Shown here: positions 1-64,000 of the stretch, piece by piece
How the letters are laid out: every line of letters begins with the position of its first letter
Numbering within the stretch: position 1 is the stretch's first letter
Source of the DNA: an uncultured Elusimicrobia bacterium
GTDB taxonomy: Bacteria; Elusimicrobiota; Elusimicrobia; JACQPE01
Length of the DNA stretch: 64,000 bases
Reading direction: 5' to 3'
NCBI GenBank assembly: GCA_964357255.1
Contig: CAYHKQ010000001.1
Location: 5,018-69,017, forward strand
Translations under genes and position numbers: made by a program
The notes under the pieces: model-generated
What the model was told of the DNA's origin: nothing
Databases searched by the model: none
What the model saw: the letters and a program-made list of their open reading frames with translations, nothing else

Positions 1-1844
1 ATTTTGGGGTCCTTGCCGAGATAAACGATACCCATAGCGCCCTTGCCGAGCTCCTTGATGATTTCATAGCGTCCCAGGGTCGGCTTTATGGAGGAGCCCT
101 CGACTACGACCGTGGCGTCTCTGCCTTGACCGATGGGTCCGCCCATAATCAATCCTTGCGCGGCTTTCTTGAGCGAGTCAATTTTTTGGGCGAGGTCTTT
201 ATAATTTTTGTCCTTCGTGGCGATGAATTCGTAAACCGCCACGGCCTTATTGAATTGGCGTTTTCTTTCAAAATCAAGACCCAGGTTGTAAAGCAATTCT
301 TTCATGCTTTCATCCACCGGGCATTTGCGAAATTTTTCAAAGGCTAAATCCAGCATGCCCTGCCCCTGGAAGGACAGGCCCAGCATCTTATTGGTTTCGA
401 TAGATTCCCCCTCAACTTGCTCCTTTTTCTTTTCCGTCACCAAAAACCGCTTGGTCACGACGAGGGTGTATCCGCACGCCAGCAGGAGGCAGGGGTAGGA
501 CATTTTAAGCCACCAGCCCTGAGCCGTGAAAAAGTAAATTCCCGCGGCTGAAAGAGCGGCGAGCATGACCGCGGAAACAATTGCGCCGGGCGTGGCTTTG
601 AGCTTCGGCAAAACAAAGCTGACGAAAAGTCCCATCAGCAAAATCAGGACGAGTTCGGCCGGCCCGCTCCACGAGGGGCGGGTGAGGAATCGTTTGCTCA
701 GAATGTTGTCAATGGTGTTGGCGACGATCTCGATTCCAGGAAGGTTGTGCGCCACCGGGGTGACGTATGAATTGCCCACTCCGATGGCCGTGGGCCCCAC
801 CAGCACGATCTTGTCCCGAAACGCGTCGGGCGTGACATTGCCCTGGATAACCTTATAAAAGGAATAATAAGGAAAGGCCTTCTCTCTCGCGAACGTGATC
901 GCGAAGTTTCCGGCCCCGTCTAAAGGCGCTTGGGAATTGCCGATTGAAATTCCATCGCCCGTTTTGTAGACCACGTCTTCATTGCCGAGCCCTAAATAAT
1001 GCTGGACCACCTTAAGAGAAAATGAGGGATAGGTTTTGTCCCCGTAAGCGATGGCGAGCGGTTCGCGGCGGACGGCGCCGTCAATATCCGGCTGGGTGTT
1101 GATATGGCCCACGCCCGCGGCCTTGGCGCTAAAGCGCTCCAGGGGTTCGGTGGCTTTAGAGGAGCTTAATAGCGCGTCGCCGTCTTGCGAGCCTAAATTA
1201 CTTTGGACCATGAGGGCTGACTTAGAAACGGCTTCCTGGAGTTCGGGCGCTTTGCCTTCCAGGCCGTCGGTCTGAAAGAATAAAGGAAGAATGACGCTAC
1301 CGGCCGAACTGATCGCTAACTCTAATTTTGCATCGTTATCCAAGGAGGCGTAGGCCTCGTCCATGGAGGATAAGAATTTTTTGTCCCGCTCGATTTGGTC
1401 TTGCCAGGACTTGGCGGCTATTTTGATATTGGCCAATTTTGGTTTTAGCTTGGCCAGTTCGGTTTCTTTGGCCGCGGTTCCTTCGCGGAATGTTTGACGA
1501 AGTTTTTCCAACTCGCCTAAGCCCTGATTTTGCTCAGGTTCCGAGAATAAAATGTTAAGCCCTATGGCCTTGGGTTTGGCCTCGGGGCTGGACAGATGTT
1601 TTAAGAGCCCGGCTATCCGCGATCGGGGCCAGGGCCATCGGCCGAGATTGGCCAGGCTTTCGTCGTCAATGGCGATGATGGCCACGGCCTTGGATGATTC
1701 CGAGGGTTGCCGGAGCTTGGCGCGGAAATCATAGAACTTGAGCTCAATGGATTCGAGGACGGAGCCGCCCTGGAGATGTCCCAGTAGAAAAAGAAAGGTC
1801 AGGACAACGCCATAGAGAATTTCAGACAGAAAAAATTTTTTCAT
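1..1844 (-). CDS. CHASE2-domain sensor fused to Ser/Thr protein kinase (partial; the kinase domain runs off the left edge)
   Basis: Manual minus-strand translation from ATG (complement of 1842-1844, preceded by a GGAGG SD) is stop-free to position 1. MKKFFLSEILYGVVLTFLFLL TM segment, then the CHASE2 hallmark VAIIAIDDESLANLGRWPWPR, more TM segments, then a kinase Gly-loop YEIIKELGKGAMGIVYLGKD at the edge. Absent from the ORF track only because there is no in-window stop. Confidence 0.75.
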   Translation of the reverse strand, partial: MKKFFLSEILYGVVLTFLFLLGHLQGGSVLESIELKFYDFRAKLRQPSESSKAVAIIAIDDESLANLGRWPWPRSRIAGLLKHLSSPEAKPKAIGLNILFSEPEQNQGLGELEKLRQTFREGTAAKETELAKLKPKLANIKIAAKSWQDQIERDKKFLSSMDEAYASLDNDAKLELAISSAGSVILPLFFQTDGLEGKAPELQEAVSKSALMVQSNLGSQDGDALLSSSKATEPLERFSAKAAGVGHINTQPDIDGAVRREPLAIAYGDKTYPSFSLKVVQHYLGLGNEDVVYKTGDGISIGNSQAPLDGAGNFAITFAREKAFPYYSFYKVIQGNVTPDAFRDKIVLVGPTAIGVGNSYVTPVAHNLPGIEIVANTIDNILSKRFLTRPSWSGPAELVLILLMGLFVSFVLPKLKATPGAIVSAVMLAALSAAGIYFFTAQGWWLKMSYPCLLLACGYTLVVTKRFLVTEKKKEQVEGESIETNKMLGLSFQGQGMLDLAFEKFRKCPVDESMKELLYNLGLDFERKRQFNKAVAVYEFIATKDKNYKDLAQKIDSLKKAAQGLIMGGPIGQGRDATVVVEGSSIKPTLGRYEIIKELGKGAMGIVYLGKDPK

Positions 1845-1996
1845 TCCCCCTCCTCCTAGGTTTTTACCTCCATTTTACCGACATGTCAATAGGCATGTAA
1901 AAAATTTCTTAACCGCTATTGAGCAGTGAGCGATTACACATTGCAAATTGGCCTATTGACATATAAAATTAATTTATAGTAAAAGTGGAGGTCCTC

Positions 1997-3778
1997 ATGA
2001 AAAGACATGTCTTAAGTTTAGCCGCAGTCATTGTCGCCGGGCTTGGCGTTTCAATGGCTGGCGCCGTGGCCCGAGTGCCGGACCAAATGCGCATCAGCGG
2101 GATTAAGGGCGAGGTGCAGATTTGTGATCGCTCGAATAATTGCAATCCGGCCCAGGAGGGCCAGGCTCTCAATCAGGGCGATATTATTAAGGTAGGCGCG
2201 GACAGCAAGGCGCGCCTCGATCATGGCGCTAAGGACCGGTTTGAGCTTCGGGAGAGAAGCCGTGTGATGGTGGACCAGTTGACTCCGCGTGGATCGAGGC
2301 TTGAGCTTTTTGTCGGAACTCTCAAGGCCAGGATTAAGAGCGGCTTTTTCCAGCGCCGCGACGTTTCCGTGGTGACCGCAGTGGGCGTTATGGCTGTGCG
2401 GGGCACTGAATTTCTTTGCAAAGCGGATGAGAACGGCAATGTGCAGACGGACGTGATGTATGGCCGCGTGGACGTCCTCGATAGCGACGGCGGTTACAAG
2501 GACAGTCTTATTCAGGGTGAATCCGGCAATGCCAAGGGCGACGCTCCCAAGGATGACTATAAAGCGGAAGGAAAATCAGGCGAGGATAAGGCCGGCGAGG
2601 GTGATAAAGAGGGTCAGGGGGAAGGCGCTCCTCCTCAAATGGGTGATTCTAAGGGCGGCAAAGGCGATGGGCCGCAAGGCAAGATGGAAAAGGGCGAAAT
2701 GTCAAACGAATCTTTCGCTGAAGGCTTTGGCGGCGTTGAAGGTTTTCAGGCTTACGGCAGAGCGAACGAGGAAAGCAATGATAAGGCCCAAGATTTTGCC
2801 GGAAATGAATCGGCCAAGGTCAGCGACATTGTCAGTTCGGTCCGCGAGGATGATTTGACCAGCGGCCGAGCCCTGATTGACCGGCATGGCAATTTGGTCC
2901 GGGTTGAACAGCGTTTACAGCGGCCCACCGGGGATACCTTGCAATTTGTTAATTTCGTCAAGCGCGATGAGTATGCCTTTAAGGGCTATTTTGCTCCGGA
3001 TAATTTAACCAGCGCCGCGCGCAAGGACTATATGAAGGCAACGGTTACTTTTAATAAGAGCCTACCGGAAAGCATAGCGGACTGGCCGGCATTTTTCTCG
3101 GAGAACAGCGATGTCCTTAAGGTTACGGGGATGAACGCTGAATTAGCCAATGGGATTGATGTCAACAATCAGGATTACATCAAGTTTAATACGGCTTACA
3201 ATTCCGCCAAGAATGAAGTCGGCGGAGCGCAGTGTCTTGGCAAACAGACCCTGGGAACCGATTGTTTTGAAGAAACCATTGTCGGCTTCGTAAAGAATAC
3301 AACGAAAAAGGGTGAATGGCGGGTGTCGGATTGCAATTCGTCCAATTGCGGGAGCACGACCGCGGAGATTAAGAGTCATGGCGGCGACGTTGACGACGGT
3401 GGCGATGGCTCAGGCAATCTGTGGGGCAAGGCGGAGGCTCCTATCAACGTTGAAAATGAAATTATTGATACGGAGAATTTGGTGGTTGAGGCTAACGCGG
3501 CCACGGCGGAAATGTGGCTGTTGACGGAAAGCTATGCCATTGACAATAGCGGCAGTATTCTGAATATCAATAATATTTTAAACTCTAATATTACCGACCC
3601 ATTTACCTTTATGAAATCGGTAGGAATTGAGACTGTTATGACTCTCAGGACTGATAAATCCGCCAATGCCGGCCAAACGATTTTTCAAAACAGAGGGAAC
3701 ATTGATTTGGTTATAATTCCTGATCTGATGGTTGACATCGTTCAGAAATACGCCGGGCAGTTGGCGGGAAGTCTATAA
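1997..3778 (+). CDS. FecR-domain secreted protein (sigma-regulator/FecR-like fold) with a long Gly/Lys/Asp-rich linker and C-terminal domain
   Basis: ATG at 1997 with GGAGGT 7 nt upstream. Signal peptide; FecR-type segment QGDIIKVGADSKARLDHGAKDRFELRERSRV...AVRGTEFL. Divergent from the CHASE2 kinase, a commonly seen pairing. Confidence 0.6.
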   Translation: MKRHVLSLAAVIVAGLGVSMAGAVARVPDQMRISGIKGEVQICDRSNNCNPAQEGQALNQGDIIKVGADSKARLDHGAKDRFELRERSRVMVDQLTPRGSRLELFVGTLKARIKSGFFQRRDVSVVTAVGVMAVRGTEFLCKADENGNVQTDVMYGRVDVLDSDGGYKDSLIQGESGNAKGDAPKDDYKAEGKSGEDKAGEGDKEGQGEGAPPQMGDSKGGKGDGPQGKMEKGEMSNESFAEGFGGVEGFQAYGRANEESNDKAQDFAGNESAKVSDIVSSVREDDLTSGRALIDRHGNLVRVEQRLQRPTGDTLQFVNFVKRDEYAFKGYFAPDNLTSAARKDYMKATVTFNKSLPESIADWPAFFSENSDVLKVTGMNAELANGIDVNNQDYIKFNTAYNSAKNEVGGAQCLGKQTLGTDCFEETIVGFVKNTTKKGEWRVSDCNSSNCGSTTAEIKSHGGDVDDGGDGSGNLWGKAEAPINVENEIIDTENLVVEANAATAEMWLLTESYAIDNSGSILNINNILNSNITDPFTFMKSVGIETVMTLRTDKSANAGQTIFQNRGNIDLVIIPDLMVDIVQKYAGQLAGSL

Positions 3779-3802
3779 AGCGATTGTGAAAGGATTTAGG
3801 TT

Positions 3803-4531
3803 TTGATTCTAAAGCGGTTTGCCCCCCTTCTTGCGGTTGCGGCATTGTTTGCCCTGCCCGCTCAGGCCAAGGTTGATTTTGCCTCAAAGGGCAAATCCTT
3901 GGCCCTCGAGATTGCGACTAATCCCGCGGGTTTTCTTTATGATCTTCATCAAATGAGCGAATCAGCCGCGCCCACGCGCGTAGGACGCAGGCTTTCTTTT
4001 GATTTTCAAATGATACCGACCCTCTTGCCTTTTACAATCGCCAACATCGGCGGTCGGTTAAATCTTTTGTCGGAACATCCCGGGCTTCCGCAGATCGAGG
4101 TTTTTGGCGGCATTTCCCGGCTTATGGCCCTGAGCTATCTCGACACTACCGAGGTCGAAGGCTCGATCAATGGCAATCATTACGGCGCGAGCGTGGTTTG
4201 GTCCGCGCATTCCAAGGCTCGCGTGCAGCTGGGCTACGAGGTGAGCACGCTCAAGGGCAAGGTGGAGTTCAAGAAAGAGCCCGTGGATGTGTTCGGAACG
4301 AAGCTCACTGAAATTACGGTGGGCGCTCAAGAGCGTTTTGTTTTGGTCGGCGCCGAGCTTTTGCGCGGCAACCGCCGTTATTTGTTCACTCAGATGGGAT
4401 ACGGCCTTCAAACCTCAAAGATTTTTTCCAGGGTTCTTTTCGTAGGCAGGGTGTTCCAGTGGGGATTTACGGTATTCCCGGAGAGCGCCCTGGTCATTTA
4501 CCCCAACTGGGGCTTTAGGATTGGATTCTGA
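3803..4531 (+). CDS. Predicted outer-membrane beta-barrel protein
   Basis: Signal peptide MILKRFAPLLAVAALFALPAQA, alternating amphipathic strands, C-terminal ...WGFRIGF ending in Phe (OMP signature). Stop overlaps the next start (ATGA-type coupling). Confidence 0.5.
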   Translation: MILKRFAPLLAVAALFALPAQAKVDFASKGKSLALEIATNPAGFLYDLHQMSESAAPTRVGRRLSFDFQMIPTLLPFTIANIGGRLNLLSEHPGLPQIEVFGGISRLMALSYLDTTEVEGSINGNHYGASVVWSAHSKARVQLGYEVSTLKGKVEFKKEPVDVFGTKLTEITVGAQERFVLVGAELLRGNRRYLFTQMGYGLQTSKIFSRVLFVGRVFQWGFTVFPESALVIYPNWGFRIGF

Positions 4532-5775
4532 TGGAAAAACAGCGGTTAAGCGGTTTAGCGGTTAAGCGGTTTAGTGTTTTAAGGAGCATCTTTTATTTAC
4601 TTACCTGCTTAAGCGCTCAACTGCTCAATCGCTATCCCCTGTCGGCGCAAGAGAAAATTTTTATGCCTTATTACCGGTTTAATTTTGGAGAGGGCGTAGC
4701 GCTTCCTTCCAAAGGCGACTTTTTCGCGAGCCACACGGTCGGCTCTCAGGTGGGCGGGCTCTTAAATGCCACAGACTGGCTTCATTTCTTTGGGTTATAT
4801 GATTTGACGTATCAGGGGCCGGGTTTGATTCGGTCCGAGGGCGAACTTTTTACTCAGCGTTCCATGCGGCACTCCTTTTTAATCGAGCCCTCTTTTACTA
4901 TCGCCAATGCAGGCAAATTGAGGCTTAAAGTTTTTACCATTAAGGAATTCAGGCGAAGCGGCACTAATGAAACTTGGGGCAAGGGACTTTATGATTACGC
5001 GGCCCAGGGCGGTTCCGTTGGTTTTGAGCGCGAATTTTTTGGCTTTCGTTTTTTCCCGGCCATCCGGATCATGCAGATGAAATTTCCCAATTACACTGAT
5101 CTTTTGCGGGAATTCCAAGAATCAGGCTTGAGCGCCGAACTTGCGGGCGGCTTAATGGATCAGAATGTGATGGCTTATTCACTTAATATTTCGAGAAAGC
5201 CGTTCAATGTGGGAGTGAGCTTGAGTTCACAAAAATATAAGAAAGAAAAAGTTGTCGGCCAGGGTGGCGTTTATACCAGCGACGCGCAGAAGGACAGCGT
5301 GACCGAGATCACGGCTGATTTTGATGTGAGCCTGTGGCGTTTCAGCCTGGTGCCGGAGGGCGCCTATCGGATGAAGCGTTCGAATCAGAATTATTTGCGT
5401 TTCGCTTATTTCGGAGACCCAAACCCGACATTTGTCCCCAAAAACTATGATTACAATGAGATGAGCGTCGGGGGTAAACTTTATTTGAAAATGACGGAAA
5501 AGAAAGCGATTTTTGGCTCGATAGATTTAAATAACAGGGTCTATCCTAACCGCCCCCCTCGCAATGCCAGCGGCGTTTATGCCGCCGCAGGCGAGATGCA
5601 GAACACAACCTGGGGAGCCTGGGGCGGAGGAATTCAGTGGAAAGTGTCTGATTACTCCACCTGGAATTTGGCCTATCATATGGTTTACAGCAAATCCAAC
5701 ATGAAGTACGATCGTTTTATCCCTTACAACTACACAGGCAACGTCGTCGGCCTGTACCTGAGTGTCTCCCCGTAA
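4531..5775 (+). CDS. Predicted outer-membrane protein with the conserved RLSGLAVKR...CLSAQ...LNR leader (paralog family)
   Basis: 414 aa, beta-rich, Tyr/Gly-rich. N-terminus MEKQRLSGLAVKRFSVLRSIFYLLTCLSAQLLNR is shared with the ORFs at 25510-26613 and 26615-27622. Confidence 0.5.
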   Translation: MEKQRLSGLAVKRFSVLRSIFYLLTCLSAQLLNRYPLSAQEKIFMPYYRFNFGEGVALPSKGDFFASHTVGSQVGGLLNATDWLHFFGLYDLTYQGPGLIRSEGELFTQRSMRHSFLIEPSFTIANAGKLRLKVFTIKEFRRSGTNETWGKGLYDYAAQGGSVGFEREFFGFRFFPAIRIMQMKFPNYTDLLREFQESGLSAELAGGLMDQNVMAYSLNISRKPFNVGVSLSSQKYKKEKVVGQGGVYTSDAQKDSVTEITADFDVSLWRFSLVPEGAYRMKRSNQNYLRFAYFGDPNPTFVPKNYDYNEMSVGGKLYLKMTEKKAIFGSIDLNNRVYPNRPPRNASGVYAAAGEMQNTTWGAWGGGIQWKVSDYSTWNLAYHMVYSKSNMKYDRFIPYNYTGNVVGLYLSVSP

Positions 5776-5817
5776 TCAACGCGCTCGTTTATTCTAATCC
5801 AACCGTCCCGGACGCTA

Positions 5818-7218
5818 TTACTCAAACGCCAGGGTTACGATGGCTTGGACGCCGTTGATGGGACGGGGTGTTTCCCCTGTAATTTCATAAGCTTTGCCCG
5901 GCGTGAAACGATAGAGGCCGACAGTGGCCTTGAACCGTTCGGCAAAATTTGTGGAAATGTCAAACGACCATTCACCGCCGAGTTCTTTTGAAATTCCTCC
6001 GGACCCCTCGGTGGCGCGCAATTCATGGCGAGACACGCCGAGGCGCAACGGGACATTGAGTAGATAATAAGGCTTGGATTTGACGCCAAAACCGAAGGTT
6101 GTCACGCCGGAGAGGCCTGCTGGAAGGCCGTTCCAGGTTCCGGTGGAGGCTAACGCGTCAAAGGTCGTGGCGCCCAAGGCTTTCCCCCATCCGGTCCGGC
6201 GCGCGCCATCAAAGCGCGTGGCAAGCGGCGCGAAATAAGCCTCGTCAACCTCCGTGTTTTTTTTATCGCCGCTACCCAAGGCATAGAGAAGATTCCACTC
6301 CAAAGGTCCCAGGAAATCCATTTTAGGCAACCTCCCCCGCCACAATCCTTCAAAGACGTACGCCACAGTTCTGGATTTGACTTTTTGGACAGGATCGGTC
6401 AAGCCGGAAAAATAACGCCCCTGGGACAAGACGAATTCTGAATGGAAGGCGAAATTGGCCTTCTCTTGATCATAATGGAGGTTGAAGGAGTTTCGGGTTG
6501 CCTTGCCTGAAACCGGCCCGCCTTCTAAGACGCGGGGCGTTTTGTCGGCCTCAGTGAGCATTGCGAGCGTCCATCGGCCCGTGCGTTCAAAGCCGACAGC
6601 GAGCCAGTTGAATATAATTCTGTCCGATCCAAAGCCGCTGGTTTCGGTGTTGCCGTTCATATATTCAAGGGATAGCGGCCCCAAGCCGCTGATTTTGATT
6701 TGAAAGCCGAAAACCCCGATGCCGTTATCGTCCAAAAGAAGGCTGTCATTCCTGCCTATGGGAATGGTGCCGGCCTTAAAGAACAACGGATGACTGCCAA
6801 GGGTTCCTTCATGAGCCAAATAGGCTTGGGAGACAAAGACCCCGGGGCCGGGCTTGGGATAGCGGGTTGAGGTGTTAGCCAGGGGAGGCGGGAGCTCTTT
6901 TACTCCGGCCAGAGAAATATGCTCCATGCGAAAGTTGAAGATCCAGGGGTCTTCCTTGATTTTGATGTTTACGCTTGCCCGCTGGGCGAAGAAGGAGTAA
7001 TCGGCGCGGCGCGGAGAGGTCGAGATTTCGCTAAGCGCGTAATACGCCGGCTGGGCTGTGACAGAGAGGTCTATCATAGAGATCGCGTTTTCCGCCGCTT
7101 GCGGCAACTGGGCGACTTGAGCCTTAAGCTGGGAGGTCAATAAGGTCAATAAGGTCAATAAGGTGAGCGATCTTTTGTCATTGCGAGCGAAGAGAAACAA
7201 TCTCATAGAGGAATTCAT
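5818..7218 (-). CDS. Predicted outer-membrane porin-like protein (signal peptide, beta-barrel character)
   Basis: 466 aa. Leader contains LTLLTLLTLLT encoded by a tandem 9-bp DNA repeat. Beta-strand-rich body. No recognisable enzyme motifs. Confidence 0.45.
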   Translation of the reverse strand: MNSSMRLFLFARNDKRSLTLLTLLTLLTSQLKAQVAQLPQAAENAISMIDLSVTAQPAYYALSEISTSPRRADYSFFAQRASVNIKIKEDPWIFNFRMEHISLAGVKELPPPLANTSTRYPKPGPGVFVSQAYLAHEGTLGSHPLFFKAGTIPIGRNDSLLLDDNGIGVFGFQIKISGLGPLSLEYMNGNTETSGFGSDRIIFNWLAVGFERTGRWTLAMLTEADKTPRVLEGGPVSGKATRNSFNLHYDQEKANFAFHSEFVLSQGRYFSGLTDPVQKVKSRTVAYVFEGLWRGRLPKMDFLGPLEWNLLYALGSGDKKNTEVDEAYFAPLATRFDGARRTGWGKALGATTFDALASTGTWNGLPAGLSGVTTFGFGVKSKPYYLLNVPLRLGVSRHELRATEGSGGISKELGGEWSFDISTNFAERFKATVGLYRFTPGKAYEITGETPRPINGVQAIVTLAFE

Positions 7219-7254
7219 TTTATGCTATTGCGTCACGGAAAACAAAAATTTCCG

Positions 7255-7299
7255 CTCAAAAAAACGCTGCCCTCCAGGGTTTTCGCACCGGGAGGGCAG
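7255..7299 (-). terminator. Rho-independent terminator candidate downstream of the YfgM-like gene
   Basis: On the minus strand, an 11-12-bp stem (ctgccctccagg / ccgggagggcag, one mismatch) with a 9-nt loop, immediately followed by a T7 run (A-run 7258-7264 on +). Confidence 0.45.
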
Positions 7300-7484
7300 G
7301 CCATGAGTAGGGATCTTGTGGCGTAAATACGCCTACCTTCGCTTAATTGACGTTTAATTGTTGATATTACTTAAAGGTTTGTCAACCCCCCTTGATCCAG
7401 ATTTTTTGGTTAACAGGGTAGAGTTCAAGTGTTATTAACTTCCATATTTTATTAAGTAGAGCTATTTTGAAGGAAGGCCTGCGT

Positions 7485-8156
7485 TCAGGGCGCCAGTTGG
7501 CTTGAAAAAACTTTTAGCTTCGCTTCGGCGTGTCTGGACCAAATAGATTCAGGATAAAGAACTCGGACTCGTTCCAGGAATTCCTTGGATTTAGATTGGT
7601 CGCCCTTGGCTTCGTAAAGTCTGGCCAAGCTTTCGTAGGCCTGGGGAAGCGCAAAATGATCGGCGTGTGCGGAGGTGAAATTTTGATAGGTCTCAACGGC
7701 TTTGTCTAAGGCATTGGTAGCTTCGTAGGCCTTCGCCAGGCCGATTGTAGCCATAGGAATGAGGGGCCTGACCCTGTTTCGCTCAATAATGGCTTTGTAT
7801 TTTTCAATTGAGCCGGCCCAATTTGCTTCGCGAGCCTGGAGCGTCGCGTCCAATAGAAGGGTGAAATCCAACGCTTTCGAGCGAGCGTAGCGCGATTCGA
7901 TCTCATTGATAATTTGATGAGCATCCTTGGTTTGACCCTGGAAGGCCAGCATTTGCGCCCGATAAAGCAGATACCAGCTCTGGCGTTCCATATCTCTTGA
8001 CTGAATTACAAAAGCCGTTCCTACGATACCCAAGAGAAGGGCAATGAAAGCTACTGTCAGCGTTGCGCCCTTATTTTTTTTAACCCATTCTATCCATGAG
8101 CCTAAGTTTATGTTCATATTAAAAACCTTCCATCTTTGGCGCTCCATCGCTTCCAT
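7485..8156 (-). CDS. TPR-like membrane-anchored protein (YfgM-like fold: N-terminal TM plus TPR)
   Basis: N-terminal TM segment ATLTVAFIALLLGIVGTAFVI followed by helical TPR-like repeats (AKAYEATNALDKAVETYQNF...LARLYEAKGD). Confidence 0.4.
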   Translation of the reverse strand: MEAMERQRWKVFNMNINLGSWIEWVKKNKGATLTVAFIALLLGIVGTAFVIQSRDMERQSWYLLYRAQMLAFQGQTKDAHQIINEIESRYARSKALDFTLLLDATLQAREANWAGSIEKYKAIIERNRVRPLIPMATIGLAKAYEATNALDKAVETYQNFTSAHADHFALPQAYESLARLYEAKGDQSKSKEFLERVRVLYPESIWSRHAEAKLKVFSSQLAP

Positions 8157-8173
8157 CCCCCCGCTTTCATTTT

Positions 8174-8245
8174 TGCCCCCGGGCGGAATCGAACCACCAT
8201 CTTCTCCTTAGGACGGAGTAACTCTATCCATTGAGCTACGGGGGC
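8174..8245 (-). tRNA. tRNA-Arg (anticodon CCT)
   Basis: Reverse complement folds as a cloverleaf: acceptor GCCCCCG/CGGGGGC, D-arm GCTC-AATGGAT-AGAG, anticodon stem ACTCC/GGAGA with loop GTCCTAA (CCT), T-arm GGTGG-TTCGATT-CCGCC, discriminator A, no encoded CCA. Confidence 0.8.
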
Positions 8246-8298
8246 GCTTTTGAAAGCGAGAGATCGTGGGAGGGATATATCTGCAGACAAGGGCAATC

Positions 8299-8859
8299 TC
8301 AAAATTGAATCAAAGAATAGAGAGGATACCGGCTGATTTTTTGACGGCCGCCAAGAGCGGCGAGTTCAATAAGAAAGGCTATGCCGATAATTTCCCCCCC
8401 CGCCTTTTCGACAAGTTGAGCCGTGGCTAGGGCTGTGCCGCCGGTGGCCAGGACATCGTCTATAATTAGCGTTTTTTTGTTTCCGGAAAAGGCATCCGCA
8501 TGAATTTCGAGAGCGTCCTGCCCGTATTCAAGCTCATAGGTGACCGAGAGGGTTTTGGCCGGGAGCTTTTTTGGTTTTCGGACCGGAACAAAGCCCGCGC
8601 CGAGGTTGTGGGCCGCGGGCGCCGCCAGGATGAATCCTCGCGCCTCAATGCCTACGACGTAATCAGGCGGCTTTTGGGAATATGGGCCGGCCAATAATTC
8701 AATAGTTTTCCTAAACAGTCCGGGATTTCCAAGAAGCGGCGTAATGTCCCGGAATAAAATTCCAGGCTTTGGGAAATCAGGGATATTGCGGATAGAGGCC
8801 CCAATGGCCTCTATGTCATCTTGAGTTTTTTGCCTAGAGTCAAGTTTTGTTTGGACCAT
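8299..8859 (-). CDS. apt: Adenine phosphoribosyltransferase
   Basis: DFPKPGILFRDITPLL, GIEARGFILAAPAAHNLGAGFVPVRKPKKLP, and the PRPP-binding LIIDDVLATGGTALA. Annotated start overlaps the 3' end of the sigma-factor gene by about 49 nt. Confidence 0.85.
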   Translation of the reverse strand: MVQTKLDSRQKTQDDIEAIGASIRNIPDFPKPGILFRDITPLLGNPGLFRKTIELLAGPYSQKPPDYVVGIEARGFILAAPAAHNLGAGFVPVRKPKKLPAKTLSVTYELEYGQDALEIHADAFSGNKKTLIIDDVLATGGTALATAQLVEKAGGEIIGIAFLIELAALGGRQKISRYPLYSLIQF

Positions 8860-9773
8860 ATAATTCCTCGCGTTAAGCGTAGAACATTTTTTGATTTTTC
8901 TTCACGGCGTGTCTGGGCCGCCGTGGCCCCGGACTCCACCAACCCCATGCGCTGGGTAATTCGGCGCAGACGTTCCAATGCGCGGGTTTCGATTTGCCGG
9001 ACTCGTTCGCGCGAAAGTCCTATATTATCCCCCACCTCTTCGAGGGTGCTGATCTCACTGCCTTTTAAGCCATAGCGCAGATGGAGCACCTGGCGTTCCC
9101 GTGGGGCCAACTCCTTGAGGGCACGATTGAGCTCGTCGTGGAGTTTTAGGACCCCTATTACGCGGTCCGGATTTTTTCCCTCTTCGTCCTTGATAATTTC
9201 TTCGAGGGCTAGATTTTCATCGCCCCCGATAGGACTTTCCAAGGAGCCCATATCCTTGGCCGCCTCCGCGGCATTGACAATGCCTTTGATTTGCCGCGAT
9301 GTCAGTCCCGTCATTTTGGACATTTCCGTGATGGTCGGGTCGCGGCCCAGTTTGCCGTGCATCCGGTCCCAGGTTTTAAACCATTTCCGCAACGCTTCCC
9401 AGGCATGGGGGGGAATTCGGATGGTTTTCGATTGCTCCTCGATCGCCCGGCGGATTCCCTGCTCGATCCAATAGGAGGCGTAGGTGGAAAACCGGAAGCC
9501 TTTTTCCGGGTCGAACTTGTCTATAGCGTGCATGAGGCCGAGATTTCCCTCTTCAATCAGATCGAGAAATTCCATGCCGGCCCGGTGGTATTTTTTGGCG
9601 ATAGGAATAACCAACTTGAGATTTGTTTCCATGATGGTTTTTTTGGCCGCGCTGAAGCCCCGTTTGGCTTTTTTCCAGAGTTTGTACATCTCCTCCCGGG
9701 ACATTTCCGGGAGGCGCTGGATGCCTTGGAAATATTGCCGCGTTAAATCGTAGGTCGAGTGATTCTCAGCCAT
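8811..9773 (-). CDS. RNA polymerase sigma-70 family factor (group 2/RpoS-RpoD-like)
   Basis: Region 2 NLKLVIPIAKKYHRAGMEFLDLIEEGNLGLMHAIDKFDPEKGFRFSTYASYWIEQ. Region 3/4 with LSRERVRQIETRALERLR (HTH). Confidence 0.85.
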   Translation of the reverse strand: MAENHSTYDLTRQYFQGIQRLPEMSREEMYKLWKKAKRGFSAAKKTIMETNLKLVIPIAKKYHRAGMEFLDLIEEGNLGLMHAIDKFDPEKGFRFSTYASYWIEQGIRRAIEEQSKTIRIPPHAWEALRKWFKTWDRMHGKLGRDPTITEMSKMTGLTSRQIKGIVNAAEAAKDMGSLESPIGGDENLALEEIIKDEEGKNPDRVIGVLKLHDELNRALKELAPRERQVLHLRYGLKGSEISTLEEVGDNIGLSRERVRQIETRALERLRRITQRMGLVESGATAAQTRREEKSKNVLRLTRGIIWSKQNLTLGKKLKMT

Positions 9774-9774
9774 A

Positions 9775-10053
9775 TTAATACGTTATATCAAAGGAATGGA
9801 ATTCATTGGCGCATGAAGCCCACTCAACCTCCAGCGCGTCAACCTTGGCCCAGGGGTGTTGAGTTCGCAATGTCTGGATAAAAGTTTCAATCAATGACTC
9901 CTCTCCTTCCGTCGTAACTTCAACGGAGCCGTCCTCTTTGTTTTTAACCCAGCCGGCCAAGCCGTTTTTTTTGGCGATTTTTTGTACGAAAAAACGATAG
10001 CCTACCCCCTGGACCTGCCCGCGTACCGTCAGATGCGCCTTTTTGGTTGCCAT
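9775..10053 (-). CDS. acyP: Acylphosphatase
   Basis: 92 aa; acylphosphatase signatures VRGQVQGVGYRFF and GWVKNKEDGSVEV. Confidence 0.8.
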   Translation of the reverse strand: MATKKAHLTVRGQVQGVGYRFFVQKIAKKNGLAGWVKNKEDGSVEVTTEGEESLIETFIQTLRTQHPWAKVDALEVEWASCANEFHSFDITY

Positions 10054-10193
10054 TCGGCATTAAGGATATTAAAAAAGTGATTTATAATCTATGGTCGGAA
10101 GGTAAATTAAGGCCGACAAGTCCGGAAAGAAAAAATTATTTTTCTAACCTTGCGCACATTGTCCACCTTGTCCGCTTTATCTGCTTGTGTTGT

Positions 10194-10265
10194 CGGGGGT
10201 TGGCGTAGTGGTAGCGCGCACGCTTGGGGTGCGTGAGGTCGTGGGTTCAATTCCCACACCCCCGA
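10194..10265 (+). tRNA. tRNA-Pro (anticodon GGG)
   Basis: CGGGGGT-TG-GCGT-AGTGGTA-GCGC-G-CACGC-TTGGGGT-GCGTG-AGGTC-GTGGG-TTCAATT-CCCAC-ACCCCCG-A. Anticodon loop TTGGGGT. Confidence 0.8.
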
Positions 10266-10294
10266 TTCTCTAGTATTTTTTTTCTAAATTATTA

Positions 10295-11500
10295 ATGATC
10301 CCCAAAAAAGTCCTTATCCTCTACGGCGCCCCTGGTTCGGGCCATGCCCAAGTGGCTTCGGCGTTGGCCCAAGCGATTAATAAAACTCCGGGTTGGATGG
10401 CCCACGAAGATCATCTCTTGCGTCATTGGCCGGCCTTGGGCGGGCTTTTGTTGCGGTTATATCGCTGGGTTCTTGGACATATGGCGGGGGCCTGGGGGCG
10501 TTTACACGGCAATCCTCGCTACTTGGCGATGGCTCGGCGAGCGGAAAGCGTTCTTTACGGCCTGGACATTTTTCGGATTCAAAAAATTCTAGACCGGCAT
10601 CAGCCTCATTTAGTGATCGCCGTCCATGTTTTGCCTCTCAGGTGCCTCGCAGTTTTAAAAGCCGGCGGCAAATTTTCTTTGCCTTTGTATGCCGTCATTA
10701 CCGATTTTTGGGCGCACTCTTACTGGCCCGTAGCAGGCGTTGAGCGCTACTTTGCTTCGAGTAAATGCTCCGCGGATGATTTAATCGCCGGCGGCGTTCC
10801 GGCTCGGCGCGTTGCGATCACGGGCATTCCGCTACGTGAAGAATTTCGTTCCCATCCTTCTAAAATTTATTGCCGCCTGAGGACTAATTTTGATCCGATT
10901 CGCAAGCTAATCCTGGTGATGGGCGGTCGTTATGGGATTTTTCCTTTCGAGGAGTTACTTGAAGCCGCGATGAACGTTTCGGTTGCGCGGCAATGGCAGT
11001 GGGCATTTGTTTTTGGCGGCAATGATCGGGCCTTAAGGCGCGCTCGTGAGAATTTGCCGCCGGAGGAGTCCCGGCGCATTCGCTTGACGGGGTTTCTTGA
11101 GGACATGGCTCCATTGATGGCGGCTTCGGATCTTTTGATCACGAAAGCCGGAGGTTCGACCTTGGCTGAGGCGCTGGCCTGCGGGGTAGCGATGATTCTG
11201 TGCCGCCCCATTCCCGGACAGGAAGAAGGCAATGCTCGTTTTTTAGTAAGCCTGGGAGCGGCGTTGCGTGCCGACACAGCCGGCGTCGCCCTGCAAATGG
11301 CTGCCGGACTTCTTCAATCGTCCGACAAGATCGAGAGCATGCGAGAGGCCGCGCGGTCGCTGGCCTATCCCGACGCGGCCGGCGAGATTGCCCGGAGGTT
11401 GGACTCCCCGCTTGTTTTTGGTGGAGCCGAGGGGGCTCGAACCCCTGACCTCTTCCTTGCGAAGGAAGCGTTCTCCCAACTGAACTACGGCCCCATTTAA
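10295..11500 (+). CDS. GT28-family glycosyltransferase (MGDG-synthase/UgtP/MurG-like diacylglycerol glycosyltransferase)
   Basis: N-terminal KKVLILYGAPGSGHAQVASAL, typical of MGDG-synthase-like N-domains, and a C-terminal GT-B domain (LITKAGGSTLAEALACGVAMIL). The last ~26 codons read across the antisense of tRNA-Ala, so the true C-terminus is uncertain. Confidence 0.65.
   Translation: MIPKKVLILYGAPGSGHAQVASALAQAINKTPGWMAHEDHLLRHWPALGGLLLRLYRWVLGHMAGAWGRLHGNPRYLAMARRAESVLYGLDIFRIQKILDRHQPHLVIAVHVLPLRCLAVLKAGGKFSLPLYAVITDFWAHSYWPVAGVERYFASSKCSADDLIAGGVPARRVAITGIPLREEFRSHPSKIYCRLRTNFDPIRKLILVMGGRYGIFPFEELLEAAMNVSVARQWQWAFVFGGNDRALRRARENLPPEESRRIRLTGFLEDMAPLMAASDLLITKAGGSTLAEALACGVAMILCRPIPGQEEGNARFLVSLGAALRADTAGVALQMAAGLLQSSDKIESMREAARSLAYPDAAGEIARRLDSPLVFGGAEGARTPDLFLAKEAFSQLNYGPI
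11422..11494 (-). tRNA. tRNA-Ala (anticodon CGC)
   Basis: Reverse complement GGGGCCG-TA-GTTC-AGTTGGG-AGAAC-G-CTTCC-TTCGCAA-GGAAG-AGGTC-AGGGG-TTCGAGC-CCCCT-CGGCTCC-A, with the G3:U70 Ala identity pair. Confidence 0.85.
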
Positions 11501-11536
11501 GTCTAAATTAATGGCGACACAAATGTTTAAAAAATT

Positions 11537-11609
<73 letters not shown>

Positions 11610-11715
11610 GCTTTAAAAAGAAGGCCAATGACGCCAGCAGGCCAATAGGGCTAAAAACGCAAACAGCGGCATTGTCCTCTTTGGCCTTCCGCTACAGTAT
11701 GCTAAATTACTTGTC

Positions 11716-11979
11716 GTGGATAAAGGAAAGCTGACGGCTCTGGTTCGCCTCAAGACCGGCTGGGACAAAGAGGCCTCTGATGGGGCCGTGGACATTGTTC
11801 TTGACTCGATCAGGGCGCTTTTGAACACCGGCGACCGCCTGACCATTCACGGCTTCGGAAGTTTTATCGTGCGTATTACCAAGCCTCGCCGTGGGCGCAA
11901 TATTAAAACCGGAGAATCCGTGGCTATTCCTCCCCAAAAGCAGATCAAATTCCGCATGAGCCAGAATTTTCTGTCGTAG
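11716..11979 (+). CDS. HU/IHF-family nucleoid-associated DNA-binding protein
   Basis: GTG start; 87 aa; the HU/IHF arm motif RLTIHGFGSFIVRITKPRRGRNIKTGESVAIPPQKQIKF. Confidence 0.8.
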   Translation: MDKGKLTALVRLKTGWDKEASDGAVDIVLDSIRALLNTGDRLTIHGFGSFIVRITKPRRGRNIKTGESVAIPPQKQIKFRMSQNFLS

Positions 11980-11981
11980 CA

Positions 11982-12368
11982 ATGCCGAAGGATACCCCAT
12001 CCGCCTTCACCCCCCATCCCTCTCTTTGGCGGCCTTCTTATACTATCCGGGAGGCGGGGCGTTTGACCCAGTTGCCTTCGCGCGTGTTGCGCTACTGGGA
12101 AAGCCGTCGTCTATTGAGTCCTGAGCGCTCCATCCGCGGGCACAGACGTTACCGCCAGTCGGACATTGAAAGGATTTTGAAAATCAAAGAGCTTTTTTAT
12201 GTCAAAGGAATGCGTTTGGAGGGCGCGCGCAAGGCCTTGATCGAGGAGGCCAAGAAGCGCCAAAAGAGCTCGGAACTTCCATTGGAACTCGCCACTCAAT
12301 CCGCGGCGTCCGACGCGTTGGCCCAAACAAAGCAGGTTTTGAAGGAAATTTTAGCGATTCTGCGCTAA
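11982..12368 (+). CDS. MerR-family transcriptional regulator
   Basis: MerR HTH YTIREAGRLTQLPSRVLRYWESRRLL, followed by a coiled-coil. Begins 3 nt after the HU/IHF gene. Confidence 0.75.
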   Translation: MPKDTPSAFTPHPSLWRPSYTIREAGRLTQLPSRVLRYWESRRLLSPERSIRGHRRYRQSDIERILKIKELFYVKGMRLEGARKALIEEAKKRQKSSELPLELATQSAASDALAQTKQVLKEILAILR

Positions 12369-12427
12369 CTATTTTTACAGTCGCACTTTCCCCTTTTGGC
12401 CTCTCCACCTGAAGGGTTGCCCAAGAA

Positions 12428-12976
12428 CTATTCATTTTCTTCCTCTTCTTCCGGAGGTTCCTGGTCTTTTTCTTTGGTTTTTTTTGAGCCCTTGTCCTTT
12501 AGGCTTTTGAAGATGTCCTCGGGTTTCAAATTTTTTATCTCTTCTTTGAATTTGCCCACCTCCTCCTCGGAGATGGGCTTGTTCATGGTGTGACATTTTT
12601 CAAAAACTTTTTCGTCAACGAAGATGACGCAATTAGCTCGCACGGCCAGGGCAATCGCGTCGCTGGGACGCGAGTCAACGACGTGTTTGGTTGAGTTGTG
12701 GCTGATGTGGACCTCGGCGTAGAATGTTTGAGCCCGCAGGTCGCTCACTACTACATGGTCTATTTTATAGCCTACGCTTTCGATGGTGTTGATCATTAAG
12801 TCGTGGGTCATTGGCCTGGGCAGGGCGATGTTGGCGAATTTGAGCGCGATGGCCTGGCCTTCGGCAATTCCGATCCAAATGGGCAAGAGCCTGGGGCCGT
12901 CTATTTCCTCAAGCAAGAGGACGCATTCGGTTCCGCTGGTGGCGATCGAGTAGACTTTGACCTTGATCATTGCCAT
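12428..12976 (-). CDS. Bifunctional nuclease family protein (DUF151/BFN domain) with an acidic/lysine-rich tail
   Basis: The DUF151 hallmark RPSDAIALAVRANCVIFV, and the N-terminal VKVYSIATSG...LLLEE block. Confidence 0.7.
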   Translation of the reverse strand: MAMIKVKVYSIATSGTECVLLLEEIDGPRLLPIWIGIAEGQAIALKFANIALPRPMTHDLMINTIESVGYKIDHVVVSDLRAQTFYAEVHISHNSTKHVVDSRPSDAIALAVRANCVIFVDEKVFEKCHTMNKPISEEEVGKFKEEIKNLKPEDIFKSLKDKGSKKTKEKDQEPPEEEEENE

Positions 12977-12977
12977 G

Positions 12978-13949
12978 CTATTTTAATCTTAACAGGAGTT
13001 CTCGGGATTTGGAAGGGGTGTTAAGGATAGTCTGGATTTGATGAAGCAGGGGGAGCCTGATCTTTTGCTTGGCGGCCAGGCGGTTGAATTGCCGGCAAGC
13101 CTCAACCCCCTCGGTGACCATGCCGATGCGCCGGCGCCCTTCTTCTAGGGAACAGCCTTTGGCCAGAATTCGTCCCAGTCCGGAATTTCGGGAATTAGGA
13201 GAAAGGCTGGTCGTTAATAAATCCCCCAAACCGGCCGGGCCCCAGGCCGTTTCTTTTTGGCCGCCGAGGCGTTCGCTCATGCGGGTTATTTCGTCCATGG
13301 CTCGGCACAAAAAAATCGCTCGGGCGTTGGCCGGGGCGCCCAAACCTTCGAGGATTCCGTAGCCCAAACCGTAAATGTTTTTCATGGCCCCGCCTATTTG
13401 GACCCCGATGATATCTTCGGAGGTTTGTATGCGCAGGTTGCCGCGCGACAGGATTTTTTGGATTTGACGGCGCTTGGCATTGGCCGGCCCGGCCAGAACC
13501 GCGAGGGTCGGCGAGCCTTGGAGCAATTCTTTGGCGATCGTGGGGCCGGACAGGGCAAAAATATCGTTTTTGCTTAAACCCAGGATTCTGCGCGCGTTTT
13601 GGCTTAACGGTAAGAGCGTTTTAGGATCGAGCCCTTTGCTTAGTATCAGGAAGGCAAGGGGCCGGGGTTGGAATTTGATCCGCTCAAGCGTTGATGAAAA
13701 AAAATCTCCGGCCACGGCCAGGATCAGAAGGTTTCGAGGTCCGATGCGGAGCGCTTCGATTTCGCCGGTCACGCGGATTGATTTGGGACAACGGCCTTGT
13801 CCGGCGAGCGCCGGATGAACGCCCGTTGTTTCAATCGCGCGGCGCGTGCGTTCGAGGTATTCCCAGGCGATGATATCGCGAATTCCATAATGCGCTAAAT
13901 GTATAGAAAGCGCCCCGCCCCAAGCTCCAAAACCGATGACGCGGATCAT
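12978..13949 (-). CDS. gpsA: NAD(P)H-dependent glycerol-3-phosphate dehydrogenase
   Basis: N-terminal Rossmann fold MIRVIGFGAWGGALSIHLA; GpsA-like length (323 aa); adjacent to plsY. Confidence 0.85.
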   Translation of the reverse strand: MIRVIGFGAWGGALSIHLAHYGIRDIIAWEYLERTRRAIETTGVHPALAGQGRCPKSIRVTGEIEALRIGPRNLLILAVAGDFFSSTLERIKFQPRPLAFLILSKGLDPKTLLPLSQNARRILGLSKNDIFALSGPTIAKELLQGSPTLAVLAGPANAKRRQIQKILSRGNLRIQTSEDIIGVQIGGAMKNIYGLGYGILEGLGAPANARAIFLCRAMDEITRMSERLGGQKETAWGPAGLGDLLTTSLSPNSRNSGLGRILAKGCSLEEGRRRIGMVTEGVEACRQFNRLAAKQKIRLPLLHQIQTILNTPSKSRELLLRLK

Positions 13950-13962
13950 AAATAAAAAATCA

Positions 13963-14580
13963 TCAACCTTTTTTTAACGAGCCGGCGAAAAATTCTCCTC
14001 CCGACAAGAGACGTTTTATGTTGGAAATGTGGCGGATGAGGATGATGACGCCGACGCCCAGAGCCATGATGCTTAAGGAGCGGGGAGCGCCCAAGAGAAC
14101 GCTTGAGAGCGGTAGCGTGACCGCCGCGGCCATGGAACCCACGGAGATGTGTCCGGAGAGCTTTGTTCCCAAGGCAAAAGCGCCCGTGGCGCACAGGGTG
14201 GGCAGGGGTAGAAGTCCGGCAAATACGCCGGCGCTGGTGGCTACGCCTTTGCCGCCTCTAAATTTTAAAAAAATTGTCCAGTTATGCCCGATGACGGCCA
14301 AGACTCCGGCGGCAATGGGGAAGAAAAGCGAATCCGGCCCTAGCGAGAAGGCCAAATAGGTGGGGATGTAACCTTTTAAGATATCAAGGATTGCGGTGGC
14401 GATGCCCTGCGCCTTGCCGCAAACGCGGTAGACATTGGCGGCGCCGGGGTTGCCCGAGCCATATTCGCGGATGTCAATGCCCTTGACACGTTTGGCGATC
14501 AGATAGCCCGATGGAATGGCCCCTGAGAGATAGCTCAATACCAGCAGGCCCATCTGAGCGGAATTTAGCGGCATAGTCAT
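13963..14580 (-). CDS. plsY: Glycerol-3-phosphate acyltransferase PlsY
   Basis: PlsY motif GSGNPGAANVYR, multiple TM segments, 205 aa. Confidence 0.85.
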   Translation of the reverse strand: MTMPLNSAQMGLLVLSYLSGAIPSGYLIAKRVKGIDIREYGSGNPGAANVYRVCGKAQGIATAILDILKGYIPTYLAFSLGPDSLFFPIAAGVLAVIGHNWTIFLKFRGGKGVATSAGVFAGLLPLPTLCATGAFALGTKLSGHISVGSMAAAVTLPLSSVLLGAPRSLSIMALGVGVIILIRHISNIKRLLSGGEFFAGSLKKG

Positions 14581-15119
14581 CGGTCGTTTAGTTTTTTACT
14601 GCCAAATGTCAGGTAGTCCACGAATGAGACAAAGGTCAGGAGCGCTACTCCATAAGACATGACTTCTAACACGGTGGCCATCCGGCCGCCCAAAGCGGGG
14701 TAGGCGTGGCTAAAGATGAGCAAGAGAAAATACACCATTTGCGCGCTAATGGCGAGCTTTCCGGAAAATCGAGAGAGGGTTTTGACGCTTTGTTCTCTCG
14801 CCAGGTAAATAATCCAACCTACGAGGATAGCAAAATCTCTAGACAGGAGTAAGATGAAAAACCATTTGGGAATGAGGCCTAGGTAGAGAAGGAGGGTGTA
14901 ACTCGGAATTAAAACGATTTTGTCCGCAACCTGATCCAGGAAGGCGCCGAATTTTGTGATCTGTCGGTATTTACGGGCCACAAACCCGTCGAGCGCATCC
15001 GTTAAGATGCTGGCCAGAAAGAACCAGAAGGCGGGATCATAGGTTTTATAAATCAGGCAGATTAGAAAAAATGGCGTCAGGCTGATGCGTAAAAGGGTGA
15101 TTTTGCTGGCGAAATTCAC
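14577..15119 (-). CDS. CDP-alcohol phosphatidyltransferase (PgsA-like)
   Basis: DALDGFVARKYRQITKFGAFLDQVADK matches the D-G-x2-A-R-x8-G-x3-D-x3-D signature. TM protein. Overlaps the plsY start by 4 nt. Confidence 0.8.
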   Translation of the reverse strand: MNFASKITLLRISLTPFFLICLIYKTYDPAFWFFLASILTDALDGFVARKYRQITKFGAFLDQVADKIVLIPSYTLLLYLGLIPKWFFILLLSRDFAILVGWIIYLAREQSVKTLSRFSGKLAISAQMVYFLLLIFSHAYPALGGRMATVLEVMSYGVALLTFVSFVDYLTFGSKKLNDR

Positions 15120-15171
15120 AAAAATTTTTCGCTCCGCTCGGACAAACTGAAAATTTTACCTGGAAAAATTT

Positions 15172-16458
15172 TCATGAGCGGGCCATTCCCTGTAGTTTTT
15201 TGATCTGTTCTCGGGGAGCCTGAAGCAGGATTCGGTATCCTCCCTTGCCGTCGGCGCGAAAGTTAAGAACCTTGCTGACTTTATACACCAAGGCCAGGAG
15301 ATGGCCTTGGTGGGCTGAGATTTTAATTTCGGCGCGCCCCCAGGAGGCGAGCAATCGTTTCTCGATCGCCGCTAAGAGTTTGTCTAGGCCTTCGCCGGTT
15401 TTGCACGAGACCCAAAGGCCCGATGCGCCCGGGATCAGGCGCTCATTTGAGCCGGCCGGGACAAGATCGGCCTTGCTGAACACTTGGAGTTGAGGATAGT
15501 CGTTCACTTCAAGGCTTTTGAGGATTTTGTTCACTTCGGCGTTCCTGTGAATCCGGATTTCGTCCGGGCAGGCCGGATCGCTCACATGGATGAGTAAATC
15601 AGCCCATCGGATTTCTTCAAGAGTGGCCCGGAAACTGGTCACAAGATGAGTCGGTAGTTTGCTGATAAAACCCACGGTATCCGTCAAAAGAATCGGCAAA
15701 CCGCAGGGAAGGTAAACGCGTCGCGTCATAGTATCGAGGGTTGCGAAGAGGCGCTCGTCGGCCCAGGCCGGTCCTGGTTCGCCGGCGCTCGAAGAGCGCT
15801 TCGACGCCACCAGCGCGTTAAGCAGAGAGGATTTACCGGCATTGGTGTAGCCCACAATGGCGGCCTGCGCCACGCCTTCTTTGAGGCGTTTAGCGCGTTG
15901 CACTTCACGCTCCAAGCGCACCCGATCGAGATCATTTTTAATGTGTTGAATTCTGGTCCGGATTCTGCGTCGGTCGTATTCCAGGGCGCGTTCGCCCGGG
16001 CCGCGCGTGCCGATTCCTCCCCACTGCTGGGACATCTCCCGTCCGCGTCCGGTGAGCCGCGAGAGAAGATAGCTGTGTTGAGCCAGTTCCACCTGAAGCA
16101 TGCCCTCTCTGGTTTTGGCGCGTTTGGCAAAGACGTCGAGAATTAGGCGCGTGCGGTCAATCACCTTGGTTCCCAGAAGGTTTTCGAGATTTCTTTGCTG
16201 AGTGGAACTCAACTCTTCGTCAAACACCACGCAGTGCGAGCCGGAGCGCGACGCAATGTCGGCTATTTCAAGGGCCTTGCCCTTTCCGATCAGAAAAGCC
16301 GGATCACGCGTCCGGCGTTTTTGCAGAATTTTTTCGGCTACCGCGCCGCCGGCGCTGATAACCAAGTTTTCAAGCTCGTCGAGAGCGTTGTCTGAGGGAC
16401 CTTGAGTCGCAGATGTAATCAGGCCCGCCAGAATGACTTTTTCGGATTGCCTTAGCAT
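15172..16458 (-). CDS. hflX: GTPase HflX
   Basis: HflX N-domain, G1 motif GYTNAGKSSLLNAL, DTVGF, and a C-terminal domain. Overlaps miaA by 7 nt. Confidence 0.85.
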   Translation of the reverse strand: MLRQSEKVILAGLITSATQGPSDNALDELENLVISAGGAVAEKILQKRRTRDPAFLIGKGKALEIADIASRSGSHCVVFDEELSSTQQRNLENLLGTKVIDRTRLILDVFAKRAKTREGMLQVELAQHSYLLSRLTGRGREMSQQWGGIGTRGPGERALEYDRRRIRTRIQHIKNDLDRVRLEREVQRAKRLKEGVAQAAIVGYTNAGKSSLLNALVASKRSSSAGEPGPAWADERLFATLDTMTRRVYLPCGLPILLTDTVGFISKLPTHLVTSFRATLEEIRWADLLIHVSDPACPDEIRIHRNAEVNKILKSLEVNDYPQLQVFSKADLVPAGSNERLIPGASGLWVSCKTGEGLDKLLAAIEKRLLASWGRAEIKISAHQGHLLALVYKVSKVLNFRADGKGGYRILLQAPREQIKKLQGMARS

Positions 16459-17450
16459 GGGACAGGGGGCGCCGGAGCGCCGGTCTCATGGAGAATAAAT
16501 TCCGAGGCTTGTTGGAGAAAATTCGGCTCCGGGGCAATGGGAATCAAATCTTTTTCTTGCCGAAACCAGCTACGTTGGCGTTTGGAGTATTGGTAATCGG
16601 CCCGTACGCAATCGGCCATGGCTTCTTCCGGCGTAGACCGGCCTTTTTGTAATTTCCAGATGGGTTCGGCCAAAAGCGCTTCAAAAGCGGCCAAATGAGG
16701 AGTTTTTTCGCCGTAAAGGGTTTCCATGCGCCGGACTTCGCCGAGCATTTTGTCCCAGGAGTCTTGAATGCGCTTGGAGATTCTTTCTTTGATTTGAGCC
16801 GCGGGTCGGTTCAGATAAAACGCTTTGAATTTCCAGGGCAGAGCAGGGCAAGCGGGATGGGCCTTGCGATAGAGGCTTAGCGGCTGACCAAGTTGAAGGC
16901 AGAGTTCCAGGGCGCGCAGTACGCGCCGGGGATTTTTCGCGTCGAGACGTTCGTAGGCCGCAGGGTCGCGCCGTTGGAGTTCGATCCCCAGGCTTTCGAG
17001 GCCTTCTTGCCGAAGGCGATTTTCCAGCCGCAGTCTTAACTGCGGGTCGGGATCCGGCGCCGGCGAGAAGCCTTGGCTCAACGCTCTCCAGTAAAAGCCG
17101 CTACCGCCGGCCACAATGGCCCAGGGGGATCGCGAGAGAATTGTTTTCAAGAGCGGACGGGCCGCTTTGCCGAATAAATGCGCGCTCCAGCGTTCGCGTG
17201 GATCGAGAAAATCCACCAGATGGTAGGGGATGCCTTCGTTGGTTTCGTAAATTTCATTTGTTCGAGCCTTTTTGACCCAGCGACCTTCGGGCACGGCCGT
17301 GAGCGAGGGCAGGCCCTTGTAAATACCCCGTGAATCGCAGGAGACGATTTGGGTCTTGAGGATTTTTGCCAAATGAATAGCCAACGCGGTTTTGCCTGAA
17401 GCCGTGGGCCCCAGAATGGCGATGACGCGCGGCGGCTCCTTAGGACTCAA
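16452..17450 (-). CDS. miaA: tRNA dimethylallyltransferase
   Basis: P-loop ILGPTASGKTALAIHLA and the MiaA fold, 332 aa. Confidence 0.85.
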   Translation of the reverse strand: MSPKEPPRVIAILGPTASGKTALAIHLAKILKTQIVSCDSRGIYKGLPSLTAVPEGRWVKKARTNEIYETNEGIPYHLVDFLDPRERWSAHLFGKAARPLLKTILSRSPWAIVAGGSGFYWRALSQGFSPAPDPDPQLRLRLENRLRQEGLESLGIELQRRDPAAYERLDAKNPRRVLRALELCLQLGQPLSLYRKAHPACPALPWKFKAFYLNRPAAQIKERISKRIQDSWDKMLGEVRRMETLYGEKTPHLAAFEALLAEPIWKLQKGRSTPEEAMADCVRADYQYSKRQRSWFRQEKDLIPIAPEPNFLQQASEFILHETGAPAPPVPC

Positions 17451-17453
17451 GAA

Positions 17454-17933
17454 TTATGGGGTGAGGATTTTTTGCGCTTTTTTGCACAGGTTGAAAAAGT
17501 GACAGCCGGAGCCGACGCAGATCTCCGGGATATTCAGGGCGGCCCTTGTCTCGCAGTCCGCATAGTCGTCCACGATGTGGCGCAGACGGTTGCGGACTTT
17601 CTCAGCCAGGCATGTGAAGCGCACGCCCAGCGTTTGAACGCCTTCTCTGTCGCGCAGATGAACCAGCGTGCCGTCGAGGCGAACGCGATTTAAGCCCGGC
17701 AGATTCGACACCAGTCGAATTCGGTCAACGCCTTCTAGAATTTTTTTGGAACCGAAGGCTACCAGGGCCATGCCTCCAGGCGAGATATTAGCCAAAATTG
17801 CGGGGATTCTTAGGGCTTTAACCTTAGATTTTGGCGTGGAGTCGGCGCTACGCAAGACGGCGATTTCAATCGGTTCGGCCAGATCGGCCGCCACGGGAAT
17901 TCTGGGGTGTTTTCTTCGGTCTTTTTTGATCAT
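17454..17933 (-). CDS. PilZ-domain protein (c-di-GMP-binding candidate)
   Basis: RRKHPRIP (the RxxxR motif) and ANISPGGMAL (the D/NxSxxG motif). C-terminal Cys cluster CVGSGCHFFNLC. Confidence 0.6.
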   Translation of the reverse strand: MIKKDRRKHPRIPVAADLAEPIEIAVLRSADSTPKSKVKALRIPAILANISPGGMALVAFGSKKILEGVDRIRLVSNLPGLNRVRLDGTLVHLRDREGVQTLGVRFTCLAEKVRNRLRHIVDDYADCETRAALNIPEICVGSGCHFFNLCKKAQKILTP

Positions 17934-19246
17934 TCTAAGGATAGTCTACCAAGTAATAGGCGGTTTTTGACTGCTTCAATCGTGACCTGGTTGGTGAATC
18001 CGGGCGAAATTTGAGCGGGTTCTAAAGGGCGGACAATCCAGTTGTTTCTAGTGCGGCCTTCCCCGTGAGTTTCCCAGAGGACTTTGACTTTACGGCCAAT
18101 TTGAGATTTTGCTTTGGCCCGGCCAAGGTTGTCGGTGAGCGCGAGGAGCCTGGACAGGCGTTCTTCTTTAAGGGATTGCGGAAGTTGGCCTTCATGGTTC
18201 GCGGCCTCGGTTGCATCTCGCGGTGAAAATTTGAAGCAATAAGCGCCATCGAAGCTGATCTCTTGAATGAAGTTTAGGGTTTCTTCGAATTCAGCTTCGG
18301 TTTCAGATGGAAAACCTACGATAATGTCCGTTGTAATGGAAATGCCTGGGATGGCCGAACGCAGGCGCTGGGCGATTCCGGCATAAAGCTCGCGGGTGTA
18401 GTTACGGCGCATAAGGCTCAAAATTCGGTTTGAGCCCGACTGTATCGGCAGGTGGATATGCTCGCATACCGCCGGCGTCGCGGCCATGGCCTCGATTAAT
18501 TTATCGTCCATGTAATGAGGATGCGGACTCATAAAACGCAAGCGTTCCACACCCGCGATACCGCCGACAGCTTTTAAAAGATCGGCAAAATTGCAACTTT
18601 GGCCATTAGCGTGGTGATAAGAATTAACGGTTTGTCCCAGGAGCACAATTTCCTTGGCGCCCTCGATCAAGCGCTCCCGGACTTCCTCGAGAATGGTATC
18701 TAAAGGCCGATAAACCTCCCGTCCCCGCACAAAAGGCACAATGCAATAAGCGCAAGTGTAATTGCACCCCCGCATGGTTGTGACGAAAGCCGAGGCCGCC
18801 CTATTTGTTTTTTCCTCTTTTTCCCACATTCCCTCATTTTCTTTAGCCCAACTAAATTTTTCTTTAAGCGCTTCCGCGATAATTTCAGGAAATTTTTCAA
18901 TTGACTTAGCCCCCATTACTAAATCCACATAAGGAAAGCGCCGGCGCAGTTCGTCTTTAGTCCGTTCCGCCGCGCACCCCGAAATAATGAGCAGTCGGTT
19001 GGGGTCCCGCATCTTCCAGTCTTTAAGTGTCCCCACGAAAGAAAACGCTCGATCCTCCGCGTGTTGGCGCACCGTGCAGGTATTGATGAAAATAATGTCC
19101 GCCTTCTCCTGCCCCGCCGCCACCCTCACCCCCTGCCTAGCCATAGCCCGCGCCATCTCCTGAGAATCCGCCGTATTCATCTGGCAACCAAAGCTGACGA
19201 ACATGCACTTGGGGGGTTTTTTATTTTTCTCTAGTTGAAGGCTCAT
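17930..19246 (-). CDS. miaB: Radical-SAM methylthiotransferase (MiaB-like) with a C-terminal TRAM domain
   Basis: The MTTase N-domain FVSFGCQMNTADSQ, the radical-SAM CNYTCAYC (CxxxCxxC), a TRAM tail. Located 4 genes from miaA. Confidence 0.8.
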   Translation of the reverse strand: MSLQLEKNKKPPKCMFVSFGCQMNTADSQEMARAMARQGVRVAAGQEKADIIFINTCTVRQHAEDRAFSFVGTLKDWKMRDPNRLLIISGCAAERTKDELRRRFPYVDLVMGAKSIEKFPEIIAEALKEKFSWAKENEGMWEKEEKTNRAASAFVTTMRGCNYTCAYCIVPFVRGREVYRPLDTILEEVRERLIEGAKEIVLLGQTVNSYHHANGQSCNFADLLKAVGGIAGVERLRFMSPHPHYMDDKLIEAMAATPAVCEHIHLPIQSGSNRILSLMRRNYTRELYAGIAQRLRSAIPGISITTDIIVGFPSETEAEFEETLNFIQEISFDGAYCFKFSPRDATEAANHEGQLPQSLKEERLSRLLALTDNLGRAKAKSQIGRKVKVLWETHGEGRTRNNWIVRPLEPAQISPGFTNQVTIEAVKNRLLLGRLSLE

Positions 19247-19324
19247 TTATGAGATTGCTTCGTCCGAGGCTCGCAATGATGGAAAGGACCTGAGCAGTCA
19301 TTCATATATTGCAAAATTTAAGGC

Positions 19325-20281
19325 ATGAGAGGCGCGTTGTTGCAGAAGCCGGATATTGAGGGGTTCCGGCGGTGGCTGGCCGAAAATAAAGATATGCGCC
19401 TGCGCTCGAAATTGATGTCCGAAGCCGAGGCTGTGCGTCGCTTTGTCCGGGACAAGGACTATATCGGCTTTGAGCTTTATGGCACGGTGCGCTGTCCCCT
19501 TTCCATTGCCAGGGAAGTCGTGCGTCAGGGTAAAAAGGGATTGCGCTTGGTGGGCCAAGGATTGATGGACGTGGATTACCTTCTGGCGGCCGGTCTTGTC
19601 AAGGCTATGGATATCACATACGTGGGTTATGAATCCTATGGCATTTCCCCCATTTTGCGCCGGGCCGCGGACCGCGGCCTTGAACTGGTTGAATGGTCGA
19701 ACGCCGCGATTGCCTGGCGAATGAAGGCCGCGGCCATGGGGCTTCCTTTTTTGCCTACGCGCTCCATGCTTGGCTCGGACACCTTAAAATACAGCGCGGC
19801 CAAGACCATGCGCGACCCGTTTAGCGGCATGAAACTGGTCTTGCTTCCGGCCTTGATTTTGGACTGCGGCATCATTCATGTTCACCGCGCCGACCCTTGC
19901 GGAAATTGTCAGATTGACGGCATCGCCGGATTCGCGCTGGAGATGGCTCGCGCGTCCAAGCGCCTGATTATTTCAGCGGAAGAGATTATCGAAACCGAGG
20001 AAATCCGCAGGCATCCGGAGCGAACCGTCATCCCGTTTTATCTTGTTGACGCGGTGGTGCGCGCTCCTTTTGCCTCGCATCCCGGCGAGACGTGTTATTT
20101 ATACCGCAGGGACGAGCCGCATATCCAGGCGTATCTTAAAGCGGCCCAAACCGAGGAAGGAACGAAGCGGTATCTGGATCAATATATTTACGGCGTTGGC
20201 GGGCATGACGAATATTTGAATTTGATCGGCCGCGAGAGACTAGCCGCGCTTGTCGAATCTCGCTTTTCATCGGCCGCATGA
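19325..20281 (+). CDS. CoA-transferase subunit A (glutaconate/3-oxoacid CoA-transferase family)
   Basis: CoA-transferase alpha-subunit fold. Overlaps subunit B by 4 nt. The true start may be an internal Met (MRLRSK/MSEAEAV). Confidence 0.75.
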   Translation: MRGALLQKPDIEGFRRWLAENKDMRLRSKLMSEAEAVRRFVRDKDYIGFELYGTVRCPLSIAREVVRQGKKGLRLVGQGLMDVDYLLAAGLVKAMDITYVGYESYGISPILRRAADRGLELVEWSNAAIAWRMKAAAMGLPFLPTRSMLGSDTLKYSAAKTMRDPFSGMKLVLLPALILDCGIIHVHRADPCGNCQIDGIAGFALEMARASKRLIISAEEIIETEEIRRHPERTVIPFYLVDAVVRAPFASHPGETCYLYRRDEPHIQAYLKAAQTEEGTKRYLDQYIYGVGGHDEYLNLIGRERLAALVESRFSSAA

Positions 20282-21054
20282 TGGAGTATTCAAGCACGGA
20301 GATGATCGCTTGCCTTGCCGCGCGTCTGATGGCGGGTCAGTCCACGGCCTTTATTGGCACTGGGATTCCTTTGCTGGGGGCGGCTTTGGCTAAGAAACTT
20401 TATGCCCCCGATCTGATTCCTGTTTTTGAATTTGGCGGCATCGGCTCGACTCTTGAAGAATTGCCTTTGGGCGTGGGCGAAGCGCGAACCTTTCGCCGCG
20501 CCTTGGCCGCGGCCGGAATTTGCGATGTCATGGAAACGGCTCAGCGGGGCCTGATTTCCATTGGCTTGCTCGGCGGCGCGCAGATTGACGTTTATGGAAA
20601 CTTAAACACTACGGTCATCGGCAGTCACGACCGTCCTAAGGTCCGCCTGCCCGGCTCCGGCGGGGGCAATGACGTGGGGTCGCTGTGTTGGCGCACGGTC
20701 ATTTTGATGAAACAGGATAAAAAACGTTTCGTCAAGAAGCTCGATTTTTTGACGACGCCGGGCTATCTTCGCGGGGGCCGCTCCCGCGAAAAAGCCGGGT
20801 TGGCCGTTGGCACGGGGCCTTATCGAGTGGTCACGGACCTGGGCCTATTTGACTTTGAGCCGGCGTCGCGGCGGATGCGGCTGATTGCTCTAAATCCGGG
20901 CGTTGGGCTAAGCGAGGCAAAGGCCGCTTCTGAGTTTTCTTTTTTAACAGCTAAAACGATTATTAAAAATGAACCCCCCACAGAAGTTGAGTTAAAACTT
21001 TTGCGCGAAGAGCTTGACCGGGAAAAGATTTTTCGTAAGACTTTAGCGGTCTGA
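20278..21054 (+). CDS. CoA-transferase subunit B
   Basis: Beta-subunit-like Gly-rich segment LPGSGGGNDVGSL; translationally coupled to subunit A. Confidence 0.75.
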   Translation: MMEYSSTEMIACLAARLMAGQSTAFIGTGIPLLGAALAKKLYAPDLIPVFEFGGIGSTLEELPLGVGEARTFRRALAAAGICDVMETAQRGLISIGLLGGAQIDVYGNLNTTVIGSHDRPKVRLPGSGGGNDVGSLCWRTVILMKQDKKRFVKKLDFLTTPGYLRGGRSREKAGLAVGTGPYRVVTDLGLFDFEPASRRMRLIALNPGVGLSEAKAASEFSFLTAKTIIKNEPPTEVELKLLREELDREKIFRKTLAV

Positions 21055-21061
21055 AGTTTCC

Positions 21062-21135
21062 CGCTCATCCTGAGCCTGTCGAAGGATGGGCGTTCCCGCA
21101 GTCTTGGCTCATGGTTCGACAGGCTCACCATGAGC
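21062..21135. repeat. Long imperfect palindrome (21/23-bp arms, ~30-nt loop) downstream of the CoA-transferase genes
   Basis: ccgctcatcctgagcctgtcgaa ... ttcgacaggctcaccatgagcgg. Confidence 0.5.
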
Positions 21136-21250
21136 GGCTATTTTGACTACTTCAATCCGCTAAAGTATTACGATTTTTCTTCAGTAGGACTGCGCTTCAA
21201 GACTTTGGTCCCATTGAAAATATTGGGTTTTCGGGCTAAACTTTGTAGAG

Positions 21251-22033
21251 ATGTTCAGATTGCGTTACATATCGGTCGTTACGCTCGCCGCCTTTTTTGT
21301 TATTTTGGCGTGTTCTGAGGCTGTTCTATCCAATGAGCCGGATGAGGGAAAAGCGGCCCAGAAGGAAACGACTCCCTATAGTATGGGCCGGCCGGCGCCG
21401 AGCAACTGGCAAAATGCCATTTTTAATGCAACCGCCGACCTGGTGCGGCCGTACGCTCAAGATATCGCCCTCTTCGTCAACGATAAGGGCTGTGTTCTGG
21501 ATCGCTCCGGCGTAGCCAAAAAAATTGACGCCGGCTATGTTAACAATATTATTAATAGCGCGTTACGCAGAACTGAAATTCTCTACCTTTATAAATCCGA
21601 AATGATTCGACTCACGGGAACCGAAAGCGCCCGGGCCGCCAGCATCACATCTGAGTTAAAAGAGACCTTTCACGATGAAAATGATTTTAAGATTGGAAAC
21701 ATGAACAAAAACGCCATCATTTTTGTCGGGAATCCCCCCCGCGCCGGGCAACCGCCGGATACCGGCAATGTCTCAGAACAACGCCATGGCCACGAGTTTC
21801 TTCATATTGTGTTGCGTCAATTCAACAACCGGTCGCTCGGAGGAGGGGACCGAAAATCGGATCCAGACAGGGAAATTGCGGCCGTCCATCACGAATTGAC
21901 CTGTTACTTGGGCTGGTCGCCGCAACAATGCGCCATCCAATGGAATCCTGATGAGGCCTCCTGCGCCTGCTGCGTTCCTACTCCTGATGAAGACGCTGAG
22001 AAAGATGAGAAAACAATGGTTGACGATGATTGA
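21251..22033 (+). CDS. Hypothetical secreted protein with an HEFLH (HExxH) motif and a Cys-rich acidic tail
   Basis: Signal peptide; GHEFLHIVL; C-terminal CACCVPTPDEDAEKDEK. Confidence 0.4.
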   Translation: MFRLRYISVVTLAAFFVILACSEAVLSNEPDEGKAAQKETTPYSMGRPAPSNWQNAIFNATADLVRPYAQDIALFVNDKGCVLDRSGVAKKIDAGYVNNIINSALRRTEILYLYKSEMIRLTGTESARAASITSELKETFHDENDFKIGNMNKNAIIFVGNPPRAGQPPDTGNVSEQRHGHEFLHIVLRQFNNRSLGGGDRKSDPDREIAAVHHELTCYLGWSPQQCAIQWNPDEASCACCVPTPDEDAEKDEKTMVDDD

Positions 22034-22093
22034 AGGATGGAAGGGGTCAAGTTTCCAAATTATTGAAATTGGAAGAGTTTTTGTGACGCGGAG

Positions 22094-23215
22094 TTGATGA
22101 GATTTCATCATCCCTTGCTTAAATCCCTGGCGTTCTTGGCTGATGTTGAGGTTTATTTGGTCGGAGGTTGCGTGCGTGATTGGATGCTGGGTCAGAGGCT
22201 CAAAGATTTGGACTTGTTAGCGCCCGGCGCGCGGCCGGAGCGGACGCTCCGCGTGCTCAGGGGGCATTTCTCTCCAAAAAAAATTGAGCGGTTCGATCAA
22301 TTTTTTACCCAGCGTTGGTTTTTGAGGAACGGCTTGCGCGTTGATGTGGCCAGACCCAGGACGGAGATTTATCCCAAGCCCGGCGTTCTGCCCGAGGTTT
22401 CGCCGGCCCAATCGGTTGAAGATGATTTAAAGCGCCGCGATTTTACGGTCAATGCCATGGCTTTGGGGATTTCCGGCGCCGCGCGGGGCCGGCTGATTGA
22501 CCCTTTCGGCGGACAGGAAGACTTAAAGAACAGAAGATTGCGCGTCCTTCATGAATTGAGTTTTCAAGACGATCCCACGCGGCTTTTCCGGCTTTACCGT
22601 TTTGCCGAGCGTCTTAAATTTCGCGCGGAGCCGAAAACCGCTCAATGGGCGGCCAGGGCGCTGAGGGAGAACTTCATCGCCACGGTTTCCCTGGAGCGGG
22701 TTTTAGGGGAGATTAAGAAAGCCCTTGGGGAGCAGGGGTGGCTGGAGGCTTTAGAAGCGTTTCGCGTGAACGGAATTGCCTCGGCCTGGATTCCCATGCC
22801 GGCCAAAAAACGGCCGTTGCCGGGCCTGCGCGAAATGGGCCCGCGCGCCTTATGGGTTGCGGAGCAGGAGTCAGCCGCGCGGCCTATTTTGGGCGATGGT
22901 TTTCAATCTCTACCCTGGTCGCGCCCACTAAGGGGCGCTATGCGGGATGTGATTGACTTGAAAAATTTTCGTTGGTCTCTGTCCCGCAATCTGCATTCCC
23001 TGGCCAAAGAATATTTTCGCGCCGCGCATCATCCTTTGGCTTACGTTTTTGCCAGGCGCCGGCCGTTTTATTTGAAAGGTTCGGACCTTCTTCGCCTGGG
23101 CGTGGCAAGGGACGAAGTCAAAGCGGCTGAGCGGCGTTTGATCGAAGGCGTGCTCTGCGGCCGCGTCAAAAATCGTTCCCAAGCCGAGGCCTTATTTTTG
23201 GAGCCATTAAGGTGA
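22094..23215 (+). CDS. Poly(A) polymerase/CCA-adding-enzyme-family nucleotidyltransferase (head domain)
   Basis: VEVYLVGGCVRDWMLGQRLKDLDL and RRDFTVNAMA (class II nucleotidyltransferase motifs). Confidence 0.7.
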   Translation: MMRFHHPLLKSLAFLADVEVYLVGGCVRDWMLGQRLKDLDLLAPGARPERTLRVLRGHFSPKKIERFDQFFTQRWFLRNGLRVDVARPRTEIYPKPGVLPEVSPAQSVEDDLKRRDFTVNAMALGISGAARGRLIDPFGGQEDLKNRRLRVLHELSFQDDPTRLFRLYRFAERLKFRAEPKTAQWAARALRENFIATVSLERVLGEIKKALGEQGWLEALEAFRVNGIASAWIPMPAKKRPLPGLREMGPRALWVAEQESAARPILGDGFQSLPWSRPLRGAMRDVIDLKNFRWSLSRNLHSLAKEYFRAAHHPLAYVFARRRPFYLKGSDLLRLGVARDEVKAAERRLIEGVLCGRVKNRSQAEALFLEPLR

Positions 23216-23277
23216 AATAAGGCTAATTTCTTGCCGCGACCCCGATTGCCGATTGATGAAACTCGCGGACATTTCGT

Positions 23278-25347
23278 TTATTCACCCGGCGACCTTCTCT
23301 CCATTTTATACGAATCTTGCCGATCATCAAATATCGTCCTTTCTGTGCTGGCCCATAAGCAACGTTGGACGGCTTGATGGCCCCGATTTTCAGCAATCAG
23401 CTCAAGTTGATTTTTCCCTTTTGGCAAGGCGAAATCTCCAAGCCGACTCCAGGATAGCGCGACAGGATCGCCGTCGGTGTCCGGCGTGAAAAATACAGGA
23501 AAATAAGGACCTTCGTCAAACCTGCCATAAAATTTTCCTCGCGCTGTTCCCCCTAAGAAACACCAAACACGGTATTGCCCATCGAAGGGAAGATTGAACG
23601 GAAAATTGATGCGGGCTACCACCGCGCCGTCATTCGGTCTAAAGAAAATCTGTCCAAAATTTGGGATGGAGGAAGTCCCCCATTCAGGTTGGTTCTCAGG
23701 TATCGCTTTCATCATATAGCCGCCTACGGGAAAGTGTCGGCGCCTTCTTAAGAGGCCGCCGAAAGGTAGCCGCTGAAAAAAAAGCGGGTCATCCGGAATT
23801 TGGTTCTTGAGCCCGAAGCGAAATTGGTACGCGGGTTTATCTGAAACGAGCAGCGCTTCCCGTTCGGGCCCTTGGGCCACCCAAGAATAACCAAGATATT
23901 CCTTCTCCTCCCTGAAGGTCCGGCCGTGGAATCCGGCTCCAGCCAAGGCCACAAAAGTATCCGGAGGAAAATCGGTAAAGACCGCCACATTTTTGGCGTT
24001 GGAGTAACGCTCCAGAAAAGCGGCGGCCGTCCGCGCGATCCGCGCAGTCATTCGATTCCTTTCGTTAGACTCTCCAATAAAGGACAGATGATAATCGGGA
24101 ACGTAAAACAGCCCAAACCCAACGACAATGGCCGCTTTGATGGCGAAAGCGGGAATACGAATGGCGCCGGGCAGAAAAGGAAGGCGTATGCTTTGACTTC
24201 GCCATAGACGGCCGATGGTTTCACCTGCCAGCAAAAGGATGGAGGGCAACACAATAAAAACATAACGGGGCTCATACCCAAAAATCAAAACAATCAATAC
24301 CACGGGGACTGTCAAAGAGACAAGAAGCGCCTTGTCTTGAACGGTGCGCCGCCGCAAGGCCCGCAGAACACCGGCGCCTGCGGCAATGCTCAGAAAAGGA
24401 TGAACCAATGGTTGGCCGGCGATATGGTCGAAGGGTGGCGGCAATTGAGGATATTCACGCGCGAGATAAAACCTCTCGCCACGCCAAAATAGTTCCCGAA
24501 CCAATGATAAAAATTGTTCCAAGCGGCCACCTGGCGCCCCATAGGCATCAAGTCCTATTTGCATTCCAAAACTTCGATCATCAAGGATCTTGAGGATATT
24601 GATAATGGGATCAAAAAAATTGGAGTAGCCCTGCAGTCTATAAGGCGCGCAAAGCAAGGCCGCGTAAACGCAGAAACTGACCGCCAGGAACGCCAAGGCC
24701 CTTCTTCCTATCGGCAGGCGCCGGCCCCAGGCGCAGACCGCCAAAAATACCGGCGGCAAAAAAACAACATTCCAAGCGCCAAGAAAAATACCCGACCCCA
24801 AACCAATTAATGTCAGAATGGCCAAGGCGCCAGGAATCCAAAAATTTTGAAAATCAAACCAGCGCCTTATCAAATAAAAGGTTGTTGACAAGGCCAGCAT
24901 AGGATAAAGCTGGGGATAGCAACCGGCACGCGCATAGGCGCTAAACCAACCGCAAGCGCTGGCTAGCGCCACAACCCAAAAACACTCCTCGGGCCCATAC
25001 CAACTCCAGGCAAGCCGGCCCAAAATCAAAATGACTGCCAAGGCGATACCCACGGAGGTCAACACAATGGGCCAATAGGGATCTCCTATCAAACGGGCCA
25101 AGCCAAGCTGAACGCCTCCGTAGGATGGAGTCAAGTAGCGCCACGACAGGCTCTCCATGGGTCCGCCATTGGCGGCCTGCGCTAAGGCCCGCAACACCTC
25201 CACATTGTCACCGGTGCTAGCCGGATAATAGATATCCAAATCTTTGAAAAAGAAAAAATAACAGGCAGTTGTGCCGGCCACGACTGACAAAATAAGCAAA
25301 AACCACGATCCAGCTTTACGAGAAGGAGAAGGGGAAGAAGGGGTCAA
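23278..25347 (-). CDS. GT39/ArnT-like membrane glycosyltransferase (polytopic, with a large C-terminal soluble domain)
   Basis: About 12 TM segments in the N-terminal 420 aa, a PMT_2/GT-C-like layout, 689 aa. Confidence 0.5.
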   Translation of the reverse strand: MTPSSPSPSRKAGSWFLLILSVVAGTTACYFFFFKDLDIYYPASTGDNVEVLRALAQAANGGPMESLSWRYLTPSYGGVQLGLARLIGDPYWPIVLTSVGIALAVILILGRLAWSWYGPEECFWVVALASACGWFSAYARAGCYPQLYPMLALSTTFYLIRRWFDFQNFWIPGALAILTLIGLGSGIFLGAWNVVFLPPVFLAVCAWGRRLPIGRRALAFLAVSFCVYAALLCAPYRLQGYSNFFDPIINILKILDDRSFGMQIGLDAYGAPGGRLEQFLSLVRELFWRGERFYLAREYPQLPPPFDHIAGQPLVHPFLSIAAGAGVLRALRRRTVQDKALLVSLTVPVVLIVLIFGYEPRYVFIVLPSILLLAGETIGRLWRSQSIRLPFLPGAIRIPAFAIKAAIVVGFGLFYVPDYHLSFIGESNERNRMTARIARTAAAFLERYSNAKNVAVFTDFPPDTFVALAGAGFHGRTFREEKEYLGYSWVAQGPEREALLVSDKPAYQFRFGLKNQIPDDPLFFQRLPFGGLLRRRRHFPVGGYMMKAIPENQPEWGTSSIPNFGQIFFRPNDGAVVARINFPFNLPFDGQYRVWCFLGGTARGKFYGRFDEGPYFPVFFTPDTDGDPVALSWSRLGDFALPKGKNQLELIAENRGHQAVQRCLWASTERTIFDDRQDSYKMERRSPGE

Positions 25348-25509
25348 GTCCCTAAATTACCTTAATTCTAATTTTTGTGCAGGTTACGATTAGCCTGCCT
25401 GAGTTTAGCCTTCAGCCTGGCCTCTTGTTCCGGAATTAGCCTGCGGCGGGTTTAGCGGAAGGGTTGTTTTGAGCAAGCGGTTGCGACGTTCCTGTCGGCG
25501 CATGGAGGC

Positions 25510-26613
25510 CTAAAACCAGACGTGGGTGAGGGCTAGAATTTCGTTGTTTGGCACGGAGGGCGTTTCGGTGACGATTCGGAGTTGGGTTTCCAGGGAAAGA
25601 TATTTCAGCAGGAACCACTCGGCGCCGAGGATGTAGCGTGTGCGCGAGTCTCCCGCCTTTTTGGTGTCGGGATTGAGATTGTCTAATTGTCCGCGCAGGA
25701 GCAGTTCATCCTTGGCCATTTCGTAGTTTAATTCGCCGTGAAAGGCCGTTTGATGGGTTTTTGCCGAGCCGGCATTCGCCGTGTTGGTCCCCCATCCTCC
25801 TTCGCCGATGAACACAATCATCCCAAATCGCGTCCAGCCGAATATTCCGTACCGGATTTCATTTTGCCCCGCGGCGCTGTCGGAATTTCGATGGTGGAAG
25901 AAGGTGGCTCCCATAGCCCCGGTTTTTCCGACAAATCCCCATCGGCCGGCAATCGCCTTGGCCTCGCTGGCCGCGGCGGCGCCGTTGGCGGCGCCATTGG
26001 TAACGGATAGGTTAAAAAAGTATTCGCTTTTTGGCGCCAAGCCGAATTCGATGCCCGTGTCTGACTGGGTCGGCGACAAGGAGAATCCGACCGAAGGCGC
26101 AAAGGGCGAGATGCGGGTCAGTCCGGAATTGTCGGGGTCGTTGAGTTGAAGGCCGTAGGGAATGAAAAAACGGCCCGCGCGCAGATAGGCCGGGAAGTCC
26201 CCAGGGAGCTTGGCGAGAGCGTACATTTCAGCCGTAGCGCCCTGATTGTTGTTGTAGAGGAGAGCCAACTCGGGAGTCGGAACGGCCAGCACGTAGAAGG
26301 CGTTGCGGACAACGGCGAAGGATGCGGCCGGTCCCGCCTCTTTTTTGTTCAGCATAAAACGGAAGTCCGCTCCAAGATTAACGGTGTCGCTTAATCGGGT
26401 GGGGTTGGAGGCCGATGGTTTTCTCATTCCACCTCCCGTCGGATTGATATGACAGGCCGCGCAGTTATAACCACGCGAAGCCGCATAATAGGGCTGAGCC
26501 TGGAGGAGGGAGCGGTTGAGCGGTTGAGCGGTTGAGCAGATAAGTAAAAAAAAGAATTTCCTTAAAACATTTAACCGCTTAACCGCTAAACAGCTCATCT
26601 GCCAACTCTGCAT
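25510..26613 (-). CDS. Predicted outer-membrane beta-barrel protein with an N-terminal CxxCH (haem-c-type) motif and the conserved leader
   Basis: Leader MQSWQMSCLAVKRLNVLRKFFFLLICSTAQPLNRS; GYNCAACHINPTGGG; beta-rich body; C-terminal ...THVWF (terminal Phe). Confidence 0.45.
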   Translation of the reverse strand: MQSWQMSCLAVKRLNVLRKFFFLLICSTAQPLNRSLLQAQPYYAASRGYNCAACHINPTGGGMRKPSASNPTRLSDTVNLGADFRFMLNKKEAGPAASFAVVRNAFYVLAVPTPELALLYNNNQGATAEMYALAKLPGDFPAYLRAGRFFIPYGLQLNDPDNSGLTRISPFAPSVGFSLSPTQSDTGIEFGLAPKSEYFFNLSVTNGAANGAAAASEAKAIAGRWGFVGKTGAMGATFFHHRNSDSAAGQNEIRYGIFGWTRFGMIVFIGEGGWGTNTANAGSAKTHQTAFHGELNYEMAKDELLLRGQLDNLNPDTKKAGDSRTRYILGAEWFLLKYLSLETQLRIVTETPSVPNNEILALTHVWF

Positions 26614-26614
26614 T

Positions 26615-27622
26615 TTATATTTTTACCCTTATCCCTAATTGATAGCTGTGGCCGAGTTGGCTGGAGGGTTGAACGGCCAGATCAAGACTTAGTGAACCCC
26701 ATTGAAGGCCGATTCCCGCGGTAAGACCGTCGAAGTATTCTCCAGGCCGGGCCGTTTCGGTGCGAAATCCGGCGCGGAAAGCCATGTAGAGAGGAATTTG
26801 GCGAAAGGGGCCGATCTCGGCCCATCGTTCCAGCCCCGCGTGCCAAGCCGGGTCATTGTCGCGCGCAACGACAAGGTCCAGGCTCGCAATGCCTTCGGGC
26901 AAGCCGGCTTGGTCTGCCTCGGGAGCCAGGCGGTAGGATAGGCCGGTTTTAAAGGTCAGGGGCAGGGGGGCCGAGGCTTGGCGTAATTGGACACGCTGGC
27001 CGATGTTGTCCGCGGTCAAAGAAAAGGCAAACGCTTTAACCCTGCGCAGGAGTCCCACGTCAAACGCTATGGCCTTTGCGGTTTCACCGTCAATGCCTTG
27101 GAAAATCCACTTTTCCGAGGCGCCAAGCGCCCAGGACCCGTCACCTATCGGCCGCGTCAGCGAGATGCAATAGGATTGATCCGATGGAGCGAACCTGCCG
27201 AATGCCGTTTCCGTGTTGTCTATTTTTTGGATTGCCTGGTGCTCAAGGCTTGTGAAAGAGAATCCGAACGTAAATCGTGAATAGCTCAGCGGCTGGGCGA
27301 AGGAAAGATAGCTGTAGCGGTAGAAGGACGGGAAATTATTGTGGCTGGCAACCAGTTCCCTTTTAGAAATTTGGCCCAGCCCGGCGGGGTTCCAATAAGC
27401 GGCGGTGGCGTCGTTAGCAACGGACGAAAAGGCTCCGCCCATGGCCGCGGCCCTGGCCCCGGCCGGGATTTTGAGAAATTGGGCTCCGGACGTGCCCCTG
27501 TCCCGTGAGGAGAAAGCCGCCCAGGAGGGGGAGCGGTTAAGCAGATAAGCGCTTAAGCAGATAAGGAAAAAAAAGGCGCTCAACCGCCCAACGGCCAAAC
27601 CGCTTAACCGTTTTTGTTTCAT
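26615..27622 (-). CDS. PorV/PorQ-like (FadL-type) outer-membrane beta-barrel protein
   Basis: Leader MKQKRLSGLAVGRLSAFFFLICLSAYLLNRS, then GARAAAMGGAFSSVANDATAAYWNPAGLG, characteristic of PorV/UPF0164-like barrels. 4-nt overlap with the upstream cargo-like gene. Confidence 0.45.
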   Translation of the reverse strand: MKQKRLSGLAVGRLSAFFFLICLSAYLLNRSPSWAAFSSRDRGTSGAQFLKIPAGARAAAMGGAFSSVANDATAAYWNPAGLGQISKRELVASHNNFPSFYRYSYLSFAQPLSYSRFTFGFSFTSLEHQAIQKIDNTETAFGRFAPSDQSYCISLTRPIGDGSWALGASEKWIFQGIDGETAKAIAFDVGLLRRVKAFAFSLTADNIGQRVQLRQASAPLPLTFKTGLSYRLAPEADQAGLPEGIASLDLVVARDNDPAWHAGLERWAEIGPFRQIPLYMAFRAGFRTETARPGEYFDGLTAGIGLQWGSLSLDLAVQPSSQLGHSYQLGIRVKI

Positions 27623-28887
27623 CGAATTATTGCCAGTTGGCCGGTTTTGACCCTGCCCCCATCATCCTGGGCGCTGTAAAGGTAGGTTCCGCTTGCCACG
27701 TCGTGGCCGCTACTGTTTTTGCCGTCCCAGAGTAATTGGTCGCCGGCGCCGGGATGTTTTTCCAGGGTCACCAGGAGTTCGCCGCTGACGCTGAAAATGC
27801 GGATCGTGGCGCGTTCCGTCAAGTATCGGAAGAAAATTCCCTGGCCGTCGAAATTTCCTCCGCTACCGGGCCGGTAGGGATTGGGTAAAACCGTTAACGA
27901 GTTCAGGCTTGAGGCGGAGGGAACGCCCAGGAGAGCGTAGACGGAAAAATGAGAAACCGGCGCTGAAATTTTTTTGCCGGATGTATTAAGCGAGAATCCC
28001 GGCACAGCCTCCCAGCGCTTGGAGGCCGCGTTGAGGGTGTAGAGTTGAAGCTGTTGGGCGCGCAAGGATGGCGAGGTGTTATCCACGACGCCGTCGTTGC
28101 TCGCGTCCGCGTAGGAAAGGCTGATGGTTATGGGACTGGCAAAATTATCGGTTTTTAATTCTCCTCCAGCCAGGGCGGCGAATTCTCTCAAGGAGCCGGC
28201 AAGAAGAATTTGCGACGAGTCTAGCGCGCTGTTGGCGCTCGCAATGTCGGCCGGCAGGGCTGTTATGGGCTTGGTTACGGGATCGAGGCTCACAAGCACG
28301 CTTCCCGCTCCTCCCAGGGCGCCGGCCGGGACTTGAACTTGCGTGGCGCCGTTTTCGGCGCTCAAGGCGGCATCCTCGTTGGCGCCGATGGATAGCGACG
28401 CGTCGGGAGTGATCACGGTTTGCGTGGAAGATTCGGCAAAGCCAAGATTATTTTCAGCTCTTAAGAGTCTTGAATAATTCGCGCCGGCCGCAAGGCCGGT
28501 TTCAATCCAAAAGGTGGTGGAGCCGCTCAGAGCGGCCAGAAATCCCGCCGTGCTCGTTGTGAGCGCATAGGCGCTGATATCGGCCTGGCTTGACCACGAC
28601 CATTTAATGCTTTCGGACGACAAGACTGCGCCTGAAAACGAGCTTGTCGAAGACGATTGGTTTGAGGCGGAGGAAATGGTGAAGACAAGGCCGTCCGAAC
28701 TTCCGATAGAGTTTTTTACCACGATTTTTCCTGTGGCGGTGGAAGGGATGACGGCTGTGATCGAGGTATCCGACCAGGAAGAATAAAAGGCGGTCATTGC
28801 GTTGAGCGTAACGGTTCCCGGGACAACGCCGAAAGCAACGCCGGTGATGGTTGTAGTGGAGCCGACGGCGCCGAAGGAGGGGGTCAA
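27619..28887 (-). CDS. Cell-surface protein with Ser/Thr-rich Ig/IPT-like repeats and a T9SS-type C-terminal sorting domain
   Basis: C-terminus LTVLPNPYRPGS...IRIFSVSGELLVTLEKH...LLWDGKNSSGHDVASGTYLYSAQDDGGRVKTGQLAIIR matches the NPF...IYDxxGRLV...WDGxN..G..VASGVYFY...GKL..IR pattern of Por_Secre_tail/FlgD-Ig-like domains. Confidence 0.55.
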   Translation of the reverse strand: MTPSFGAVGSTTTITGVAFGVVPGTVTLNAMTAFYSSWSDTSITAVIPSTATGKIVVKNSIGSSDGLVFTISSASNQSSSTSSFSGAVLSSESIKWSWSSQADISAYALTTSTAGFLAALSGSTTFWIETGLAAGANYSRLLRAENNLGFAESSTQTVITPDASLSIGANEDAALSAENGATQVQVPAGALGGAGSVLVSLDPVTKPITALPADIASANSALDSSQILLAGSLREFAALAGGELKTDNFASPITISLSYADASNDGVVDNTSPSLRAQQLQLYTLNAASKRWEAVPGFSLNTSGKKISAPVSHFSVYALLGVPSASSLNSLTVLPNPYRPGSGGNFDGQGIFFRYLTERATIRIFSVSGELLVTLEKHPGAGDQLLWDGKNSSGHDVASGTYLYSAQDDGGRVKTGQLAIIR

Positions 28888-29025
28888 TGAGGTTATGCTG
28901 GGAAGCTCGGCAACGGCCGCGTTAGTAAAATGGATATCGCCGTTCGGGGCTCCCCCCCCTCTGTTCGCGGCCGCGGAAAATCGGATTAAGGCGTTGCCGG
29001 CTGACCGCGCGGTCCAAGGGACCGT

Positions 29026-29455
29026 TCAGCTTGCGGCCGCGCTTTGGGCGGAATGTTTCCACCAATTAGCGCTGATCGTAGAATTCGAGCCTGCGTTTTT
29101 CCAGGCGCCGGCGCCCGAATGGCTTAAATTGCCGTCCCTGATTGTCGTGACTTCAAAACCGTTGCTACCGTTGTTATTGTCGCTGATAATGGTAAACGTG
29201 ATCGTGTAATCCGCGCCGGGTTTATAAGCCGAGGGGAGGGTCAGCGCGATGTCCGCGGAGCCGTTGGACGATGATCCCGCGCTGTGGCAGTCCGTGCATT
29301 GACCATCACCCGGCGCGCCGGTGTATCCGTCGGGCGGATTGGCGGTTTTGGCGACGACGCGGCGCAATCCAAAACCCAAGCACAGGGCAATTAATAATGG
29401 CAAGACAAGGATCGAGACGCGCCGTTGAAGGCGGGAAAAGAGAGGTCTAGTCCTC
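29026..29455 (-). CDS. Small secreted protein with a single CxxCH motif (probable monohaem c-type or metal site)
   Basis: Probable TTG start overlapping the DUF2203 stop (MRTRPLFSRLQRRVSILVLPLLIALCLGFG signal). NPPDGYTGAPGDGQCTDCHSAGS. The ORF-track Met at 29547 lies inside the upstream gene. Confidence 0.4.
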
Positions 29456-29881
29456 AATATCCCGGCAGGCAAATTCGGAAGGCAGTGGTTTTCGTCCCGC
29501 GAAACCGTCTTCAGGGCCGTGATAATGGGAAATTTCTTTTTCGCCATATTTCCAACACAGGTAGACTTCGCGGCCGCATAATCGGTGCGGGAAATCCACC
29601 AGGCATGGCTCCAATCCCTTGGGCATGCAACCTAGTTTAGCGATTTCGGAGAGCTCATCTTCGATTTGTGAGACAAGAAAATCGGCTTGAGAGCGGGCCA
29701 GAAGAAGGTCAACCGGATTGGCCTTGGGATTTTTTTCCTGCCGATGAAAATGGAGAACTTTCTGTTCGGCATGGCCCTTGAGCGCCAAGACCCGTCCCAG
29801 CGTTTCTTCAAGACGAGGAATTAGAGACTCAGCCTCTTCTAAAGAAAAATAACGCACCCATTTATTATAGCTGAATTTCAA
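29447..29881 (-). CDS. DUF2203-family protein
   Basis: MKFSYNKWVRYFSLEEAESLIPRLEETLGRVLAL matches the DUF2203 N-terminus; 144 aa. First gene of the minus-strand operon. Confidence 0.5.
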   Translation of the reverse strand: MKFSYNKWVRYFSLEEAESLIPRLEETLGRVLALKGHAEQKVLHFHRQEKNPKANPVDLLLARSQADFLVSQIEDELSEIAKLGCMPKGLEPCLVDFPHRLCGREVYLCWKYGEKEISHYHGPEDGFAGRKPLPSEFACRDIED

Positions 29882-29954
29882 TTCATCAAATTGCGGAATT
29901 TTTTCGTTTTTCCGTTTACTAAACCGCTTATCTGTCGTCTGTCTAACCGTTTTT

Positions 29955-30787
29955 TTATCGTCGAGCTTCTACGGCTTTTTGGGCTTCGCGGACGCGGTCG
30001 TTTTTGGTGATGGAGTTGAGCTCGTTTAACGCGATTTCGCCGTCTCTGGCCCGGCGGATGATCTCGATGAGGAATTCGTAATTCTGGCGTGAAATTTCCG
30101 TTACTTTATCTATAACGTCAATTTGTTTTTCACCTTGCGCTGTTTGCACGACCTTGATAGCGTAGCGGATGTTGAGCAGGTGGCGGTTGCTGATTTGCCG
30201 GGCATACGCCGACATGCGATCGCGGATCATCGCGGCGTCGTCGGCGTAGTCCTCGGCCCGTCCGGCGTTTTGTTCCCATTGGTTGAGAGAGTGAATATAG
30301 TTGCCATGGGAATACTGTTGATTGTCGAGGTAATTGAGGCGTTTTCCCATATCCTTGAGCCGCGTTTCCCAGTATCCGTTGATATCTTTGGCCTGTTGCG
30401 CGAGATCCTCGAATCCTTTGATCGCCTTAAGCGCGTAATCTTCGTGTTTTTTCATTTCGCGTTCGATTTTGAGCGTGTTGGTCAAGGTATGGACGTCCAT
30501 CTGATGGCGTTTTTTTGGTTTGGGCTGTGGACGGGCCGCAGGAGTTTCGCCAAAGGGCATCAAGAGCGTAATAGCTTCTTCTCGCGGTTCGATCCGGACC
30601 TCATCAGACCGCTCGGCGTACCAGTCGTTTTCATCTGCTTGGTGGCCATGGCGGCCGCCAAAGAGGCTATGGGTCAACGCGTTGCTCGTCCCCAGGAGAA
30701 GCCAGAGCGTCAGCATCCTACTCATGGCCTGCCTTAACGCAGGGCTTGATTTTGGCGGATTGCGAAAGAAAATTCCCCTATTGCTCA
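29955..30787 (-). CDS. Hypothetical secreted coiled-coil protein
   Basis: Start probably at MSNRG (AGGAGAACC-ATG). Signal peptide MSRMLTLWLLLGTSNA; helical, Glu/Lys/Gln-rich. Confidence 0.35.
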
Positions 30788-30864
30788 TGGTTCTCCTGGG
30801 GCGAGCCCCCACCTTTCTTATTTACCAGAAGAACGGAAAATTTTCAAGGTTTATTTTGTAACCA

Positions 30865-31653
30865 TCAGCGTAGCCAGCCTTGGAGGTTTTCTTTGCGGGT
30901 TTGAACAAGGATCCAGCCTTCTTTTTTTTCTAGAATCCGGACGAATCGGCCTTCGGGGATTTGGGTGGTAATCGGCAGGCTCTCGGAAGGACCGGAGCGC
31001 AAAAGACCGGGACCTTTTAGGATCATCCATTCATATCGTCCGGCCGCTGCGTGGGAGAGCGTCAGCGCCAATGAAACCGCCAAACCGGCTCCGCCGGCCC
31101 AGGCGATCGCTCGCAGATTGGCGGAGGTTTTCGCGCCGGGCCGATATTTCAGGACGAACAGCGAGAGCGCCAGGGCCCACCACAAAATTAGAGTGAGAGC
31201 CGTCCATTCGGGGAAGTTCAAAAGATTCCACAGTCTGTAAAGGGCATAAGGCACGCCCGCGGGAGCCGGCGTGTCGCCGGTTTTTTGGCAGGCGATGGCC
31301 AAATTGCGCCAGAGGGCGTTGCTTCGGGGGTTGACGTGGATGGCCTTCCAGTATTGTTCAAGGGCTTCCGGATAATTATTGGCCTTAAAATCGGCGTTGC
31401 CCGCGTTGTAATAGGCCTGCCAGATTTCGGGGTTTTCCTGCGAGAAACGTCCATAAAGTTCAGCCGCCTTGAGGTAGTTGCCGTCTTTGTAAGCCTGAGC
31501 GGCCTCCTGCCACAGGGAGGTTGCGCGTGGTCTCTGGCCCCAGATCGAGTTGCCATGGCAGAATACATTAGCCATGCAGACAAGTAAAAACAAGCGCTTG
31601 AGTAATTTGAGGCAATTTTTTTTATCACTCAACCGTTTGACCTCTATTATCAT
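30865..31653 (-). CDS. batE: BatE-like TPR/TM/SH3b protein
   Basis: TPR repeats (AAQAYKDGNYLKAAELY...AGNADFKANNYPEALEQYWKAIHVNP), a TM segment, C-terminal SH3b-like GRFVRILEKKEGWILVQ. Last gene of the Bat operon. Confidence 0.6.
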   Translation of the reverse strand: MIIEVKRLSDKKNCLKLLKRLFLLVCMANVFCHGNSIWGQRPRATSLWQEAAQAYKDGNYLKAAELYGRFSQENPEIWQAYYNAGNADFKANNYPEALEQYWKAIHVNPRSNALWRNLAIACQKTGDTPAPAGVPYALYRLWNLLNFPEWTALTLILWWALALSLFVLKYRPGAKTSANLRAIAWAGGAGLAVSLALTLSHAAAGRYEWMILKGPGLLRSGPSESLPITTQIPEGRFVRILEKKEGWILVQTRKENLQGWLR

Positions 31654-33641
31654 GAAAGTTTTTCCAAAATTTTTTTTGCCTGGAGGACGCCCTCGAGAAC
31701 CTCGCTGAGAATTTCCTGCGCCTCCTCTTGGCGCGCCGGGGCGAATCTTAGATAATGCAGGCTCTCAAGAGTTTGGCGCAGAGTTTGGACTTCGGCCGAC
31801 GAAATTTTACCCCGGGCTTTATTGGCGATTTCTTCCGGCAGAGTTTTGGGGGTGACGGCCTCGGCCAAGCCAAGGATTTGGCGCAGAGCGCCCTCGAGGG
31901 CCGGAGCCAGCGCGCCGGCCATTTCAATCGGTTTATTTTCTTGGGCAAGGACTGAGGCTTTTTTGATGGCGTCGGCCAGGCGTTCAAGGGGCCGGCTTTT
32001 TTTAGCCAGGCGTTTTTTTCGCGCCATCCCGATTGCGCTTGTGGCCAGCCACAGGAGAACCGGTAGCCCTCCCGCGCCGGCCCAGCGCCGCGTCAAAGTC
32101 ATGCTTAGGCGATGGAAAATCCCTGGCGCGGGTGTCGCCTCAATGATGAACCCGATGTCCTCGCCAAATTTTTTGGCGTCCCCGCGCCCTCCGGCGGCGC
32201 CGGAGGCCGTGTGGATCGGCTCGCCGGAAACATTGACTGAAAGCGGCCGGGTTTCGCGGCGCACGTAGCCCTTGGCCTTGGGATCAAAGTACACGAAGCG
32301 GATGGGAGGGATGATCAGAGCGGGGTTGCCGGGGACTTGCGGAATCAACAGAAGCTTGAAGGTTTTTTTGCCGCTGATTTTTCCGTCTTGCTTGGTTATG
32401 GTTTCCGTTTTTTCAGTCTCATAACTGCGGAAGACGCCTTCTAAATTGGGATAGGCCGGGCTCGGCAAGCTGCGGATATTGCCTTCGCCGGAAATGGCGA
32501 CCGTCAGAGTCAGCGTGTCGCCGATTTTAATGCCGGTTTTATCGAGCCCGGCTTCGAGATCGAATTGGCCCACGGCGCCGGAAAAATCCCTGGGGCGCGA
32601 CTCCTGCGGCAGGGCAAAGGCCGTGATTTCCACGGATTTGGTTTCCAGGAGATGGGTCTGGCCGGATCCTCCGCCGAAGAAACGTTGAAAAAATTGCGGA
32701 TCAAAAGGATCGTTTGAGCCTGCGCCGGCCTGTTCGATTTCCATCTGAACCTTGGCCGGGCTGATTTTGAGCTTGCCAGGATTGGTCGGGAAGAGAATCA
32801 GGGGGATTTCCGTGGCTTGATAAGGAGTTCCGCGCACGTTGGTTTGAAAGGTTTTCTGCGGCAAATTTTCCTGCCAGAATCCGCTCGTATTGGGCGGAAC
32901 ATACTGAGGTTGCGAAAGGAAAGCGACGCGGGTGTAGAAAAGAACGGAGAGTTTGACGGGCTCGCCGACATACGCCTCATGCTTATCCGTCCTGGCTTCA
33001 ATAAAAACCAGAGGCGGCGCTTCTTCCGGGGCCTCCTTGGGTCCCTTGCGGCGGGTCTCGCCGTCCGGGCCTGGGCCCGGAGATTGGGCTCGCTCAGCGC
33101 GTTTGTCTTCGAGCATTTGCCGGGTTGTGCGAGGGAAATTCGGCACGGCAAAGGGTTGGATGATCCCCTGGGGCGCGCCCTGCACCTGGGCGGATTTTTG
33201 GTCCGCGACTTCTATGGACACGGTATTGGAGGCGATTTCCTGGCCGCCGCCGGCGTCAATTTTGGCGGGACCAAGTTTATATGCTCCGGGCTTTGACGCG
33301 GATAAAAGCAATGTGTAGATTACGCTGGTCGTCATTTTCCAGTTGACGATTTCGACTTTTTGGCTCTTCGATTGGGAATAGACGGAGAGTTCCGGCGGGA
33401 TGATGATTTTGGGTTCACTCAAGCCCCCTGAACTTCCGTTGACGGAAATTTCAAGCGCCGCGGTGTCGCCGAGGAGCATTTTGTTTTTATCCAGGCGCAG
33501 GACGATCTCGACACCGGCCCACAGGGGGAAGGCAAAAAAGGCCATAAACGCCAAAGAGGCCAAAGAGGCGAAGGAATAAATATTTTCCTTATAGCCTTTT
33601 TGGCTTTTATGGCCCCCGGGGCTTCTTTTGCCTTGTTTCAT
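31650..33641 (-). CDS. batD: BatD-like protein (oxygen-tolerance family)
   Basis: 663 aa, N-terminal signal/TM, a large beta-rich ectodomain, a TM near the C-terminal third followed by a helical tail. 4-nt overlaps with both neighbours. Confidence 0.6.
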   Translation of the reverse strand: MKQGKRSPGGHKSQKGYKENIYSFASLASLAFMAFFAFPLWAGVEIVLRLDKNKMLLGDTAALEISVNGSSGGLSEPKIIIPPELSVYSQSKSQKVEIVNWKMTTSVIYTLLLSASKPGAYKLGPAKIDAGGGQEIASNTVSIEVADQKSAQVQGAPQGIIQPFAVPNFPRTTRQMLEDKRAERAQSPGPGPDGETRRKGPKEAPEEAPPLVFIEARTDKHEAYVGEPVKLSVLFYTRVAFLSQPQYVPPNTSGFWQENLPQKTFQTNVRGTPYQATEIPLILFPTNPGKLKISPAKVQMEIEQAGAGSNDPFDPQFFQRFFGGGSGQTHLLETKSVEITAFALPQESRPRDFSGAVGQFDLEAGLDKTGIKIGDTLTLTVAISGEGNIRSLPSPAYPNLEGVFRSYETEKTETITKQDGKISGKKTFKLLLIPQVPGNPALIIPPIRFVYFDPKAKGYVRRETRPLSVNVSGEPIHTASGAAGGRGDAKKFGEDIGFIIEATPAPGIFHRLSMTLTRRWAGAGGLPVLLWLATSAIGMARKKRLAKKSRPLERLADAIKKASVLAQENKPIEMAGALAPALEGALRQILGLAEAVTPKTLPEEIANKARGKISSAEVQTLRQTLESLHYLRFAPARQEEAQEILSEVLEGVLQAKKILEKLS

Positions 33642-33643
33642 GT

Positions 33644-34330
33644 TTACCAGTCATTCTCCACATTTGTTTCCTGGGAGCGGCGTTTTTTCATTTTTTGGGC
33701 TTGCTTCATTTGCTCTTGCTCGAAGGAATCGAGGAGCGACTGTATAGCCTGTTGGTCCATTTGGGACTCTTCATTTTTTTTCTGTTGGTCCTGTTTGTCT
33801 TCCCCCCCTCCCTGGCCGCCGGAATTTTTTTGGTTCTCCGGGGGTTTGGTAAGCCTCAGCGCCAGGGCCAGATTATGCCGCGCGTCCTCGTCTGCGGGAT
33901 TGAGCAATAGAGATTTTTTGTACGCTTCAACCGCTTCCTGGGTTTTGTTCTGACTGTAGAGCGCGTTGCCCAAATTGTACCAGCTTGCCGCTTGAAGTTT
34001 CGTGTCTTTGGCTGACGATTGTCTTGATTGGGCAAAGGATCGCGAGGCGTCTTCTAGGTCGCCTAGTTTATATGTCGCGCAACCCTTATTAAATTGAATG
34101 ATGGGATTTTTTGGATCGAGCCGGCCGGCCTGATTGAACGAGTTTAACGCCGATTGGTAATCGCCTTTTTTGAATTGGTCCGCCCCCTCCCGCGTGGGAG
34201 GCTTCCAGGAAGCCGCATGAGGAAAGGTGAATGAGGTGAACAACGTCAATAAGGTAAACAATGCAAAAGACAACCAAAGAGTATTTTTTTTAACCTGATT
34301 CGCCTCATTCGCCTTATTCATATTATTCAC
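33644..34330 (-). CDS. batC: BatC-like TPR protein
   Basis: N-terminal TM, TPR repeats (YQSALNSFNQAGRLDPKNP, NLGNALYSQNKTQEAVEAYKKSLLLNP), a C-terminal charged low-complexity tail. Confidence 0.6.
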   Translation of the reverse strand: MNNMNKANEANQVKKNTLWLSFALFTLLTLFTSFTFPHAASWKPPTREGADQFKKGDYQSALNSFNQAGRLDPKNPIIQFNKGCATYKLGDLEDASRSFAQSRQSSAKDTKLQAASWYNLGNALYSQNKTQEAVEAYKKSLLLNPADEDARHNLALALRLTKPPENQKNSGGQGGGEDKQDQQKKNEESQMDQQAIQSLLDSFEQEQMKQAQKMKKRRSQETNVENDW

Positions 34331-35343
34331 TTTCTTTTTTTCTCCGGTATCGCCATTTCCGCCAGTAGCAACATAAATCCGACGGCCAACGGAATCTGGA
34401 ACCGGTTTTGAAGTCGCGTCCTTATTCCTTTGTCCTTTTTAGAGTCCGGATTGTTCACGATGGACCCGAGCTCCGCTTGCGGATCAGCGCTGTTATCGAG
34501 CCGGATAAACCGGCCCCCTGTCTTAGCCGTTAGTTCTTCCACCGAATCGGCCTTAGCGCGCGTTAGAACCGTTTTGTCCTCTCGATTCTTTTTATACCCT
34601 AAAAAATTTCCATTTTCATCTTTTAGTGGAATGGGTTCGCCTTCCGGAGAGCCGACCCAGAGCGTGGAGACCCGGATGCGGTTTTTAAGGAGGGGGCCGG
34701 TCATGCTACGCGCGTCCCCTTCGTGATTTTCGCCGTCCGTAACTAGCAGGACGTCGCGCGCGCCGGCCACTTTAGACAAAAGATTCTGCGCGGTTTTTAA
34801 GCCCGCGGCGATGTTGGTTCCGGGATGAGGCAGGCTGCCGGGAGCCACGGTTTCAAAAGCAAGACGCAGGGCGCCGGCGTCGAGAGTCAGGGGGCATTGC
34901 AGGTAGGCTCGGCCGGCGAAGGTGACTAGGCCCAGGCGAGAGAGGGCTTGAGCGCTACTCTTGGCGTAGGCGGAGATGATCTCGAATTTGGCGCGCTCGA
35001 AGCGGCTCGGTTTGATGTCTTGGGCCAGCATAGAGTCCGACACGTCCATCACAATTATGAGATTGTTGCCCAAGAGCGGCGTTTTCTCAAGGCGCGCGCC
35101 CCATTGCGGCCCGGCCAGGGCCAGGACGCTAAAGAATAAGGCGGCAGTTAAAAGCCAGGCTTTGGAACCTCGAAGGTCGAGCCCGCGTCCCGATGCCAGG
35201 AGCGAGCGAAGCGTGTGCGACGCGATGAGCCGCGCTAAAAGCCGGTTGCGCTTTCGCGGCAGCCAACGCAAGGCGGCCAGAGCCAATATCCCGCCATAGA
35301 GGAAGAACCACAGAAATTGAGGAAAAGCGAATAAATCCGTCAT
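34327..35343 (-). CDS. batB: BatB-like von Willebrand factor A domain membrane protein
   Basis: Two N-terminal TM segments and a VWA domain with the MIDAS motif DVSDSM. Confidence 0.7.
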   Translation of the reverse strand: MTDLFAFPQFLWFFLYGGILALAALRWLPRKRNRLLARLIASHTLRSLLASGRGLDLRGSKAWLLTAALFFSVLALAGPQWGARLEKTPLLGNNLIIVMDVSDSMLAQDIKPSRFERAKFEIISAYAKSSAQALSRLGLVTFAGRAYLQCPLTLDAGALRLAFETVAPGSLPHPGTNIAAGLKTAQNLLSKVAGARDVLLVTDGENHEGDARSMTGPLLKNRIRVSTLWVGSPEGEPIPLKDENGNFLGYKKNREDKTVLTRAKADSVEELTAKTGGRFIRLDNSADPQAELGSIVNNPDSKKDKGIRTRLQNRFQIPLAVGFMLLLAEMAIPEKKRK

Positions 35344-36368
35344 GGCAAAGTCAGCAGTAGCGTGCCGCGCAGAAGGATTTCGGTTCCCAAGAGAAACAGA
35401 GCCGCCATGAGTAGCGGCGGATACAGCTCTTCGTAGTGATGCGTCTTGGGCGGGGCGGCCTCGGTTTTTTCAAGGCGGTCGATTTCTTCGAAGATTCCCT
35501 TGAGTTCGTTGAGTTCCGTGGCCCGGAAGTATTTCCCCTCCGTGATTTCGGCGACCTTGGTGAGCGTATCCTCGTCAATCTCTTCCTCAGGCCGGCGAAT
35601 ATAGCGCGTTCCGAAAATCGGGTCCACCACAGGGAAAATTCCGCCGCCCCGCTTTCCGGTGCCGATGGTGTAGATTTTGACGCCGAGCGCTCGCGCTGTT
35701 TTGGCTCCGGTGACGGGGTCCACGGATCCCGCGTTGTTTCTGCCGTCCGTCAGAAGAATAATGGTTTTTGATTTGCTCGGGACTTTTTTGAGATGCGCCA
35801 GGGAAACCATAATCGCGCTACCTATGGCCGTGCCGTCGGTTTGGGTCATATTGATTTCGACTTGCTCTAAGAAACTTTGCACGGCCTGTTTGTCTAGCGT
35901 CAAGGGGCACGCGAGGATAGCCGCCCCTCCAAAGGCCACAATGCCGATGCGATCTGAGCCGCGTTTATCCACGAACTCCGAGGCGATTTTTTTGGCGCCC
36001 TGAAGGCGGTTGAAGGGCTGAAAATCCAGGGCTTGCATCGAGCCCGAAGTGTCGAGGGCGAGCGCGATGTCGACGCCGAGCAAGGGTTCCAGCTGTTCAG
36101 TGGTCACTTTTTGCGGCCGCATCAGGGCCAGGACCAAAACGGCCAAGGCGGCCGCGCGAATGAGGGCAAGAATTATAGAGGACGGGTGGCGTCGGCGCAG
36201 GCCGCTTTGTTGATTTAACAATTGATAGTTATGTTCCGCTTTGGAGTAAATCAGGGCGGCTGAAGCCGAGACTTTCTTATGTTTGAGGATTTGGATGATC
36301 AAAGATACGCCGAGTCCAAGAATCAGGCAAGCCAGGCCGAGCCAGGGAGATGCGAACTCGAGTTTCAT
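35340..36368 (-). CDS. batA: BatA-like von Willebrand factor A domain membrane protein
   Basis: N-terminal TM and VWA with MIDAS DTSGSM...TDG. Confidence 0.7.
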   Translation of the reverse strand: MKLEFASPWLGLACLILGLGVSLIIQILKHKKVSASAALIYSKAEHNYQLLNQQSGLRRRHPSSIILALIRAAALAVLVLALMRPQKVTTEQLEPLLGVDIALALDTSGSMQALDFQPFNRLQGAKKIASEFVDKRGSDRIGIVAFGGAAILACPLTLDKQAVQSFLEQVEINMTQTDGTAIGSAIMVSLAHLKKVPSKSKTIILLTDGRNNAGSVDPVTGAKTARALGVKIYTIGTGKRGGGIFPVVDPIFGTRYIRRPEEEIDEDTLTKVAEITEGKYFRATELNELKGIFEEIDRLEKTEAAPPKTHHYEELYPPLLMAALFLLGTEILLRGTLLLTLP

Positions 36369-37339
36369 GCGGTCTTTTGCGTTGCCGCGTTTTCCGGCTC
36401 CGCCGCCGGCGCAGGGCGCGCTCGGTGCGCCTCGACAAATTCTTTAAGAATCGTCACTGCGTGGGCGTTCTCCCCGTCGTCCGGCGCGTATTTGGCGAAT
36501 TTGGCAAGGTCGGTAATTTCAAGGCTTTCTTTTAAGCGAATCACGGCCGGCAAGTCAACGCCCAGGCTCTGGCGCTCCCTGTGCAGGAGGCGCGTGAGTT
36601 CCGCGCTGGTCAAGCTTTGGGTGTCGAGGCTAAAGCGCCGGTCAAGATACTTGCGGTAAATCTCGCTTAACGCGAAATAAAATTCCCGGTTTTTTCGTGA
36701 TTCCAAGAGGCGCATCTGAATCAGCGCGGCAAGATCGCGCTCGAAAGTTTCTTCAGCGCTGAGCTTGGATTGCGCCTGACGTCCGGCTTGAGCCTGGATT
36801 TTATGACGCGAGCGCAAAAACCATAACAGCGCCAGGATTCCCAGAATGCCGCCCACGCTAAAGCCGGCAATCACCCATGGCTTCTCCCAGAAGTAAAGGG
36901 GTTTTCTGGGTCGCTTGATATCCCGAAGCTCGGCCGGGTTTTTCGCGTTGTGCGTGGGGTCGAGAATTTTAAGATGAACCGGAGGGGTTTTAACGACAGT
37001 CGTTTGCCCGATGGTTCCTTGGGCGGGAATTTCCAAACTCGGCACATCCATATCTCCGATTTTAAACGCCATCAGCGCGACGTCCAGCATGGTGATTTTT
37101 TTGTCGCCGTCTTTGCCTTCCTTGGAATGGAAATCCCACAGCGTAAAATCCCCCCATTGAGTTTGGCCGGTTTTCCAAGAGGTTAAGTCAATTTTGACGG
37201 CATTGCCCGAACGAATCGTGTAGGCAATGGCTACCGGATGGGCCAGGGGAACCTCGGTTTGCCTGGGTTTGGCTTCAACGCCGATAGTTTCCTGGCCGAA
37301 GGCAAGGGTTATTAGGAGTATCCAAATTGAACTGTTCAT
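36365..37339 (-). CDS. DUF4381-like membrane protein (the usual upstream partner of batA)
   Basis: Signal peptide, KILDPTH...IKRPRKPLYFWEKPWVIAGFSVGGILGILALLWFL (the ILDIRPP...PW motif plus a TM). Confidence 0.45.
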   Translation of the reverse strand: MNSSIWILLITLAFGQETIGVEAKPRQTEVPLAHPVAIAYTIRSGNAVKIDLTSWKTGQTQWGDFTLWDFHSKEGKDGDKKITMLDVALMAFKIGDMDVPSLEIPAQGTIGQTTVVKTPPVHLKILDPTHNAKNPAELRDIKRPRKPLYFWEKPWVIAGFSVGGILGILALLWFLRSRHKIQAQAGRQAQSKLSAEETFERDLAALIQMRLLESRKNREFYFALSEIYRKYLDRRFSLDTQSLTSAELTRLLHRERQSLGVDLPAVIRLKESLEITDLAKFAKYAPDDGENAHAVTILKEFVEAHRARPAPAAEPENAATQKTA

Positions 37340-37366
37340 GGGACGAAAAATATTCTAACTTACTTA

Positions 37367-37518
37367 GTAACTATTCAGGTGCGGCGCTCCCCTTGCTGTC
37401 ATTCCCGCGAAAGCGGGCCGTTCGCAGGGCTCGCGGCACCTTGGGGCGCCGGAGGCGCTGATCGGGAATCCAGGCCCCGACCCCCGCCTTCGCGGGGGTG
37501 ACGGACCTGAACAGTTAC
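37367..37518 (+). mobile_element. MITE-like repeat, copy A (152 bp)
   Basis: TIRs gtaactattcagg / cctgaacagttac (12/13 inverted). 8-bp flanking direct repeats cttactta / cttgctta. Internal perfect hairpins cccgc-GAAA-gcggg and cccccgc-CTTC-gcggggg. About 95% identical to copy C. Confidence 0.7.
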
Positions 37519-37556
37519 CTTGCTTATAAATAATAATTTCAAGAGGAGGCGACGCC

Positions 37557-38894
37557 GTGAAAACTTTAACCAAACCGATCGCTAAAAAAGAGAATATGTC
37601 GTTGAATAGCGCGCACTGGAAGGACCGCGAACGCTATGTCACCGGCAGTTTTTACCATTACACCCGTATTTTTATTAAAGAGGCGAGCGGGGCCGTGATG
37701 TGGGACGTGGACGGCAAGCGCTATTTGGATTTCACCGGAGGCATCGGCGCCTTGAACGTGGGCCATTGCCATCCAAGAGTGGTCGAGGCCATCCGCCGCC
37801 AGGCCGGGGAGTTTCTGCACACCTGTTTTCCAGCGATCGCTTACGAAAATTATGTGCGCGTATGCCAAAAATTATGCGAGGCCGTGCCAGGAAATTTTCC
37901 GAAAAAAGCCATGCTCGTTAACAGCGGCGCCGAGGCCGTTGAGAACGCGGTTAAGTTTGCCAAGAGTTATACCAAGCGGAGCGCCGTTATTTCCTTTGGG
38001 CAGGCTTTTCATGGCAGGACGCTTTTGGCCTTCACGTTGACCGGCAAGGAAAATCCCTATCGCCTGGGCCTGGGGCCTTACGCGGCCGACGTTTATCACG
38101 CGTATTATCCTTATTCTTACCGGCCTCCCGTGGGAGTGGCGAGCCGCGACGTATGCGCTTATGCGTTGGGCCGCTTGGAGGAGATGTTCCATACCCAGGT
38201 GGATCCCAGCCGCGTGGCCGCGATTTTGGTGGAGCCGGTGCAAGGCGAGGGCGGCTTTGTGGTGCCTCCGACGGATTTTCTCCCCGCCCTTCGTAAAATT
38301 TGCGACCAGCACGGGATCGTCTTAATCGTGGACGAGGTGCAGACCGGCTTTGGCCGCACCGGCAAGATGTTCGCGCATGAGCACGCGGGGATCACATCGG
38401 ATCTCGTGACCGTGGCTAAATCCATCGCGGCCGGGCTTCCCTTGGCCGGCGTGGTGGGCCGGGCTCAGATTATGGACGCCGCGGAGGAAGGCGGCGTGGG
38501 TAGCACTTACGGAGGCAATCCGGTAGCTTGCGCGGCGAGCCTGGCAGTGTTTGAAATTTTTGAGCAAGAGAGGCTCCTGGAGCGCGCCAGAAAAATCGGT
38601 TTAACTATCGAGACGCGTTTTAAGTCCTGGGCTAAACAGATGCCGATGGTCGGCGAGGCGCGGGGCTTGGGAGCGATGCAGGCCGTAGAACTCGTGGCGG
38701 ACCGCTCCACTAAAGAACCGATGCCCTTAAAAACCATGAAGGCGATTTTGGGCGATTGCTCAAAAAAGGGATTGATGATTCTTAAAGCCGGAGCCTACGG
38801 CAATGTGATCCGCACCTTAGTTCCCCTGGTGGCTACGGATGAGGAAATTACCGAGGGGCTGGACATTTTGGAATCGGTGTTAAAGGAGCTTTAA
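37557..38894 (+). CDS. Class III (omega) aminotransferase (GABA/putrescine aminotransferase-like)
   Basis: AT-III fold; the PLP-lysine region VDEVQTGFGRTGKMFAHEH...TVAKSIAAGLPL; 445 aa. Confidence 0.8.
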   Translation: MKTLTKPIAKKENMSLNSAHWKDRERYVTGSFYHYTRIFIKEASGAVMWDVDGKRYLDFTGGIGALNVGHCHPRVVEAIRRQAGEFLHTCFPAIAYENYVRVCQKLCEAVPGNFPKKAMLVNSGAEAVENAVKFAKSYTKRSAVISFGQAFHGRTLLAFTLTGKENPYRLGLGPYAADVYHAYYPYSYRPPVGVASRDVCAYALGRLEEMFHTQVDPSRVAAILVEPVQGEGGFVVPPTDFLPALRKICDQHGIVLIVDEVQTGFGRTGKMFAHEHAGITSDLVTVAKSIAAGLPLAGVVGRAQIMDAAEEGGVGSTYGGNPVACAASLAVFEIFEQERLLERARKIGLTIETRFKSWAKQMPMVGEARGLGAMQAVELVADRSTKEPMPLKTMKAILGDCSKKGLMILKAGAYGNVIRTLVPLVATDEEITEGLDILESVLKEL

Positions 38895-38895
38895 G

Positions 38896-40437
38896 ATGAG
38901 CGCGGCCACTGTCGAAAAGAAGCAAGGTCTGAAAACTCAAAAGGCTCGCGAATTTAAAATGTTGCTCGGCGGGCGCTGGTCTGGCGCGGCAAGCGGAGCC
39001 ATAAGGACCTTAGTGAATCCCGCCAATGCCAAGCCCTTGGCTACGGCGCCGGAGGCCGGCGTCAAGGACGTAAATTTTGCCGTGGCCCAGGCCAGGAAGG
39101 CTTTTGAAGACGGCCGCTGGTCCAAGAAACCCCCCTGTGAACGTTCGCTAACCCTCTTTCGCTTGGCCGACAAGATCGAACAAAATATTGACGCTCTGGC
39201 CGAACTCGAAATAGCCAATTGCGGCAAGCCCCGAAAATTGGCGCGCGAAAGTGATTTGCCTTTTGCCATTGATAATGTGAGGTTTTTTGCGGGAGCCCTC
39301 AGAACATTGGGCGGCTCCGCGTCGCTCGAGTATGCCGGCGGTTGCACAAGTATTATTTGCCGCGAACCCATCGGCGTCGTGGGGCTCGTGGCCCCGTGGA
39401 ATTACCCTTTTTTGATGGCAGTTTGGAAAATTATGCCGGCCCTGGCCGCTGGTAATGCGGCTATTTTTAAGCCTTCGGAATTGACGCCGCTGACTGCGCT
39501 TGAACTGGGGCGTTTGGCTTTGGAGGCCGGGATACCCGAAGGCGTTTTGCAAATCGTGACCGGAGCCGAAGAGGCGGGCCGGGCGCTTAGCGCGCATCCC
39601 GGGGTGGACATGATTTCTTTTACCGGGGACACGCAAACCGGCAAAAAAATTCTGGCCCAGGCCGCGCCTACTCTGAAAAAATGCCACATGGAGCTTGGCG
39701 GCAAAGCGCCTTTTGTCGTTTTTGCCGATGCTGATTTAGAAGCCGCGCTTCAAGGGGCCGTGGTGGCGGGCGTCGTCAATGCGGGGCAGGATTGCACCGC
39801 GGCCACGCGCATCTATGTCGAGGAAAAGCGTTATGACGAATTTCTAGAGAGGTATGTGAAATTAATGAAAACTGTCCGCGTGGGCGATCCCTTGAACAAA
39901 CTGACCGACATGGGCCCTTTAATCAGCAAGAATCAGAGGGATCGGGTGGAAGGCTTTGTCCGCCGCGCCTTGTCCGCCGGCGCCAAGGCCCTTTGCGGCG
40001 GCGAGCGGCCTTCCTCGGCCGAAACCAAGGACGGTTATTATTTTCTTCCTACCGTGATCGTCGGCGCCAAGCAAGATTCTGAGATTGTGCAGAATGAGGT
40101 TTTCGGCCCGGTTGTTTGCGTTTTGCCTTTTAAGACCGAAGAGGAGGCTGTCCGGCTGGCTAATGATGTGCGCTATGGCCTGGCTTCGAGCGTATGGACC
40201 AAGGATGTTCATAGGGCTTGGCGGGTTTCAGCCGCGCTCAAATTCGGCACGGTCTGGGTTAATGATCACTTGCCGCTGACATCCGAAATGCCGCATGGCG
40301 GCTGTAAGTCCAGTGGTTTTGGCAAGGATTTATCGGTTTGGGCCCTCGAAGAGTACACCCAGATCAAACATATCATGGCCGACACCACTGGCCTGGCCCG
40401 AAAACCCTGGCACTACACCGCCTTTGGCTCAGTCTAA
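38896..40437 (+). CDS. NAD-dependent aldehyde dehydrogenase (aminobutyraldehyde/betaine-aldehyde DH-like)
   Basis: Catalytic glutamate MELGGKAP; NAGQDCTA; 513 aa. Confidence 0.8.
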   Translation: MSAATVEKKQGLKTQKAREFKMLLGGRWSGAASGAIRTLVNPANAKPLATAPEAGVKDVNFAVAQARKAFEDGRWSKKPPCERSLTLFRLADKIEQNIDALAELEIANCGKPRKLARESDLPFAIDNVRFFAGALRTLGGSASLEYAGGCTSIICREPIGVVGLVAPWNYPFLMAVWKIMPALAAGNAAIFKPSELTPLTALELGRLALEAGIPEGVLQIVTGAEEAGRALSAHPGVDMISFTGDTQTGKKILAQAAPTLKKCHMELGGKAPFVVFADADLEAALQGAVVAGVVNAGQDCTAATRIYVEEKRYDEFLERYVKLMKTVRVGDPLNKLTDMGPLISKNQRDRVEGFVRRALSAGAKALCGGERPSSAETKDGYYFLPTVIVGAKQDSEIVQNEVFGPVVCVLPFKTEEEAVRLANDVRYGLASSVWTKDVHRAWRVSAALKFGTVWVNDHLPLTSEMPHGGCKSSGFGKDLSVWALEEYTQIKHIMADTTGLARKPWHYTAFGSV

Positions 40438-41007
40438 TTTTTCTGCGGCAGTTTCTTCCTCTTTGAGTAATTTCTCACCCATTTGAGAATGACCGCGCAG
40501 GGTATCAGCTTCCCTTTCCGCGCTTTTGGCGGGGAAGTAGGCGACAGCCCATCCTGCCACAAATAAGCCGGCTCCGCCGAAAAAGAGGAGAGCCCCCAGA
40601 ACCGGCAATCCGCTCATTCCAATGGCCACGCTTGCCCAAGAGGTTGCGAATCCTGGAATGGCAAGAGACCACGATAAAACATGCAACGCGGTTGCCTTTG
40701 AGGAGGCGTTTTGCGCCTTTTCTTCCCAGTAATTTTTTGCGGTTTTAAGAAGAAATTGATTACGTTGCCGTTGCTTCATTTGGTGGTTTTTACGCTCAAG
40801 CCCGGCATCGTCCTGGGCGATATCTCCGATTTGGACAGGCGCATTTGGCGTATTGCCTTGAGGCGCGGCGCCATGCATTAAATTTTCCACGATTATTTTG
40901 CCTTGAATTGCTTGATCTTGCGAAGTGGGGCTGGGGTTGGCCAAAAGACTAGCAACACAGCCACCGATCGCACTGACAGTAATAAGAATTTTTTTGTTGG
41001 TTAGCAT
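40429..41007 (-). CDS. Hypothetical membrane protein
   Basis: Start taken at MLTNKK (AAGGAG SD); the longer ORF-track start lacks an RBS. N-terminal TM/signal, C-terminal hydrophobic segments. Confidence 0.4.
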   Translation of the reverse strand: MLTNKKILITVSAIGGCVASLLANPSPTSQDQAIQGKIIVENLMHGAAPQGNTPNAPVQIGDIAQDDAGLERKNHQMKQRQRNQFLLKTAKNYWEEKAQNASSKATALHVLSWSLAIPGFATSWASVAIGMSGLPVLGALLFFGGAGLFVAGWAVAYFPAKSAEREADTLRGHSQMGEKLLKEEETAAEKLD

Positions 41008-41128
41008 AGTCGTTCTCCTTCGTTGTCTCCGCTTTATACTCGGACAAGGGGCTTGCTGACTGCCACCTTTCGTCCGCTGTTTACATATATATTGTAACAA
41101 AGTGGAAGGGGTCATTCATTTTATTTTT

Positions 41129-41356
41129 GTAACTACTCAGGTTCCTCTTCCCCGTCATTCCGGCGAAAGCCGGCCGTTCGCAGAGCTCGCGGCACCTTGG
41201 GGCGCCTGAGGCGCTGATCGGGAATCCAGGATTTCATTCTGCAAATCAAGAACTGGATACCGGCTTTCGTCCCGTCAGGAGACGGGACAGTCCCCTCAAT
41301 TTTAATAGAGGGTTGGGACGCCGGTATGACGAATCCAAAAAAACCTGGGTAGTTAC
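41129..41356 (+). mobile_element. MITE-like repeat, copy B (228-bp variant)
   Basis: TIRs gtaactactcagg / cctgggtagttac. Perfect 8-bp TSD ttattttt on both sides. First ~105 bp homologous to copies A and C, then a different module with the hairpin gtcccgtc-AGGA-gacgggac. Confidence 0.7.
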
Positions 41357-41432
41357 TTATTTTTAACCATGAGAGCGTTTGCGGATTTCGTTTTAATCAG
41401 TAAAATGGAGACTTGACCCTTAAAAATGACCC

Positions 41433-42044
41433 TTAAAAGTGAACGGCCAATTTGTCTTTTTGGACTTCGAATTTTTGGATGCCGTAGGGCAGAGGAAAGA
41501 GGCGCGAGAAGTCCATGGGCGGGCGTTGGTTTTCGCCGAGATACCGAAGAATTTGGCTGACCAGACTTTCCGGAACGGTGATTCCATTAATTTTTAGGGA
41601 AAGGACTTTGACATAGCCTTTGCCTTTGGCCGATCCGGATTGAAGTTGGGCCTCGATTGTGCTGCCGATGCCGCCGGCCTTGGCCAACAGTTTTGCGCTC
41701 ATTGAATTGCTATCCGCCTTAAAAACTTTTTTCCATTCCACGCGCGCTACGGCCCGGACCGTCAGAAGCTTGTCGCCGAGAAGAGTAATATTAACGGATT
41801 GTATTTGATCCTTCCCTTTTTGAGCCGCGAGATTGGCCAGATAGGCGTTGAGTTCTTCTTCGCTTACGGCGACCGTCTTGCCGCTCAGGGGCGAACGTTG
41901 GCCGGGATTAGTCACGTTTTTGATTTTTTCAACGATGTTGTGAATTTTATGGATGGCCGTTGCGCTGGCGTTTATGGATGCCACGGACGCCGCGTTTGTC
42001 CCCGCGGCTAAGGCGGCGCCAATAAGAATTTTTAGAATCGTCAT
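41433..42044 (-). CDS. Hypothetical secreted protein
   Basis: Signal peptide MTILKILIGAALAAGTNAASVAS. No diagnostic motifs. Confidence 0.35.
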   Translation of the reverse strand: MTILKILIGAALAAGTNAASVASINASATAIHKIHNIVEKIKNVTNPGQRSPLSGKTVAVSEEELNAYLANLAAQKGKDQIQSVNITLLGDKLLTVRAVARVEWKKVFKADSNSMSAKLLAKAGGIGSTIEAQLQSGSAKGKGYVKVLSLKINGITVPESLVSQILRYLGENQRPPMDFSRLFPLPYGIQKFEVQKDKLAVHF

Positions 42045-42134
42045 ATTTTTATTCCTCCTTTGGATAAGGCCAGCAGTTCAGTTTAGAAAATTTCAAGACT
42101 CCCGATGCGGAGCAATATTAGATAATCCAGGGTA

Positions 42135-43217
42135 ATGGAAATTGGGATTGTCGGTCTTCCGAATGTGGGCAAGTCCACTCTTTTTAATGCGCTAACCTCC
42201 GGTCATGCCGCGTCCTCCAATTATCCCTTTACTACGATTGAGCCAAATGTGGGCGTGGTGAGCGTTCCGGACGCGCGTTTGAAGCGCTTGAGCGAGATTT
42301 TTAAGTCGGAGAAAACGGTCCCGGCCGCGATCCGGTTTGTGGATATTGCGGGGCTGGTTCAAGGGGCCAGCGAAGGCCAGGGGCTTGGGAATAAATTTTT
42401 AGCCAATATCCGCGAGGTGGACGCGATAGTCCATATCGTGCGATTCTTTGGCAATCACGACGTGGTTCATGTCATGGGCGGGGTGGACCCTAAGCGCGAT
42501 ATTGAGGTGATTAATACGGAGTTGGCGCTGGCGGATTTGAGTTCGGTGGAAGCTCAGATGGACAAAGCCCAAAGCCAGGCCAAAAGCGGCGACAAAATCG
42601 CGATTGAACGCTATGATATCGCCAAAAAAATTCATGCGGTTTTGGCCGAGGGTAAGCCGGTTCGCGCCATGGGTTTGCCCAAAACCGCGACGCGCTCTTT
42701 CGGGCTTTTAACGGACAAGCCCGTGCTTTACGTTGGCAATATGGATGAACCGGGCAAGGAGAGTCCTGCTTTGGCCGGCGCGGTGGAGCAATTGGCCAAG
42801 GGGGATGGCGCCGGGCTTTTGGTTCTTTGCGGTAAGTTAGAGGCCGAAATCGCCGAGCTCGAAGGCGCCGAGAGGGAGATTTTTTTAAAGGAGATGGGTC
42901 TGGAGCTTAGCGGTTTGGACCGCCTGATTCACGCGGCCTATAAACTTTTAGGCCTTATTACTTTTTTTACGGCCGGGCCCAAGGAAAGCCGCGCTTGGAC
43001 TATTACTAAGGGAACATTCTCGCCGCAGGCCGCCGGCAAAATTCACACCGACATGGAGACTGGATTCATACGAGCTGACGTCTATCGTTTTGACGATATG
43101 GACCGTATGGGTTCTGAAGCCGCCCTGCGCGAGAAGGGCTTGATCCGTTCCGAAGGCAAGACTTATGAATTTCAAGACGGGGATACGGTTTTTTTTCACT
43201 TCCAAAAGCCGCGTTAA
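42135..43217 (+). CDS. ychF: Ribosome-binding ATPase YchF
   Basis: MEIGIVGLPNVGKSTLFNALT, a coiled-coil insert and a TGS domain; 360 aa. Confidence 0.9.
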   Translation: MEIGIVGLPNVGKSTLFNALTSGHAASSNYPFTTIEPNVGVVSVPDARLKRLSEIFKSEKTVPAAIRFVDIAGLVQGASEGQGLGNKFLANIREVDAIVHIVRFFGNHDVVHVMGGVDPKRDIEVINTELALADLSSVEAQMDKAQSQAKSGDKIAIERYDIAKKIHAVLAEGKPVRAMGLPKTATRSFGLLTDKPVLYVGNMDEPGKESPALAGAVEQLAKGDGAGLLVLCGKLEAEIAELEGAEREIFLKEMGLELSGLDRLIHAAYKLLGLITFFTAGPKESRAWTITKGTFSPQAAGKIHTDMETGFIRADVYRFDDMDRMGSEAALREKGLIRSEGKTYEFQDGDTVFFHFQKPR

Positions 43218-43336
43218 GGGTTTGCGCCGGAATTAATCATAGATTTGCCGGACCGAACATGAGAAAATCATAAGGCCTACAACAATAGGGACTAAAGTCC
43301 CTTGTATTGCCGCATTTGCAGGGGTAAGCTAATAGC

Positions 43337-45466
43337 ATGGATCAACTTCCATCGCGGTCATGGCGCGTTGCGGCGATAGCTGGGCTTGGCTTGACGCAAT
43401 TTTTTGCGTTGCCGGATTTAAGAGCGGATGATCAGGCTAGCCAGGTCCAGGCCGGCCTTGAGAGCGAGTTTGACGGCGCCAAGGCGGCTAAACCGAGCCG
43501 CAAGAAAACCGCGGTCGCGGTTCCTGCGGCGTCGTCCGAACGGCCGGAGCCGGAAAAAGAGCCGGAGCCATCCACGCAGAAGCGGACCGGCGAAAAACAA
43601 CTCAATGAAAGCGGCGCCTCCAAGCAGGTTCTTCCCCGTTGGCCGCCCATTGTTCATGTCAAATTAAGCGATTATCAGGTGGAGGAGTCTCTTATTTTTC
43701 CCATGACGACAGGATTTTCCCTTGGAACCAGAGCCGGATTGATTTCCGCTCAAAGCTTTTTGGGCGGATCAGACTTGCCCTTCGGAACCCTGTTGCCCAG
43801 CCCTTACGGAACATTGAGTTCAAAATTTAAGCATCAGGGTAAAGGCATAGATGTTATGACTCTTGTGACAGGCGGGTATCTTTATTTGAACACGGAGCCA
43901 AGCCTGCCCAATGTCAGGACAAAGGTTTCGGGTCCGGCGTGGTTGAAAGGAGGCAAGGATGACAATGGTTTGGTCGCCGAAGGCTTGGTTGCGGGGAGCT
44001 TTTATTCCGACGTAATTTCTCCATGGCGAGTGGGCGGCCGTGCTGCTTTGGCCGCTTTTGGCGGGGGCGGAGTTTTTGGAATGGGGAATTTTTCAGATGC
44101 CTACACATGGCAGGGCATGTTGGACGCGAACGCGGGAGTGGCATTGGCCGTTAAGGTTGCGGATTCGGAGATGCTTCGCTACTGGGTTCAGGGGGAGGCG
44201 GCAATGGGGCAGGCGGATTCTTATCGTAATATTACCGAGAAGGGAGTGCCCAACTGGGCTTTTTTTTACGAGGGGATCAGCATGGGCGCGGATTATTCGC
44301 GTTATCTTGGGCCTTCGCAACATATCCGCGCCTGGTCGCAAGTCGCCGCGCGGATGCCTTATACCGACTTTATGATAGGCGCGGATTATGCCAAGGACGC
44401 CATAGTTGTTTCCCCGTCGGTGATGGCCAGGGTGAGCCATAGCCCGTGGTTCGCCAATGAGCAGGGCGGGGCTCTGAAAATCGGATTGCGCCCTCTCGAC
44501 AAGCTGGGCGTTGATTTGACCGGCTCCTTGGCCGCTCGAAGCGATATCGATGGGCGGGCGTTGTCTGAGAATTATTCGATCCAGGCCGGTCTTTCCTGGA
44601 CGCCGGGGGACGGCGTCAACATTAAAACGAGCCGTTATCTGGCCAGGCAAGTTTATGATACTCCTGATCCGAAACTTATCCAAGCGTTGGACAAATCTTA
44701 TGAAAACATTGATCAGGAGTTTATTGATGGTTTCAAGGAGGCGGTCAAGGCGTCGCCCGACTTGCCTTCGTTCGCGCGGAATTTGAATGTCGCAAGCTTG
44801 CGGGACATTCTTTATGCGGCGTCCCTTATGACGGGTTTTCAAGACGTTGTAAATTATAATTCTAATGAATTTTCCGTTCCTAATGCGCAGAGCGACGATG
44901 AGATTTATGGGCGTTGGAGGGCGGCCTACATGGATTTATTGGCGGACCCTGAGAGCCGCGGCGACCCCATGCTGGTTTGTATCGGCTCGGCGCAGAGCGC
45001 GTCCGGACTTGTCATGGCTTTGAGCAGAAAATTGGGTTTAGATCTTCAAGCTGGGCCGGTGAGCGTGGTCAAGCGCGGATCGGAAATTGGCCTGACAACG
45101 GCGCACGCGGCGGCCATTATCAGAAGTCCGGAGGAAGGATTTTTCTTTGTGGACTTTGGCGACATCATGCCGACCGGCACCTTTGATCCTGACGCGGCCT
45201 TGGCGATTTATCAGGCCAAGAGAGGCTCCGTGAGCGTGTCGCATTATTTTGGCGACGTCTCCCGTGGCGGCCGCACCGAAGCGCGCAAAATCAGCGAACA
45301 GGGCAAAATTGTGTTGGACGCGGTTTCTTTTTATGGAGACCCGGAGCTTCCAAGGTCGCGCGAGCGGGAAATGTACAACCGCGATCCCAGGAGTTCGGAA
45401 ATCACCCGAGATCGGGCCCTGGAGTCCTTGCGCAAGACATTGATGCCTCAGGAGGAAGCTGAATAA
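43337..45466 (+). CDS. Large secreted protein: N-terminal beta-barrel-like region plus a C-terminal transglutaminase-like cysteine-protease-like domain
   Basis: Signal peptide, a Pro/Glu/Lys-rich linker, a beta-rich Gly/Tyr/Trp region. C-terminus has a Cys...His...Asp arrangement (MLVCIGSAQSASGLVMALSRKLGL ... TAHAAAIIRSPEEGFFFVDFGD) resembling the transglutaminase-like superfamily. Confidence 0.35.
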   Translation: MDQLPSRSWRVAAIAGLGLTQFFALPDLRADDQASQVQAGLESEFDGAKAAKPSRKKTAVAVPAASSERPEPEKEPEPSTQKRTGEKQLNESGASKQVLPRWPPIVHVKLSDYQVEESLIFPMTTGFSLGTRAGLISAQSFLGGSDLPFGTLLPSPYGTLSSKFKHQGKGIDVMTLVTGGYLYLNTEPSLPNVRTKVSGPAWLKGGKDDNGLVAEGLVAGSFYSDVISPWRVGGRAALAAFGGGGVFGMGNFSDAYTWQGMLDANAGVALAVKVADSEMLRYWVQGEAAMGQADSYRNITEKGVPNWAFFYEGISMGADYSRYLGPSQHIRAWSQVAARMPYTDFMIGADYAKDAIVVSPSVMARVSHSPWFANEQGGALKIGLRPLDKLGVDLTGSLAARSDIDGRALSENYSIQAGLSWTPGDGVNIKTSRYLARQVYDTPDPKLIQALDKSYENIDQEFIDGFKEAVKASPDLPSFARNLNVASLRDILYAASLMTGFQDVVNYNSNEFSVPNAQSDDEIYGRWRAAYMDLLADPESRGDPMLVCIGSAQSASGLVMALSRKLGLDLQAGPVSVVKRGSEIGLTTAHAAAIIRSPEEGFFFVDFGDIMPTGTFDPDAALAIYQAKRGSVSVSHYFGDVSRGGRTEARKISEQGKIVLDAVSFYGDPELPRSREREMYNRDPRSSEITRDRALESLRKTLMPQEEAE

Positions 45467-45475
45467 GGGGGGTCC

Positions 45476-46396
45476 TTATCCGCCTTTCGTTTTGCGGCGT
45501 TGGCGTTTTTTGAATAGATCCGCTAGCGCGTCCGTAAAATTTCCCCTCGTGTCCAGGCGCAGGCGGTCCATGCCGCAATGTTTGAAGAGTCGTTCTAATT
45601 CTTCTTCCCGGCGGGCGTTTTCTTGATTAAGCAGGCTCACGAGATCGCCGCGGCGCAAATCAAGTTCGTGAACGGCGCCGGGTTGTTCCGCGTCCTCAAA
45701 GCGCGCAATGCCCGAGATGGCCGGCAGTTCCCTCTCCGCGGGGTCTTCCACGGTTATAGCTATCGTGTCGTGCTTTTTAGCCAGAACAGCCAGCTTTTTG
45801 GCGAAAGCCGGCGTTGCGTCATCGGCTCCGACCGGCGCTAGAAAATCAGAAATCAAAAAGACAATCGCCCGTTTTTTGATCATTTGCAGAAGATAACTTA
45901 AGGCGAATTCTATATTCGTTTGGCGCGATTGGGGTTCGAATCCCACTAACTCCCGCAGGATTCTTAAGGCGTGGAAGCGTCCCCCCTTTGGGGGCAGAAA
46001 AAGTTCGGCGCGATCGCTAAAGAGCAGGAGGCCCGCCCTGTCCTTATTTTTCATGGACAGATACGCCAGCGCGCCCGCGACGTCCTGGACGACTTCGCGC
46101 TTGGAGCGGGATTGGGAGCCGAAGTCCTGGGAGCCTGAAATATCCACGGCCAAAATTACGGTTAACTCGCGTTCCTCTGTGAAGCGTTTGATGAAGGGTT
46201 TGCCCGCGAACCGCGCCATAGCTTTCCAGTGCATGGCCCGGATGTCGTCCCCCCACTGGTATTCGCGCGCGTCGGAAAATTCTAGGCCCCGGCCCTTGAA
46301 CACGCTTTGATATTTGCCCGCGAACATTTCCTCCACCAGCTTGGCGCTGGTGATTTCGAGCCTGCGAATTCTAGCGATAAGTTCGGAGCTTAACAT
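45476..46396 (-). CDS. DUF58 protein (MoxR-associated, VWA-like)
   Basis: DUF58 core GEYQWGDDIRAMHWKAMARFAGKPFIKRFTEERELTVILAVDISGSQDFG. Confidence 0.75.
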   Translation of the reverse strand: MLSSELIARIRRLEITSAKLVEEMFAGKYQSVFKGRGLEFSDAREYQWGDDIRAMHWKAMARFAGKPFIKRFTEERELTVILAVDISGSQDFGSQSRSKREVVQDVAGALAYLSMKNKDRAGLLLFSDRAELFLPPKGGRFHALRILRELVGFEPQSRQTNIEFALSYLLQMIKKRAIVFLISDFLAPVGADDATPAFAKKLAVLAKKHDTIAITVEDPAERELPAISGIARFEDAEQPGAVHELDLRRGDLVSLLNQENARREEELERLFKHCGMDRLRLDTRGNFTDALADLFKKRQRRKTKGG

Positions 46397-46426
46397 CGGG
46401 ACAGAAGGAGCCCCTTAGTCTTTTTT

Positions 46427-47968
46427 TTAAGGGGCCTGGTTGGTGAAACGAACGCTGACCTCGTTTCCTTCGACGGCGAGCGAACCGGGTATATCCGCGT
46501 CCAATTTAAATCCATTCTCTTCAATTTTAAGATTTTGGAATGCCCAGGAGCCGTCCGTTAAGACGAGGGGCTTGCCGTCTAGAAAAATGGTCCCGTCACC
46601 CACGAGGTTGGTTTCGGGGTTTGACATGTTGCGAAGGAGAATGATCCGCCCTGAGGCGCTTAAAGCATAGCCTGGGCCGCCGATTTCAAAGTCGCCGCCT
46701 TTGATGAGCCAGCCTTCCGGCAGGTCATCATATAACTCGCTTTTAGAAATATTGAAGCCGGAAACCTTCTTGGGCATGAGCCGCAAACGGCGTCCCGGGG
46801 CGTTCTTAAATTCATTCATGGCCTCATCCCGCGAGGTTGTGTAAGTTTGGATTTTTTGTTGGGCCTCGGCTAGCAATATGTCGTATTGATATTGGCTCTT
46901 GGCAAGGTTCAAGCGATTTTGGGATTCGATCTCGCTCAAAGGCCAAGCTACGCTAAGCGCCTGCCAGGGGTTTTGCCCTTGTTGGATTTTTTTTCTCCAT
47001 TGCCCGGCGACAAGGCCGTCGAGCAGATAGCATTGCGCGGCGCCGGTTATGTAATAGCGCCATTTTTTCATCATGTTGAAGTGCAGTTCCTTTTGAAGTT
47101 CCATTGACAATTTTGTCCGTGGATTTTGATAAAAGGCGGTTTCAAGGGCCTCTAGTTCAACAAATCGCGCCGTGCCTTCATTGCGCTCCTGCCACGCTTC
47201 GGCATTTTGAGCTTCTTGGGATAGCCGTTGATACCGGGCCTGGCGGATGGCGATGAAATTTTTTGTTTTTTCAAGGCGTTGCGGCCACGCGGTCGCGCCG
47301 AGCGCATCGGCCAGGGTTCGCTGTTCTAATGCGGCCAAGGCAAGATTAACTTCATCCAGCACAGGATAATTTTGGTTGCCGCCGCTCGATGATTTCCAGG
47401 AATCTTGGAAGCCGTGGAATCGTTCATGGACTACGGTTGCAAATGTTTCATCGGCGCCGGCGCCTGATTCAACGCGATAGAGAAAAGCGCTCTGGCCGTT
47501 AATCTGATAGTCAAAATCCATGTAAGGGGCATTGGAAATGCCGCCGTTGAGAATATAAACGGGGACGCGCGGGGCGCTTGGCGCCGGGTAGCGCAGGTAG
47601 CCGTCTGGAGGATCGGCCATGGCGATTAAGATGGCCGTTTCCCCGGGCGTATTAAGAAGAATTGGTTTGTCAAAAACTTTGTAGCCCGGCCATAGGGCTT
47701 CTATTTTAGCCGCGCTTGTCGCCAGTTTAGAAACTAACGATTGAAAGGAAGGTGAAAGCAGTGGGGGCCGAGAAGCCGGGCCGGATATTTTGATCTGTCC
47801 AAGATTCAGCGGCCCGATCAGGACAGGCTGGGCCGAGCGGCCATGAAAGACTTGCTGAATTCTCGTATGAACGCCGCCGGGGTCTTGGCCCCAGAGGGGC
47901 AAGGCGGCTAAAGCAAATAAGGTCAATGAGGCGAAAAAGGCAAGGCCAATCGCTCGCTTCAATAGCAT
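46427..47968 (-). CDS. Hypothetical secreted protein with an HERFH (HExxH) motif
   Basis: Signal peptide MLLKRAIGLAFFASLTLFALAALPLWGQ; TFATVVHERFHGFQDSW; 513 aa. Confidence 0.35.
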   Translation of the reverse strand: MLLKRAIGLAFFASLTLFALAALPLWGQDPGGVHTRIQQVFHGRSAQPVLIGPLNLGQIKISGPASRPPLLSPSFQSLVSKLATSAAKIEALWPGYKVFDKPILLNTPGETAILIAMADPPDGYLRYPAPSAPRVPVYILNGGISNAPYMDFDYQINGQSAFLYRVESGAGADETFATVVHERFHGFQDSWKSSSGGNQNYPVLDEVNLALAALEQRTLADALGATAWPQRLEKTKNFIAIRQARYQRLSQEAQNAEAWQERNEGTARFVELEALETAFYQNPRTKLSMELQKELHFNMMKKWRYYITGAAQCYLLDGLVAGQWRKKIQQGQNPWQALSVAWPLSEIESQNRLNLAKSQYQYDILLAEAQQKIQTYTTSRDEAMNEFKNAPGRRLRLMPKKVSGFNISKSELYDDLPEGWLIKGGDFEIGGPGYALSASGRIILLRNMSNPETNLVGDGTIFLDGKPLVLTDGSWAFQNLKIEENGFKLDADIPGSLAVEGNEVSVRFTNQAP

Positions 47969-48207
47969 AGGTCAATTTTGTCATGAGATTCAATCTCAAG
48001 CCAGGGCCTAAAGTCCCAAATTCTTCCGGGACTCTGGGCCGCTAAATTTACCCCGAAAGTCCCTGGTTGGCCTGTTGGAAATGGGAAATCGGGAAATCGG
48101 GGGGCAGTGTGCCAAGAAAACTTATCAGGACTAGAAGGATGCAATGTCCTTTCCAGCCAAAGCCTTGAAGATATACCTATTTAGGTATATACTTATAAGG
48201 GTATATA

Positions 48208-48570
48208 ATGGCGCTCAAAATAAAGTACTACCCCCATGGTGACTCTGGTGAAGTTCGTGAGTATCTGGAGGCATTGCGGCAGGATGGCCAGAGAAAGAAG
48301 GCGGCGGTCAAACTGGATATCGATCTGCAGACGCTTGAGGAGTTTTGGCCTAAAACCATGAATGTGACAGTCAGAACTCTCAAAGGGCGGGAACCCTTGA
48401 AGGAGATTAAAAGACGCTTTGACAAGATCGCTTACCGGATTTTTATTTGCATCAAGAAGAGCGAGCTTTGGCTTCTTTCGGCCTATGAAAAGGAATCGGA
48501 TGATACGCCTAGAAATGAGCTCGAAAAAGCTTATAAGCGAATGAAGGAAATTTTGGAGGCGAAACCATGA
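48208..48570 (+). CDS. Type II toxin, Gp49/COG4679 (HigB/RelE-like) family
   Basis: 120 aa; KIAYRIFICIKKSELWLLSAYEKESDDTPRNELEKAYKRMKE (phage-derived Gp49-like killer motif). 4-nt overlap with a downstream XRE gene. Confidence 0.6.
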   Translation: MALKIKYYPHGDSGEVREYLEALRQDGQRKKAAVKLDIDLQTLEEFWPKTMNVTVRTLKGREPLKEIKRRFDKIAYRIFICIKKSELWLLSAYEKESDDTPRNELEKAYKRMKEILEAKP

Positions 48571-48914
48571 AAAGAAAAAAACAGGAAATTCAATTCGACC
48601 AAGATGTGCGCAAAGCCATTGAATCTGACCCTGAATATGCAACAGAATATTTTGAGGAGCTTATGCAACGTCCTCTTCCCGTGCAATTTGCGCTTTTGCG
48701 TAAGTTTCTAGGCATGACCCAGGAACAACTGGCCAGAGCCTTGGGGCTTAAACAAACCCACATCTCTAGGCTTGAAAATGTGGATTCTGACCATCTTTTG
48801 AGCCTTTATAAGAGGGCTGCCGAAAAGATGGGATCTCGTTTGGCCATTGTCCCAGAGAATATGACTCTGGTCCCTAGAGATTATCTCCAGAAGTTCCATT
48901 CAGCGCATCTTTAA
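48567..48914 (+). CDS. XRE-family HTH antitoxin (HigA-like)
   Basis: HTH LRKFLGMTQEQLARALGLKQTHISRLENVD. Translationally coupled to the toxin. Confidence 0.6.
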   Translation: MKRKKQEIQFDQDVRKAIESDPEYATEYFEELMQRPLPVQFALLRKFLGMTQEQLARALGLKQTHISRLENVDSDHLLSLYKRAAEKMGSRLAIVPENMTLVPRDYLQKFHSAHL

Positions 48915-48920
48915 GAAATC

Positions 48921-49030
48921 GTAACTGATCCGTGATTCCGCAGTTGGCTTGTCACCACCGCGAAGGCGGGGCCCAGACTCCGACGAGACCCGGATTCCCG
49001 CTTTCGCGGGAATGAGTGTGCCAAGAGGGT
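48921..49030 (-). repeat. Degenerate, inverted copy D of the MITE-like repeat
   Basis: Begins gtaactgatcc and contains ccaccgcgaaggcgggg and cccgctttcgcgggaatg. These are reverse complements of the two hairpin modules of copies A and C, in swapped order. The far end has decayed. Confidence 0.4.
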
Positions 49031-49066
49031 TGAGAAGGGGGCAAGTTTCCATTTTCCTGTTATTGT

Positions 49067-49504
49067 CTAAGGCGTATTGCAGGAAACCTCTACGTCATAA
49101 CAAGTAGTGCACGAAGCAAGTTCGGAAGACTTTTTGGTTTCAAAAGCCGATGGCTTCGATGACGATAGGGGCGAAATTTTGCACTCACGAGAGCTTGGCC
49201 AATTCCCGCTCCCCGTGCATTGCTTGAAACATTTCTTGGCAAGATCACTATCGGGATTAGCTTGTTGGAAAGCTTTGCGCTTAAGCAAACATATTTTATC
49301 AATCTCCTCCTGATTGGTAAAGTTGCTTCTGATATTCTGTGTTCTGGAGTTGTCTATTTTTTCTTGCATGGACTGGCTTTTTTGTAGCGATAATTTTTTA
49401 TCCGGCAGTTTTTTTTCTTCGGCGCGCAGACCCGTCGCCAGGCAACCTCCGACGGCAAGGACAAGCGCGCACGTTAGCGCTTTTGATTCTTTTGTTATTA
49501 GCAT
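49067..49504 (-). CDS. Small Cys-rich putative lipoprotein
   Basis: Signal with LAVGGC lipobox-like cysteine; 9 Cys in a 145-aa, Lys/Ser-rich protein. Confidence 0.35.
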   Translation of the reverse strand: MLITKESKALTCALVLAVGGCLATGLRAEEKKLPDKKLSLQKSQSMQEKIDNSRTQNIRSNFTNQEEIDKICLLKRKAFQQANPDSDLAKKCFKQCTGSGNWPSSRECKISPLSSSKPSAFETKKSSELASCTTCYDVEVSCNTP

Positions 49505-49599
49505 ATTGCCTCCTATATTGTCGAATTATCACTATAAAGATTTTAAGGCAGGTCAGGAGACAAGTCAATAGCCAATTTTTTTGGCGGGAGTTAAAGTTT

Positions 49600-50595
49600 T
49601 TATGGAACGCTGATCGTTTCGAGGATTTCGTGGATGATGTCTTCGCTCGTGATGTTTTCGGCTTCGGCTTCGTAGCTTAGAAGCACGCGGTGGCGCAGGA
49701 CGTCAAAGGCGATAAGGCGGATGTCCTCAGGCGTGACATAACCCCTGCCTTCGAGAAAGGCGGAGGCTTTGGACGCCTGGGCCAGATAGAGCGTGGCCCG
49801 GGGACTCGCGCCGTAGGCGATCAAGGATTTGAGTTTTTCAAGTTTGTGGTCCTGTGGGAACCTGGTGGCGAAGATGATTTCTATGATGTAGTCCTTGAGT
49901 TTGGGGTCGAGGTAAATTTGGCTCAACGTTGCGCGGGCTTGTAAAATTTCTTCGGTCTTAAGGAGCGGATGGGGTTCGCGCCGGCCGTTTTGCCCTGCGT
50001 AGAGGTCTAAAATTTCAAGCTCGGATTTTTTTGAGGGATAGGTGACTTTTAGTTTTACCAAGAATCGGTCCACCTGGGCCTCGGGAAGAGGGTAGGTGCC
50101 TTCCTGTTCAATCGGATTTTGCGTGGCCAGGACTAAGAAGGGTTCCGTTAATTTGAAGGTTTCATCCCCAATCGTGATTTGTCGCTCTTGCATCGCTTCC
50201 AGAAGGGCTGATTGGGTTTTGGCCGGCGCGCGATTGATTTCGTCAGCCAGAACGAAATTGGAGAAAATCGGGCCTTTTTTGACGATAAAGGTTCCGTCTT
50301 TGGGATGAAAAATCGGGGTTCCCACGATGTCGCCCGGCAGAAGATCGGGCGTAAATTGAATCCGGGAGTAATCCGCCTGGATGAGTCGGGCAAGGGTTTT
50401 CATCGCGAGCGTTTTGCCCAGGCCAGGCACGCCTTCTAAGAGGATATGCCCGTTTGCCAAGAGGGCCAGAATGGCTTTGTGAACTAAATCTTCCTGCCCG
50501 ATGATGAATTTTTCAAGCTCCCGCCGGAGTTCTTGAAATGGCAGGGCCTGTTGACGGATGATCTCAGAGATTTGCTTTAGACTTAATGTTTCCAT
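49600..50595 (-). CDS. MoxR-family AAA+ ATPase
   Basis: Walker A GVPGLGKT, Walker B VLADEINRA, sensor motifs; 331 aa. Confidence 0.9.
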   Translation of the reverse strand: METLSLKQISEIIRQQALPFQELRRELEKFIIGQEDLVHKAILALLANGHILLEGVPGLGKTLAMKTLARLIQADYSRIQFTPDLLPGDIVGTPIFHPKDGTFIVKKGPIFSNFVLADEINRAPAKTQSALLEAMQERQITIGDETFKLTEPFLVLATQNPIEQEGTYPLPEAQVDRFLVKLKVTYPSKKSELEILDLYAGQNGRREPHPLLKTEEILQARATLSQIYLDPKLKDYIIEIIFATRFPQDHKLEKLKSLIAYGASPRATLYLAQASKASAFLEGRGYVTPEDIRLIAFDVLRHRVLLSYEAEAENITSEDIIHEILETISVP

Positions 50596-51431
50596 AAAAA
50601 TGGTTTCACCTCGTATTGAATTTTTCCTTTTTCGGGCCAGGCTTTCAAGAGCCGATGCATGGCCATGACCCGCCAGCCTGGATCCGGGCTGAATTTTTCC
50701 GAGCCCACGACTAGGCGGCGGCCTTCATTCTCAAGCCGCAGGGCCATGCGGTTGTAGGGCTGATCTCTCAGGCATAAGGACTTGCGCTCAACGAGCATTA
50801 GCGAGTGGCATAAGGCCCAGAGATTCCGGCCGTCGGAGATCGCGGCGTTTAAGCCCGTGTAGGGAAATTTCCAATTATTTTTTTTGGATTTGGGCAGGGA
50901 TCGCCACAATTGCCAGATTTCTCGCACCGTTTCAACCAGCGCTTCCGGGATTTTTTTGGTTTTGTCATACCACTTGCACAGAATCCAAAAGTAGATTTCG
51001 CTGTCGTTTTTTCCCTCAAGTTTGCGACGATACGCTCCCAGGAGCTGATCGCGCGCCGCGGCCGCGATGTTGAGAGTTCCGTTATGGGCGAAGGCCAGAC
51101 GGCCAAAGCCGAAAGGCTGGTTATGCTCGCGCGCGATTAAATCTTTGCGGGGAAGTTTCAGGGGGTTTGAGGCGGCGCGAATATGGGCGATGACGATGCG
51201 CGAGGAGCTCTTAGCGGCCTGTTCGATGAACAGGGGGCTTTCTCGGTAAGCGGGGTTGGGGCTTTTGAAAATGTGAAAACCGCCCGGGGCGAGCGTTGCG
51301 ACGCCCCATCCGTCCTTTTGAAGAAAATTTTTTTTTGCCTTGCTCTGCGCCAGCAATGAAGCGCGGGATTTAACGAGATATTCCGAGGGATTGTGGGGCG
51401 TTACGCTGAGTTGAGCAAAAATTCTGCACAT
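50583..51431 (-). CDS. Class II (Ntn) glutamine amidotransferase domain protein (YafJ-like)
   Basis: N-terminal nucleophile MCRIFAQLS; the GATase2 fold; 282 aa. Confidence 0.65.
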   Translation of the reverse strand: MCRIFAQLSVTPHNPSEYLVKSRASLLAQSKAKKNFLQKDGWGVATLAPGGFHIFKSPNPAYRESPLFIEQAAKSSSRIVIAHIRAASNPLKLPRKDLIAREHNQPFGFGRLAFAHNGTLNIAAAARDQLLGAYRRKLEGKNDSEIYFWILCKWYDKTKKIPEALVETVREIWQLWRSLPKSKKNNWKFPYTGLNAAISDGRNLWALCHSLMLVERKSLCLRDQPYNRMALRLENEGRRLVVGSEKFSPDPGWRVMAMHRLLKAWPEKGKIQYEVKPFLWKH

Positions 51432-51478
51432 AAGGATGTCCCCATTATTTTATGTTTTTGATAAAATATATTTTTAAG

Positions 51479-51630
51479 GCAACTATTCAGGCGCGGCGCT
51501 CCCCTTGCCGTCATTCCCGCGAAAGCGGGCCGTTCGCAGGGCTCGCGGCACCTTGGGGCGCCGGAGGCGCTGATCGGGAATCCAGGCCCAGACCCCCGCC
51601 TTCGCGGGGGCGACGAACCTGAGCAGTTAC
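51479..51630 (+). mobile_element. MITE-like repeat, copy C (152 bp)
   Basis: gcaactattcagg ... cctgagcagttac. Direct repeat atatttttaag abuts both ends. Same two hairpins as copy A. Ends 22 bp upstream of the aspA-like start codon. Confidence 0.7.
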
Positions 51631-51652
51631 ATATTTTTAAGTTAAATTTCCG

Positions 51653-53053
51653 GTGTGGTCAATGGAGAATCGTAAAGAAAAAGATTCGCTAGGCGAACGC
51701 GAGGTTCCTAATTCCGCTTATTGGGGCATTCAAACCCTTCGAGCGCAGGAAAATTTTTCTATCAGCGGACGGCGCGCTGGCGCTGTTTTTGTGCGGGCCT
51801 ATGTTTTAATTAAAAAGGCCTGCGCCTTGGCCAATAGGGATTTGGGCGCCCTGGGCATGGACCGGGCCGAAGCGATTATGGCCGCGGCCAATGAAGCGCT
51901 CGAAGGCAAACATCTCGATCAATTTGTCATTGACATTTATCAGGCCGGCGCCGGCACATCGTTTAACATGAACGTCAACGAGGTGTTGGCTAATCGGGCA
52001 TTGGAAATCATGGGCAGGAAAAAGGGCGAGTATGAGGCCCTTTCCCCCAATGAACATGTCAATTGCGGGCAATCCAGCAACGACACTTTTCCAACGGCGA
52101 GTCATTTGGCGGTTCTTTTGGAGTTTCCCCGGCTCTCAAAGGCCATTGAAACTCTTGTAAAGGCTTATGCCGCCAAGGGCAGGGAGTTTGCCGATGTTCT
52201 TAAATCCGCGCGCACGCACCTACGGGACGCCGTGCCGATTACATTGGGTCAGGAGTTTGGGGCTTACGCGGTGGCGATCGAGGAGTGTCACACGCAAATG
52301 GCCGGGGCGAGCGACTTGTTACGCTACGTTGCCCTGGGGGGCACGGCGGCCGGCACCGGAATGAACGCGGCCAAGGGTTTTCGCCAGGCCGCGATCAGTT
52401 CCTTGGCTAATCTTTCGGGCGTCAATCTCTATGCGGCCCGGGACGCGAGGTACGCCCTTCAGAGCCATTTTCCGCTGTTGGCCTTTTCCGGCGCGATGCG
52501 GAACTTTGCTTTGGAGTTGATTCGTCTTGCCAACGATCTTCGGCTCTTGGCCTCCGGGCCTTTGACGGGATTGGGCGAAATTACGCTTCCAGCCGTTCAG
52601 CCGGGCTCTTCGATGATGCCCGGCAAGGTTAATCCTTCTATGGCCGAGGCGCTTAATCAAATCGCTTTTGACGTGGTGGGCGCGGATGCTACGACTGCGC
52701 TCGCGTCCCAAGCCGGGCAGTTGGATCTTAATGTCATGACGCCTATTTCTATTTTTCGGATTTTAGATTCCATGAGTATTCTTGGCAACTTTTTACCTGT
52801 GTTCGCTAAAAAATGCGTTGAAGGGATTACCGTGGACCGCGAGCGTTGCCGTTATTATTTCGGCATTAGCCCTTCGTTGGCTACGGCGCTGACTCCAAAG
52901 ATCGGTTATTTAAAATCCGCTGAAATTTTTAAGGAGTGCGTTGAAAGCAAGACGCCGGTCCCAGATTTGGCGCGGCAAAAGAATCTGATCAGCGAAGAAG
53001 AGATGAATCGTCTTTTTGATCCCAAGGCGCTCACGGGTGAGGCGGACGCGTAA
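51653..53053 (+). CDS. aspA: Aspartate ammonia-lyase / class II fumarase-family lyase
   Basis: The fumarate-lyase signature GSSMMPGKVNPSMAE, and QAGAGTSFNMNVNEVLANRA. The QxGAGTS and NEHVN contexts are closer to aspartase than to FumC. Confidence 0.75.
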   Translation: MWSMENRKEKDSLGEREVPNSAYWGIQTLRAQENFSISGRRAGAVFVRAYVLIKKACALANRDLGALGMDRAEAIMAAANEALEGKHLDQFVIDIYQAGAGTSFNMNVNEVLANRALEIMGRKKGEYEALSPNEHVNCGQSSNDTFPTASHLAVLLEFPRLSKAIETLVKAYAAKGREFADVLKSARTHLRDAVPITLGQEFGAYAVAIEECHTQMAGASDLLRYVALGGTAAGTGMNAAKGFRQAAISSLANLSGVNLYAARDARYALQSHFPLLAFSGAMRNFALELIRLANDLRLLASGPLTGLGEITLPAVQPGSSMMPGKVNPSMAEALNQIAFDVVGADATTALASQAGQLDLNVMTPISIFRILDSMSILGNFLPVFAKKCVEGITVDRERCRYYFGISPSLATALTPKIGYLKSAEIFKECVESKTPVPDLARQKNLISEEEMNRLFDPKALTGEADA

Positions 53054-53055
53054 CC

Positions 53056-53913
53056 ATGGAACATCCATCGGTCATCGGCAGGGTTCGCTCGGCGCCTGCC
53101 CAGCTGTACTACAACAACCTGAAATTTTTTGGTTCCTATGTCACAATACCGGTTAGCGCCGGGGTTTTGGCCGACCTGGTGCTTCGAGGCCGTATTATGG
53201 CCGGTCCGGTGGCCGCTGGTGATTTGACCCGTTTGCTTCAGGAAGGATGCGAAGAACTGGCTGATTTTGGAATTTTTATTAATCCGTACAAGGCTTACGC
53301 CGAACTGCCGGATGAGTCCGCGCAGGCGGCCATCAATCATGCCCCTTATGTGATGCTGACCCGCCGTCCTATTGAAGAGCACGGGCGGCTTAAAGTCGGC
53401 ATCTCTGAAGAAATCTTGAGCTTGGCGCCCGAGGCCGCGGTGTTGGCTAAACTGCTGTTGTCGTTTTATTGGGAGATGGACCACGAAATTAGCTCCGAGC
53501 TTAGCCTGGAGGATGATGTTTGGGTGTGCCAGGGCGGGCCGTATCTTGGCTCGCGGTCCAGGCAGTTTTTTGGATTTTCCTACGCCTACGATTTGGCGTG
53601 GGAATGGTATCGTTGGAAACGCGCCCCCTTTTGTCTTTACCGTTGGGTTTGCCAGCCGGGTTTAGAGCGTGATCAAAAAGATGAATTGATCAGCGTGATC
53701 CGGCGCACCTTGGAGCTGAATTTGCGTAACTTGAGCCAAATGGCGGCTCAAGAGGCGTCTTTAAAGGGTCTCGAACGCGGTGAAGTCCTGGACTATTTGC
53801 AATGCTTCGGGTTTCGCCTGGATCTCTGGAGAGAGTCCGCGCAAAATGCGCTCTGCAATTTAGTGTCCATGCTCAAAGAGTCGGAGATTTTTTCTCTGAG
53901 CCCCAGAGCCTAG
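53056..53913 (+). CDS. MqnA/MqnD-family (periplasmic-binding-protein-like) protein, possible chorismate dehydratase
   Basis: IGRVRSAPAQLYYNNL...LVLRGRIMAGPVAAGDL parallels the MqnA pattern IGxIxxLNxxPLYxGL...LxxGxLDxGPV. Confidence 0.4.
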   Translation: MEHPSVIGRVRSAPAQLYYNNLKFFGSYVTIPVSAGVLADLVLRGRIMAGPVAAGDLTRLLQEGCEELADFGIFINPYKAYAELPDESAQAAINHAPYVMLTRRPIEEHGRLKVGISEEILSLAPEAAVLAKLLLSFYWEMDHEISSELSLEDDVWVCQGGPYLGSRSRQFFGFSYAYDLAWEWYRWKRAPFCLYRWVCQPGLERDQKDELISVIRRTLELNLRNLSQMAAQEASLKGLERGEVLDYLQCFGFRLDLWRESAQNALCNLVSMLKESEIFSLSPRA

Positions 53914-53980
53914 CGTGAGTTTACTGCGGTTGCGTAATTCCGGGGACACCCCACTTAATTCATATGTTCTAAAATCCTCC

Positions 53981-54090
53981 ATGGCCCGCATTGCCAGAAT
54001 CGTTGCTCCGCATATCCCCCACCATGTCACGCAAAGAGGAAACCGAAGGCAGAATACTTTCTTTTGCGACGATGATTACCAACTGCGTTT
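53981..54090 (+). pseudogene. Truncated RAYT/IS200-like (HUH Y1) transposase, N-terminal ~37 codons only
   Basis: MARIARIVAPHIPHHVTQRGNRRQNTFFCDDDYQ matches the RAYT/TnpA-IS200 N-terminus (G..YHVTxRGNRRQxIF.DDxD). The frame then runs into tandem repeats. Confidence 0.55.
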
Positions 54091-54094
54091 TTCG

Positions 54095-54215
54095 GTCCAA
54101 AGTGGCCACCCTTTTCGGCGGCATGACGGCCACCTATTTCGGAACATGACGGCCACCCTTTTCGGCCGGAAGACGGCCACTTTCTAGATCCTTCCGAAAG
54201 GGTGGCCATCATGCC
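54095..54215. repeat. Tandem ~23-bp iterons (4 direct plus 1 inverted copy), putative IS21-family multiple terminal repeats
   Basis: gtggccacccttttcggcgg / gacggccacctatttcggaa / gacggccacccttttcggcc / gacggccactttctagatcc, then inverted ccgaaagggtggccatcatg. Located 85-200 bp upstream of the istA start. Confidence 0.6.
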
Positions 54216-54300
54216 CGAAACACCCCCGCAGCGAACGGCGTTGGTTTAACCACAATTCGCCGTAGAATCCTTGCAATGTTTCCAGCATCAAGGAGGTTCT

Positions 54301-54960
54301 ATGGCACAAGAGAGGTTAACCATGCGCACAACAAAGGAGGTTTGCAGGCTTAAGTTTGCCTGCTACCTGAGCAACCGCCAAATTGCCAAGAGTCTTGGCA
54401 TTGGCCGTACAACAGTCGCGGATTATCTGGGGCGCGCTCAAGCCGCGGGCCTGGCGGATTGGCCGGCGATTGAAACCATTGGTGAAGAGGAACTCGAACA
54501 AAAACTCTTTTCTCTGCCACTGGACAACCCATCGGCCTCATCAAAGCCCCTGCCCGATTACGCCAGGGTCCATGAGGAGCTTCGCAATTCCCATGTTACC
54601 CTGACGCTTCTGTGGCAAGAGCACAAGGAGCAGCATCCCGATAGCCACGGCTACACCCAGTTCGCTCATTACTACAGCGAGTACAAGAAAAAGCTGGGCC
54701 TGGTGATGCGCCAAGAGCATAAGGCCGGGGAGAAAGTCTTCGTGGATTACTGTGATGGCCTCGGGATCATTGATCCCGATACAGGAGAGATTGTCCCAAC
54801 CCAGCTCTTTGTGGGAGTCTGGGGAGCGTCGAACTACACCTACGCCGAGGCCTCCCGAAGCCAGGACCTGGCCTGCTGGACCATGAGCCATGTGCGGGCC
54901 TTTGAATACTTCAACCGCGTTCCGGTAAGCTTGCAACGTCCCAACCTCCGGAAGCCATAA
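54301..54960 (+). mobile_element. istA: IS21-family transposase IstA, N-terminal fragment (truncated; no istB follows)
   Basis: AAGGAGG SD; HTH RQIAKSLGIGRTTVADYL; IS21 IstA-like N-terminal body ending prematurely at ~220 aa. Confidence 0.65.
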
Positions 54961-55006
54961 TTATATATGGCTATTTTGCCATATTCCTGGTATACTAATC
55001 TTAGTC

Positions 55007-55291
55007 ATGTTGCATTTTGAGTGGGACAGCAGGAAGGATCGGAAAAATCAACTAAAACACGGGGTATCCTTCAAGACTGCCCAGTACGCATTCTCCGATC
55101 CCGAACGCGTCATCGCCGAAGACTTGGAGCATAGCGAGAAAGAGAAACGTTTCTATTGTTTCGGCCGAGTTGAGGAAGAAATATTGACCGTTCGTTTCAC
55201 GTTTAGAAAAGAGCGGATTCGGATTTTTGGAGCTGGATACTGGAGAAAAGGAAGGGTTGTTTATGAAAAAGAAAATAAAATACACGGATGA
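55007..55291 (+). CDS. brnT: BrnT toxin (RelE-fold ribonuclease)
   Basis: MLHFEWDSRKDRKNQLKHGVSFKTAQYAFSDP...RFYCFGRVEEEILTVRFTFRKERIRIFGAGYWRKG is the BrnT/DUF497 family signature. Confidence 0.75.
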   Translation: MLHFEWDSRKDRKNQLKHGVSFKTAQYAFSDPERVIAEDLEHSEKEKRFYCFGRVEEEILTVRFTFRKERIRIFGAGYWRKGRVVYEKENKIHG

Positions 55292-55499
55292 GCCGCTCGG
55301 AAAACTTCGGATAATCAAGGATTTTTTGCCTCCTCCGGAAGAGCTGGCTTTCAAAGAGAAGGGCGTTAAGGTGACGATGACGCTCAGCAAATCGAGCGTC
55401 GAATTCTTCAAAAAGGCCGCTGAAAAGTACCACGCTCCATATCAGCAGATGCTTCGCAAATTGATCGATGCCTACACGGCTCACCATTTCTTGCCCTAA
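55263..55499 (+). CDS. brnA: BrnA antitoxin
   Basis: MKKKIKYTDEPLGKLRIIKDFLPPPEELAFKEKGVKVTMTLSKSSVEFFKKAAEKYHAPYQQMLRKLIDAY is the BrnA family pattern. Overlaps brnT by 29 nt. Confidence 0.75.
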   Translation: MKKKIKYTDEPLGKLRIIKDFLPPPEELAFKEKGVKVTMTLSKSSVEFFKKAAEKYHAPYQQMLRKLIDAYTAHHFLP

Positions 55500-55863
55500 T
55501 GCGAATTTAGAATAAAAGTAAAAGGAGACTTGACCCTCAAACAGGAATTCCGGGGACACCCCGCTTAATGCAGGAACCGCTACAAAAAAAAGTTTCCCGT
55601 AGCCTACGATCAATACGCCAAGCTCCTGGAAGAAAAGCAAGCGCAGGAGTCTGCCTTGGCCCAGCTCACGCAGGAATACCTATTGTTAAAAAAAAGAGTG
55701 AGTTAGTGAATTCCGGGGGAATTCCGGAATTTTAAAGCTATTGCGGGAGAATAAAAAAACCGAAGTTTGTCTATACGGCTTGTAGCGCAGAAAAAAGCTG
55801 ACTGTTCGAGGGAAAAATTAGGTTTTAGGGCCGCGTCACGCCCCCAACCGCAGTAAACTCACG

Positions 55864-56907
55864 CTAGGGCACGAGCACGATTTTTCCAAAGAATTGGCGC
55901 GAGAGCATTTTTTCCTGGGCTCCCCGCGCGTCCTTGAGTCCCCAGACGGAATCAATCACGGGACAGAGTTTTTTTTCTTCCACCAGTTGGGTAATTTTTT
56001 GAAACTCGGCCAAGGTTCCCATGATTGATCCCTGGAGCCGGATTTCGCGGGTGAAAAAATATCGAAGATCAATCGGAGCTTCTGGGCCGGCGGTGGCGCC
56101 GCAGGTGACGATGATCCCCCCTTTTTTAACCGATTTAATGGAATTCGCCATCGTTGCCGGGCCCACGTGTTCAAAAACAATGTCTACGCCCCTGCTATCC
56201 GTGGCCACAAGCGCCTCGCGGTAAAACGGGGTTGAGCCGTCGGGCTTGGAAAGGATGGTAATATCGGCGCCCAGGGCCCTGGCCTTGTCTAGTTTGTCCT
56301 CGTTGCCGGCCACCGCCAAGATTGGCTTGGCGCCTGCGAGTTTGGCGATTTGGATGGCGGCAACGCCGATTCCGCTGGCGGCTCCAAGAATTAAAACGCT
56401 GTTGCCTGCCGCAAGGTTCCCCTGGGTCATGAGCATGTGCCAAGCGGTAAGGAATGTCAGCGGGTAGGCCGCCGCTTCCTCAAAGCTGATGTTTTTTGGT
56501 TTGGCCGCTAATTGTCGGGCTTTGACCTTGACAAACTCGGCCAGACCTCCCGGAACATGCTCGCCTAAGATGCCGTAGGCGACGCAAAGATTGTCCCTGC
56601 CCTCCAGGCAGAAGGGGCACTTAAAGCAGGAGATTCCCGGCGAAATTACCACGGCCTCTCCGGCGATCCATCCCTTGACCCCGGAGCCGAGCCGGGCAAT
56701 TTCGCCGCTCGCGTCGCAACCTGAAATGTGGGGCAGGGGAACTTTTAAGCCCGGCAATCCTTGGCGCACCCAGATGTCCAGGCGGTTAAGCGCCGTTGCT
56801 CGCACGCGGACCAGGGCCTCGTCTTGGGCTAAGACCGGATCGGGAAAATTTTCAACATATTCGAGTTTTTCAGGCCCGCCGTGTTCGCGGAAGATGACGG
56901 CTTTCAT
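55864..56907 (-). CDS. Zn-dependent alcohol dehydrogenase / quinone oxidoreductase (MDR family)
   Basis: GAASGIGVAAIQIAKLAGAKP Rossmann fold; the MDR N-domain with the CxxC..C structural-Zn-like cluster CFKCPFCLEGRDNLC. Confidence 0.75.
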   Translation of the reverse strand: MKAVIFREHGGPEKLEYVENFPDPVLAQDEALVRVRATALNRLDIWVRQGLPGLKVPLPHISGCDASGEIARLGSGVKGWIAGEAVVISPGISCFKCPFCLEGRDNLCVAYGILGEHVPGGLAEFVKVKARQLAAKPKNISFEEAAAYPLTFLTAWHMLMTQGNLAAGNSVLILGAASGIGVAAIQIAKLAGAKPILAVAGNEDKLDKARALGADITILSKPDGSTPFYREALVATDSRGVDIVFEHVGPATMANSIKSVKKGGIIVTCGATAGPEAPIDLRYFFTREIRLQGSIMGTLAEFQKITQLVEEKKLCPVIDSVWGLKDARGAQEKMLSRQFFGKIVLVP

Positions 56908-56947
56908 AAAAAGGCAATTTTATTGCCCGAGAGCCCACGAGCCACGG

Positions 56948-57409
56948 TTATCCCCCCCGGGCTTCAAACAGGGTTTGACACGCGAGGCAGTAGCGGCTGT
57001 AGGGAATGACGCGGAGGCGTTTCAATGGAATTGGTTTTTTGCAACGGTCGCAATAGCCGAAGGTTTTATTCGCGATGCGTTGCAGGGCTTCTTCGATTTG
57101 CATCAGGGTTTCTCGTTCCGAGCCGGAAATCTCAAACAGCATTTCTTTTTCGTAGGTTTGCGTGGCGACGTCGGCGTCATCGCCCGGGCTGACCTCGATC
57201 GTGGATGGCAACTCCGTTTTTTTGAGGTCTTCAAGGTCGGCGGCGAGCCTGGCGTGGATTTCAAACAATTCTTTTTTGAACGCCGTCAGCGCCCTGGCAG
57301 GCAGGGGTTTGAGGCGGATTTGCGCTACGGGCGCAAGCTTGGCTTTCGCCGTCAGCTTTGTTTTTATTTTTTCCATAGTCCCTCCTAGCCGATTATTTCG
57401 CTTTTTCAT
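56948..57409 (-). CDS. DksA/TraR-family C4 zinc-finger protein
   Basis: C-terminal CDRCKKPIPLKRLRVIPYSRYCLAC (CxxC-x17-CxxC) after a coiled-coil. Confidence 0.65.
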   Translation of the reverse strand: MKKRNNRLGGTMEKIKTKLTAKAKLAPVAQIRLKPLPARALTAFKKELFEIHARLAADLEDLKKTELPSTIEVSPGDDADVATQTYEKEMLFEISGSERETLMQIEEALQRIANKTFGYCDRCKKPIPLKRLRVIPYSRYCLACQTLFEARGG

Positions 57410-57551
57410 AAGTGGCCGCTATTATAGAAATTCAAATAGGCGACCAGGGTGGCGGTGGAGGGGGCGCAGAATTTTCCCGAGGAACGGAAAAAAGGGGCGT
57501 CATGGTTGGTTTTGCCGTCAATGGTTGTTTCTACGATATCTGATCGAATGT

Positions 57552-58064
57552 TCAGGAGGCCATCGCCGGCGTGCCGGCCTTTTTCTCGATCCAGGAGGCG
57601 GCCCAGAAAAAGGCGGTTCCGTAGAGCATGGTGGCGGCCATTTCGTTGAACAGGAACGGCAGGGCTACGGCGTAGCAGGTGGCCAGGCCGGCCAAGTTGT
57701 GAGGGTACATGCCGGAGACGAGCCACACGCCCAGATTGCTGACGGTAAAAAAGATGGCGGAGGAAAGGCCCAAGCCTCCCAGGCGGCCAGCCCGGCTCGT
57801 CCCGCACCGGCGTCCCAGCCAGGTCGCGGCGAAAAAACCGGCGTATACGAACAGCATGGTCGAGTGCCAGCCCAGGATGGCGTCGGAGGCAAGGAGAATA
57901 ATCATCGGCAAGGCATAAGCCCAAATCCCGGCCATTTTGTTGCCGGAGAAGAAGGCCATGGCTCCGGTCGGCGTGAAATTCGCCGGATGCGGCGCGAGCC
58001 GTGCCGCGGCTCCCAAGAGGATCAGCCCCGCGTAATAAAATTCTTTTTTGTCTATTTTGTTCAT
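57552..58064 (-). CDS. Polytopic membrane protein (ECF-transporter S-component/DUF6580-like)
   Basis: 5-6 TM segments, 170 aa. No catalytic motifs. Confidence 0.35.
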   Translation of the reverse strand: MNKIDKKEFYYAGLILLGAAARLAPHPANFTPTGAMAFFSGNKMAGIWAYALPMIILLASDAILGWHSTMLFVYAGFFAATWLGRRCGTSRAGRLGGLGLSSAIFFTVSNLGVWLVSGMYPHNLAGLATCYAVALPFLFNEMAATMLYGTAFFWAASWIEKKAGTPAMAS

Positions 58065-58108
58065 TGTATTGATTCTCCCTTGTAAACGTTTCTCGACATT
58101 ATTCTATT

Positions 58109-58678
58109 TTATTTGAGCGGCTCAATAATCAAAATGGAAGAATTCCCTTCGCGCCGGGGATTATATTGATCCGGCGTTTTTTTCCCTTCCACAAGATAGT
58201 GGTAGCGGTAGGTGCCGGGGGTAATTTCTATTCCGGCCCTCCAGGTTCCGGGTTTTTCTTTGTTCATTTTAATCGGCGACCAAGAGTTGAATTCGCCGGC
58301 CAGGAAAACTTCCTTGGCGCGATAGTTGACGCAAGTAAAAAGAATGTGACGGGGCAGGAGAGATTTTGTGTCCACGGCTGTTTTGGCTTTTTCAATGTCT
58401 AGGGCGGGCGGCGGGCCGACCGGCTGGGAGGAGATGATAATGGTGGGGCCCTGCGGCAGGCCGGCGGATTTGGGCGTGACGGGACGCGTAATTTTTGCCT
58501 TAAGAAGATCCTGGGTTCGCTTGCGTTCCAAGCGATGGTAGCGGTAAGCGGCGGTGTATCCCGACAGAAAAGAAACCGACAGCGATAAAACGATAATAAT
58601 TTGAAGTTTGGTTTTATCTCTCCCTTGCTGATCGCGCGGCTTTAGGGGTTGCGGCTGTTGTTCTTGAGGGTCGGCCAA
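58109..58678 (-). CDS. Secreted protein with a CBM48/AMPK-beta glycogen-binding-like (E-set) domain
   Basis: N-terminal TM. C-terminal HILFTCVNYRAKEVFLAGEFNSWSPIKMNKEKPGTWRAGIEITPGTYRYHYLVEGK is the CBM48 pattern. Confidence 0.55.
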   Translation of the reverse strand: MADPQEQQPQPLKPRDQQGRDKTKLQIIIVLSLSVSFLSGYTAAYRYHRLERKRTQDLLKAKITRPVTPKSAGLPQGPTIIISSQPVGPPPALDIEKAKTAVDTKSLLPRHILFTCVNYRAKEVFLAGEFNSWSPIKMNKEKPGTWRAGIEITPGTYRYHYLVEGKKTPDQYNPRREGNSSILIIEPLK

Positions 58679-58953
58679 GTGCTTAAGATTTTCTCCAGCG
58701 TTTTGGCCAGGATGAAGTCAAGCTCGGTGACTGCACTGGCGCTATGCGTGAAGAGATTTAGGCGCATTTTGCAGAAAGAAAGATGAATATCCGGATGATG
58801 GTTCATTTCCTCGCAGATGGGGATGAGATTGTTGATGAAACCCACGGCATCCAAGAAATCCTGGAATTTGACTTCGCGGACCAATTGGCCGTTGTCCATC
58901 GTCCAAAGGGGCAGGCTTTTTAGAAGCTCGTTAATTTTTTGTTCTTGAAGCAT
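58642..58953 (-). CDS. Pterin-4a-carbinolamine dehydratase (PCD/DCoH)
   Basis: EEMNHHPDIHLSF matches the PCD motif [EDKH]-x-H-[HN]-P-x-[IVLM]; 103 aa. Confidence 0.75.
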   Translation of the reverse strand: MLQEQKINELLKSLPLWTMDNGQLVREVKFQDFLDAVGFINNLIPICEEMNHHPDIHLSFCKMRLNLFTHSASAVTELDFILAKTLEKILSTWPTLKNNSRNP

Positions 58954-58975
58954 AAAAATTAATTATAGTTTTTCA

Positions 58976-59989
58976 GTGAGATTTTTTATCCTTGTCTTGC
59001 TGGCGGGCAGTTGGGCTTTTGCCCAGGGCGAAGCCAAAAACCCTTTTGTGATGAATGGCTTTCATCTTTTGGCCTGGACTCCGGAGGGTTACGCCCAGGC
59101 CCAGGCCGGGCAGAGCCTGCGCGATATCGCGGCCACCGGAGCCAATTGGGTTGTTATTACCCCGTTTAAGTTCATGGCCGACAAAAATGCCTCGGTGATT
59201 TCCTGGAAAAACGATGCGGCCGGGGATGACGCTTTGCGCGGGATTATCCGCCAAGCCAAGGCATTGGGCCTTAAAATCGCGCTTAAGCCCCACGTGGACA
59301 GCCGCGACGGAACATTTCGTGGATTTATCGATCCCAGGGACACGACGGCTTGGTTTGTGAGCTATTCCTCCATGATCTTCCACTATGCGGCGCTGGCTGA
59401 ACAATCCGGCGCTGATGCTTATGTGGTTGGCACGGAGCTTATGTCCATGACCAAGCCTTTGTTTGCCGGATATTGGCAACAAATTATCCGTCAAACCAGA
59501 CGGATTTATCATGGACATTTAACTTACGCGGCCTTTATGCTTGAATTCGGCGGCATTTCGTTCTGGCCTGAACTCGACTCGATCGGCGTGGACGCTTATT
59601 TTCCGATGGGCAAGCCTGGCTCTTCTGCGACGGCCGGCCAGATGACTAAGATCTGGCGGACCGTTTATATCCCCGCGCTTCGCGTTTTGGCCCGGATAAA
59701 TGGCAAGCCCATTCTATTTTCTGAAATCGGCATTTCCAGCCAAGAGGGCGCCCATGTGATGCCCTGGGTGTATCGGCGAATCGGCAAGATTAACCTTGAA
59801 GTGCAGGCCGATTATTTTGCCGCCTTTTTTGACGCGTTTGACGGCCAGGATTCCTGGTTTTTAGGCTTTTGGCAATGGGGGTGGACCGTGGACCCTAATG
59901 ACGGCGGCCCGAACGATCATACCCATGCCATCGAGGGCAAGCCCGCGCTCGAGGTTTTGAAGCGAGAATTTACGAAAAAAAGCGACTAA
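58976..59989 (+). CDS. Secreted TIM-barrel glycoside-hydrolase-like protein (GH113/GH5-like)
   Basis: Signal peptide; GTELMS and FSEIGISS are candidate catalytic Glu positions typical of clan GH-A. Confidence 0.45.
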   Translation: MRFFILVLLAGSWAFAQGEAKNPFVMNGFHLLAWTPEGYAQAQAGQSLRDIAATGANWVVITPFKFMADKNASVISWKNDAAGDDALRGIIRQAKALGLKIALKPHVDSRDGTFRGFIDPRDTTAWFVSYSSMIFHYAALAEQSGADAYVVGTELMSMTKPLFAGYWQQIIRQTRRIYHGHLTYAAFMLEFGGISFWPELDSIGVDAYFPMGKPGSSATAGQMTKIWRTVYIPALRVLARINGKPILFSEIGISSQEGAHVMPWVYRRIGKINLEVQADYFAAFFDAFDGQDSWFLGFWQWGWTVDPNDGGPNDHTHAIEGKPALEVLKREFTKKSD

Positions 59990-60000
59990 CCCCCGTTTTT

Positions 60001-60690
60001 TTATCCTGCGGTTTCGGAAGCGTTTTTTTCCTCGATGTGGTGACGAATGTCTTTGCCCAGCGTCATGAATATGACGTCTTCCGCTATGTTGGTGGCGTGA
60101 TCGGCGATGCGCTCGAGGTTGCGGGCGATCAGAATGAGCCCCAGCGCCCTCTGAATCGTGGAAGAATCCGATTGCATCAGGCGCATGAGTTCGTGAAAAG
60201 CGTGGCTTTTAAGTTTATCTTCCTCGTCATCCCTTTGGATCACGGAACGGGCTAGATCCGCATCCTTTTTGACAAAGGCATCCAGGCTGTCCTTGAGCAT
60301 AGATTTGGCGAGATCCGCCATGCGAGGGATGTCGAGAGGCTTTTTTTCCAGTTGCGGCTCGTTAAGCAAAACAGCGGTGTTTTCAGAGATGTTCACCGCC
60401 TGATCCGCGATTCTTTCGAGATCCGAGTTGATCTTGACGGCGGCTATGATGAACCGGAGGTCCTGGGCCGCCGGCTGGTGCAATGCTAAAAGTTTAAGGC
60501 AACGATCGTCAATTTCGATGTGAAGACGGTTCACCTCCTCTTCATTTTGAGGCACTTTTTTGAGAAATTCCTCTTTTCTTTCCAAGAGAGCCTTGGTGGC
60601 CAAATGAATCATTTCCTCCGCAAGGCTTCCCATGTGAAGGAGCTTGTTTTTGAGCTCCTCCTCAATTTCTTCAAAATACCGGCGCATCAT
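60001..60690 (-). CDS. phoU: Phosphate transport system regulator PhoU
   Basis: Two PhoU repeats with ERIADQAVNISE and ERIADHATNIAE. Confidence 0.85.
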   Translation of the reverse strand: MMRRYFEEIEEELKNKLLHMGSLAEEMIHLATKALLERKEEFLKKVPQNEEEVNRLHIEIDDRCLKLLALHQPAAQDLRFIIAAVKINSDLERIADQAVNISENTAVLLNEPQLEKKPLDIPRMADLAKSMLKDSLDAFVKKDADLARSVIQRDDEEDKLKSHAFHELMRLMQSDSSTIQRALGLILIARNLERIADHATNIAEDVIFMTLGKDIRHHIEEKNASETAG

Positions 60691-60701
60691 GAGCCTCCTT
60701 T

Positions 60702-61517
60702 TTAGCCGAACCTGCCTGTAATGTAGCCCTGTGTCCTTGAGTCTTGAGGATTGGTGAACATTGTATCCGTCGGCCCGAACTCCACGAGCTCTCCGAGAAG
60801 CATAAATCCCGTGAAATCCGAAACCCGCGCCGCTTGTTGCATGTTGTGGGTAACGATGACAATGGTCAGGTTTTTTTTAAGTTCCATTAGAAGCTCCTCG
60901 ATTTTGGCCGTGGCAATGGGGTCTAAAGCTGAGCAGGGTTCATCCAAAAGCAATACCTTGGGCTGGACCGCCAGCGCTCGGGCGATGCAGAGGCGCTGTT
61001 GTTGCCCTCCGGAGAGATCTGTGGCCGGGGATCGCAGTTTGACTTTTACCTCATCCCACAGAGCGGCCTGGCGCAGACTTTCTTCAACCAATTCTTCCAG
61101 GCTTTTGTCGCCGCGCAGGCCGTTTAAGACAAGACCCGCGGCGACATTTTGAAATATCGTCATGGAGGGAAAAGGGTTGGGCCGCTGAAAGACCATGCCC
61201 ACCTGCCGTCTCAAGAGCACCGGATCCATTTGGAAGATATCCTTGCCGGCCAAGGCCGCCCCCCCCTCCACCGTCGTTCCTGGAATTTCCTCGTGCATTC
61301 TATTGAGACACCTAATCAGGGTGGACTTTCCGCAACCGGAAGGGCCGATGATAGCGGTGATTTTTCTGTCGTAAAATTGGATGCAGACATTTTTTATGGC
61401 GTCACCGGAGCCATAGCCGGCGCTTAAGTCCTTGGTTTCTAAAATAGGAGTGGGGGCTAACGCAGAGCGGAACCCGCCGCTATCAGCAGATGACATTTTT
61501 TTTATCTCCAGCCTCAT
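60702..61517 (-). CDS. pstB: Phosphate ABC transporter ATP-binding protein
   Basis: Walker [10 protein letters not shown], the ABC signature [15 protein letters not shown], Walker B LLLDEP. Confidence 0.9.
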
Positions 61518-61523
61518 AATCCA

Positions 61524-62372
61524 TCAGGCCGCATGGGATCGGCGCATGATGCGGCGCGCGGCGACATTGCCGGCGAGCACAACCAACAGAAGAATAAGCG
61601 CCGCGGCCCAGGCCTGCCTGTGCCAGTCTTCGTAAGGAGAGATGGCGTAGGCGTAGATAGTTAGCGGCAATGCGGCCATAGGGTTTAAGAATCCGTTGTC
61701 CCAGAAGCGGTTTCCAAAAGCGGTGAAGATCAGAGGCGCCGTCTCACCGGCAATGCGGGAAATGGCAAGGAGAATCCCGGTCAATATGCCATGCGAGGCC
61801 GCAGGGAGAATGATTCTCAAAATAACCTTCCAACGAGGCACTCCCAGCGCAAGACCCGCCTCCCTAAGGGAATGGGGAACAAGGCGTATGAATTCCTCTG
61901 TGTTTCTAAGGACAATGGGGATCATGATGATCGCCAATGCGGCGCTTCCCGCTAAGGCGCTGAAGCGCTTCATGGGAAGGACAATCAGAGCATAGGCAAA
62001 CATTCCAATGACGATGGAAGGCATTCCGTTTAAGAGATCGGCTGCGTAGCGGATCAAAAAACCTATGCGATTTCTGCCGTATTCCGCCAGGTAAACCGCG
62101 CCCAGAACGCCCAGGGGAATCGCCATTAGCGCCGCTAGCCCCACGATCTTGGCCGATCCCATGATGGCGTTGGCGATGCCGCCGCCGGTTTCTCCGACGG
62201 GCTTGGGAAGTTTGATAAGAAAATTCCAGGAGATCGAGGAAACGCCATGATAGACAATATAGCCTAAGATGAAAAATAAAACGGACAAGGAAAGCGCTGT
62301 GCACAGAGTCGTCAGGCCGAACATGAGGAAATTGATTTTTTTGCGTCGCTGAAACCGTATTTCTTTTTCCAT
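61524..62372 (-). CDS. pstA: Phosphate ABC transporter permease PstA
   Basis: 6-TM permease with the EAA-like loop; adjacent to pstB and pstC. Confidence 0.8.
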   Translation of the reverse strand: MEKEIRFQRRKKINFLMFGLTTLCTALSLSVLFFILGYIVYHGVSSISWNFLIKLPKPVGETGGGIANAIMGSAKIVGLAALMAIPLGVLGAVYLAEYGRNRIGFLIRYAADLLNGMPSIVIGMFAYALIVLPMKRFSALAGSAALAIIMIPIVLRNTEEFIRLVPHSLREAGLALGVPRWKVILRIILPAASHGILTGILLAISRIAGETAPLIFTAFGNRFWDNGFLNPMAALPLTIYAYAISPYEDWHRQAWAAALILLLVVLAGNVAARRIMRRSHAA

Positions 62373-62376
62373 TCCC

Positions 62377-63357
62377 TCAGACCTTCGCTTCCTGAAGAGT
62401 TAACCGGCGCGTCATGAGCCTCGCTAACGCATTGATCACCAGGGTAATTCCGAAGAGAACAAGCCCTATGGCGACAAGAGAATGAACGTAAAGGTCCGAC
62501 GTGGCCTCAGTCAGCTCATTGGCCAGGACCGCCGCCATGGTGTAGGAGGGGTCAAGCAGGGATAGAGAAATTTTAGGGGTATTGCCGATCACCATGGTGA
62601 CAGCCATGGTTTCTCCCAAAGCGCGACCAATAGCCAGAAATACTGAACTCAGAATGGCAGACCTGGCATAAGGGAGGCTTACCAGGCGCACCGCCTCCCA
62701 CTGGGTGGCCCCCAAAGCCAGCATTCCTTCCTTAAGGGGCCTGGGCACAGAAAGAAGCGCTTCCCTGGAGATGCTGGTGATATAAGGAAGAATCATGAAA
62801 CAAAGAATAAGACTCGCCGAGAGTAGCCCTACCCCGTAAGGAGCGCCGCGGAAAAAGGGAAGAAAGCCAAGATATTTGTCCAGCAAGGGCTCCACGGCGC
62901 GCACTGCGGGCACTAGGATGAATATGCCCATTAGTCCCAGGACAACGCTCGGAATGGCGGCCAGAATTTCAATAAGGAAGGAGCAAACATCGGATATTTT
63001 CCTTGGAGCCAACTCCGCCAAGAAAATGGCTGAACCCAGCCCCAGGGGCAGAGCCAAACAAAGAGCCAGAAAGGAAGAAACCAAGGTGCCATAGATGAAA
63101 GGCAGGGACCCGAAATTTTCCGCCACCGGGTCCCAGACGCTTTTCCAAAGGAAAGAGAGTCCAAACTTGGACCAAGCGAGGCGAGAGTTAAGCAAGAGCT
63201 CCCAGGCCAGAAGGAGGGCAAGGCCGATCACGGTAATCCCAAAGCTCATGACCAAGTAGCGAAAAAAGAGATCACCGGCCTGCTCGCGCAATCCGAGGCT
63301 CTTTCTTTTTATGGCGCTAATTTTATCGGCCTTTCTTTCGATTGTTTTTGCAATCAC
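62377..63357 (-). CDS. pstC: Phosphate ABC transporter permease PstC
   Basis: Polytopic permease, 326 aa, upstream of pstA. Confidence 0.8.
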   Translation of the reverse strand: MIAKTIERKADKISAIKRKSLGLREQAGDLFFRYLVMSFGITVIGLALLLAWELLLNSRLAWSKFGLSFLWKSVWDPVAENFGSLPFIYGTLVSSFLALCLALPLGLGSAIFLAELAPRKISDVCSFLIEILAAIPSVVLGLMGIFILVPAVRAVEPLLDKYLGFLPFFRGAPYGVGLLSASLILCFMILPYITSISREALLSVPRPLKEGMLALGATQWEAVRLVSLPYARSAILSSVFLAIGRALGETMAVTMVIGNTPKISLSLLDPSYTMAAVLANELTEATSDLYVHSLVAIGLVLFGITLVINALARLMTRRLTLQEAKV

Positions 63358-64000
63358 TTGATGCGTTGGATTGTTTTCTTGACCATTTCTTTGACGTTTT
63401 GTGGAAGCGGCGCGTAGCCCAGATTAGGAGCCATCTTCTGCCCCTCCTCAAGCATCCAGACCGAGAAGTCTTTGAGTATCCGGCCTTTGCCCGCAGGGTT
63501 TTCTTCGTAGATCAAAAGCCAAGTGAAGGTGGAGATGGGGTAGGTTTTCCCTCCGGCAACGTTCGTGATGGAGACCCTGAAGTCCTTGGGCATATTTTTG
63601 GCCGCGCCGGCAGCGGCCTGCGTCACCGTTTCCACGGACCCTTTGATGAATTGTCCGGCGGCGTTTTTGACGGGAGCATGCGAAAGCTTGTTATGCTCCG
63701 CATAGATAAGTTCCACATAACCGATGGAATTAGGCGTTTGTTTAACCAAGCCGGCAACACCCTCGTTGCCCTTTGCGCCCAAGCCCGTAGGCCAGTTGAC
63801 CGAGGTCCCTCGTCCCACCTTCTTTTCCCATTCTTTGCTGACCTTGGAAAGATAATCCACAAAGCAGAAGGTCGTTCCGGAGCCGTCTGAGCGATGCACG
63901 ACCGTGATCGGTTCATCGGGAAGCTTAACGTCTGGGTTGACTGTCCGGATAGCGGGGTCATTCCAGCGTTTGATTTTTCCAAGGAAGATGTCCGCCAGAA
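63354..64000 (-). CDS. pstS: Phosphate-binding protein PstS (C-terminal part; the gene continues beyond the right edge)
   Basis: The PBP fold segment GSGTTFCFVDYLSKVS...IGYVELIYA. The reading frame is open to position 64000. Confidence 0.75.
   Translation of the reverse strand, partial: LADIFLGKIKRWNDPAIRTVNPDVKLPDEPITVVHRSDGSGTTFCFVDYLSKVSKEWEKKVGRGTSVNWPTGLGAKGNEGVAGLVKQTPNSIGYVELIYAEHNKLSHAPVKNAAGQFIKGSVETVTQAAAGAAKNMPKDFRVSITNVAGGKTYPISTFTWLLIYEENPAGKGRILKDFSVWMLEEGQKMAPNLGYAPLPQNVKEMVKKTIQRIK

Follow-up and report, generated by a model that had tools for sequence, protein, structure and literature searches.

The window analysed here is a 64,000-nt stretch of DNA from an uncultured Elusimicrobia bacterium (CAYHKQ010000001.1 in GCA_964357255.1, positions 5,018-69,017 of the forward strand). 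The source is a Hainich groundwater species of Elusimicrobiota, and further copies of the feature described below were found on other contigs, which probably all belong to the same species. Three genes of the window, at 4531-5775 (+), 25510-26613 (-) and 26615-27622 (-), begin with near-identical leaders, as the first-pass annotation had reported; we refer to them as genes 1, 2 and 3. They have in common a 5' module of about 105 nt, in which tandem 8-mers (CGGTTAAG / CTTAACCG) are arranged as inverted arms and give rise to a long hairpin. The window copies of this module are 72-86% identical to each other at the DNA level across 85-109 nt. Arrays with a period of 8 or 16 were detected by Tandem Repeats Finder at 4541-4574, 26510-26537, 26571-26595 and 27532-27565, and CGGTTWAGCGGTT occurs 15 times with up to two mismatches, compared to 3.4 +/- 1.8 times in shuffled sequences. 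The tandem 8-mers of gene 1, earlier placed at 4545-4576, are present but lie at 4543-4574. An inverted repeat had been described at each gene start, and the arms are indeed inverted and fold into hairpins.

In gene 1, codons 1-40 (4531-4650, + strand) encode the predicted signal peptide, for which cleavage is expected at about 4647-4650, either as LSA↓Q or as SAQ↓E. The palindromic element of 5' arm, loop and 3' arm is 93 nt long and spans 4543-4635 (+). Its 5' arm (4541-4576, +) consists of CGGTTAAG CGGTTTAG CGGTTAAG CGGTTTAG and is translated as RLSGLAVKRFS, and its 3' arm (4600-4633, +) consists of CTTACCTG CTTAAGCG CTCAACTG CTCAATCG CT and is translated as LTCLSAQLLNR, the hydrophobic core. 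The signal-peptide coding region of gene 2 (26494-26613, - strand) begins 1 nt past the stop codon of gene 3. Here the 5' arm lies at about 26568-26601, the loop at 26545-26567 and the 3' arm at 26511-26544 (all -), the latter being CTCAACCG repeated perfectly 3.4 times. An independent contig (L001) ends at 26518, inside this perfect repeat, and the protein collection does not contain the exact gene 2 protein, whichever of its two start codons is assumed; the junction between leader and body of gene 2 is therefore known from the window's own assembly alone. Gene 3 belongs to the PorV/PorQ family (124.7 bits, cutoff 90). Its signal-peptide coding region is found at 27518-27622 (-), with the 5' arm at 27579-27610, the 3' arm at 27532-27565 (both -) and a predicted cleavage SWA↓AF. 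A fourth, degenerate copy of the module (MIIEVKRLSDKKNCLKLLKRLFLLVCMANVF...) forms the N-terminus of the gene at 30865-31653 (31576-31653, -) and was scored with an nhmmer profile built on six copies (E=0.0025).

By inspection and hydropathy, the leader has the layout of a Sec-type signal peptide cleaved by signal peptidase I. K and R residues are found within the first 18-19 positions, the core FFFLLICLSAxLL has a maximum 11-residue Kyte-Doolittle mean of 1.8-2.5, and LSA↓Q, LQA↓Q and SWA↓A are the predicted cleavage sites at which the leaders end. In its mature part, gene 1 can be aligned with its orthologues starting at (Q)EK.F.PYYRF, as can gene 3 with PorV homologues starting at AFS..D.GT.GAQFLK. 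In the AlphaFold model of gene 1, a helix at residues 10-33 is followed by a porin-like beta-barrel. Judged by these features, the leader is probably a complete and working Sec-type signal peptide with a function in export. A downstream start codon, which would leave the 5' arm untranslated, was rejected, as gene 1 has no second start codon ahead of the hydrophobic core. A Tat signal was likewise rejected, since there is no twin arginine and gene 3 has a single R.

The three genes had been annotated as paralogous outer membrane protein genes. BLASTP alignments between them are however limited to the first ~35 residues, and the mature proteins have no relationship to each other. The earlier proposal of an extended signal or sorting peptide for a lineage-specific outer membrane protein family thus stands with respect to the unusually long predicted signal peptide, but there is no paralogue family. 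The leader-bearing proteins include a porin-like barrel, a PorV/PorQ protein, a TPR protein and an amidase, besides others. A profile search of the full database identified five more bearers on other contigs, namely the TPR protein, a 220-aa protein, a 333-aa protein, the amidase and a second PorV-like protein; in an hmmsearch with the leader alignment, the window's own proteins score E~1e-20. In the five further bearers, the leader DNA shares 75-90% identity with the window copies, and no other part of their loci matches the modules. Together with the four copies in the window, at least nine copies are known, all of which are located at the N-termini of unrelated proteins predicted to be exported; five of the nine came from the protein search, which is blind to non-coding copies. 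The TPR, 333-aa and second PorV-like proteins, as well as a one-residue variant of gene 3, have accessions of one NCBI MAG (MEK72871xx-72885xx), and these three bearers therefore belong to the same species. As they come from the same Hainich well assemblies, the 220-aa protein and the amidase are likely to belong to it as well.

Outside the modules, the 8-mers are found in the window at chance rate (1-3 observed, about 2 expected). A related motif had been proposed at 29915-29950, but the module profile matches there at chance level (E=2, 4.4 bits). With the profile, non-coding copies were detected neither in the window nor in sister-lineage loci totalling ~45 kb, which amount to ~34 kb of distinct DNA because two of the loci overlap. 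A scan of JGI metagenomes gave no further source, as only one Hainich contig was found again together with three chance matches, and a scan of the viral collection gave no match. The module is real and restricted to gene starts. A DNA uptake sequence or Chi-like genome-wide motif was rejected because the 8-mers are not enriched outside the modules. The tandem 8-mers had also been suggested to be regulator-binding iterons. In this reading, a transcription factor would bind them and co-regulate envelope genes. While the sites are repeated, sequence-specific, oriented and common to several envelope genes, they are positioned at cistron junctions inside operons and not at promoters, and their 8-bp spacing would place successive sites on different faces of the helix. 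Furthermore, the motif is missing from intergenic DNA and the arms decay freely in several copies. The regulator-binding suggestion thus finds no support, with no recurrence of the motif in non-coding DNA, and we regard it as extremely unlikely. An integron attC site was considered too, as GTTAAGC and GCTTAAC fit the GTTRRRY and RYYYAAC cores, and was rejected because the cores are in the reverse of the attC order, the arms consist of tandem arrays and the modules lie in ordinary operons.

In the phytoplasma SVM, YSIRK-G/S and autotransporter ESPR systems, the protein sequence of the signal peptide is conserved between species and genera. The leader resembles them in that one recognisable, often extended signal peptide is found on many unrelated mature proteins. 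A comparable protein-level sorting signal, i.e. a dedicated targeting, peptidase or lipidation route for which the DNA repeats are incidental, would fit with the envelope or exported prediction for 9 out of 9 bearers and with the leader similarity stopping near the predicted cleavage site. It would also fit with the core F-L-L-I/T/V-C-L-S/T-A-x-x-L-N-R, which is recognisable in all 8 alignable copies. The Cys of FLLIC is invariant in these eight, with one synonymous change (TGT in the L128 copy), and hints at some protein-level constraint. The divergence between the copies argues against such a signal. When six alignable copies are compared in pairs, they differ by 0.24 at codon position 1, 0.23 at position 2 and 0.31 at position 3, and pN/pS ranges from 0.5 to 2.6, with pS (0.07-0.46) far below saturation. 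As the codon positions diverge alike, the comparison points to copying at the DNA level and not to conservation of the protein. The synonymous-site test proposed in the first-pass annotation thus favours a DNA-level explanation, the synonymous sites being no more diverged than the non-synonymous ones, and the nucleotide-level signature of 8-mer arrays, inverted arms and hairpin is present and not explained by protein selection alone. Unlike SVM, YSIRK-G/S and ESPR, the leader appears to be confined to one species, with pN/pS near 1 and similarity at the DNA level that includes synonymous sites. Moreover, exported and outer membrane proteins of the same operons use ordinary signal peptides, and the N-terminal extension is missing in the L131 copy and has different residues in the L128 copy. 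LL[ITV]C is also a poor lipobox followed by A-x-A-like signal peptidase I sites, for which reason a lipoprotein signal is disfavoured. Overall, we consider a dedicated sorting signal unlikely.

Orthologues of gene 1 with 72, 70 and 66% identity are found at syntenic loci. They have ordinary signal peptides of 20-25 residues, which differ among themselves. Compared to L138, the closest relative (72% identity), gene 1 has exactly the 93 nt of arm, loop and arm where L138 has 45 unrelated nt. The flanks align and are conserved (ATG RMA AAA CAG on one side and CCY YTG..GCK CAA GAR AAA on the other), and the difference is limited to the block between them, which is bounded by the outer arm ends. 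Gene 1 has retained the native c-region PLSAQ. By this alignment, the event at gene 1 is a replacement of the native signal peptide, with 45 nt out and 93 nt in, and not a clean insertion. No direct repeat flanks the element (AAACAG/CGG...TAT/CCCCTG), so there is no target-site duplication at gene 1, and no cognate transposase was seen. The Y1 and IS21 remnants at 53915-54960 have inverted repeats that are unrelated to the element, as are the repeats flanking the Y1-transposase remnant itself (53915-54187). The PorV homologues related to gene 3 also have ordinary signal peptides. Candidate proto-modules in two of them (P0004 and P0008) and in a gene 1 orthologue (P0138) were rejected, as the DNA similarity is restricted to the T-rich core.

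The codon alignments further show a pattern of stop codon avoidance. In 14 out of 14 cases, in both arms, a unit that would contain an in-frame TAA is altered (to TTTAG, CAA, TAT, TGG or CAT), while the TTAA core is kept in 19 of the 34 units in other phases. In the L128 copy, the 5' arm and loop are inverted, yet the signal peptide is open.

The best reading of these observations, and on balance a probable one, is a species-specific palindromic repeat element that was co-opted as a signal-peptide cassette and is translated as a Sec-type signal. An imperfect DNA palindrome of ~93 nt, with tandem CGGTTAAG in one arm and tandem CTTAACCG in the other, would encode the n- and h-regions (~31 codons) of a signal peptide cleaved by signal peptidase I. 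By DNA-level copying, either through insertion of the element or through short-patch recombination, it would have reached the 5' ends of at least nine genes whose exported products are unrelated, and would have overwritten the native signal peptides of the recipient genes. The element may be tolerated and used because its T-rich loop and 3' arm are read as the hydrophobic core FFFLLICLSAxLL. The complementary 5' arm would be tolerated as a basic amphipathic extension of the n-region (RLSGLAVKRLSVLR), and the change of one or two bases in each unit with a would-be in-frame TAA would have the same effect. With such an element and the removal of stop codons, the 8-bp periodicity, the inverted arms and the A/T alternation would be footprints and not a binding-site array. 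Relative to the host gene, orientation and frame do not differ between the known copies, and the similarity runs slightly past the arms (MK.K at the start and, in five copies, SP.WA at the end), so that copying of signal peptides from gene to gene fits better than random transposition.

More tentatively, the element might be a DNA palindrome that propagates itself and, when translated, yields a ready-made signal peptide. Landing at a gene start, it would supply or replace the export signal and add a hairpin at the cistron junction. The copies do form a small dispersed inverted-repeat unit, with an arm-loop-arm of 93 nt found in unrelated genes in at least nine copies of 72-90% identity. Since NTN (hydrophobic) codons are the reverse complement of NAN (polar or basic) codons, translation of an arm-loop-arm palindrome gives an n-region and an h-region, perhaps in both orientations.

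Another explanation is that the hairpin itself is selected, as an RNA stem-loop at the cistron junction that either ties translation of the exported protein to the ribosome terminating upstream or stabilises or processes the upstream polycistronic mRNA. As the genes overlap, such a hairpin would have to be located in the most permissive coding stretch, which is the signal peptide. The hairpins of genes 1, 2 and 3 have folding energies of -48, -37.6 and -39.9 kcal/mol (z -4.65, -3.59 and -1.44), and the L124 copy reaches z -5.33. The hairpin begins 9-14 nt past the start codon, and in 8 out of 9 module genes the upstream stop codon is overlapped or at most 1 nt away, compared to 14 out of 35 other same-strand pairs (one-sided p = 0.011). 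Pairing between the n-region and h-region coding sequences is also found in unrelated leaders of the same genome, at 33641 (z -4.0), 34330 (z -2.6) and 30812 (z -3.9) and in the L124 patatin gene (z -5.3), while short ordinary signal peptides have z near 0. The window's longest local inverted repeats are enriched at such leaders. The genome holds several families of repeat-built palindromic leaders, based on the 8-mer CGGTTAAG, the 9-mer AAAGGCCAA and the 9-mer ATTGACCTT.

On the other hand, there is no sign of compensatory evolution in the module copies. The RNAalifold covariation term is +2.83, with 88.5% of cells paired compared to 86.7% in shuffles, and the covariation score is matched by 84 of 500 shuffles. 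The 5' and 3' arms of different copies pair as well as arms of the same copy, by which copy-specific co-evolution of the arms was rejected. Of the eight alignable copies, two have no hairpin (L128 with z +0.83, L131 with z -0.42); three are weak at about z -1.5, and the hairpins have no consistent strand preference. No Rfam family was found, only sub-threshold matches to generic miRNA hairpin models. An mRNA hairpin, one of the original proposals, is in keeping with the strong folds, but given the lack of covariation and the loss in two copies an RNA function is unproven. An intrinsic terminator was rejected, since only gene 3 has a weak GC stem and a T-run, and in genes 1 and 2 the T-run is located in the loop. 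We regard selection on the hairpin as possible but doubtful, also with respect to the roles in translation or mRNA stability; it can coexist with an origin of the module as a repeat element.

Besides selection on the hairpin, the 8-mer arrays could be contingency loci, in which slipped-strand gain or loss of units shifts the frame and switches surface proteins on or off. The unit length is no multiple of 3, the arrays are within the 5' coding region of surface proteins, and the perfect arrays of CTCAACCG in gene 2 (3.4 units) and in the L128 copy (4.25 units) show recent homogenisation or expansion. There is a precedent in Neisseria, where CTCTT coding repeats in opa genes encode the hydrophobic part of the leader peptide of an outer membrane protein (PMC3960869). 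As in opa, tandem repeats with a unit that is no multiple of 3 encode the hydrophobic signal-peptide part of outer membrane proteins. However, opa arrays are long, perfect and polymorphic in length, which drives phase variation, whereas the arrays here have a mere 2-4 (at most 4.25) mostly imperfect units in inverted arms and do not vary in length between assemblies. The leaders are identical across 2-3 independent assemblies per locus at five loci, although consensus assemblies are a weak test of this. The arms are moreover of equal length in genes 1, 2 and L124, and a groundwater organism has no obvious host-driven need for switching. Phase-variable switching is thus very unlikely.

The repeat element has partial counterparts among known repeats. 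Rickettsia palindromic elements (RPEs) are palindromic repeats of ~100-150 bp with many copies, which are found in frame within unrelated genes and are translated (PMC10969869). RPEs and intragenic miniature elements (MITEs) are similar to the element in being short multicopy palindromes that are in frame in unrelated genes and translated with the host protein. RPEs, however, insert within genes where this is permitted, and the peptide that they add has no known role, while the element described here is always 5'-terminal, supplies a predicted signal peptide and appears to have replaced the native one. It also has tandem 8-mer arms, and neither a target-site duplication nor a transposase was seen. 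PARCELs are coding repeats with DNA dyad symmetry, which are tied to membrane-targeted proteins and thought to be mobile within genomes (PMC2996958). They differ in being 25-residue domains arrayed inside the mature protein in many phyla, whereas here a single palindrome per gene would be the signal peptide itself. The REP and BIME elements are repeated palindromes at the cistron boundaries of operons, which form stable RNA stem-loops and, for REPs, are extragenic. Position and size are comparable to the element, but the latter showed neither a GTAG/CGTC-type tag nor a RAYT gene beside it.

Repeats of this kind break metagenome assemblies, as in the contig that ends inside the gene 2 array. 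Gene callers and the assignment of families by homology may be misled by them as well, as in the case of the supposedly paralogous outer membrane proteins. Signal peptides are usually viewed as parts of genes that drift fast and yet are inherited vertically. Here, a repeat element appears to overwrite signal peptides in many genes of one species and over a short evolutionary distance, as orthologues with 72% identity keep the old peptide. If confirmed, export signals could be acquired as DNA cassettes, and, owing to the complementarity within the genetic code, a hairpin could encode a signal peptide with its basic and then hydrophobic layout. Where genomes are gene-dense and genes overlap, RNA hairpins at cistron junctions may then be accommodated in the signal-peptide region. 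If the element is indeed self-propagating, this would be a general and previously undescribed route to the rapid turnover and de novo creation of signal peptides.

The first ~35 residues encoded by gene 1 (4531-5775, +), gene 2 (25510-26613, -) and gene 3 (26615-27622, -) are nearly identical, as described in the first-pass annotation. That annotation also took the three genes for paralogs, which they are not: BLASTP alignment between them is confined to this leader. The source organism is an uncultured Elusimicrobiota bacterium from Hainich groundwater, well H41. Gene 1 was confidently modelled as a porin-like beta-barrel (pLDDT 85), with the leader forming a helix at residues 10-33 ahead of the barrel. 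Gene 3 encodes a PorV/PorQ-family outer-membrane protein, and the gene 2 product has a weak Porin_O_P match and a C-terminal ...HVWF. The gene 2 product further carries a CxxCH motif (NCAACH) just past the signal peptide (residues ~50-56, window 26430-26470), which is unusual for an outer-membrane barrel.

In the leader, basic residues are followed by a hydrophobic core (FFFLLICLSAxLL) and an A-x-A-like end with the cleavage-type junctions LSA/Q, LQA/Q and SWA/A. The conserved mature sequence of homologues starts directly past it. This layout and the position where mature homology begins point to the leader being a complete, unusually long (35-40 residues) Sec-type signal peptide; a dedicated sorting signal is the less likely reading of the same residues.

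At the DNA level, Tandem Repeats Finder located period-8/period-16 arrays at 4541-4574, 26510-26537, 26571-26595 and 27532-27565, in agreement with the 8-bp repeats noted earlier, and CGGTTWAGCGGTT with up to two mismatches occurs 15 times in the window versus 3.4 +/- 1.8 in shuffles. The two arrays of each gene are mutually inverted, as had been proposed, and fold into long hairpins of -48 kcal/mol (z -4.65) in gene 1, -37.6 kcal/mol (z -3.59) in gene 2 and -39.9 kcal/mol (z -1.44) in gene 3. We refer to the 5' arm, loop and 3' arm, which are translated as the leader, as the module. Outside modules the 8-mers are not enriched and occur at the expected rate, and the supposedly related motif at ~29920 does not rise above chance, with the module profile giving this site E=2. 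Regulator-binding iterons are a less likely explanation of the 8-mers. The array units are perfect in gene 2 (x3.4) and in L128, another gene with the module (x4.25), which shows that the repeats are still undergoing homogenisation or expansion; phase variation via these arrays is less likely. An independent assembly contig (L001) terminates within the perfect CTCAACCG array of gene 2, at window position 26518, and a 27-nt stretch of this array is identical in L128. The leader repeats thus fragment metagenome assemblies, and the leader-body junction of gene 2 has a single assembly as its sole support.

Searching proteins by word index with the leader gave a false negative (zero matches). When 1.84 billion representative proteins were searched with an index-free profile, five further genuine bearers emerged: a TPR protein, a 220-aa protein, a 333-aa protein, an amidase called fused with tilS, and a second PorV-like protein. 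Their leader DNA shares 75-90% identity with the window copies; the five loci otherwise match the window only in one separate 84-nt leader stretch. The TPR, 333-aa and second PorV-like proteins, together with a one-residue variant of gene 3, belong to one MAG by NCBI accession numbers (GCA_038059855.1), and the 220-aa protein and the amidase come from the same Hainich well assemblies. For these reasons we treat all nine copies as one species, as shown for the former three and inferred for the latter two. Scanned with an nhmmer profile of six copies, the window yielded a fourth, degenerate copy, where gene 30865-31653 encodes its N-terminus, and no non-coding one, nor was there one in ~34 kb of distinct syntenic sister-lineage DNA. 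Five of the nine copies came from the protein search, which is blind to non-coding copies. A JGI metagenome scan just re-found a Hainich contig, and a viral scan gave no match.

The locus of gene 1 can be compared with three orthologues (72, 70 and 66% identity) in unchanged gene order: FecR protein, ~243-256-aa protein (302 aa in the relative L142), barrel. All three have ordinary, mutually different signal peptides of 20-25 residues; PorV homologues have ordinary ones too. The flanks are alignable in DNA, on the left through the upstream gene and ATG RMA AAA CAG and on the right through CCY YTG ... GCK CAA GAR AAA. Between them lie 93 nt in the window, precisely the 5' arm, loop and 3' arm, versus 45 nt in the closest relative. 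The native c-region PLSAQ is kept, and no target-site duplication is found in the flank alignment. Judging from this alignment, the module took the place of the native signal peptide.

Among the six alignable copies, pairwise differences amount to 0.24 at the first codon position, 0.23 at the second and 0.31 at the third, and pN/pS is 0.5-2.6 with pS of just 0.07-0.46. This comparison of synonymous sites favours the DNA-level explanation raised earlier and argues against an old motif under protein selection; recent DNA copying, then near-neutral drift, would give such a pattern. The 8-mer unit steps through all three reading frames. According to codon alignments of the module copies, the one unit in which TAA would fall in frame is minimally altered in every copy, 14 of 14 cases (TTAAG to TTTAG; TAA to CAA, TAT, TGG or CAT), and the TTAA core is retained in 19 of 34 units of the other two phases.

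The hairpin inherited with the module could plausibly act at cistron junctions. Of the nine module genes, eight begin no more than 1 nt from the upstream stop codon or overlap it, versus 14 of 35 for the remaining same-strand pairs (p=0.011), and such hairpins recur in unrelated leaders of the genome. Against it, there is no covariation among the copies (RNAalifold term +2.83; covariation score matched by 84 of 500 shuffles; paired cells 88.5% versus 86.7% in shuffles), and arms of different copies pair as well as those within one copy. Three copies have a strong hairpin and three a weak one; two have none, namely L131, which is without the 5' arm, and L128, where the 5' arm and loop are inverted, resulting in direct rather than inverted repeats. 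Rfam gave only sub-threshold matches to generic hairpin models.

Folding z-scores were ranked for 56 gene starts (first 135 nt each). Long-leader exported proteins led (starts 30812, gene 2, 34330, gene 1, 43337 and 33641), with one cytoplasmic gene, 60690 (z -2.5), among them, and genes whose signal peptides are short and ordinary were near zero. A second palindromic family, built of 9-mers, forms the signal peptides of a 663-aa protein starting at 33641 (leader 33507-33641, -) and of a patatin gene that lies on a different contig of this species (L124, 3270-3400). With AAAGGCCAA on one arm and TTGGCCTTT on the other, the hairpins are near-perfect (-56.7 kcal/mol, z -4.0, and -54.5 kcal/mol, z -5.3), and the two leaders are 83% identical in opposite orientation and 72% in the same. 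In the leader of a 228-aa protein (34196-34330, -; z -2.6 to -3.4), GAATGAGGY units coding for the n-region pair with complementary ACCTCATTC units in the hydrophobic core, and a ATTGACCTT 9-mer theme is common to the leaders at 34330, 7218 and 47968. The outer-membrane protein gene 5818-7218 (-) is frameshifted in the signal-peptide region relative to its orthologue (L140, 13657), and its core LTLLTLLTLLT is a perfect 9-bp x3.4 tandem array (7134-7164). With the older signal-peptide sequence now in another reading frame, expansion of the repeat looks to have created this core recently. At 30678-30822 (-), a long-range stem of very high stability (-62 kcal/mol, z -3.9 to -5.1) joins the region around the possible start codons of gene 29955-30812 to the sequence coding for its hydrophobic segment (LTLWLLLGTS). 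The leaders share one coding logic: hydrophobic NTN codons become polar or basic NAN codons when reverse-complemented, so a palindrome tends to read n-region, then h-region.

The window holds other repeats. An intergenic family of 80-150 nt (94-96% identity; 37369-37518, 41152-41230, 51481-51630) contains internal inverted repeats (GTCATTCCCGCGAAAGCGGG ... CCCGCCTTCGCGGGGGTGAC); it has the appearance of a MITE or REP-type element and bears no relation to the 8-mer module. A perfect 24-nt inverted repeat (53909-53932 / 55845-55868) flanks what looks like a decayed composite insertion with a truncated Y1 transposase ORF (IS200-like, 'PHHVTQRGNRRQ'), a 24-nt tandem array (54104-54180) and an IS21 IstA-like ORF (54271-54960). 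Just upstream of a tRNA gene, an intergenic hairpin (11620-11689, -; GAAGGCCAA...TTGGCCTTC, then a T-run) resembles a terminator. It has a GGCCAA theme in common with the 9-mer leaders, and a possible hydrophobic mini-ORF of 19 codons overlaps it.

The functions of leader, element and hairpin are inferred throughout. The described phenomena that come closest are in-frame Rickettsia palindromic elements (PMC10969869), the opa CTCTT leader repeats (PMC3960869) and PARCELs (PMC2996958). In none of the three does the repeat both encode a signal peptide and replace one, as the module does. The evidence best supports a palindromic repeat element, specific to the species and with tandem 8-mer arms, that was co-opted as a signal-peptide cassette and would have spread by DNA-level copying among exported-protein genes, possibly through transposition or through short-patch recombination via the A-rich start and C-rich c-region.

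Follow-up and report, generated by a model that had tools for sequence, protein, structure and literature searches.

A candidate outer-membrane redox module combining a Cyc2-related cytochrome-porin with a PorV/PorQ-family barrel and a CTD surface protein in an Elusimicrobia bacterium

A minus-strand cluster within a 64,000-nucleotide stretch of DNA from an uncultured groundwater Elusimicrobia bacterium (the whole stretch is hereafter called the window) encodes what we judge, on balance, to be an outer-membrane and cell-surface redox module of three functionally linked genes accompanied by an accessory DUF2203 gene. By profile-profile comparison, its porin is a remote homolog of Cyc2, the fused cytochrome-porin iron oxidase. 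We also advance, more tentatively, a joint reading: that the porin belongs to an unannotated, multiphylum sister family of Cyc2 (short cytochrome-porins that show the pattern PxΦAxRxGxxCxxCHxNPxGGGxR, end in HxΦF, and escape screens based on Cyc2 motifs or HMMs), and that groundwater Elusimicrobiota-like lineages have joined this pore to an anchor of the PorQ/PorZ type, with a CTD held on a barrel. The anchor would display a Reeler-domain protein with a heme motif at the cell surface, and the whole would form a minimal extracellular electron conduit made in part of type IX attachment components.

The cluster comprises four genes and is conserved across lineages

The cluster is real and tightly packed, with its open reading frames (ORFs) at the coordinates first described and with the following parts:

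29447..29881, minus strand: DUF2203 protein, 144 aa (Pfam PF09969, E = 4.5e-34)
29026..29457, minus strand: 5' part of the surface-protein gene, encoding a signal peptide and the first two thirds of a choice-of-anchor V (Reeler-like) domain (NF041895)
29026..29028, minus strand: in-frame TGA inside the surface-protein gene (shared frame on either side; the domain match crosses the codon)
27619..29025, minus strand: 3' part of the surface-protein gene (TIG PF01833, ortholog alignments, CTD profile against the PDB)
26615..27622, minus strand: PorV/PorQ-family outer-membrane barrel, 335 aa (NF033709, profile against the PDB)
25510..26613, minus strand: putative fused cytochrome-porin with a single heme motif, 367 aa (motif, predicted barrel, profile-profile match)
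26511..26613, minus strand: 5' coding cassette of about 100 nt, encoding the signal peptide (DNA alignment and blastn)

The original prediction counted five genes. There are four, because its "small CxxCH protein" and "T9SS-CTD surface protein" are one gene split by a TGA; the set is a DUF2203 gene, whose identification was borne out by the Pfam match (E = 4.5e-34), a surface-protein gene of about 600 codons, a PorV/PorQ-family barrel gene, and the gene for a 16-strand OprP-like porin with a CxxCH motif. The close spacing that had been described is present in the sequence, both as an ATGA overlap at 27619-27622 and as a single base between the genes bounded by 26615 and 26613. Both predicted CxxCH motifs are also present and are the only two among ORFs of at least 60 aa in the six frames of the 64-kb window.

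Nine lineages (the window with L001, a contig of another assembly; L002; L003; L004; and L088 to L092) have the genes for the surface protein, the PorV/PorQ-family barrel, and the cytochrome-porin side by side, in two gene orders and with barrel identities as low as approximately 41%, which agrees with the proposal of a conserved envelope module. The DUF2203 gene, which at its 3' end runs into the probable start of the surface-protein gene, occurs in the window/L001 and L003 lineages only, with synteny kept in L001 and L003, and is absent from the L002, L004, and L088-L092 loci. Because it is confined in this way, we regard it as an accessory neighbor.

An in-frame TGA splits the surface-protein gene

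The ORFs at 29026-29547 and 27619-28887 share a reading frame and are separated solely by the TGA at 29026-29028, and the choice-of-anchor V match runs across that codon (residues 65-204, profile positions 9-142 of 150). The NF041895 score is 53.1 bits for the 5' fragment and 54.6 bits when read through the TGA (cut-off, 42); orthologs, which are uninterrupted single ORFs of 517 to 1748 aa, score 66 to 106 bits. What had been described as a separate small CxxCH protein forms the N-terminal domain of this surface protein, severed by the TGA. Translation probably starts at the TTG at 29457, the other candidates being the ATG at 29547 (longest ORF) and the TTG at 29403 (called by PGAP on the sister contig).

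The L001 contig is 99.9% identical to the window over 5,044 bp and has TTT (Phe) at the TGA site, which is occupied by Phe, Tyr, or Trp in homologs. Because four of the five mismatches in these 5 kb lie within 11 nt (29017-29027), they suggest either a consensus or strain-mixing artifact or a very recent event. Judged by this alignment, the TGA reflects either a nonsense variant or an error in the consensus, specific to the strain or assembly, and the module in the present assembly is either damaged or mis-assembled. Recoding of the TGA was considered and rejected, as TGA closes 22 of 65 window ORFs and the region shows no SECIS-like stability (z = -0.47). The module in the present genome, and in this copy only, could instead be a decaying remnant in which the surface-protein gene is a pseudogene and perhaps the two barrels alone are made. 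That TGA serves here as a normal stop, with no SECIS-like structure, and falls within a conserved domain speaks for decay; we nevertheless consider it unlikely, as the remainder of the 1.9-kb frame is intact and 99 to 100% identical to the uninterrupted L001 copy, and the clustering of differences suggests an artifact or very recent event.

The N-terminal motif GDGQCTDCHS lies within the choice-of-anchor V domain. It is conserved in the form of Cx2CH or Cx4CH in all eight orthologs compared, and the segment may be a heme or metal site; since the spacing before Cys-His varies between two and four residues, a disulfide or metal site also fits. The family name choice-of-anchor V carries no function. 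In addition to scoring above the NCBIfam cut-off, the domain resembles the F-spondin reeler domain in a profile comparison (PDB 2zou/3coo, E = 7e-4), and Pfam Reeler (PF02014) gave weak matches in two orthologs; the Cx2-4CH segment is N-terminal to the Reeler-aligning part. Structure prediction of the domain yielded no fold model (pLDDT 46). The 3' part of the gene encodes, in order, the end of this domain, TIG (PF01833, 23.2 bits) and Fn3-like Ig domains, a conserved middle domain, and the CTD, with sub-threshold matches to FlgD_ig and Por_Secre_tail.

The CTD and the adjacent barrel resemble a PorZ-PorQ pair

The CTD occupies the last ~100 aa of the surface protein (27619-27948). Its original description as a T9SS-type domain is borne out in part, as a T9SS-CTD-like domain: the window protein scores 15.6 bits against TIGR04183 (T9SS type A CTD), below the cut-off of 23, while orthologs reach 27.2 (L003), 23.1 (L004), and 22.8 bits (L002). 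A profile of nine CTDs searched against the PDB matched PorZ (5m11_A, residues 663-758, E = 6.1e-11) and PorU (E = 0.0066), and the window CTD also matches the PorZ C terminus locally. On these profiles, the domain appears closest to the CTDs of PorZ and PorU, neither of which is cleaved.

The barrel at 26615-27622 scored 124.7 bits with NF033709 (cut-off, 90) over profile positions 1-324 of 326, its orthologs scored 90 to 119 bits, and its profile matched the solved PorV of F. johnsoniae (6h3i_F, E = 7.6e-22), so that the proposed PorV/PorQ-like identity is well founded at the family level. Equivalog scores remained below their cut-offs for PorQ (NF033711, 94.7 against 220), PorV (NF033710, 38.7 against 250), and PorV2 (62 against 325).

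The barrel ATG overlaps the surface-protein stop (ATGA), and this overlap couples cargo and barrel; the CTD would bind the barrel. The earlier idea of a cargo and shuttle pair is retained insofar as a PorV/PorQ-family barrel accompanies a CTD-like cargo, with the resemblance being to retention of the PorZ-PorQ type and not to a PorV shuttle. The CTDs of PorZ and PorU are retained and keep the protein on its barrel, which for PorZ is PorQ (PMC10947112). The P. gingivalis T9SS attachment complex (PorQ-PorZ and PorV-PorU; PMC10947112, PMC5562754) thus offers the same combination of a PorV/PorQ-family barrel and a PorZ/PorU-like CTD. In contrast to that complex, the window barrel lies under both the PorQ and PorV equivalog scores, the likeness of the cargo to PorZ is confined to the CTD, the two genes overlap and sit beside a cytochrome-porin gene, and the host is an Elusimicrobiota bacterium, whereas the T9SS is described for Bacteroidota (PMC12365241). 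T9SS core families had no match among the approximately 25 window proteins scanned (64 kb of genome), and SprA/Sov, PorKLMN, and PorU were not seen among the window proteins examined. To our knowledge, Elusimicrobiota is a phylum without a known T9SS.

The type B systems of Bacteroidota, in which a type B CTD cargo is encoded next to a PorP/SprF-like anchor gene (Gorasia et al. 2022, PMC9143113, as cited in PMC10947112), also place a dedicated outer-membrane barrel beside its CTD cargo for anchorage. They differ from the window pair, which has a PorV/PorQ rather than a PorP barrel and a type A or PorZ-like CTD; the type B profile TIGR04131 reached only 18.6 bits, in one ortholog.

The cytochrome-porin is a remote homolog of Cyc2

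The last gene encodes a signal peptide, then PYYAASRGYNCAACHINPTGGG, and then a 16-strand OprP-like barrel ending in HVWF. The CxxCH motif occupies residues 51-55, after a hydrophobic leader ending in ...LLQAQ, with PYYAASRGYNC on its N-terminal side and CH-INPTGGGMR on its C-terminal side; the motif, originally noted as GYNCAACHINP, is invariant in homologs, and heme would be attached there. An AF2 model contains 16 strands (pLDDT 82), in line with the predicted barrel and its terminal Phe, both of which were found. The NCBI annotation starts this gene at Met63 and cuts off the signal peptide and CxxCH, while comparison of homologs identifies the long form as the conserved one.

The family comprises >2,800 clusters at 50% identity, and all named members that we saw are annotated "hypothetical protein." Most members are 345 to 400 aa long (the window precursor, as the longest ORF, has 367 aa). 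Relatives in the family carry PRFAARTG or EPYLAVRxG upstream of the heme motif, the family consensus downstream is NPxGGGxR, and the C terminus is a family-specific H-x-aromatic-F with a His that is 95% conserved.

The original prediction had compared the arrangement to a much smaller porin-cytochrome, and the profile-profile results agree with it. When the family was aligned with 67 motif-defined Cyc2 sequences using hhalign, the probability was 98.7% (E = 1.7e-16, 327 columns), with 96.7% for the N-terminal 35 residues alone and 95.4% for the barrel alone; the negative control against PorV/PorQ barrels gave 4.8%. The heme motifs share one register, with P at -10, an aromatic at -8, A at -7, and G at -3 from the first Cys. 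An HMM built here from the same 67 sequences matched no window ORF at E ≤ 10, and it matches 87 of 158 members of the porin family.

Cyc2 is known from Acidithiobacillus, Zetaproteobacteria, Gallionellaceae, and Chlorobi (Keffer et al. 2021, PMC8406198). It is defined by a signal peptide, a single N-terminal CXXCH, and a 16-strand OprO/OprP-like porin, with PXFAR[Q/K][T/Y] upstream and PXL downstream of the CXXCH and a length of at least 365 aa, for most at least 400 (PMC8406198). The window porin has the signal peptide, one CxxCH motif at the N terminus of the mature protein, and the 16-strand barrel, with OprP/OprO as its closest solved relative. In all 71 of the ORFs that bear it, PXFAR[Q/K][T/Y] stands 3 residues ahead of the first Cys; the window porin keeps this register and lacks the Arg-[Q/K]-[T/Y] triplet. 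After CH it has NPTGGGMR (NPxGGGxR in the family) instead of PXL and the downstream PxL...FGxxFKxNGY segment of Cyc2. At 367 aa for the longest-ORF precursor, it is about 100 residues shorter than the motif-defined Cyc2 sequences collected (405 to 581 aa). The C-terminal H-x-aromatic-F is a feature of the window porin family, unlike Cyc2, and the Cyc2 neighbors cyc1, cox, and rus are not found beside the window porin. The claim of an undescribed module holds only in part: with a member of the Cyc2 superfamily as its key component, the module is of a kind that is not entirely undescribed. Carriers in the wider family include Cellvibrio, Roseateles, and Marinimicrobium, and since many are ordinary aerobic heterotrophs, iron oxidation as an energy metabolism is not implied.

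The MtrCAB, PioAB/MtoAB, and Geobacter Pcc conduits are 20- to 26-strand barrels around a separate multiheme cytochrome. They share with the window module the joint encoding of an outer-membrane barrel with periplasmic and surface heme proteins (predicted ones in the window), whereas the window module has one heme motif fused to a 16-strand porin and, as surface partner, a single motif on a Reeler-like domain with a CTD anchor. A separate multiheme cytochrome in a barrel of at least 20 strands, which defines MtrAB/Pcc-type systems, is not part of it.

Conserved neighbors argue for a redox role

In L004, L088, L091, and L092, two further genes accompany the module, one for a CxxCH protein of 260 aa and one for a 4-TM protein bearing the motif RMxHQHxFGHG, and in L088 the module runs on into a Cytochrom_C_asm gene (PF01578, 87.5 bits). 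In an unrelated lineage, L065, the region 1.2 kb upstream of a barrel of the family encodes a protein in which choice-of-anchor V, PSCyt1 cytochrome, and dockerin domains occur together. In the wider family, a CxxCH lipoprotein adjoins the barrel in 56 of 68 genome loci (median gap, 5 nt). The 64-kb window itself contains no cytochrome c maturation (Ccm or Ccs) gene, periplasmic cytochrome partner, or Aq_1264_TM gene.

These neighbors bear on two other readings. The surface protein and barrel could form a cargo and anchor pair that has no redox role, such as an adhesin or S-layer-like protein on a PorV/PorQ-type barrel, with the Cys-x-x-Cys-His acting as a disulfide or metal site and the cytochrome-porin being a separate porin that is merely co-transcribed. 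A TIG/Fn3 stalk, a Reeler-like fold of the sort that extracellular binding proteins typically have, the Cys spacing of two or four residues, and the definition of choice-of-anchor domains (an NCBIfam name) by surface sorting only are all compatible with such a pair. It is distinctly improbable in our estimation, however, as the trio has been kept in nine lineages although gene order changed, it is accompanied by further CxxCH proteins and a cytochrome c assembly gene, and in an independent lineage choice-of-anchor V and a cytochrome domain are fused in one protein next to a barrel of the family.

Alternatively, the module could serve the acquisition of iron, heme, or another metal, captured by the surface protein and admitted or reduced by the CxxCH porin, for nutrition and not respiration. 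T9SS-anchored heme-binding proteins are known in Bacteroidota, FecR-domain and ZIP-permease genes follow the module in L004, and a FecR-domain protein in the window (1985-3778) adjoins another barrel with the same signal peptide. Yet the FecR and ZIP neighbors occur in only one of the nine lineages, the conserved extra partners are periplasmic CxxCH and His-rich membrane proteins rather than transporters, and an invariant CxxCH implies covalent heme as cofactor, not cargo; we give an acquisition role little credence.

Proposed electron path and its implications

For the favored redox module, it is from the gene structure, family memberships, remote homology, motif conservation, and co-occurrence observed here that we infer a redox function, the direction and substrate of electron flow, and a route by which the surface protein would cross the outer membrane. 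The cytochrome-porin would be exported by Sec, its mature N terminus presenting one c-type heme-attachment motif ahead of the 16-strand barrel, and by analogy it may pass electrons across the outer membrane via a single heme in or under the pore. The large protein would be displayed at the cell surface with its Ig-like domains as a stalk and, distally, the N-terminal Reeler-like domain with a second Cx2-4CH site. By binding the retained CTD, the PorV/PorQ-family barrel would tether the surface protein beside the cytochrome-porin. The module could then move electrons between the periplasm and a partner outside the cell, for which iron, dissolved or mineral, is the simplest candidate, and in sister lineages the periplasmic monoheme protein and the His-rich four-helix inner-membrane protein would complete a path through the whole envelope.

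Cyc2 is the main genetic marker for microbial iron oxidation in genomes and metagenomes. A Cyc2-homologous family of this size falls outside the published criteria of motif, length, and HMM, and the named members that we saw are all "hypothetical protein," so that part of the repertoire of outer-membrane single-heme conduits is invisible to present surveys. In the literature searched, we found no cytochrome-porin whose gene is locked to those of a PorV/PorQ-family barrel and a CTD surface protein with its own Cys-x-x-Cys-His. If the proposed arrangement is correct, T9SS-style CTD/barrel anchoring would position redox proteins outside Bacteroidota, and a compact three- to five-gene system would become available for testing electron transfer from a one-heme porin to a surface partner. 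Two public annotations are corrected here, one that truncated the porin gene at its start and one that divided the surface-protein gene in two.

A signal-peptide-coding cassette contains CGGTTWAG

The cluster had been said to share a CGGTTWAG leader motif. The octamer is indeed enriched in the window (12 copies against 3.7 expected), but two of its three local copies are coding and do not form an untranslated leader, as they lie inside the ~100-nt stretch that encodes a shared signal peptide. Copies of this cassette, which contain CGGTTWAG units, are located at 26511-26613 (minus strand), 27520-27622 (minus strand), and 4531-4650 (plus strand). The similarity (86% identity over 81 nt by blastn) begins just past the ATG and stops at the signal-peptide cleavage region.

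Cluster organization and an interrupted surface-protein gene

Direct reading of the window shows a dense run of open reading frames (ORFs) on the minus strand at 25510-29881, with the following features.

Upstream end, minus strand: DUF2203 protein (Pfam E 4.5e-34), overlapping the probable TTG start (29457) of the surface-protein gene
29026-29547, minus strand: 5' ORF of the surface-protein gene
27619-28887, minus strand: 3' ORF of the surface-protein gene
26615-27622, minus strand: PorV/PorQ-family barrel, 335 aa
25510-26613, minus strand: cytochrome-porin, 367 aa

The ATGA overlap proposed at 27619-27622 is present, and the barrel gene and the last gene are indeed separated by a single base, at 26614. 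A promoter and terminator scan of 25200-30900 returned nothing above shuffled sequence and does not delimit the operon ends.

The original prediction counted five genes, among them separate genes for a small CxxCH protein and for a surface protein with a C-terminal domain (CTD) of the sorting type known from type IX secretion systems (T9SS). The two ORFs concerned, however, lie in one frame, whose sole interruption is a TGA at 29026-29028 and which stays open for 138 nt past it. Taken alone, the 5' ORF covers only profile positions 9-92 of 150 in the NCBIfam choice-of-anchor V model, whereas with both ORFs read through the match crosses the stop and reaches position 142. Because the frame is shared and the domain match spans the TGA, what was taken for a "small CxxCH protein" forms the surface protein's N-terminal domain, and a single gene is involved.

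The sister contig L001 (GCA_038059855.1) is near-identical, sharing 5,039 of 5,044 bases with the window, and of its five mismatches four fall within 29017-29027. There the TGA is TTT (Phe) and a window CCT is ACA, and the gene is annotated undivided as a 594-aa "choice-of-anchor V domain-containing protein"; more distant orthologues carry Phe, Tyr or Trp at the TGA position. Selenocysteine insertion or other recoding of the stop was rejected on account of these residues, of the use of TGA as terminator by 22 of the 65 window ORFs, and of a downstream RNA whose stability does not exceed that of shuffled sequence (z -0.47). On these comparisons, the TGA is an assembly-specific nonsense variant or a consensus error. 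The window copy may be a true pseudogene, which would bear on this genome and not on the nature of the module.

The surface protein and its PorV/PorQ-family barrel

The surface protein, about 600-1,700 aa across lineages, comprises a signal peptide, a choice-of-anchor V domain, TIG and Fn3-like domains, a conserved middle domain and a C-terminal domain of about 100 residues. For the choice-of-anchor V domain, a profile search gave a weak match to the F-spondin reeler domain (E 7e-4), and Pfam's Reeler family is weakly hit by two orthologues; an AF2 model of the domain built from two sequences was unusable (pLDDT 45.9). The N-terminal motif PPxGxTGxPGDxxxCxxCH is kept in all eight aligned orthologues. 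Its His and second Cys never change, whereas the spacing from the first Cys to the second varies (two residues in six orthologues, four in two).

The assignment of a T9SS-type CTD held in part. The window protein scores below the cut-off of the T9SS type A model (15.6 versus 23 bits), but two orthologues are at or above it, and a profile of nine surface-protein C-termini searched against the PDB matched the CTD of PorZ (5m11_A residues 663-758, E 6.1e-11), with the PorU CTD next. Similarly, the neighboring barrel, described earlier as PorV-like, belongs to the PorV/PorQ family (124.7 bits versus a cut-off of 90) and its profile matches the solved Flavobacterium PorV (E 7.6e-22), but it attains the score of neither the PorV nor the PorQ equivalog model. 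The CTDs of PorZ and PorU are retained, and the PorQ barrel holds PorZ at the cell surface (PMC10947112). Given these retained CTDs and the ATGA overlap with the barrel gene, the CTD would most likely serve to tether the surface protein to the PorV/PorQ-family barrel. No match to T9SS core families was found among the approximately 25 window proteins scanned. To our knowledge, no T9SS has been described in this organism's phylum.

The last gene encodes a predicted short cytochrome-porin related to Cyc2

The 367-aa product of the last gene falls into no Pfam or NCBIfam family, a weak Porin_O_P match being the only trace. Immediately past its signal peptide, Cys51, Cys54 and His55 are invariant in 22 homologues, which bears out the expectation that this CxxCH is kept in orthologues; the consensus reads (R/Q)PYYAAxKGLSCAACHxNPxGGGxR, and Phe is likewise invariant as the last residue. 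NCBI lists an annotated protein from an Elusimicrobiota MAG that matches the product exactly. The NCBI gene model (window 25510-26613, minus strand; L001 4105-5022) starts at Met63 and yields 305 aa lacking the leader and the CxxCH. Since conservation extends upstream of Met63, the long form is correct; the Met63 start strips the signal peptide and the invariant motif, so that database entries resemble a plain hypothetical protein.

An exhaustive profile search recovered 2,823 cluster representatives at E <= 1e-3, 410 of them at E <= 1e-30. Among the best 150 of the 2,823 matches, the motif is present in 136 of 144 new representatives, the other eight being N-terminally truncated. The named members looked up, from Nitrospirota, Ignavibacteria, Gemmatimonadota, Deltaproteobacteria and other groups, are all called "hypothetical protein". 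Scanning a single genome for each species added Eisenbacteria, Krumholzibacteriia, Latescibacterota, Marinimicrobia, Verrucomicrobia, Chitinophagaceae and many Gamma- and Betaproteobacteria, including the cultured Marinimicrobium, Povalibacter, Aliikangiella, Roseateles and Paucibacter.

Fused cytochrome-porins are already a known kind of protein, and an HMM-based report of Cyc2 exists for an Elusimicrobiota MAG (PMC8357290). Cyc2, which binds haem c and oxidises Fe(II), is defined by a signal peptide, one CXXCH preceded by PXFAR[Q/K][T/Y] and followed by PXL, a 16-strand OprO/OprP-like porin and a minimum length of 365 aa (Keffer et al. 2021, PMC8406198). For comparison, metagenome contigs were scanned with a DNA pattern encoding FAR[Q/K][T/Y]-x(2-6)-CxxCH. 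All 71 ORFs obtained have the three-residue spacing, and 67 of them, of 405-581 aa, carry AxPxFAR(K/Q)(Y/T)GxxCxxCHxxxPxLNxFGxxFKxNGY. These 67 were aligned with 158 members of the short family as follows.

hhalign comparisons of the short cytochrome-porin family
158 family members versus 67 Cyc2: 327 columns, 98.7%, E 1.7e-16
35-residue haem segment alone versus Cyc2: 96.7%, E 3.5e-10
Barrel alone versus Cyc2: 95.4%, E 1.9e-8
Control, family versus PorV/Q barrels: 4.8%, E 0.0083

A generic beta-barrel likeness does not account for the match, as the PorV/Q control reached only 4.8% and the haem segment matches independently. The two groups share a register before the first Cys, namely P(-10), an aromatic residue (-8), A(-7) and G(-3). 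The Arg-[Q/K]-[T/Y] triplet and the PXL segment are both missing from the window protein, which also falls short of the Cyc2 ORFs by about 100 residues. The family also ends in H-x-(F/W/Y)-F, whose His (His364 in the window protein) is 95% conserved among the 158 aligned members and missing from Cyc2 proper. Because homology is strong, but triplet, PXL, length and C-terminus differ and a Cyc2 HMM did not detect the window protein, we place it by sequence within the Cyc2 superfamily, outside Cyc2 as published. An MtrAB/Pcc-type complex is ruled out by strand number and haem count.

The CxxCH is most likely the binding site of a single haem, lodged in the pore or beneath it, as the homologous Cyc2 binds haem c and the motif is invariant at the same place. 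His364 corresponds to the only conserved His, Met or Cys besides the CxxCH; it is a candidate sixth haem ligand, because strand alternation would turn it toward the barrel lumen at the periplasmic rim.

Gene neighborhoods across lineages

Conservation of the operon in relatives had been suggested as a check, and in nine lineages (window/L001, L002, L003, L004 and L088-L092) the surface protein, PorV/Q barrel and cytochrome-porin genes are adjacent. PorV/Q follows the surface protein in both of the gene orders that occur, and the porin comes either after this pair or ahead of it. These lineages are among the closer relatives, at 41-64% barrel identity; L007, at 39%, lacks the partner genes. Related contigs originate from groundwater metagenomes. 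Four of these lineages add an exported protein of about 260 aa with one CxxCH (PPYxxLFxxKYxYxPxCxxCH) that partly matches the "GEGP motif diheme" model. The same four, and also L089, carry a four-helix membrane protein of about 155 aa (Pfam Aq_1264_TM) whose RMxHQHxFGHG motif could be a haem or metal site. These extra genes lie at the following positions.

L004: 4719-5977
L088: 4920-6170
L091: 7630-8891
L092: 4100-5372
L089: 81-560

In L088 the next gene is Cytochrom_C_asm (CcsA-type, 87.5 bits). The extra genes are absent from the window and from L213, the nearest relative with downstream sequence. A search of the window for a PSCyt1-like lipoprotein, the 260-aa CxxCH protein, Aq_1264_TM and CcsBA found none, and CxxCH occurs in only the two cluster ORFs among window ORFs in any frame.

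Beyond the Elusimicrobiota-like clade, the PorV/Q and CTD partners are not kept. In 56 of 68 loci of the wider family (L009-L087), a lipoprotein with a single CxxCH adjoins the porin on the same strand, on either side, at a median gap of 5 nt (for example L063 9096-9941 and L005 7120-7992). Its motif is PSCyt1-like (..C..CH.G..AP.GL.L...PGDPD.S.L..K..G....G.RMP), and the pair looks like a two-gene porin/cytochrome unit, apparently unannotated. In L065, an unrelated lineage, a 354-aa protein (4103-5167) joins a dockerin domain to choice-of-anchor V (105.7 bits) and PSCyt1 (34.5 bits) domains; it sits just upstream of two PSCyt1-like genes and, at a distance of 1.2 kb, of a family barrel.

We propose that the distal Cx2-4CH site of the surface protein, predicted to bind haem or metal, would exchange electrons with the cytochrome-porin, the substrate being perhaps iron or another extracellular redox partner. 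Sister lineages might rely on their 260-aa protein and His-rich membrane protein to shuttle electrons towards the inner membrane or away from it. The Ig-like and Reeler architecture and a Cys spacing that varies are also consistent with a non-redox adhesin and its anchor, but this reading leaves unexplained why the link with the cytochrome-porin is conserved and why extra CxxCH and cytochrome assembly genes are present. A role in metal or haem uptake is hinted at by the FecR and ZIP genes that adjoin the module in L004, although these neighbors occur in that one lineage only.

In the searchable literature, we found no description of the short sister family of Cyc2 as such, of its almost universal pairing with a neighboring CxxCH protein, or of the way it is coupled, in the Elusimicrobiota-like clade, with a choice-of-anchor V protein bearing a CTD and with a barrel of the PorV/PorQ family. 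Searches on choice-of-anchor with cytochrome, cytochrome-porin with PorV, and Aq_1264 gave no relevant paper.

A shared 5' coding cassette and other features

A 5' coding stretch of about 100 nt, 72-86% identical across copies, is common to three genes for exported, probably outer-membrane, proteins.

4531-4650, plus strand: shared 5' coding cassette
26511-26613, minus strand: shared 5' coding cassette
27520-27622, minus strand: shared 5' coding cassette

The cassette begins right after the ATG, stops at the signal-peptide cleavage region and encodes M.KQRLSGLAVKR(L/F)S..F(F/Y)LL.CLSAQLLNR. It contains CGGTTWAG units with an 8-nt period, four of them in tandem at 4543-4574, and is confined to one species, represented by the window and L001. 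Either gene conversion or a signal acting in the RNA where translation begins might account for it. CGGTTWAG had been regarded as a leader motif of the operon; as an untranslated leader or RNA element it was rejected for two of the three local copies, which are coding within the cassette and specify the signal-peptide n-region (RLSGLAVKRLS). The third, at 29919-29926, is outside the cassette, inside the 73-nt gap upstream of DUF2203. An Rfam scan of the cluster region gave no match. At 27578-27600 (minus strand), CGGTT repeats at the very start of the PorV/Q gene can pair into a 10-pair stem with a T-run behind it, which the scan flagged as terminator-like; the T-run encodes the signal-peptide Phe-Phe-Phe, and such matches in the region are not above shuffled sequence.

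Upstream on the same strand, 30865-37339 holds a Bat-like aerotolerance-type run with TPR proteins and overlapping stops and starts, assigned by context similarity; its 36365-37339 gene gave no clear match in a family scan. By the same context similarity, a BatD homologue lies at 31650-33641, and BatD is also found upstream of the module in L003. The Rfam scan located tRNA genes, unrelated to the cluster, at these positions.

8174-8245: tRNA gene
10194-10265: tRNA gene
11422-11494: tRNA gene
11537-11609: tRNA gene

Follow-up and report, generated by a model that had tools for sequence, protein, structure and literature searches.

What are the short repeats that lie between the genes of the window, the 64-kb stretch of DNA from a groundwater Elusimicrobiota MAG that was analysed here, and what moved them there? 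Proteins encoded in the window are on deposit as those of this MAG, whose entries include MEK7287304 and MEK7288112, and the same DNA is also present in assemblies from well H41 of the Hainich aquifer. The window holds three intact copies (A, B and C; 152–228 bp) and one decayed copy (D), all non-coding (Table 1). The three clear copies named in the original prediction, which had been made from the letters of the DNA, were recovered with the same boundaries both by reading the sequence and by a TIR search. When we searched the window for GTAACTAYTCAGG, the 13-bp TIR of the element, inside flanking direct repeats, allowing up to two mismatches, we obtained seven matches, the six ends of copies A, B and C and one stray site, compared with 0.89 expected; seven matches were reached in 0 of 100 shuffles. 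The first-hairpin motif matched five times (0.52 expected). A fifth copy was not revealed by a sensitive BLAST search of the window that used about 50 family members as queries. Every one of the four lies between genes, none contains an ORF of 80 aa or more, and the arrangement of the neighbouring genes varies (divergent, tandem or convergent).

Table 1. Positions of the repeat features in the window, and ends of autonomous elements from other genomes.
Feature	Position	Strand	Details
Copy A, left target-site duplication	37359..37366	.	cttactta; 7/8 match to 37519-37526
Copy A, complete MITE, 152 bp	37367..37518	+	TIRs GTAACTATTCAGG and CCTGAACAGTTAC
Copy A, neighbouring ORFs	36365-37339(-) and 37557-38894(+)		divergent
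Copy A, left 13-bp TIR	37367..37379	+	0 mismatches to GTAACTAYTCAGG
Copy A, hairpin 1	37404..37417	+	cccgc-GAAA-gcggg; inside REP-like arm GTCATTCCCGCGAAAGCGGG
Copy A, 49-nt block	37418..37466	+	interrupts first REP-like arm (GCGGG, 49 nt, AATCC)
Copy A, hairpin 2	37481..37498	+	cccccgc-CTTC-gcggggg; second, inverted arm
Copy A, right 13-bp TIR	37506..37518	-	minus-strand reading GTAACTGTTCAGG
Copy A, right target-site duplication	37519..37526	.	cttgctta; read from sequence
Copy B, left target-site duplication	41121..41128	.	ttattttt; 8/8 match to 41357-41364
Copy B, 228 bp	41129..41356	+	left ~105 bp as in A and C
Copy B, neighbouring ORFs	40429-41115(-) and 41433-42044(-)		
Copy B, right target-site duplication	41357..41364	.	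ttattttt; 8/8
Copy C, left direct repeat, 11 bp	51468..51478	.	atatttttaag; 11/11 match to right side
Copy C, 152 bp	51479..51630	+	left TIR GCAACTATTCAGG, starts GCAAC, one mismatch
Copy C, neighbouring ORFs	50583-51431(-) and 51653-53053(+)		divergent
Copy C, right direct repeat	51631..51641	.	atatttttaag; 11 bp rather than 8
Copy D, decayed, opposite orientation	~48921..49040	-	one end GTAACTGATCCGT, 10/13
Copy D, neighbouring ORFs	48567-48914(+) and 49067-49504(-)		convergent
P0027 type, 1583 bp			ends GTAACTATTCAGCCCC ... GTCCTGAATAGTTAC
P0067 type			ends GTAACTGCTCAGCC ... GCTGAGCAGTTAC
P0113 type			ends GTTACTGCTCAGGC ... GCTGAGCAGTAAC
Methanolinea element, 1541 bp			ends GTAACTGTTCAGGG ... 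GCTGAACAGTTAC; duplication taaaattc
Dethiobacteria element, 1639 bp			ends GTAACTGCTCAGCC ... GCTGAGTAGTTAC; duplication aaatatat

Much of the anatomy had been described correctly beforehand. Copies A and C, said to be about 95% identical, are 96% identical over 150 nt, and a 79-nt block is common to A, B and C at 94–95% identity. Both stem-loops quoted for copy A are present. Copy B keeps the first ~105 bp and carries a different hairpin module on the right, as stated; its right arm is a variant, GGATACCGGC...GCCGGTATGAC, whose loop holds an extra structured insert of about 56 nt. We considered a hammerhead or other ribozyme for this three-stem insert and dropped the idea, as it lacks the conserved cores and has no match in Rfam. 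The 13-bp TIRs ascribed to all three copies are there with 0–1 mismatches per 13 bp, the left TIR of copy C being less than perfect. The flanking repeats were found as described, and their reading as 8-bp duplications holds for A and B but not for copy C, in which the repeat is 11 bp long and departs from the norm of the family. A fourth, degenerate and inverted copy is indeed present on the minus strand, although it is less complete than the others: it keeps one end and one hairpin, a canonical uninterrupted arm (cattcccgcgaaagcgggaatcc, minus strand), and neither a second TIR nor a target duplication is recognizable.

Compared with copy D and with canonical copies elsewhere, copies A, B and C form a subfamily. 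Its left arm is split by the 49-nt block, which is specific to it. Hairpin 2 of copy A is an arm changed from ATTCC/GGAAT to CCCCC/GGGGG, and it matches the motif on the minus strand with three mismatches; the right arm of C has CCCCC/GGGGG on both sides as well, so that the second arm of both copies has diverged but still forms a hairpin. Copy B has CCGGC in both arms where A and C have CCCGC, indicating that the two arms change together. At the right end of copy A, a -35-like TGAACA lies 18 nt from AATAAT.

The flanks of the wider family reveal how the elements arrive. We defined complete elements as those with ends paired within 50–420 bp; 51 of these had usable flanks and measured 55–414 bp. 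The 8-bp flanks matched at 8/8 positions in 18 copies and at 7/8 in 11, together 29 of 51, whereas only 2 of 408 control comparisons, in which the flanks were shifted by 9–12 bases, reached 7/8. The duplicated octamers are all different and are 68% A+T. These flank duplications, repeated in many phyla, are the signature of insertion by a staggered-cut transposase, and they bear out the proposal of transposase-type insertion of a MITE-like family. Conservation is concentrated at the extremities: among 102 MITE ends, the consensus base was kept in 88–99% at each TIR position (C or T allowed at position 8), and conservation stopped at base 13–14 and was gone by base 15. The same TIRs with perfect 8-bp duplications also surround unrelated palindromic cores at three sites on two other contigs (L044, 675–768 and 3706–3808; L052, 5468–5634). 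Thus, insertion is associated with the ends and not with the core, which is cargo that can be exchanged. Short, non-coding, bounded by TIRs and copy-specific duplications and present at many unrelated loci, the elements are genuine MITEs. Long candidate elements between distant TIR-like sites (L058, L068 and L048) were rejected, as they enclose ordinary genes and no transposase.

We then surveyed one genome per species with the pattern GTAACTAYTCAGG-N8-24-GTCATTCC, a scan that demands both a TIR and GTCATTCC and is therefore biased towards the REP-type core described below. It returned 78 loci with element ends and the first hairpin in about eleven phyla, of which approximately nine would be expected by chance by our own calculation; two matches within genes (L003 and L013) are probably such chance matches. 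The loci come from Verrucomicrobiota, Nitrospirota, Chitinivibrionales, KSB1, several Pseudomonadota, Chloroflexota, Elusimicrobiota, Bacteroidota (Cytophagia), Bacillota, Desulfobacterota and a CPR lineage, and one groundwater Verrucomicrobiota MAG (JACQHZ01) accounts for 23 of the contigs. Many matches sit at contig ends, as would be expected of repeats that interrupt assembly. The spacer between the end and the first hairpin differs lineage by lineage, which counts against cross-contamination of bins.

The subfamily of the window is more local. A 22-mer of the 49-nt block had no match in 185,579 species genomes (the source genome is not among them), and in a metagenome collection it matched only three contigs, all from Hainich groundwater. 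One of these is the copy C locus itself. The other two are new loci from the same aquifer that are about 92% identical, one with a perfect 8-bp duplication, gttttcgt (L118), and one with a decayed right end (L120). Together with the 96% identity of A and C, these values suggest that the elements multiplied within the lineage, though not very recently. A BLAST search of plasmids with copy A was negative, and viral contigs gave no element match and hence no sign of phage carriage. Two near-identical strain contigs do not span the insertion sites, as one starts inside copy A (L116) and the other ends before copy B (L117), and these contigs yielded no pair of empty and filled sites. That the window has few copies is the one observation in keeping with a local segmental duplication or with chance similarity. 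However, copies occur at unrelated loci of the window, on other contigs from the aquifer and at the 78 loci of other genomes, their flanks are unrelated except for the short duplications, and the shuffle controls oppose chance. The genome scan, the family-wide duplications and the same-aquifer copies refute a segmental duplication, and we give this explanation practically no weight. The choice of a mobile family over a local duplication, which had been said to depend on further copies and reproduced flanking duplications, is borne out on both counts.

We next considered which transposase recognizes these ends. Duplications of 8 bp occur in several insertion-sequence families, and the ends of ISL3, IS256 and IS1 elements start with GG. 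These three were the partners that the original prediction had suggested, and the 8-bp duplication alone would be compatible with several families. The ends of the MITEs, however, start with GTAA, as the rule for the IS66 family requires: IS66-family ends start with GTAA(GCG), and its members make 8-bp repeats (PMC11946415). A search for autonomous elements with matching TIRs, which had been recommended, did find them in other genomes. Six autonomous single-ORF elements of the ISBst12 group of the IS66 family (five read here and ISDge4 from the literature), 1.54–1.64 kb in length, end in GTAACT[A/G][C/T]TCAG[C/G], and all six have 8-bp duplications. Their sources are Geobacillus, Dethiobacteria, Methanolinea, Deinococcus and two unassigned metagenome lineages. 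Over the 13 bases of the TIR, the MITEs match the ends of the five element types and ISDge4 at 12–13 positions, and no member of ISL3, IS256 or IS1 with GTAACTAYTCAGG ends was seen. We therefore replaced the proposed partners with the ISBst12 group and regard mobilization by another 8-bp-duplicating DDE family (ISL3, IS256 or IS1) as highly improbable.

ISDge4 of Deinococcus geothermalis, a single-ORF member of the ISBst12 group, has TIRs GTGACTACTCAGCA and GTAACTGCTCAGCA and an 8-bp repeat, and its transposition has been observed experimentally (PMC12898284). The element on Geobacillus kaustophilus pHTA426 reads gacgagtt, GTATCTATTCAGCCC...GGGCTGAATAGTTAC, gacgagtt, and its gene, annotated 'IS66-like element ... 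transposase', matches Pfam DDE_Tnp_IS66 at 1.9e-64 as well as zf-IS66 and DUF6444. This transposase has more than 6,000 relatives, many of them on contigs of 1.5–2 kb. Four further elements (1541–1639 bp), with ends GTAACTATTCAGC / CCTGAATAGTTAC, GTAACTGCTCAGCC, GTTACTGCTCAGGC and GTAACTGTTCAGGG, have different flanks and 8-bp duplications. The right end of the P0027 type equals the MITE end at 13/13 bases, and this type has duplications at three insertion sites (ataaaaag, cacctttt and agaagttc). The left TIR of copy A shares its first 12 bases with the ends of the Geobacillus and P0027 elements, and its right TIR has the same sequence as the left end of the Methanolinea element. The consensus of 14 insertion-sequence ends is G-T-A-A-C-T-R-Y-T-C-A-G-S; base 13 is C in 11 of the 14, whereas it is usually G in the MITEs.

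Beyond these 12–13 terminal bases, the MITEs and the insertion sequences have nothing in common. We found no subterminal or internal similarity past base 13–14, and the GTCATTCC motif is present in none of four autonomous elements examined for it, which indicates that the MITEs did not arise from these insertion sequences by simple deletion. The earlier statement that the window has no autonomous partner is correct, as there is no transposase in it, and tblastn detected no IS66-family transposase in the window or in about 80 MITE-bearing loci. Three 50-kb slices of Deinococcus geothermalis plasmids contained no IS66-family annotation, and the ISDge4 TIR was not found in the first pDGEO01 slice. 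A six-frame regular expression for an IS66 motif, 'RKNWLF', gave nothing useful; the Geobacillus transposase itself does not have the motif, so the expression was a poor probe.

Inside the ends, the core is a pair of inverted hairpins of the form GTCATTCC-CGC-GAAA-GCG-GGAAT. In the canonical layout, an end is followed by 0–24 nt, the arm GTCATTCC-stem-loop-stem-GGAATCC, a variable middle, the same arm inverted and the second end, and the whole canonical element folds into a single long hairpin. When the arms are read from the ends towards the middle, GNRA-type loops prevail (GAAA in 21, GAAG in 12 and GCAG in 4). GCGAAAGC and GCGAAGC are unusually stable DNA mini-hairpins. The stem, represented in copy A by hairpin 1, shows compensatory changes throughout the family: the pair 9–18 is CG in ten, GC in seven and UA in four distinct arms, and the observed score was reached in 0 of 500 shuffles, several alignment columns being fixed by the search pattern. 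A covariance check across copies had been proposed with RNA structure in mind; it did reveal compensatory changes, which fit DNA and RNA structure alike.

One reading of these hairpins is that the repeats are structured non-coding RNA genes or cis-regulatory RNAs, with the hairpins as the functional part. Copy A folds more stably than its shuffles (-80 kcal/mol as RNA, z = -3.6), and this fold, the prevalence of GNRA-type loops, the compensatory stem changes and the sRNAs that arise from Coxiella MITEs (PMC5896051) are all consistent with a role as RNA. However, folding as DNA is equally favoured (z = -3.4), and the symmetry of the element gives the same fold from either strand. No Rfam family matched the elements at gathering thresholds or at permissive ones (E up to 1). 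In addition, the copies occur in every orientation relative to neighbouring genes, copies exchange their cores freely but retain their TIRs, and an RNA function would leave the duplications without explanation. We consider it very unlikely that the repeats are RNA genes or RNA elements. Within the MITE, we infer for the hairpins a purely structural role, as stable DNA or RNA.

The core also has a known counterpart. Its arm, GTCATTCCCGCG(A/C)A(A/G)GCGGGAATCC, including the hairpin 1 arm of copy A, is the Neisseria REP/dRS3 sequence, which has no TIR in Neisseria or Azospirillum. The prediction had set transposase-mediated insertion against REP-type spread; the insertion is indeed transposase-like, but the hairpin core itself is a REP sequence. 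The Neisseria REP ATTCCCGCGCAGGCGGGAATC has 241 occurrences, is organized into REPINs and is associated with a Group 2 RAYT (bioRxiv 10.1101/2021.07.10.451892). We found 35 such arms in 150 kb of the N. gonorrhoeae genome, and in Azospirillum the similarity between copies is limited to a doublet of about 95 nt. These observations would be expected if the repeats were REPINs spread by a RAYT, an IS200-like HUH tyrosine transposase, with the outer inverted repeats being incidental. Against this, described REPINs make no target duplication and need no TIR, whereas the 29 of 51 copies with at least 7/8 matching bases carry their 8-bp duplication exactly outside the 13-bp TIR. The N. gonorrhoeae arms have no GTAAC-type TIR nearby, the best candidate having four mismatches. 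Of the 143 GTCATTCC motifs that occur in MITE-bearing loci, 121 have a TIR no more than 150 nt away, and the others are as many as chance alone would give. A tblastn search with E. coli RayT gave nothing significant in the window or the loci. Spread of these elements by a RAYT is therefore unlikely.

Taken together, these data indicate, with a probability that we put at roughly 80%, that the repeats are MITEs and that a single-ORF DDE transposase from the ISBst12 group (IS66 family) mobilizes them in trans. An ISBst12-group transposase supplied in trans would bind the 13-bp GTAACTAYTCAGG ends and insert the element into mostly A+T-rich intergenic DNA, and repair of the staggered cut would leave the 8-bp target duplication. 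The interior would be palindromic cargo, two inverted REP-type hairpins (GTCATTCC-stem-GNRA-stem-GGAAT) with no remnant of an insertion sequence, and in the Elusimicrobiota lineage the hairpins would have gained lineage-specific inserts. We infer that the source genome encodes such a transposase and that it moves these copies.

More tentatively, the family may be a hybrid in which a REP/REPIN hairpin doublet, a class of sequence that RAYT tyrosine transposases use as substrate, sits inside IS66-type DDE ends and in this form has reached at least ten bacterial phyla, the TIR-less REPs (Neisseria dRS3/REPINs and those of Azospirillum) being either descendants that lost their ends or the source of the core. 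Such loss of ends would resemble that in QMITE2 of Coxiella, whose truncated copies look like REPs (PMC5896051). We think this possible but doubtful; if true, it would offer a concrete route for the origin of REP sequences and their movement between lineages. Because these elements and the REPs of Neisseria and Azospirillum have the hairpin in common, it can be tested directly how a DDE-mobilized MITE relates to a RAYT-associated REPIN.

What may be new here is a MITE linked to the IS66 family through the ISBst12 group. Neither sequence-string nor keyword searches turned up a published MITE with a connection to this family or group, the term IS66 is absent from a 2024 review of prokaryotic MITEs, and in full-text literature searches the end and hairpin strings led to no relevant paper other than those on Neisseria. 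The kind of element is ordinary, but the family is widespread, with no description found. Its breadth is unusual, as one 13-bp end occurs in about eleven phyla and the same end bounds autonomous elements of Firmicutes, Deinococcus and methanogenic archaea. The elements also break MAG assemblies and yield spurious ORFs (for example '...VIPAKTGIQ...' and '...LDSRFRGND...'), so a defined model would improve annotation.

Among known systems, the ISBst12 group (ISBst12, ISDge4 and the pHTA426 element) has the same 12–13 terminal bases and the same 8-bp duplication of variable sequence. Its members, however, have one DDE_Tnp_IS66 ORF with the stop codon within the right TIR, unlike the small non-coding elements of the window, which share nothing with them inside base 13–14. 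Going by its published description, the closest analogue by architecture is QMITE2 of Coxiella burnetii, with 150–190 bp arranged as TIR, REP-type palindrome and TIR, and variable direct repeats of 7–11 bp (PMC5896051). QMITE2 differs in having been described only in Coxiella, in its TIRs of about 25–29 bp and in its GTAG-type REP, which is the target of IS1111, and no partner transposase has been named for it (PMC5896051). The Neisseria REP/dRS3 arm, (C)GTCATTCCCGCG-NN-GGCGGGAATCC(A)G, often found as inverted pairs less than 130 bp apart, is also the hairpin arm of the family core. By contrast, the Neisseria and Azospirillum copies have neither GTAACTAYTCAGG ends nor 8-bp duplications, and the Neisseria REPs are attributed to a RAYT and not to a DDE transposase (bioRxiv 10.1101/2021.07.10.451892). 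Classical MITEs such as Correia/CREE, ERIC, RUP, MITEAba12 and Chunjie are likewise short, non-coding and intergenic, with TIRs, duplications and long hairpins, and in function the window elements are MITEs like any other, but their ends, duplication lengths and partner families are different. The window elements point in three directions: their ends and duplication to IS66/ISBst12, their architecture to QMITE2 and their core to the Neisseria REP.

In the subfamily formed by copies A, B and C, the three intact MITEs of the main family in the window, we found insertions in or beside the loops of both REP-like hairpin arms. A 49-nt G+C-rich block is common to all three copies and a three-stem block is carried by copy B only (see table). 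The 49-nt block ends in CGGG, as does the sequence that precedes it, and was found only in contigs from Hainich, the groundwater aquifer whose assemblies contain this DNA.

Sequence repeats and element-associated ORFs. Positions refer to the window unless a locus is named.
Feature	Positions	Description
49-nt block	37418-37466, 41174-41222, 51530-51578	G+C-rich; copies A, B and C
~56-nt block	41234-41343 (region)	three stems; copy B only
Copy C flanking repeat	51468-51478, 51631-51641	perfect; 11 bp, versus the family's usual 8 bp
Second MITE	21035-21171	137 bp; distinct from the A/B/C family; TIRs GTAAGACTTTAGCGG / GTAATACTTTAGCGG
Target duplication of second MITE	21027-21034, 21172-21179	gatttttc; perfect, 8 bp
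~100-nt module	4530-4650, 26495-26602 (opposite strand), 27518-27623	three copies; 77-80% identity
9-nt tandem repeats (family D2)	7125-7180, 34225-34271, 47902-47948	short; related to AGGTCAATA
Element-associated ORFs	L068 2985-3389(-), 3006-4562(+)	

The long flanking repeat of copy C could reflect a staggered cut that was atypical, or else a duplication of 8 bp extended by three chance bases. Copy A contributes, at its right end, a -35-like hexamer, TGAACA, which is followed 18 nt downstream by AATAAT (37508-37537; a match to consensus only), and the pair lies just upstream of a 4-aminobutyrate transaminase gene that starts at 37557. Judged by these motifs, the copy A end and the adjoining AATAAT may form a hybrid promoter. 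Main-family elements also create spurious or extended ORFs, with products such as '...VIPAKTGIQ...' and 'MLDSRFRGNDS...', and the ends of many MAG contigs coincide with them. L116, a contig from a near-identical strain, starts inside copy A. One Candidatus Moraniibacteriota contig (L061) with a copy of the main-family MITE also gave two weak tblastn matches to E. coli RayT, at 168-254 and 3668-3754 (E = 0.02 and 0.5).

The second MITE resembles the main family and IS66 in that its TIRs too start with GTAA, and its core is a different palindrome, CCGCTCATCCTGAGCCTGTCGAAGGATGG ... GGTTCGACAGGCTCACCATGAGCGG. No further copy was found in the window or in any fetched locus. An upstream ORF (20278-21054) terminates within this element. 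Elsewhere in the window, each ~100-nt module has an A+T-rich centre bordered by the octamers AGCGGTTA / AGCGGTTT and the complements of these, all in runs. The modules resemble operator or promoter regions that have been repeated.

Among elements of the ISBst12 group (IS66 family), the proposed autonomous partners of the main MITE family, the transposase ORF runs up to or into the right TIR (L086 ~3030-3046, L126 ~2070-2084 and other loci). In the types represented by the transposases P0027 and P0142, annotation places the end of the ORF within the TIR, and other types appear similar. In elements of a further type, P0067, the right TIR holds, about 10-200 nt past the transposase stop, another element that codes for an IS110-family (DEDD) transposase (L096, L098-L101 and L103). 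The interrupted TIR reads CCAGGCTGAG before the junction and ATGTTCTAAG... after it; the intact form, CCAGGCTGAGCAGTTAC, is present in L097 and L102. This insertion inside the TIR suggests that an IS110-type element targets these ends. Finally, the named proteins most closely related to the P0027 transposase come from methanogenic archaea, Methanolinea and Methanoregula (P0142, P0170, P0209 and P0240), and the same 13-bp end is therefore carried by elements in both Bacteria and Archaea.
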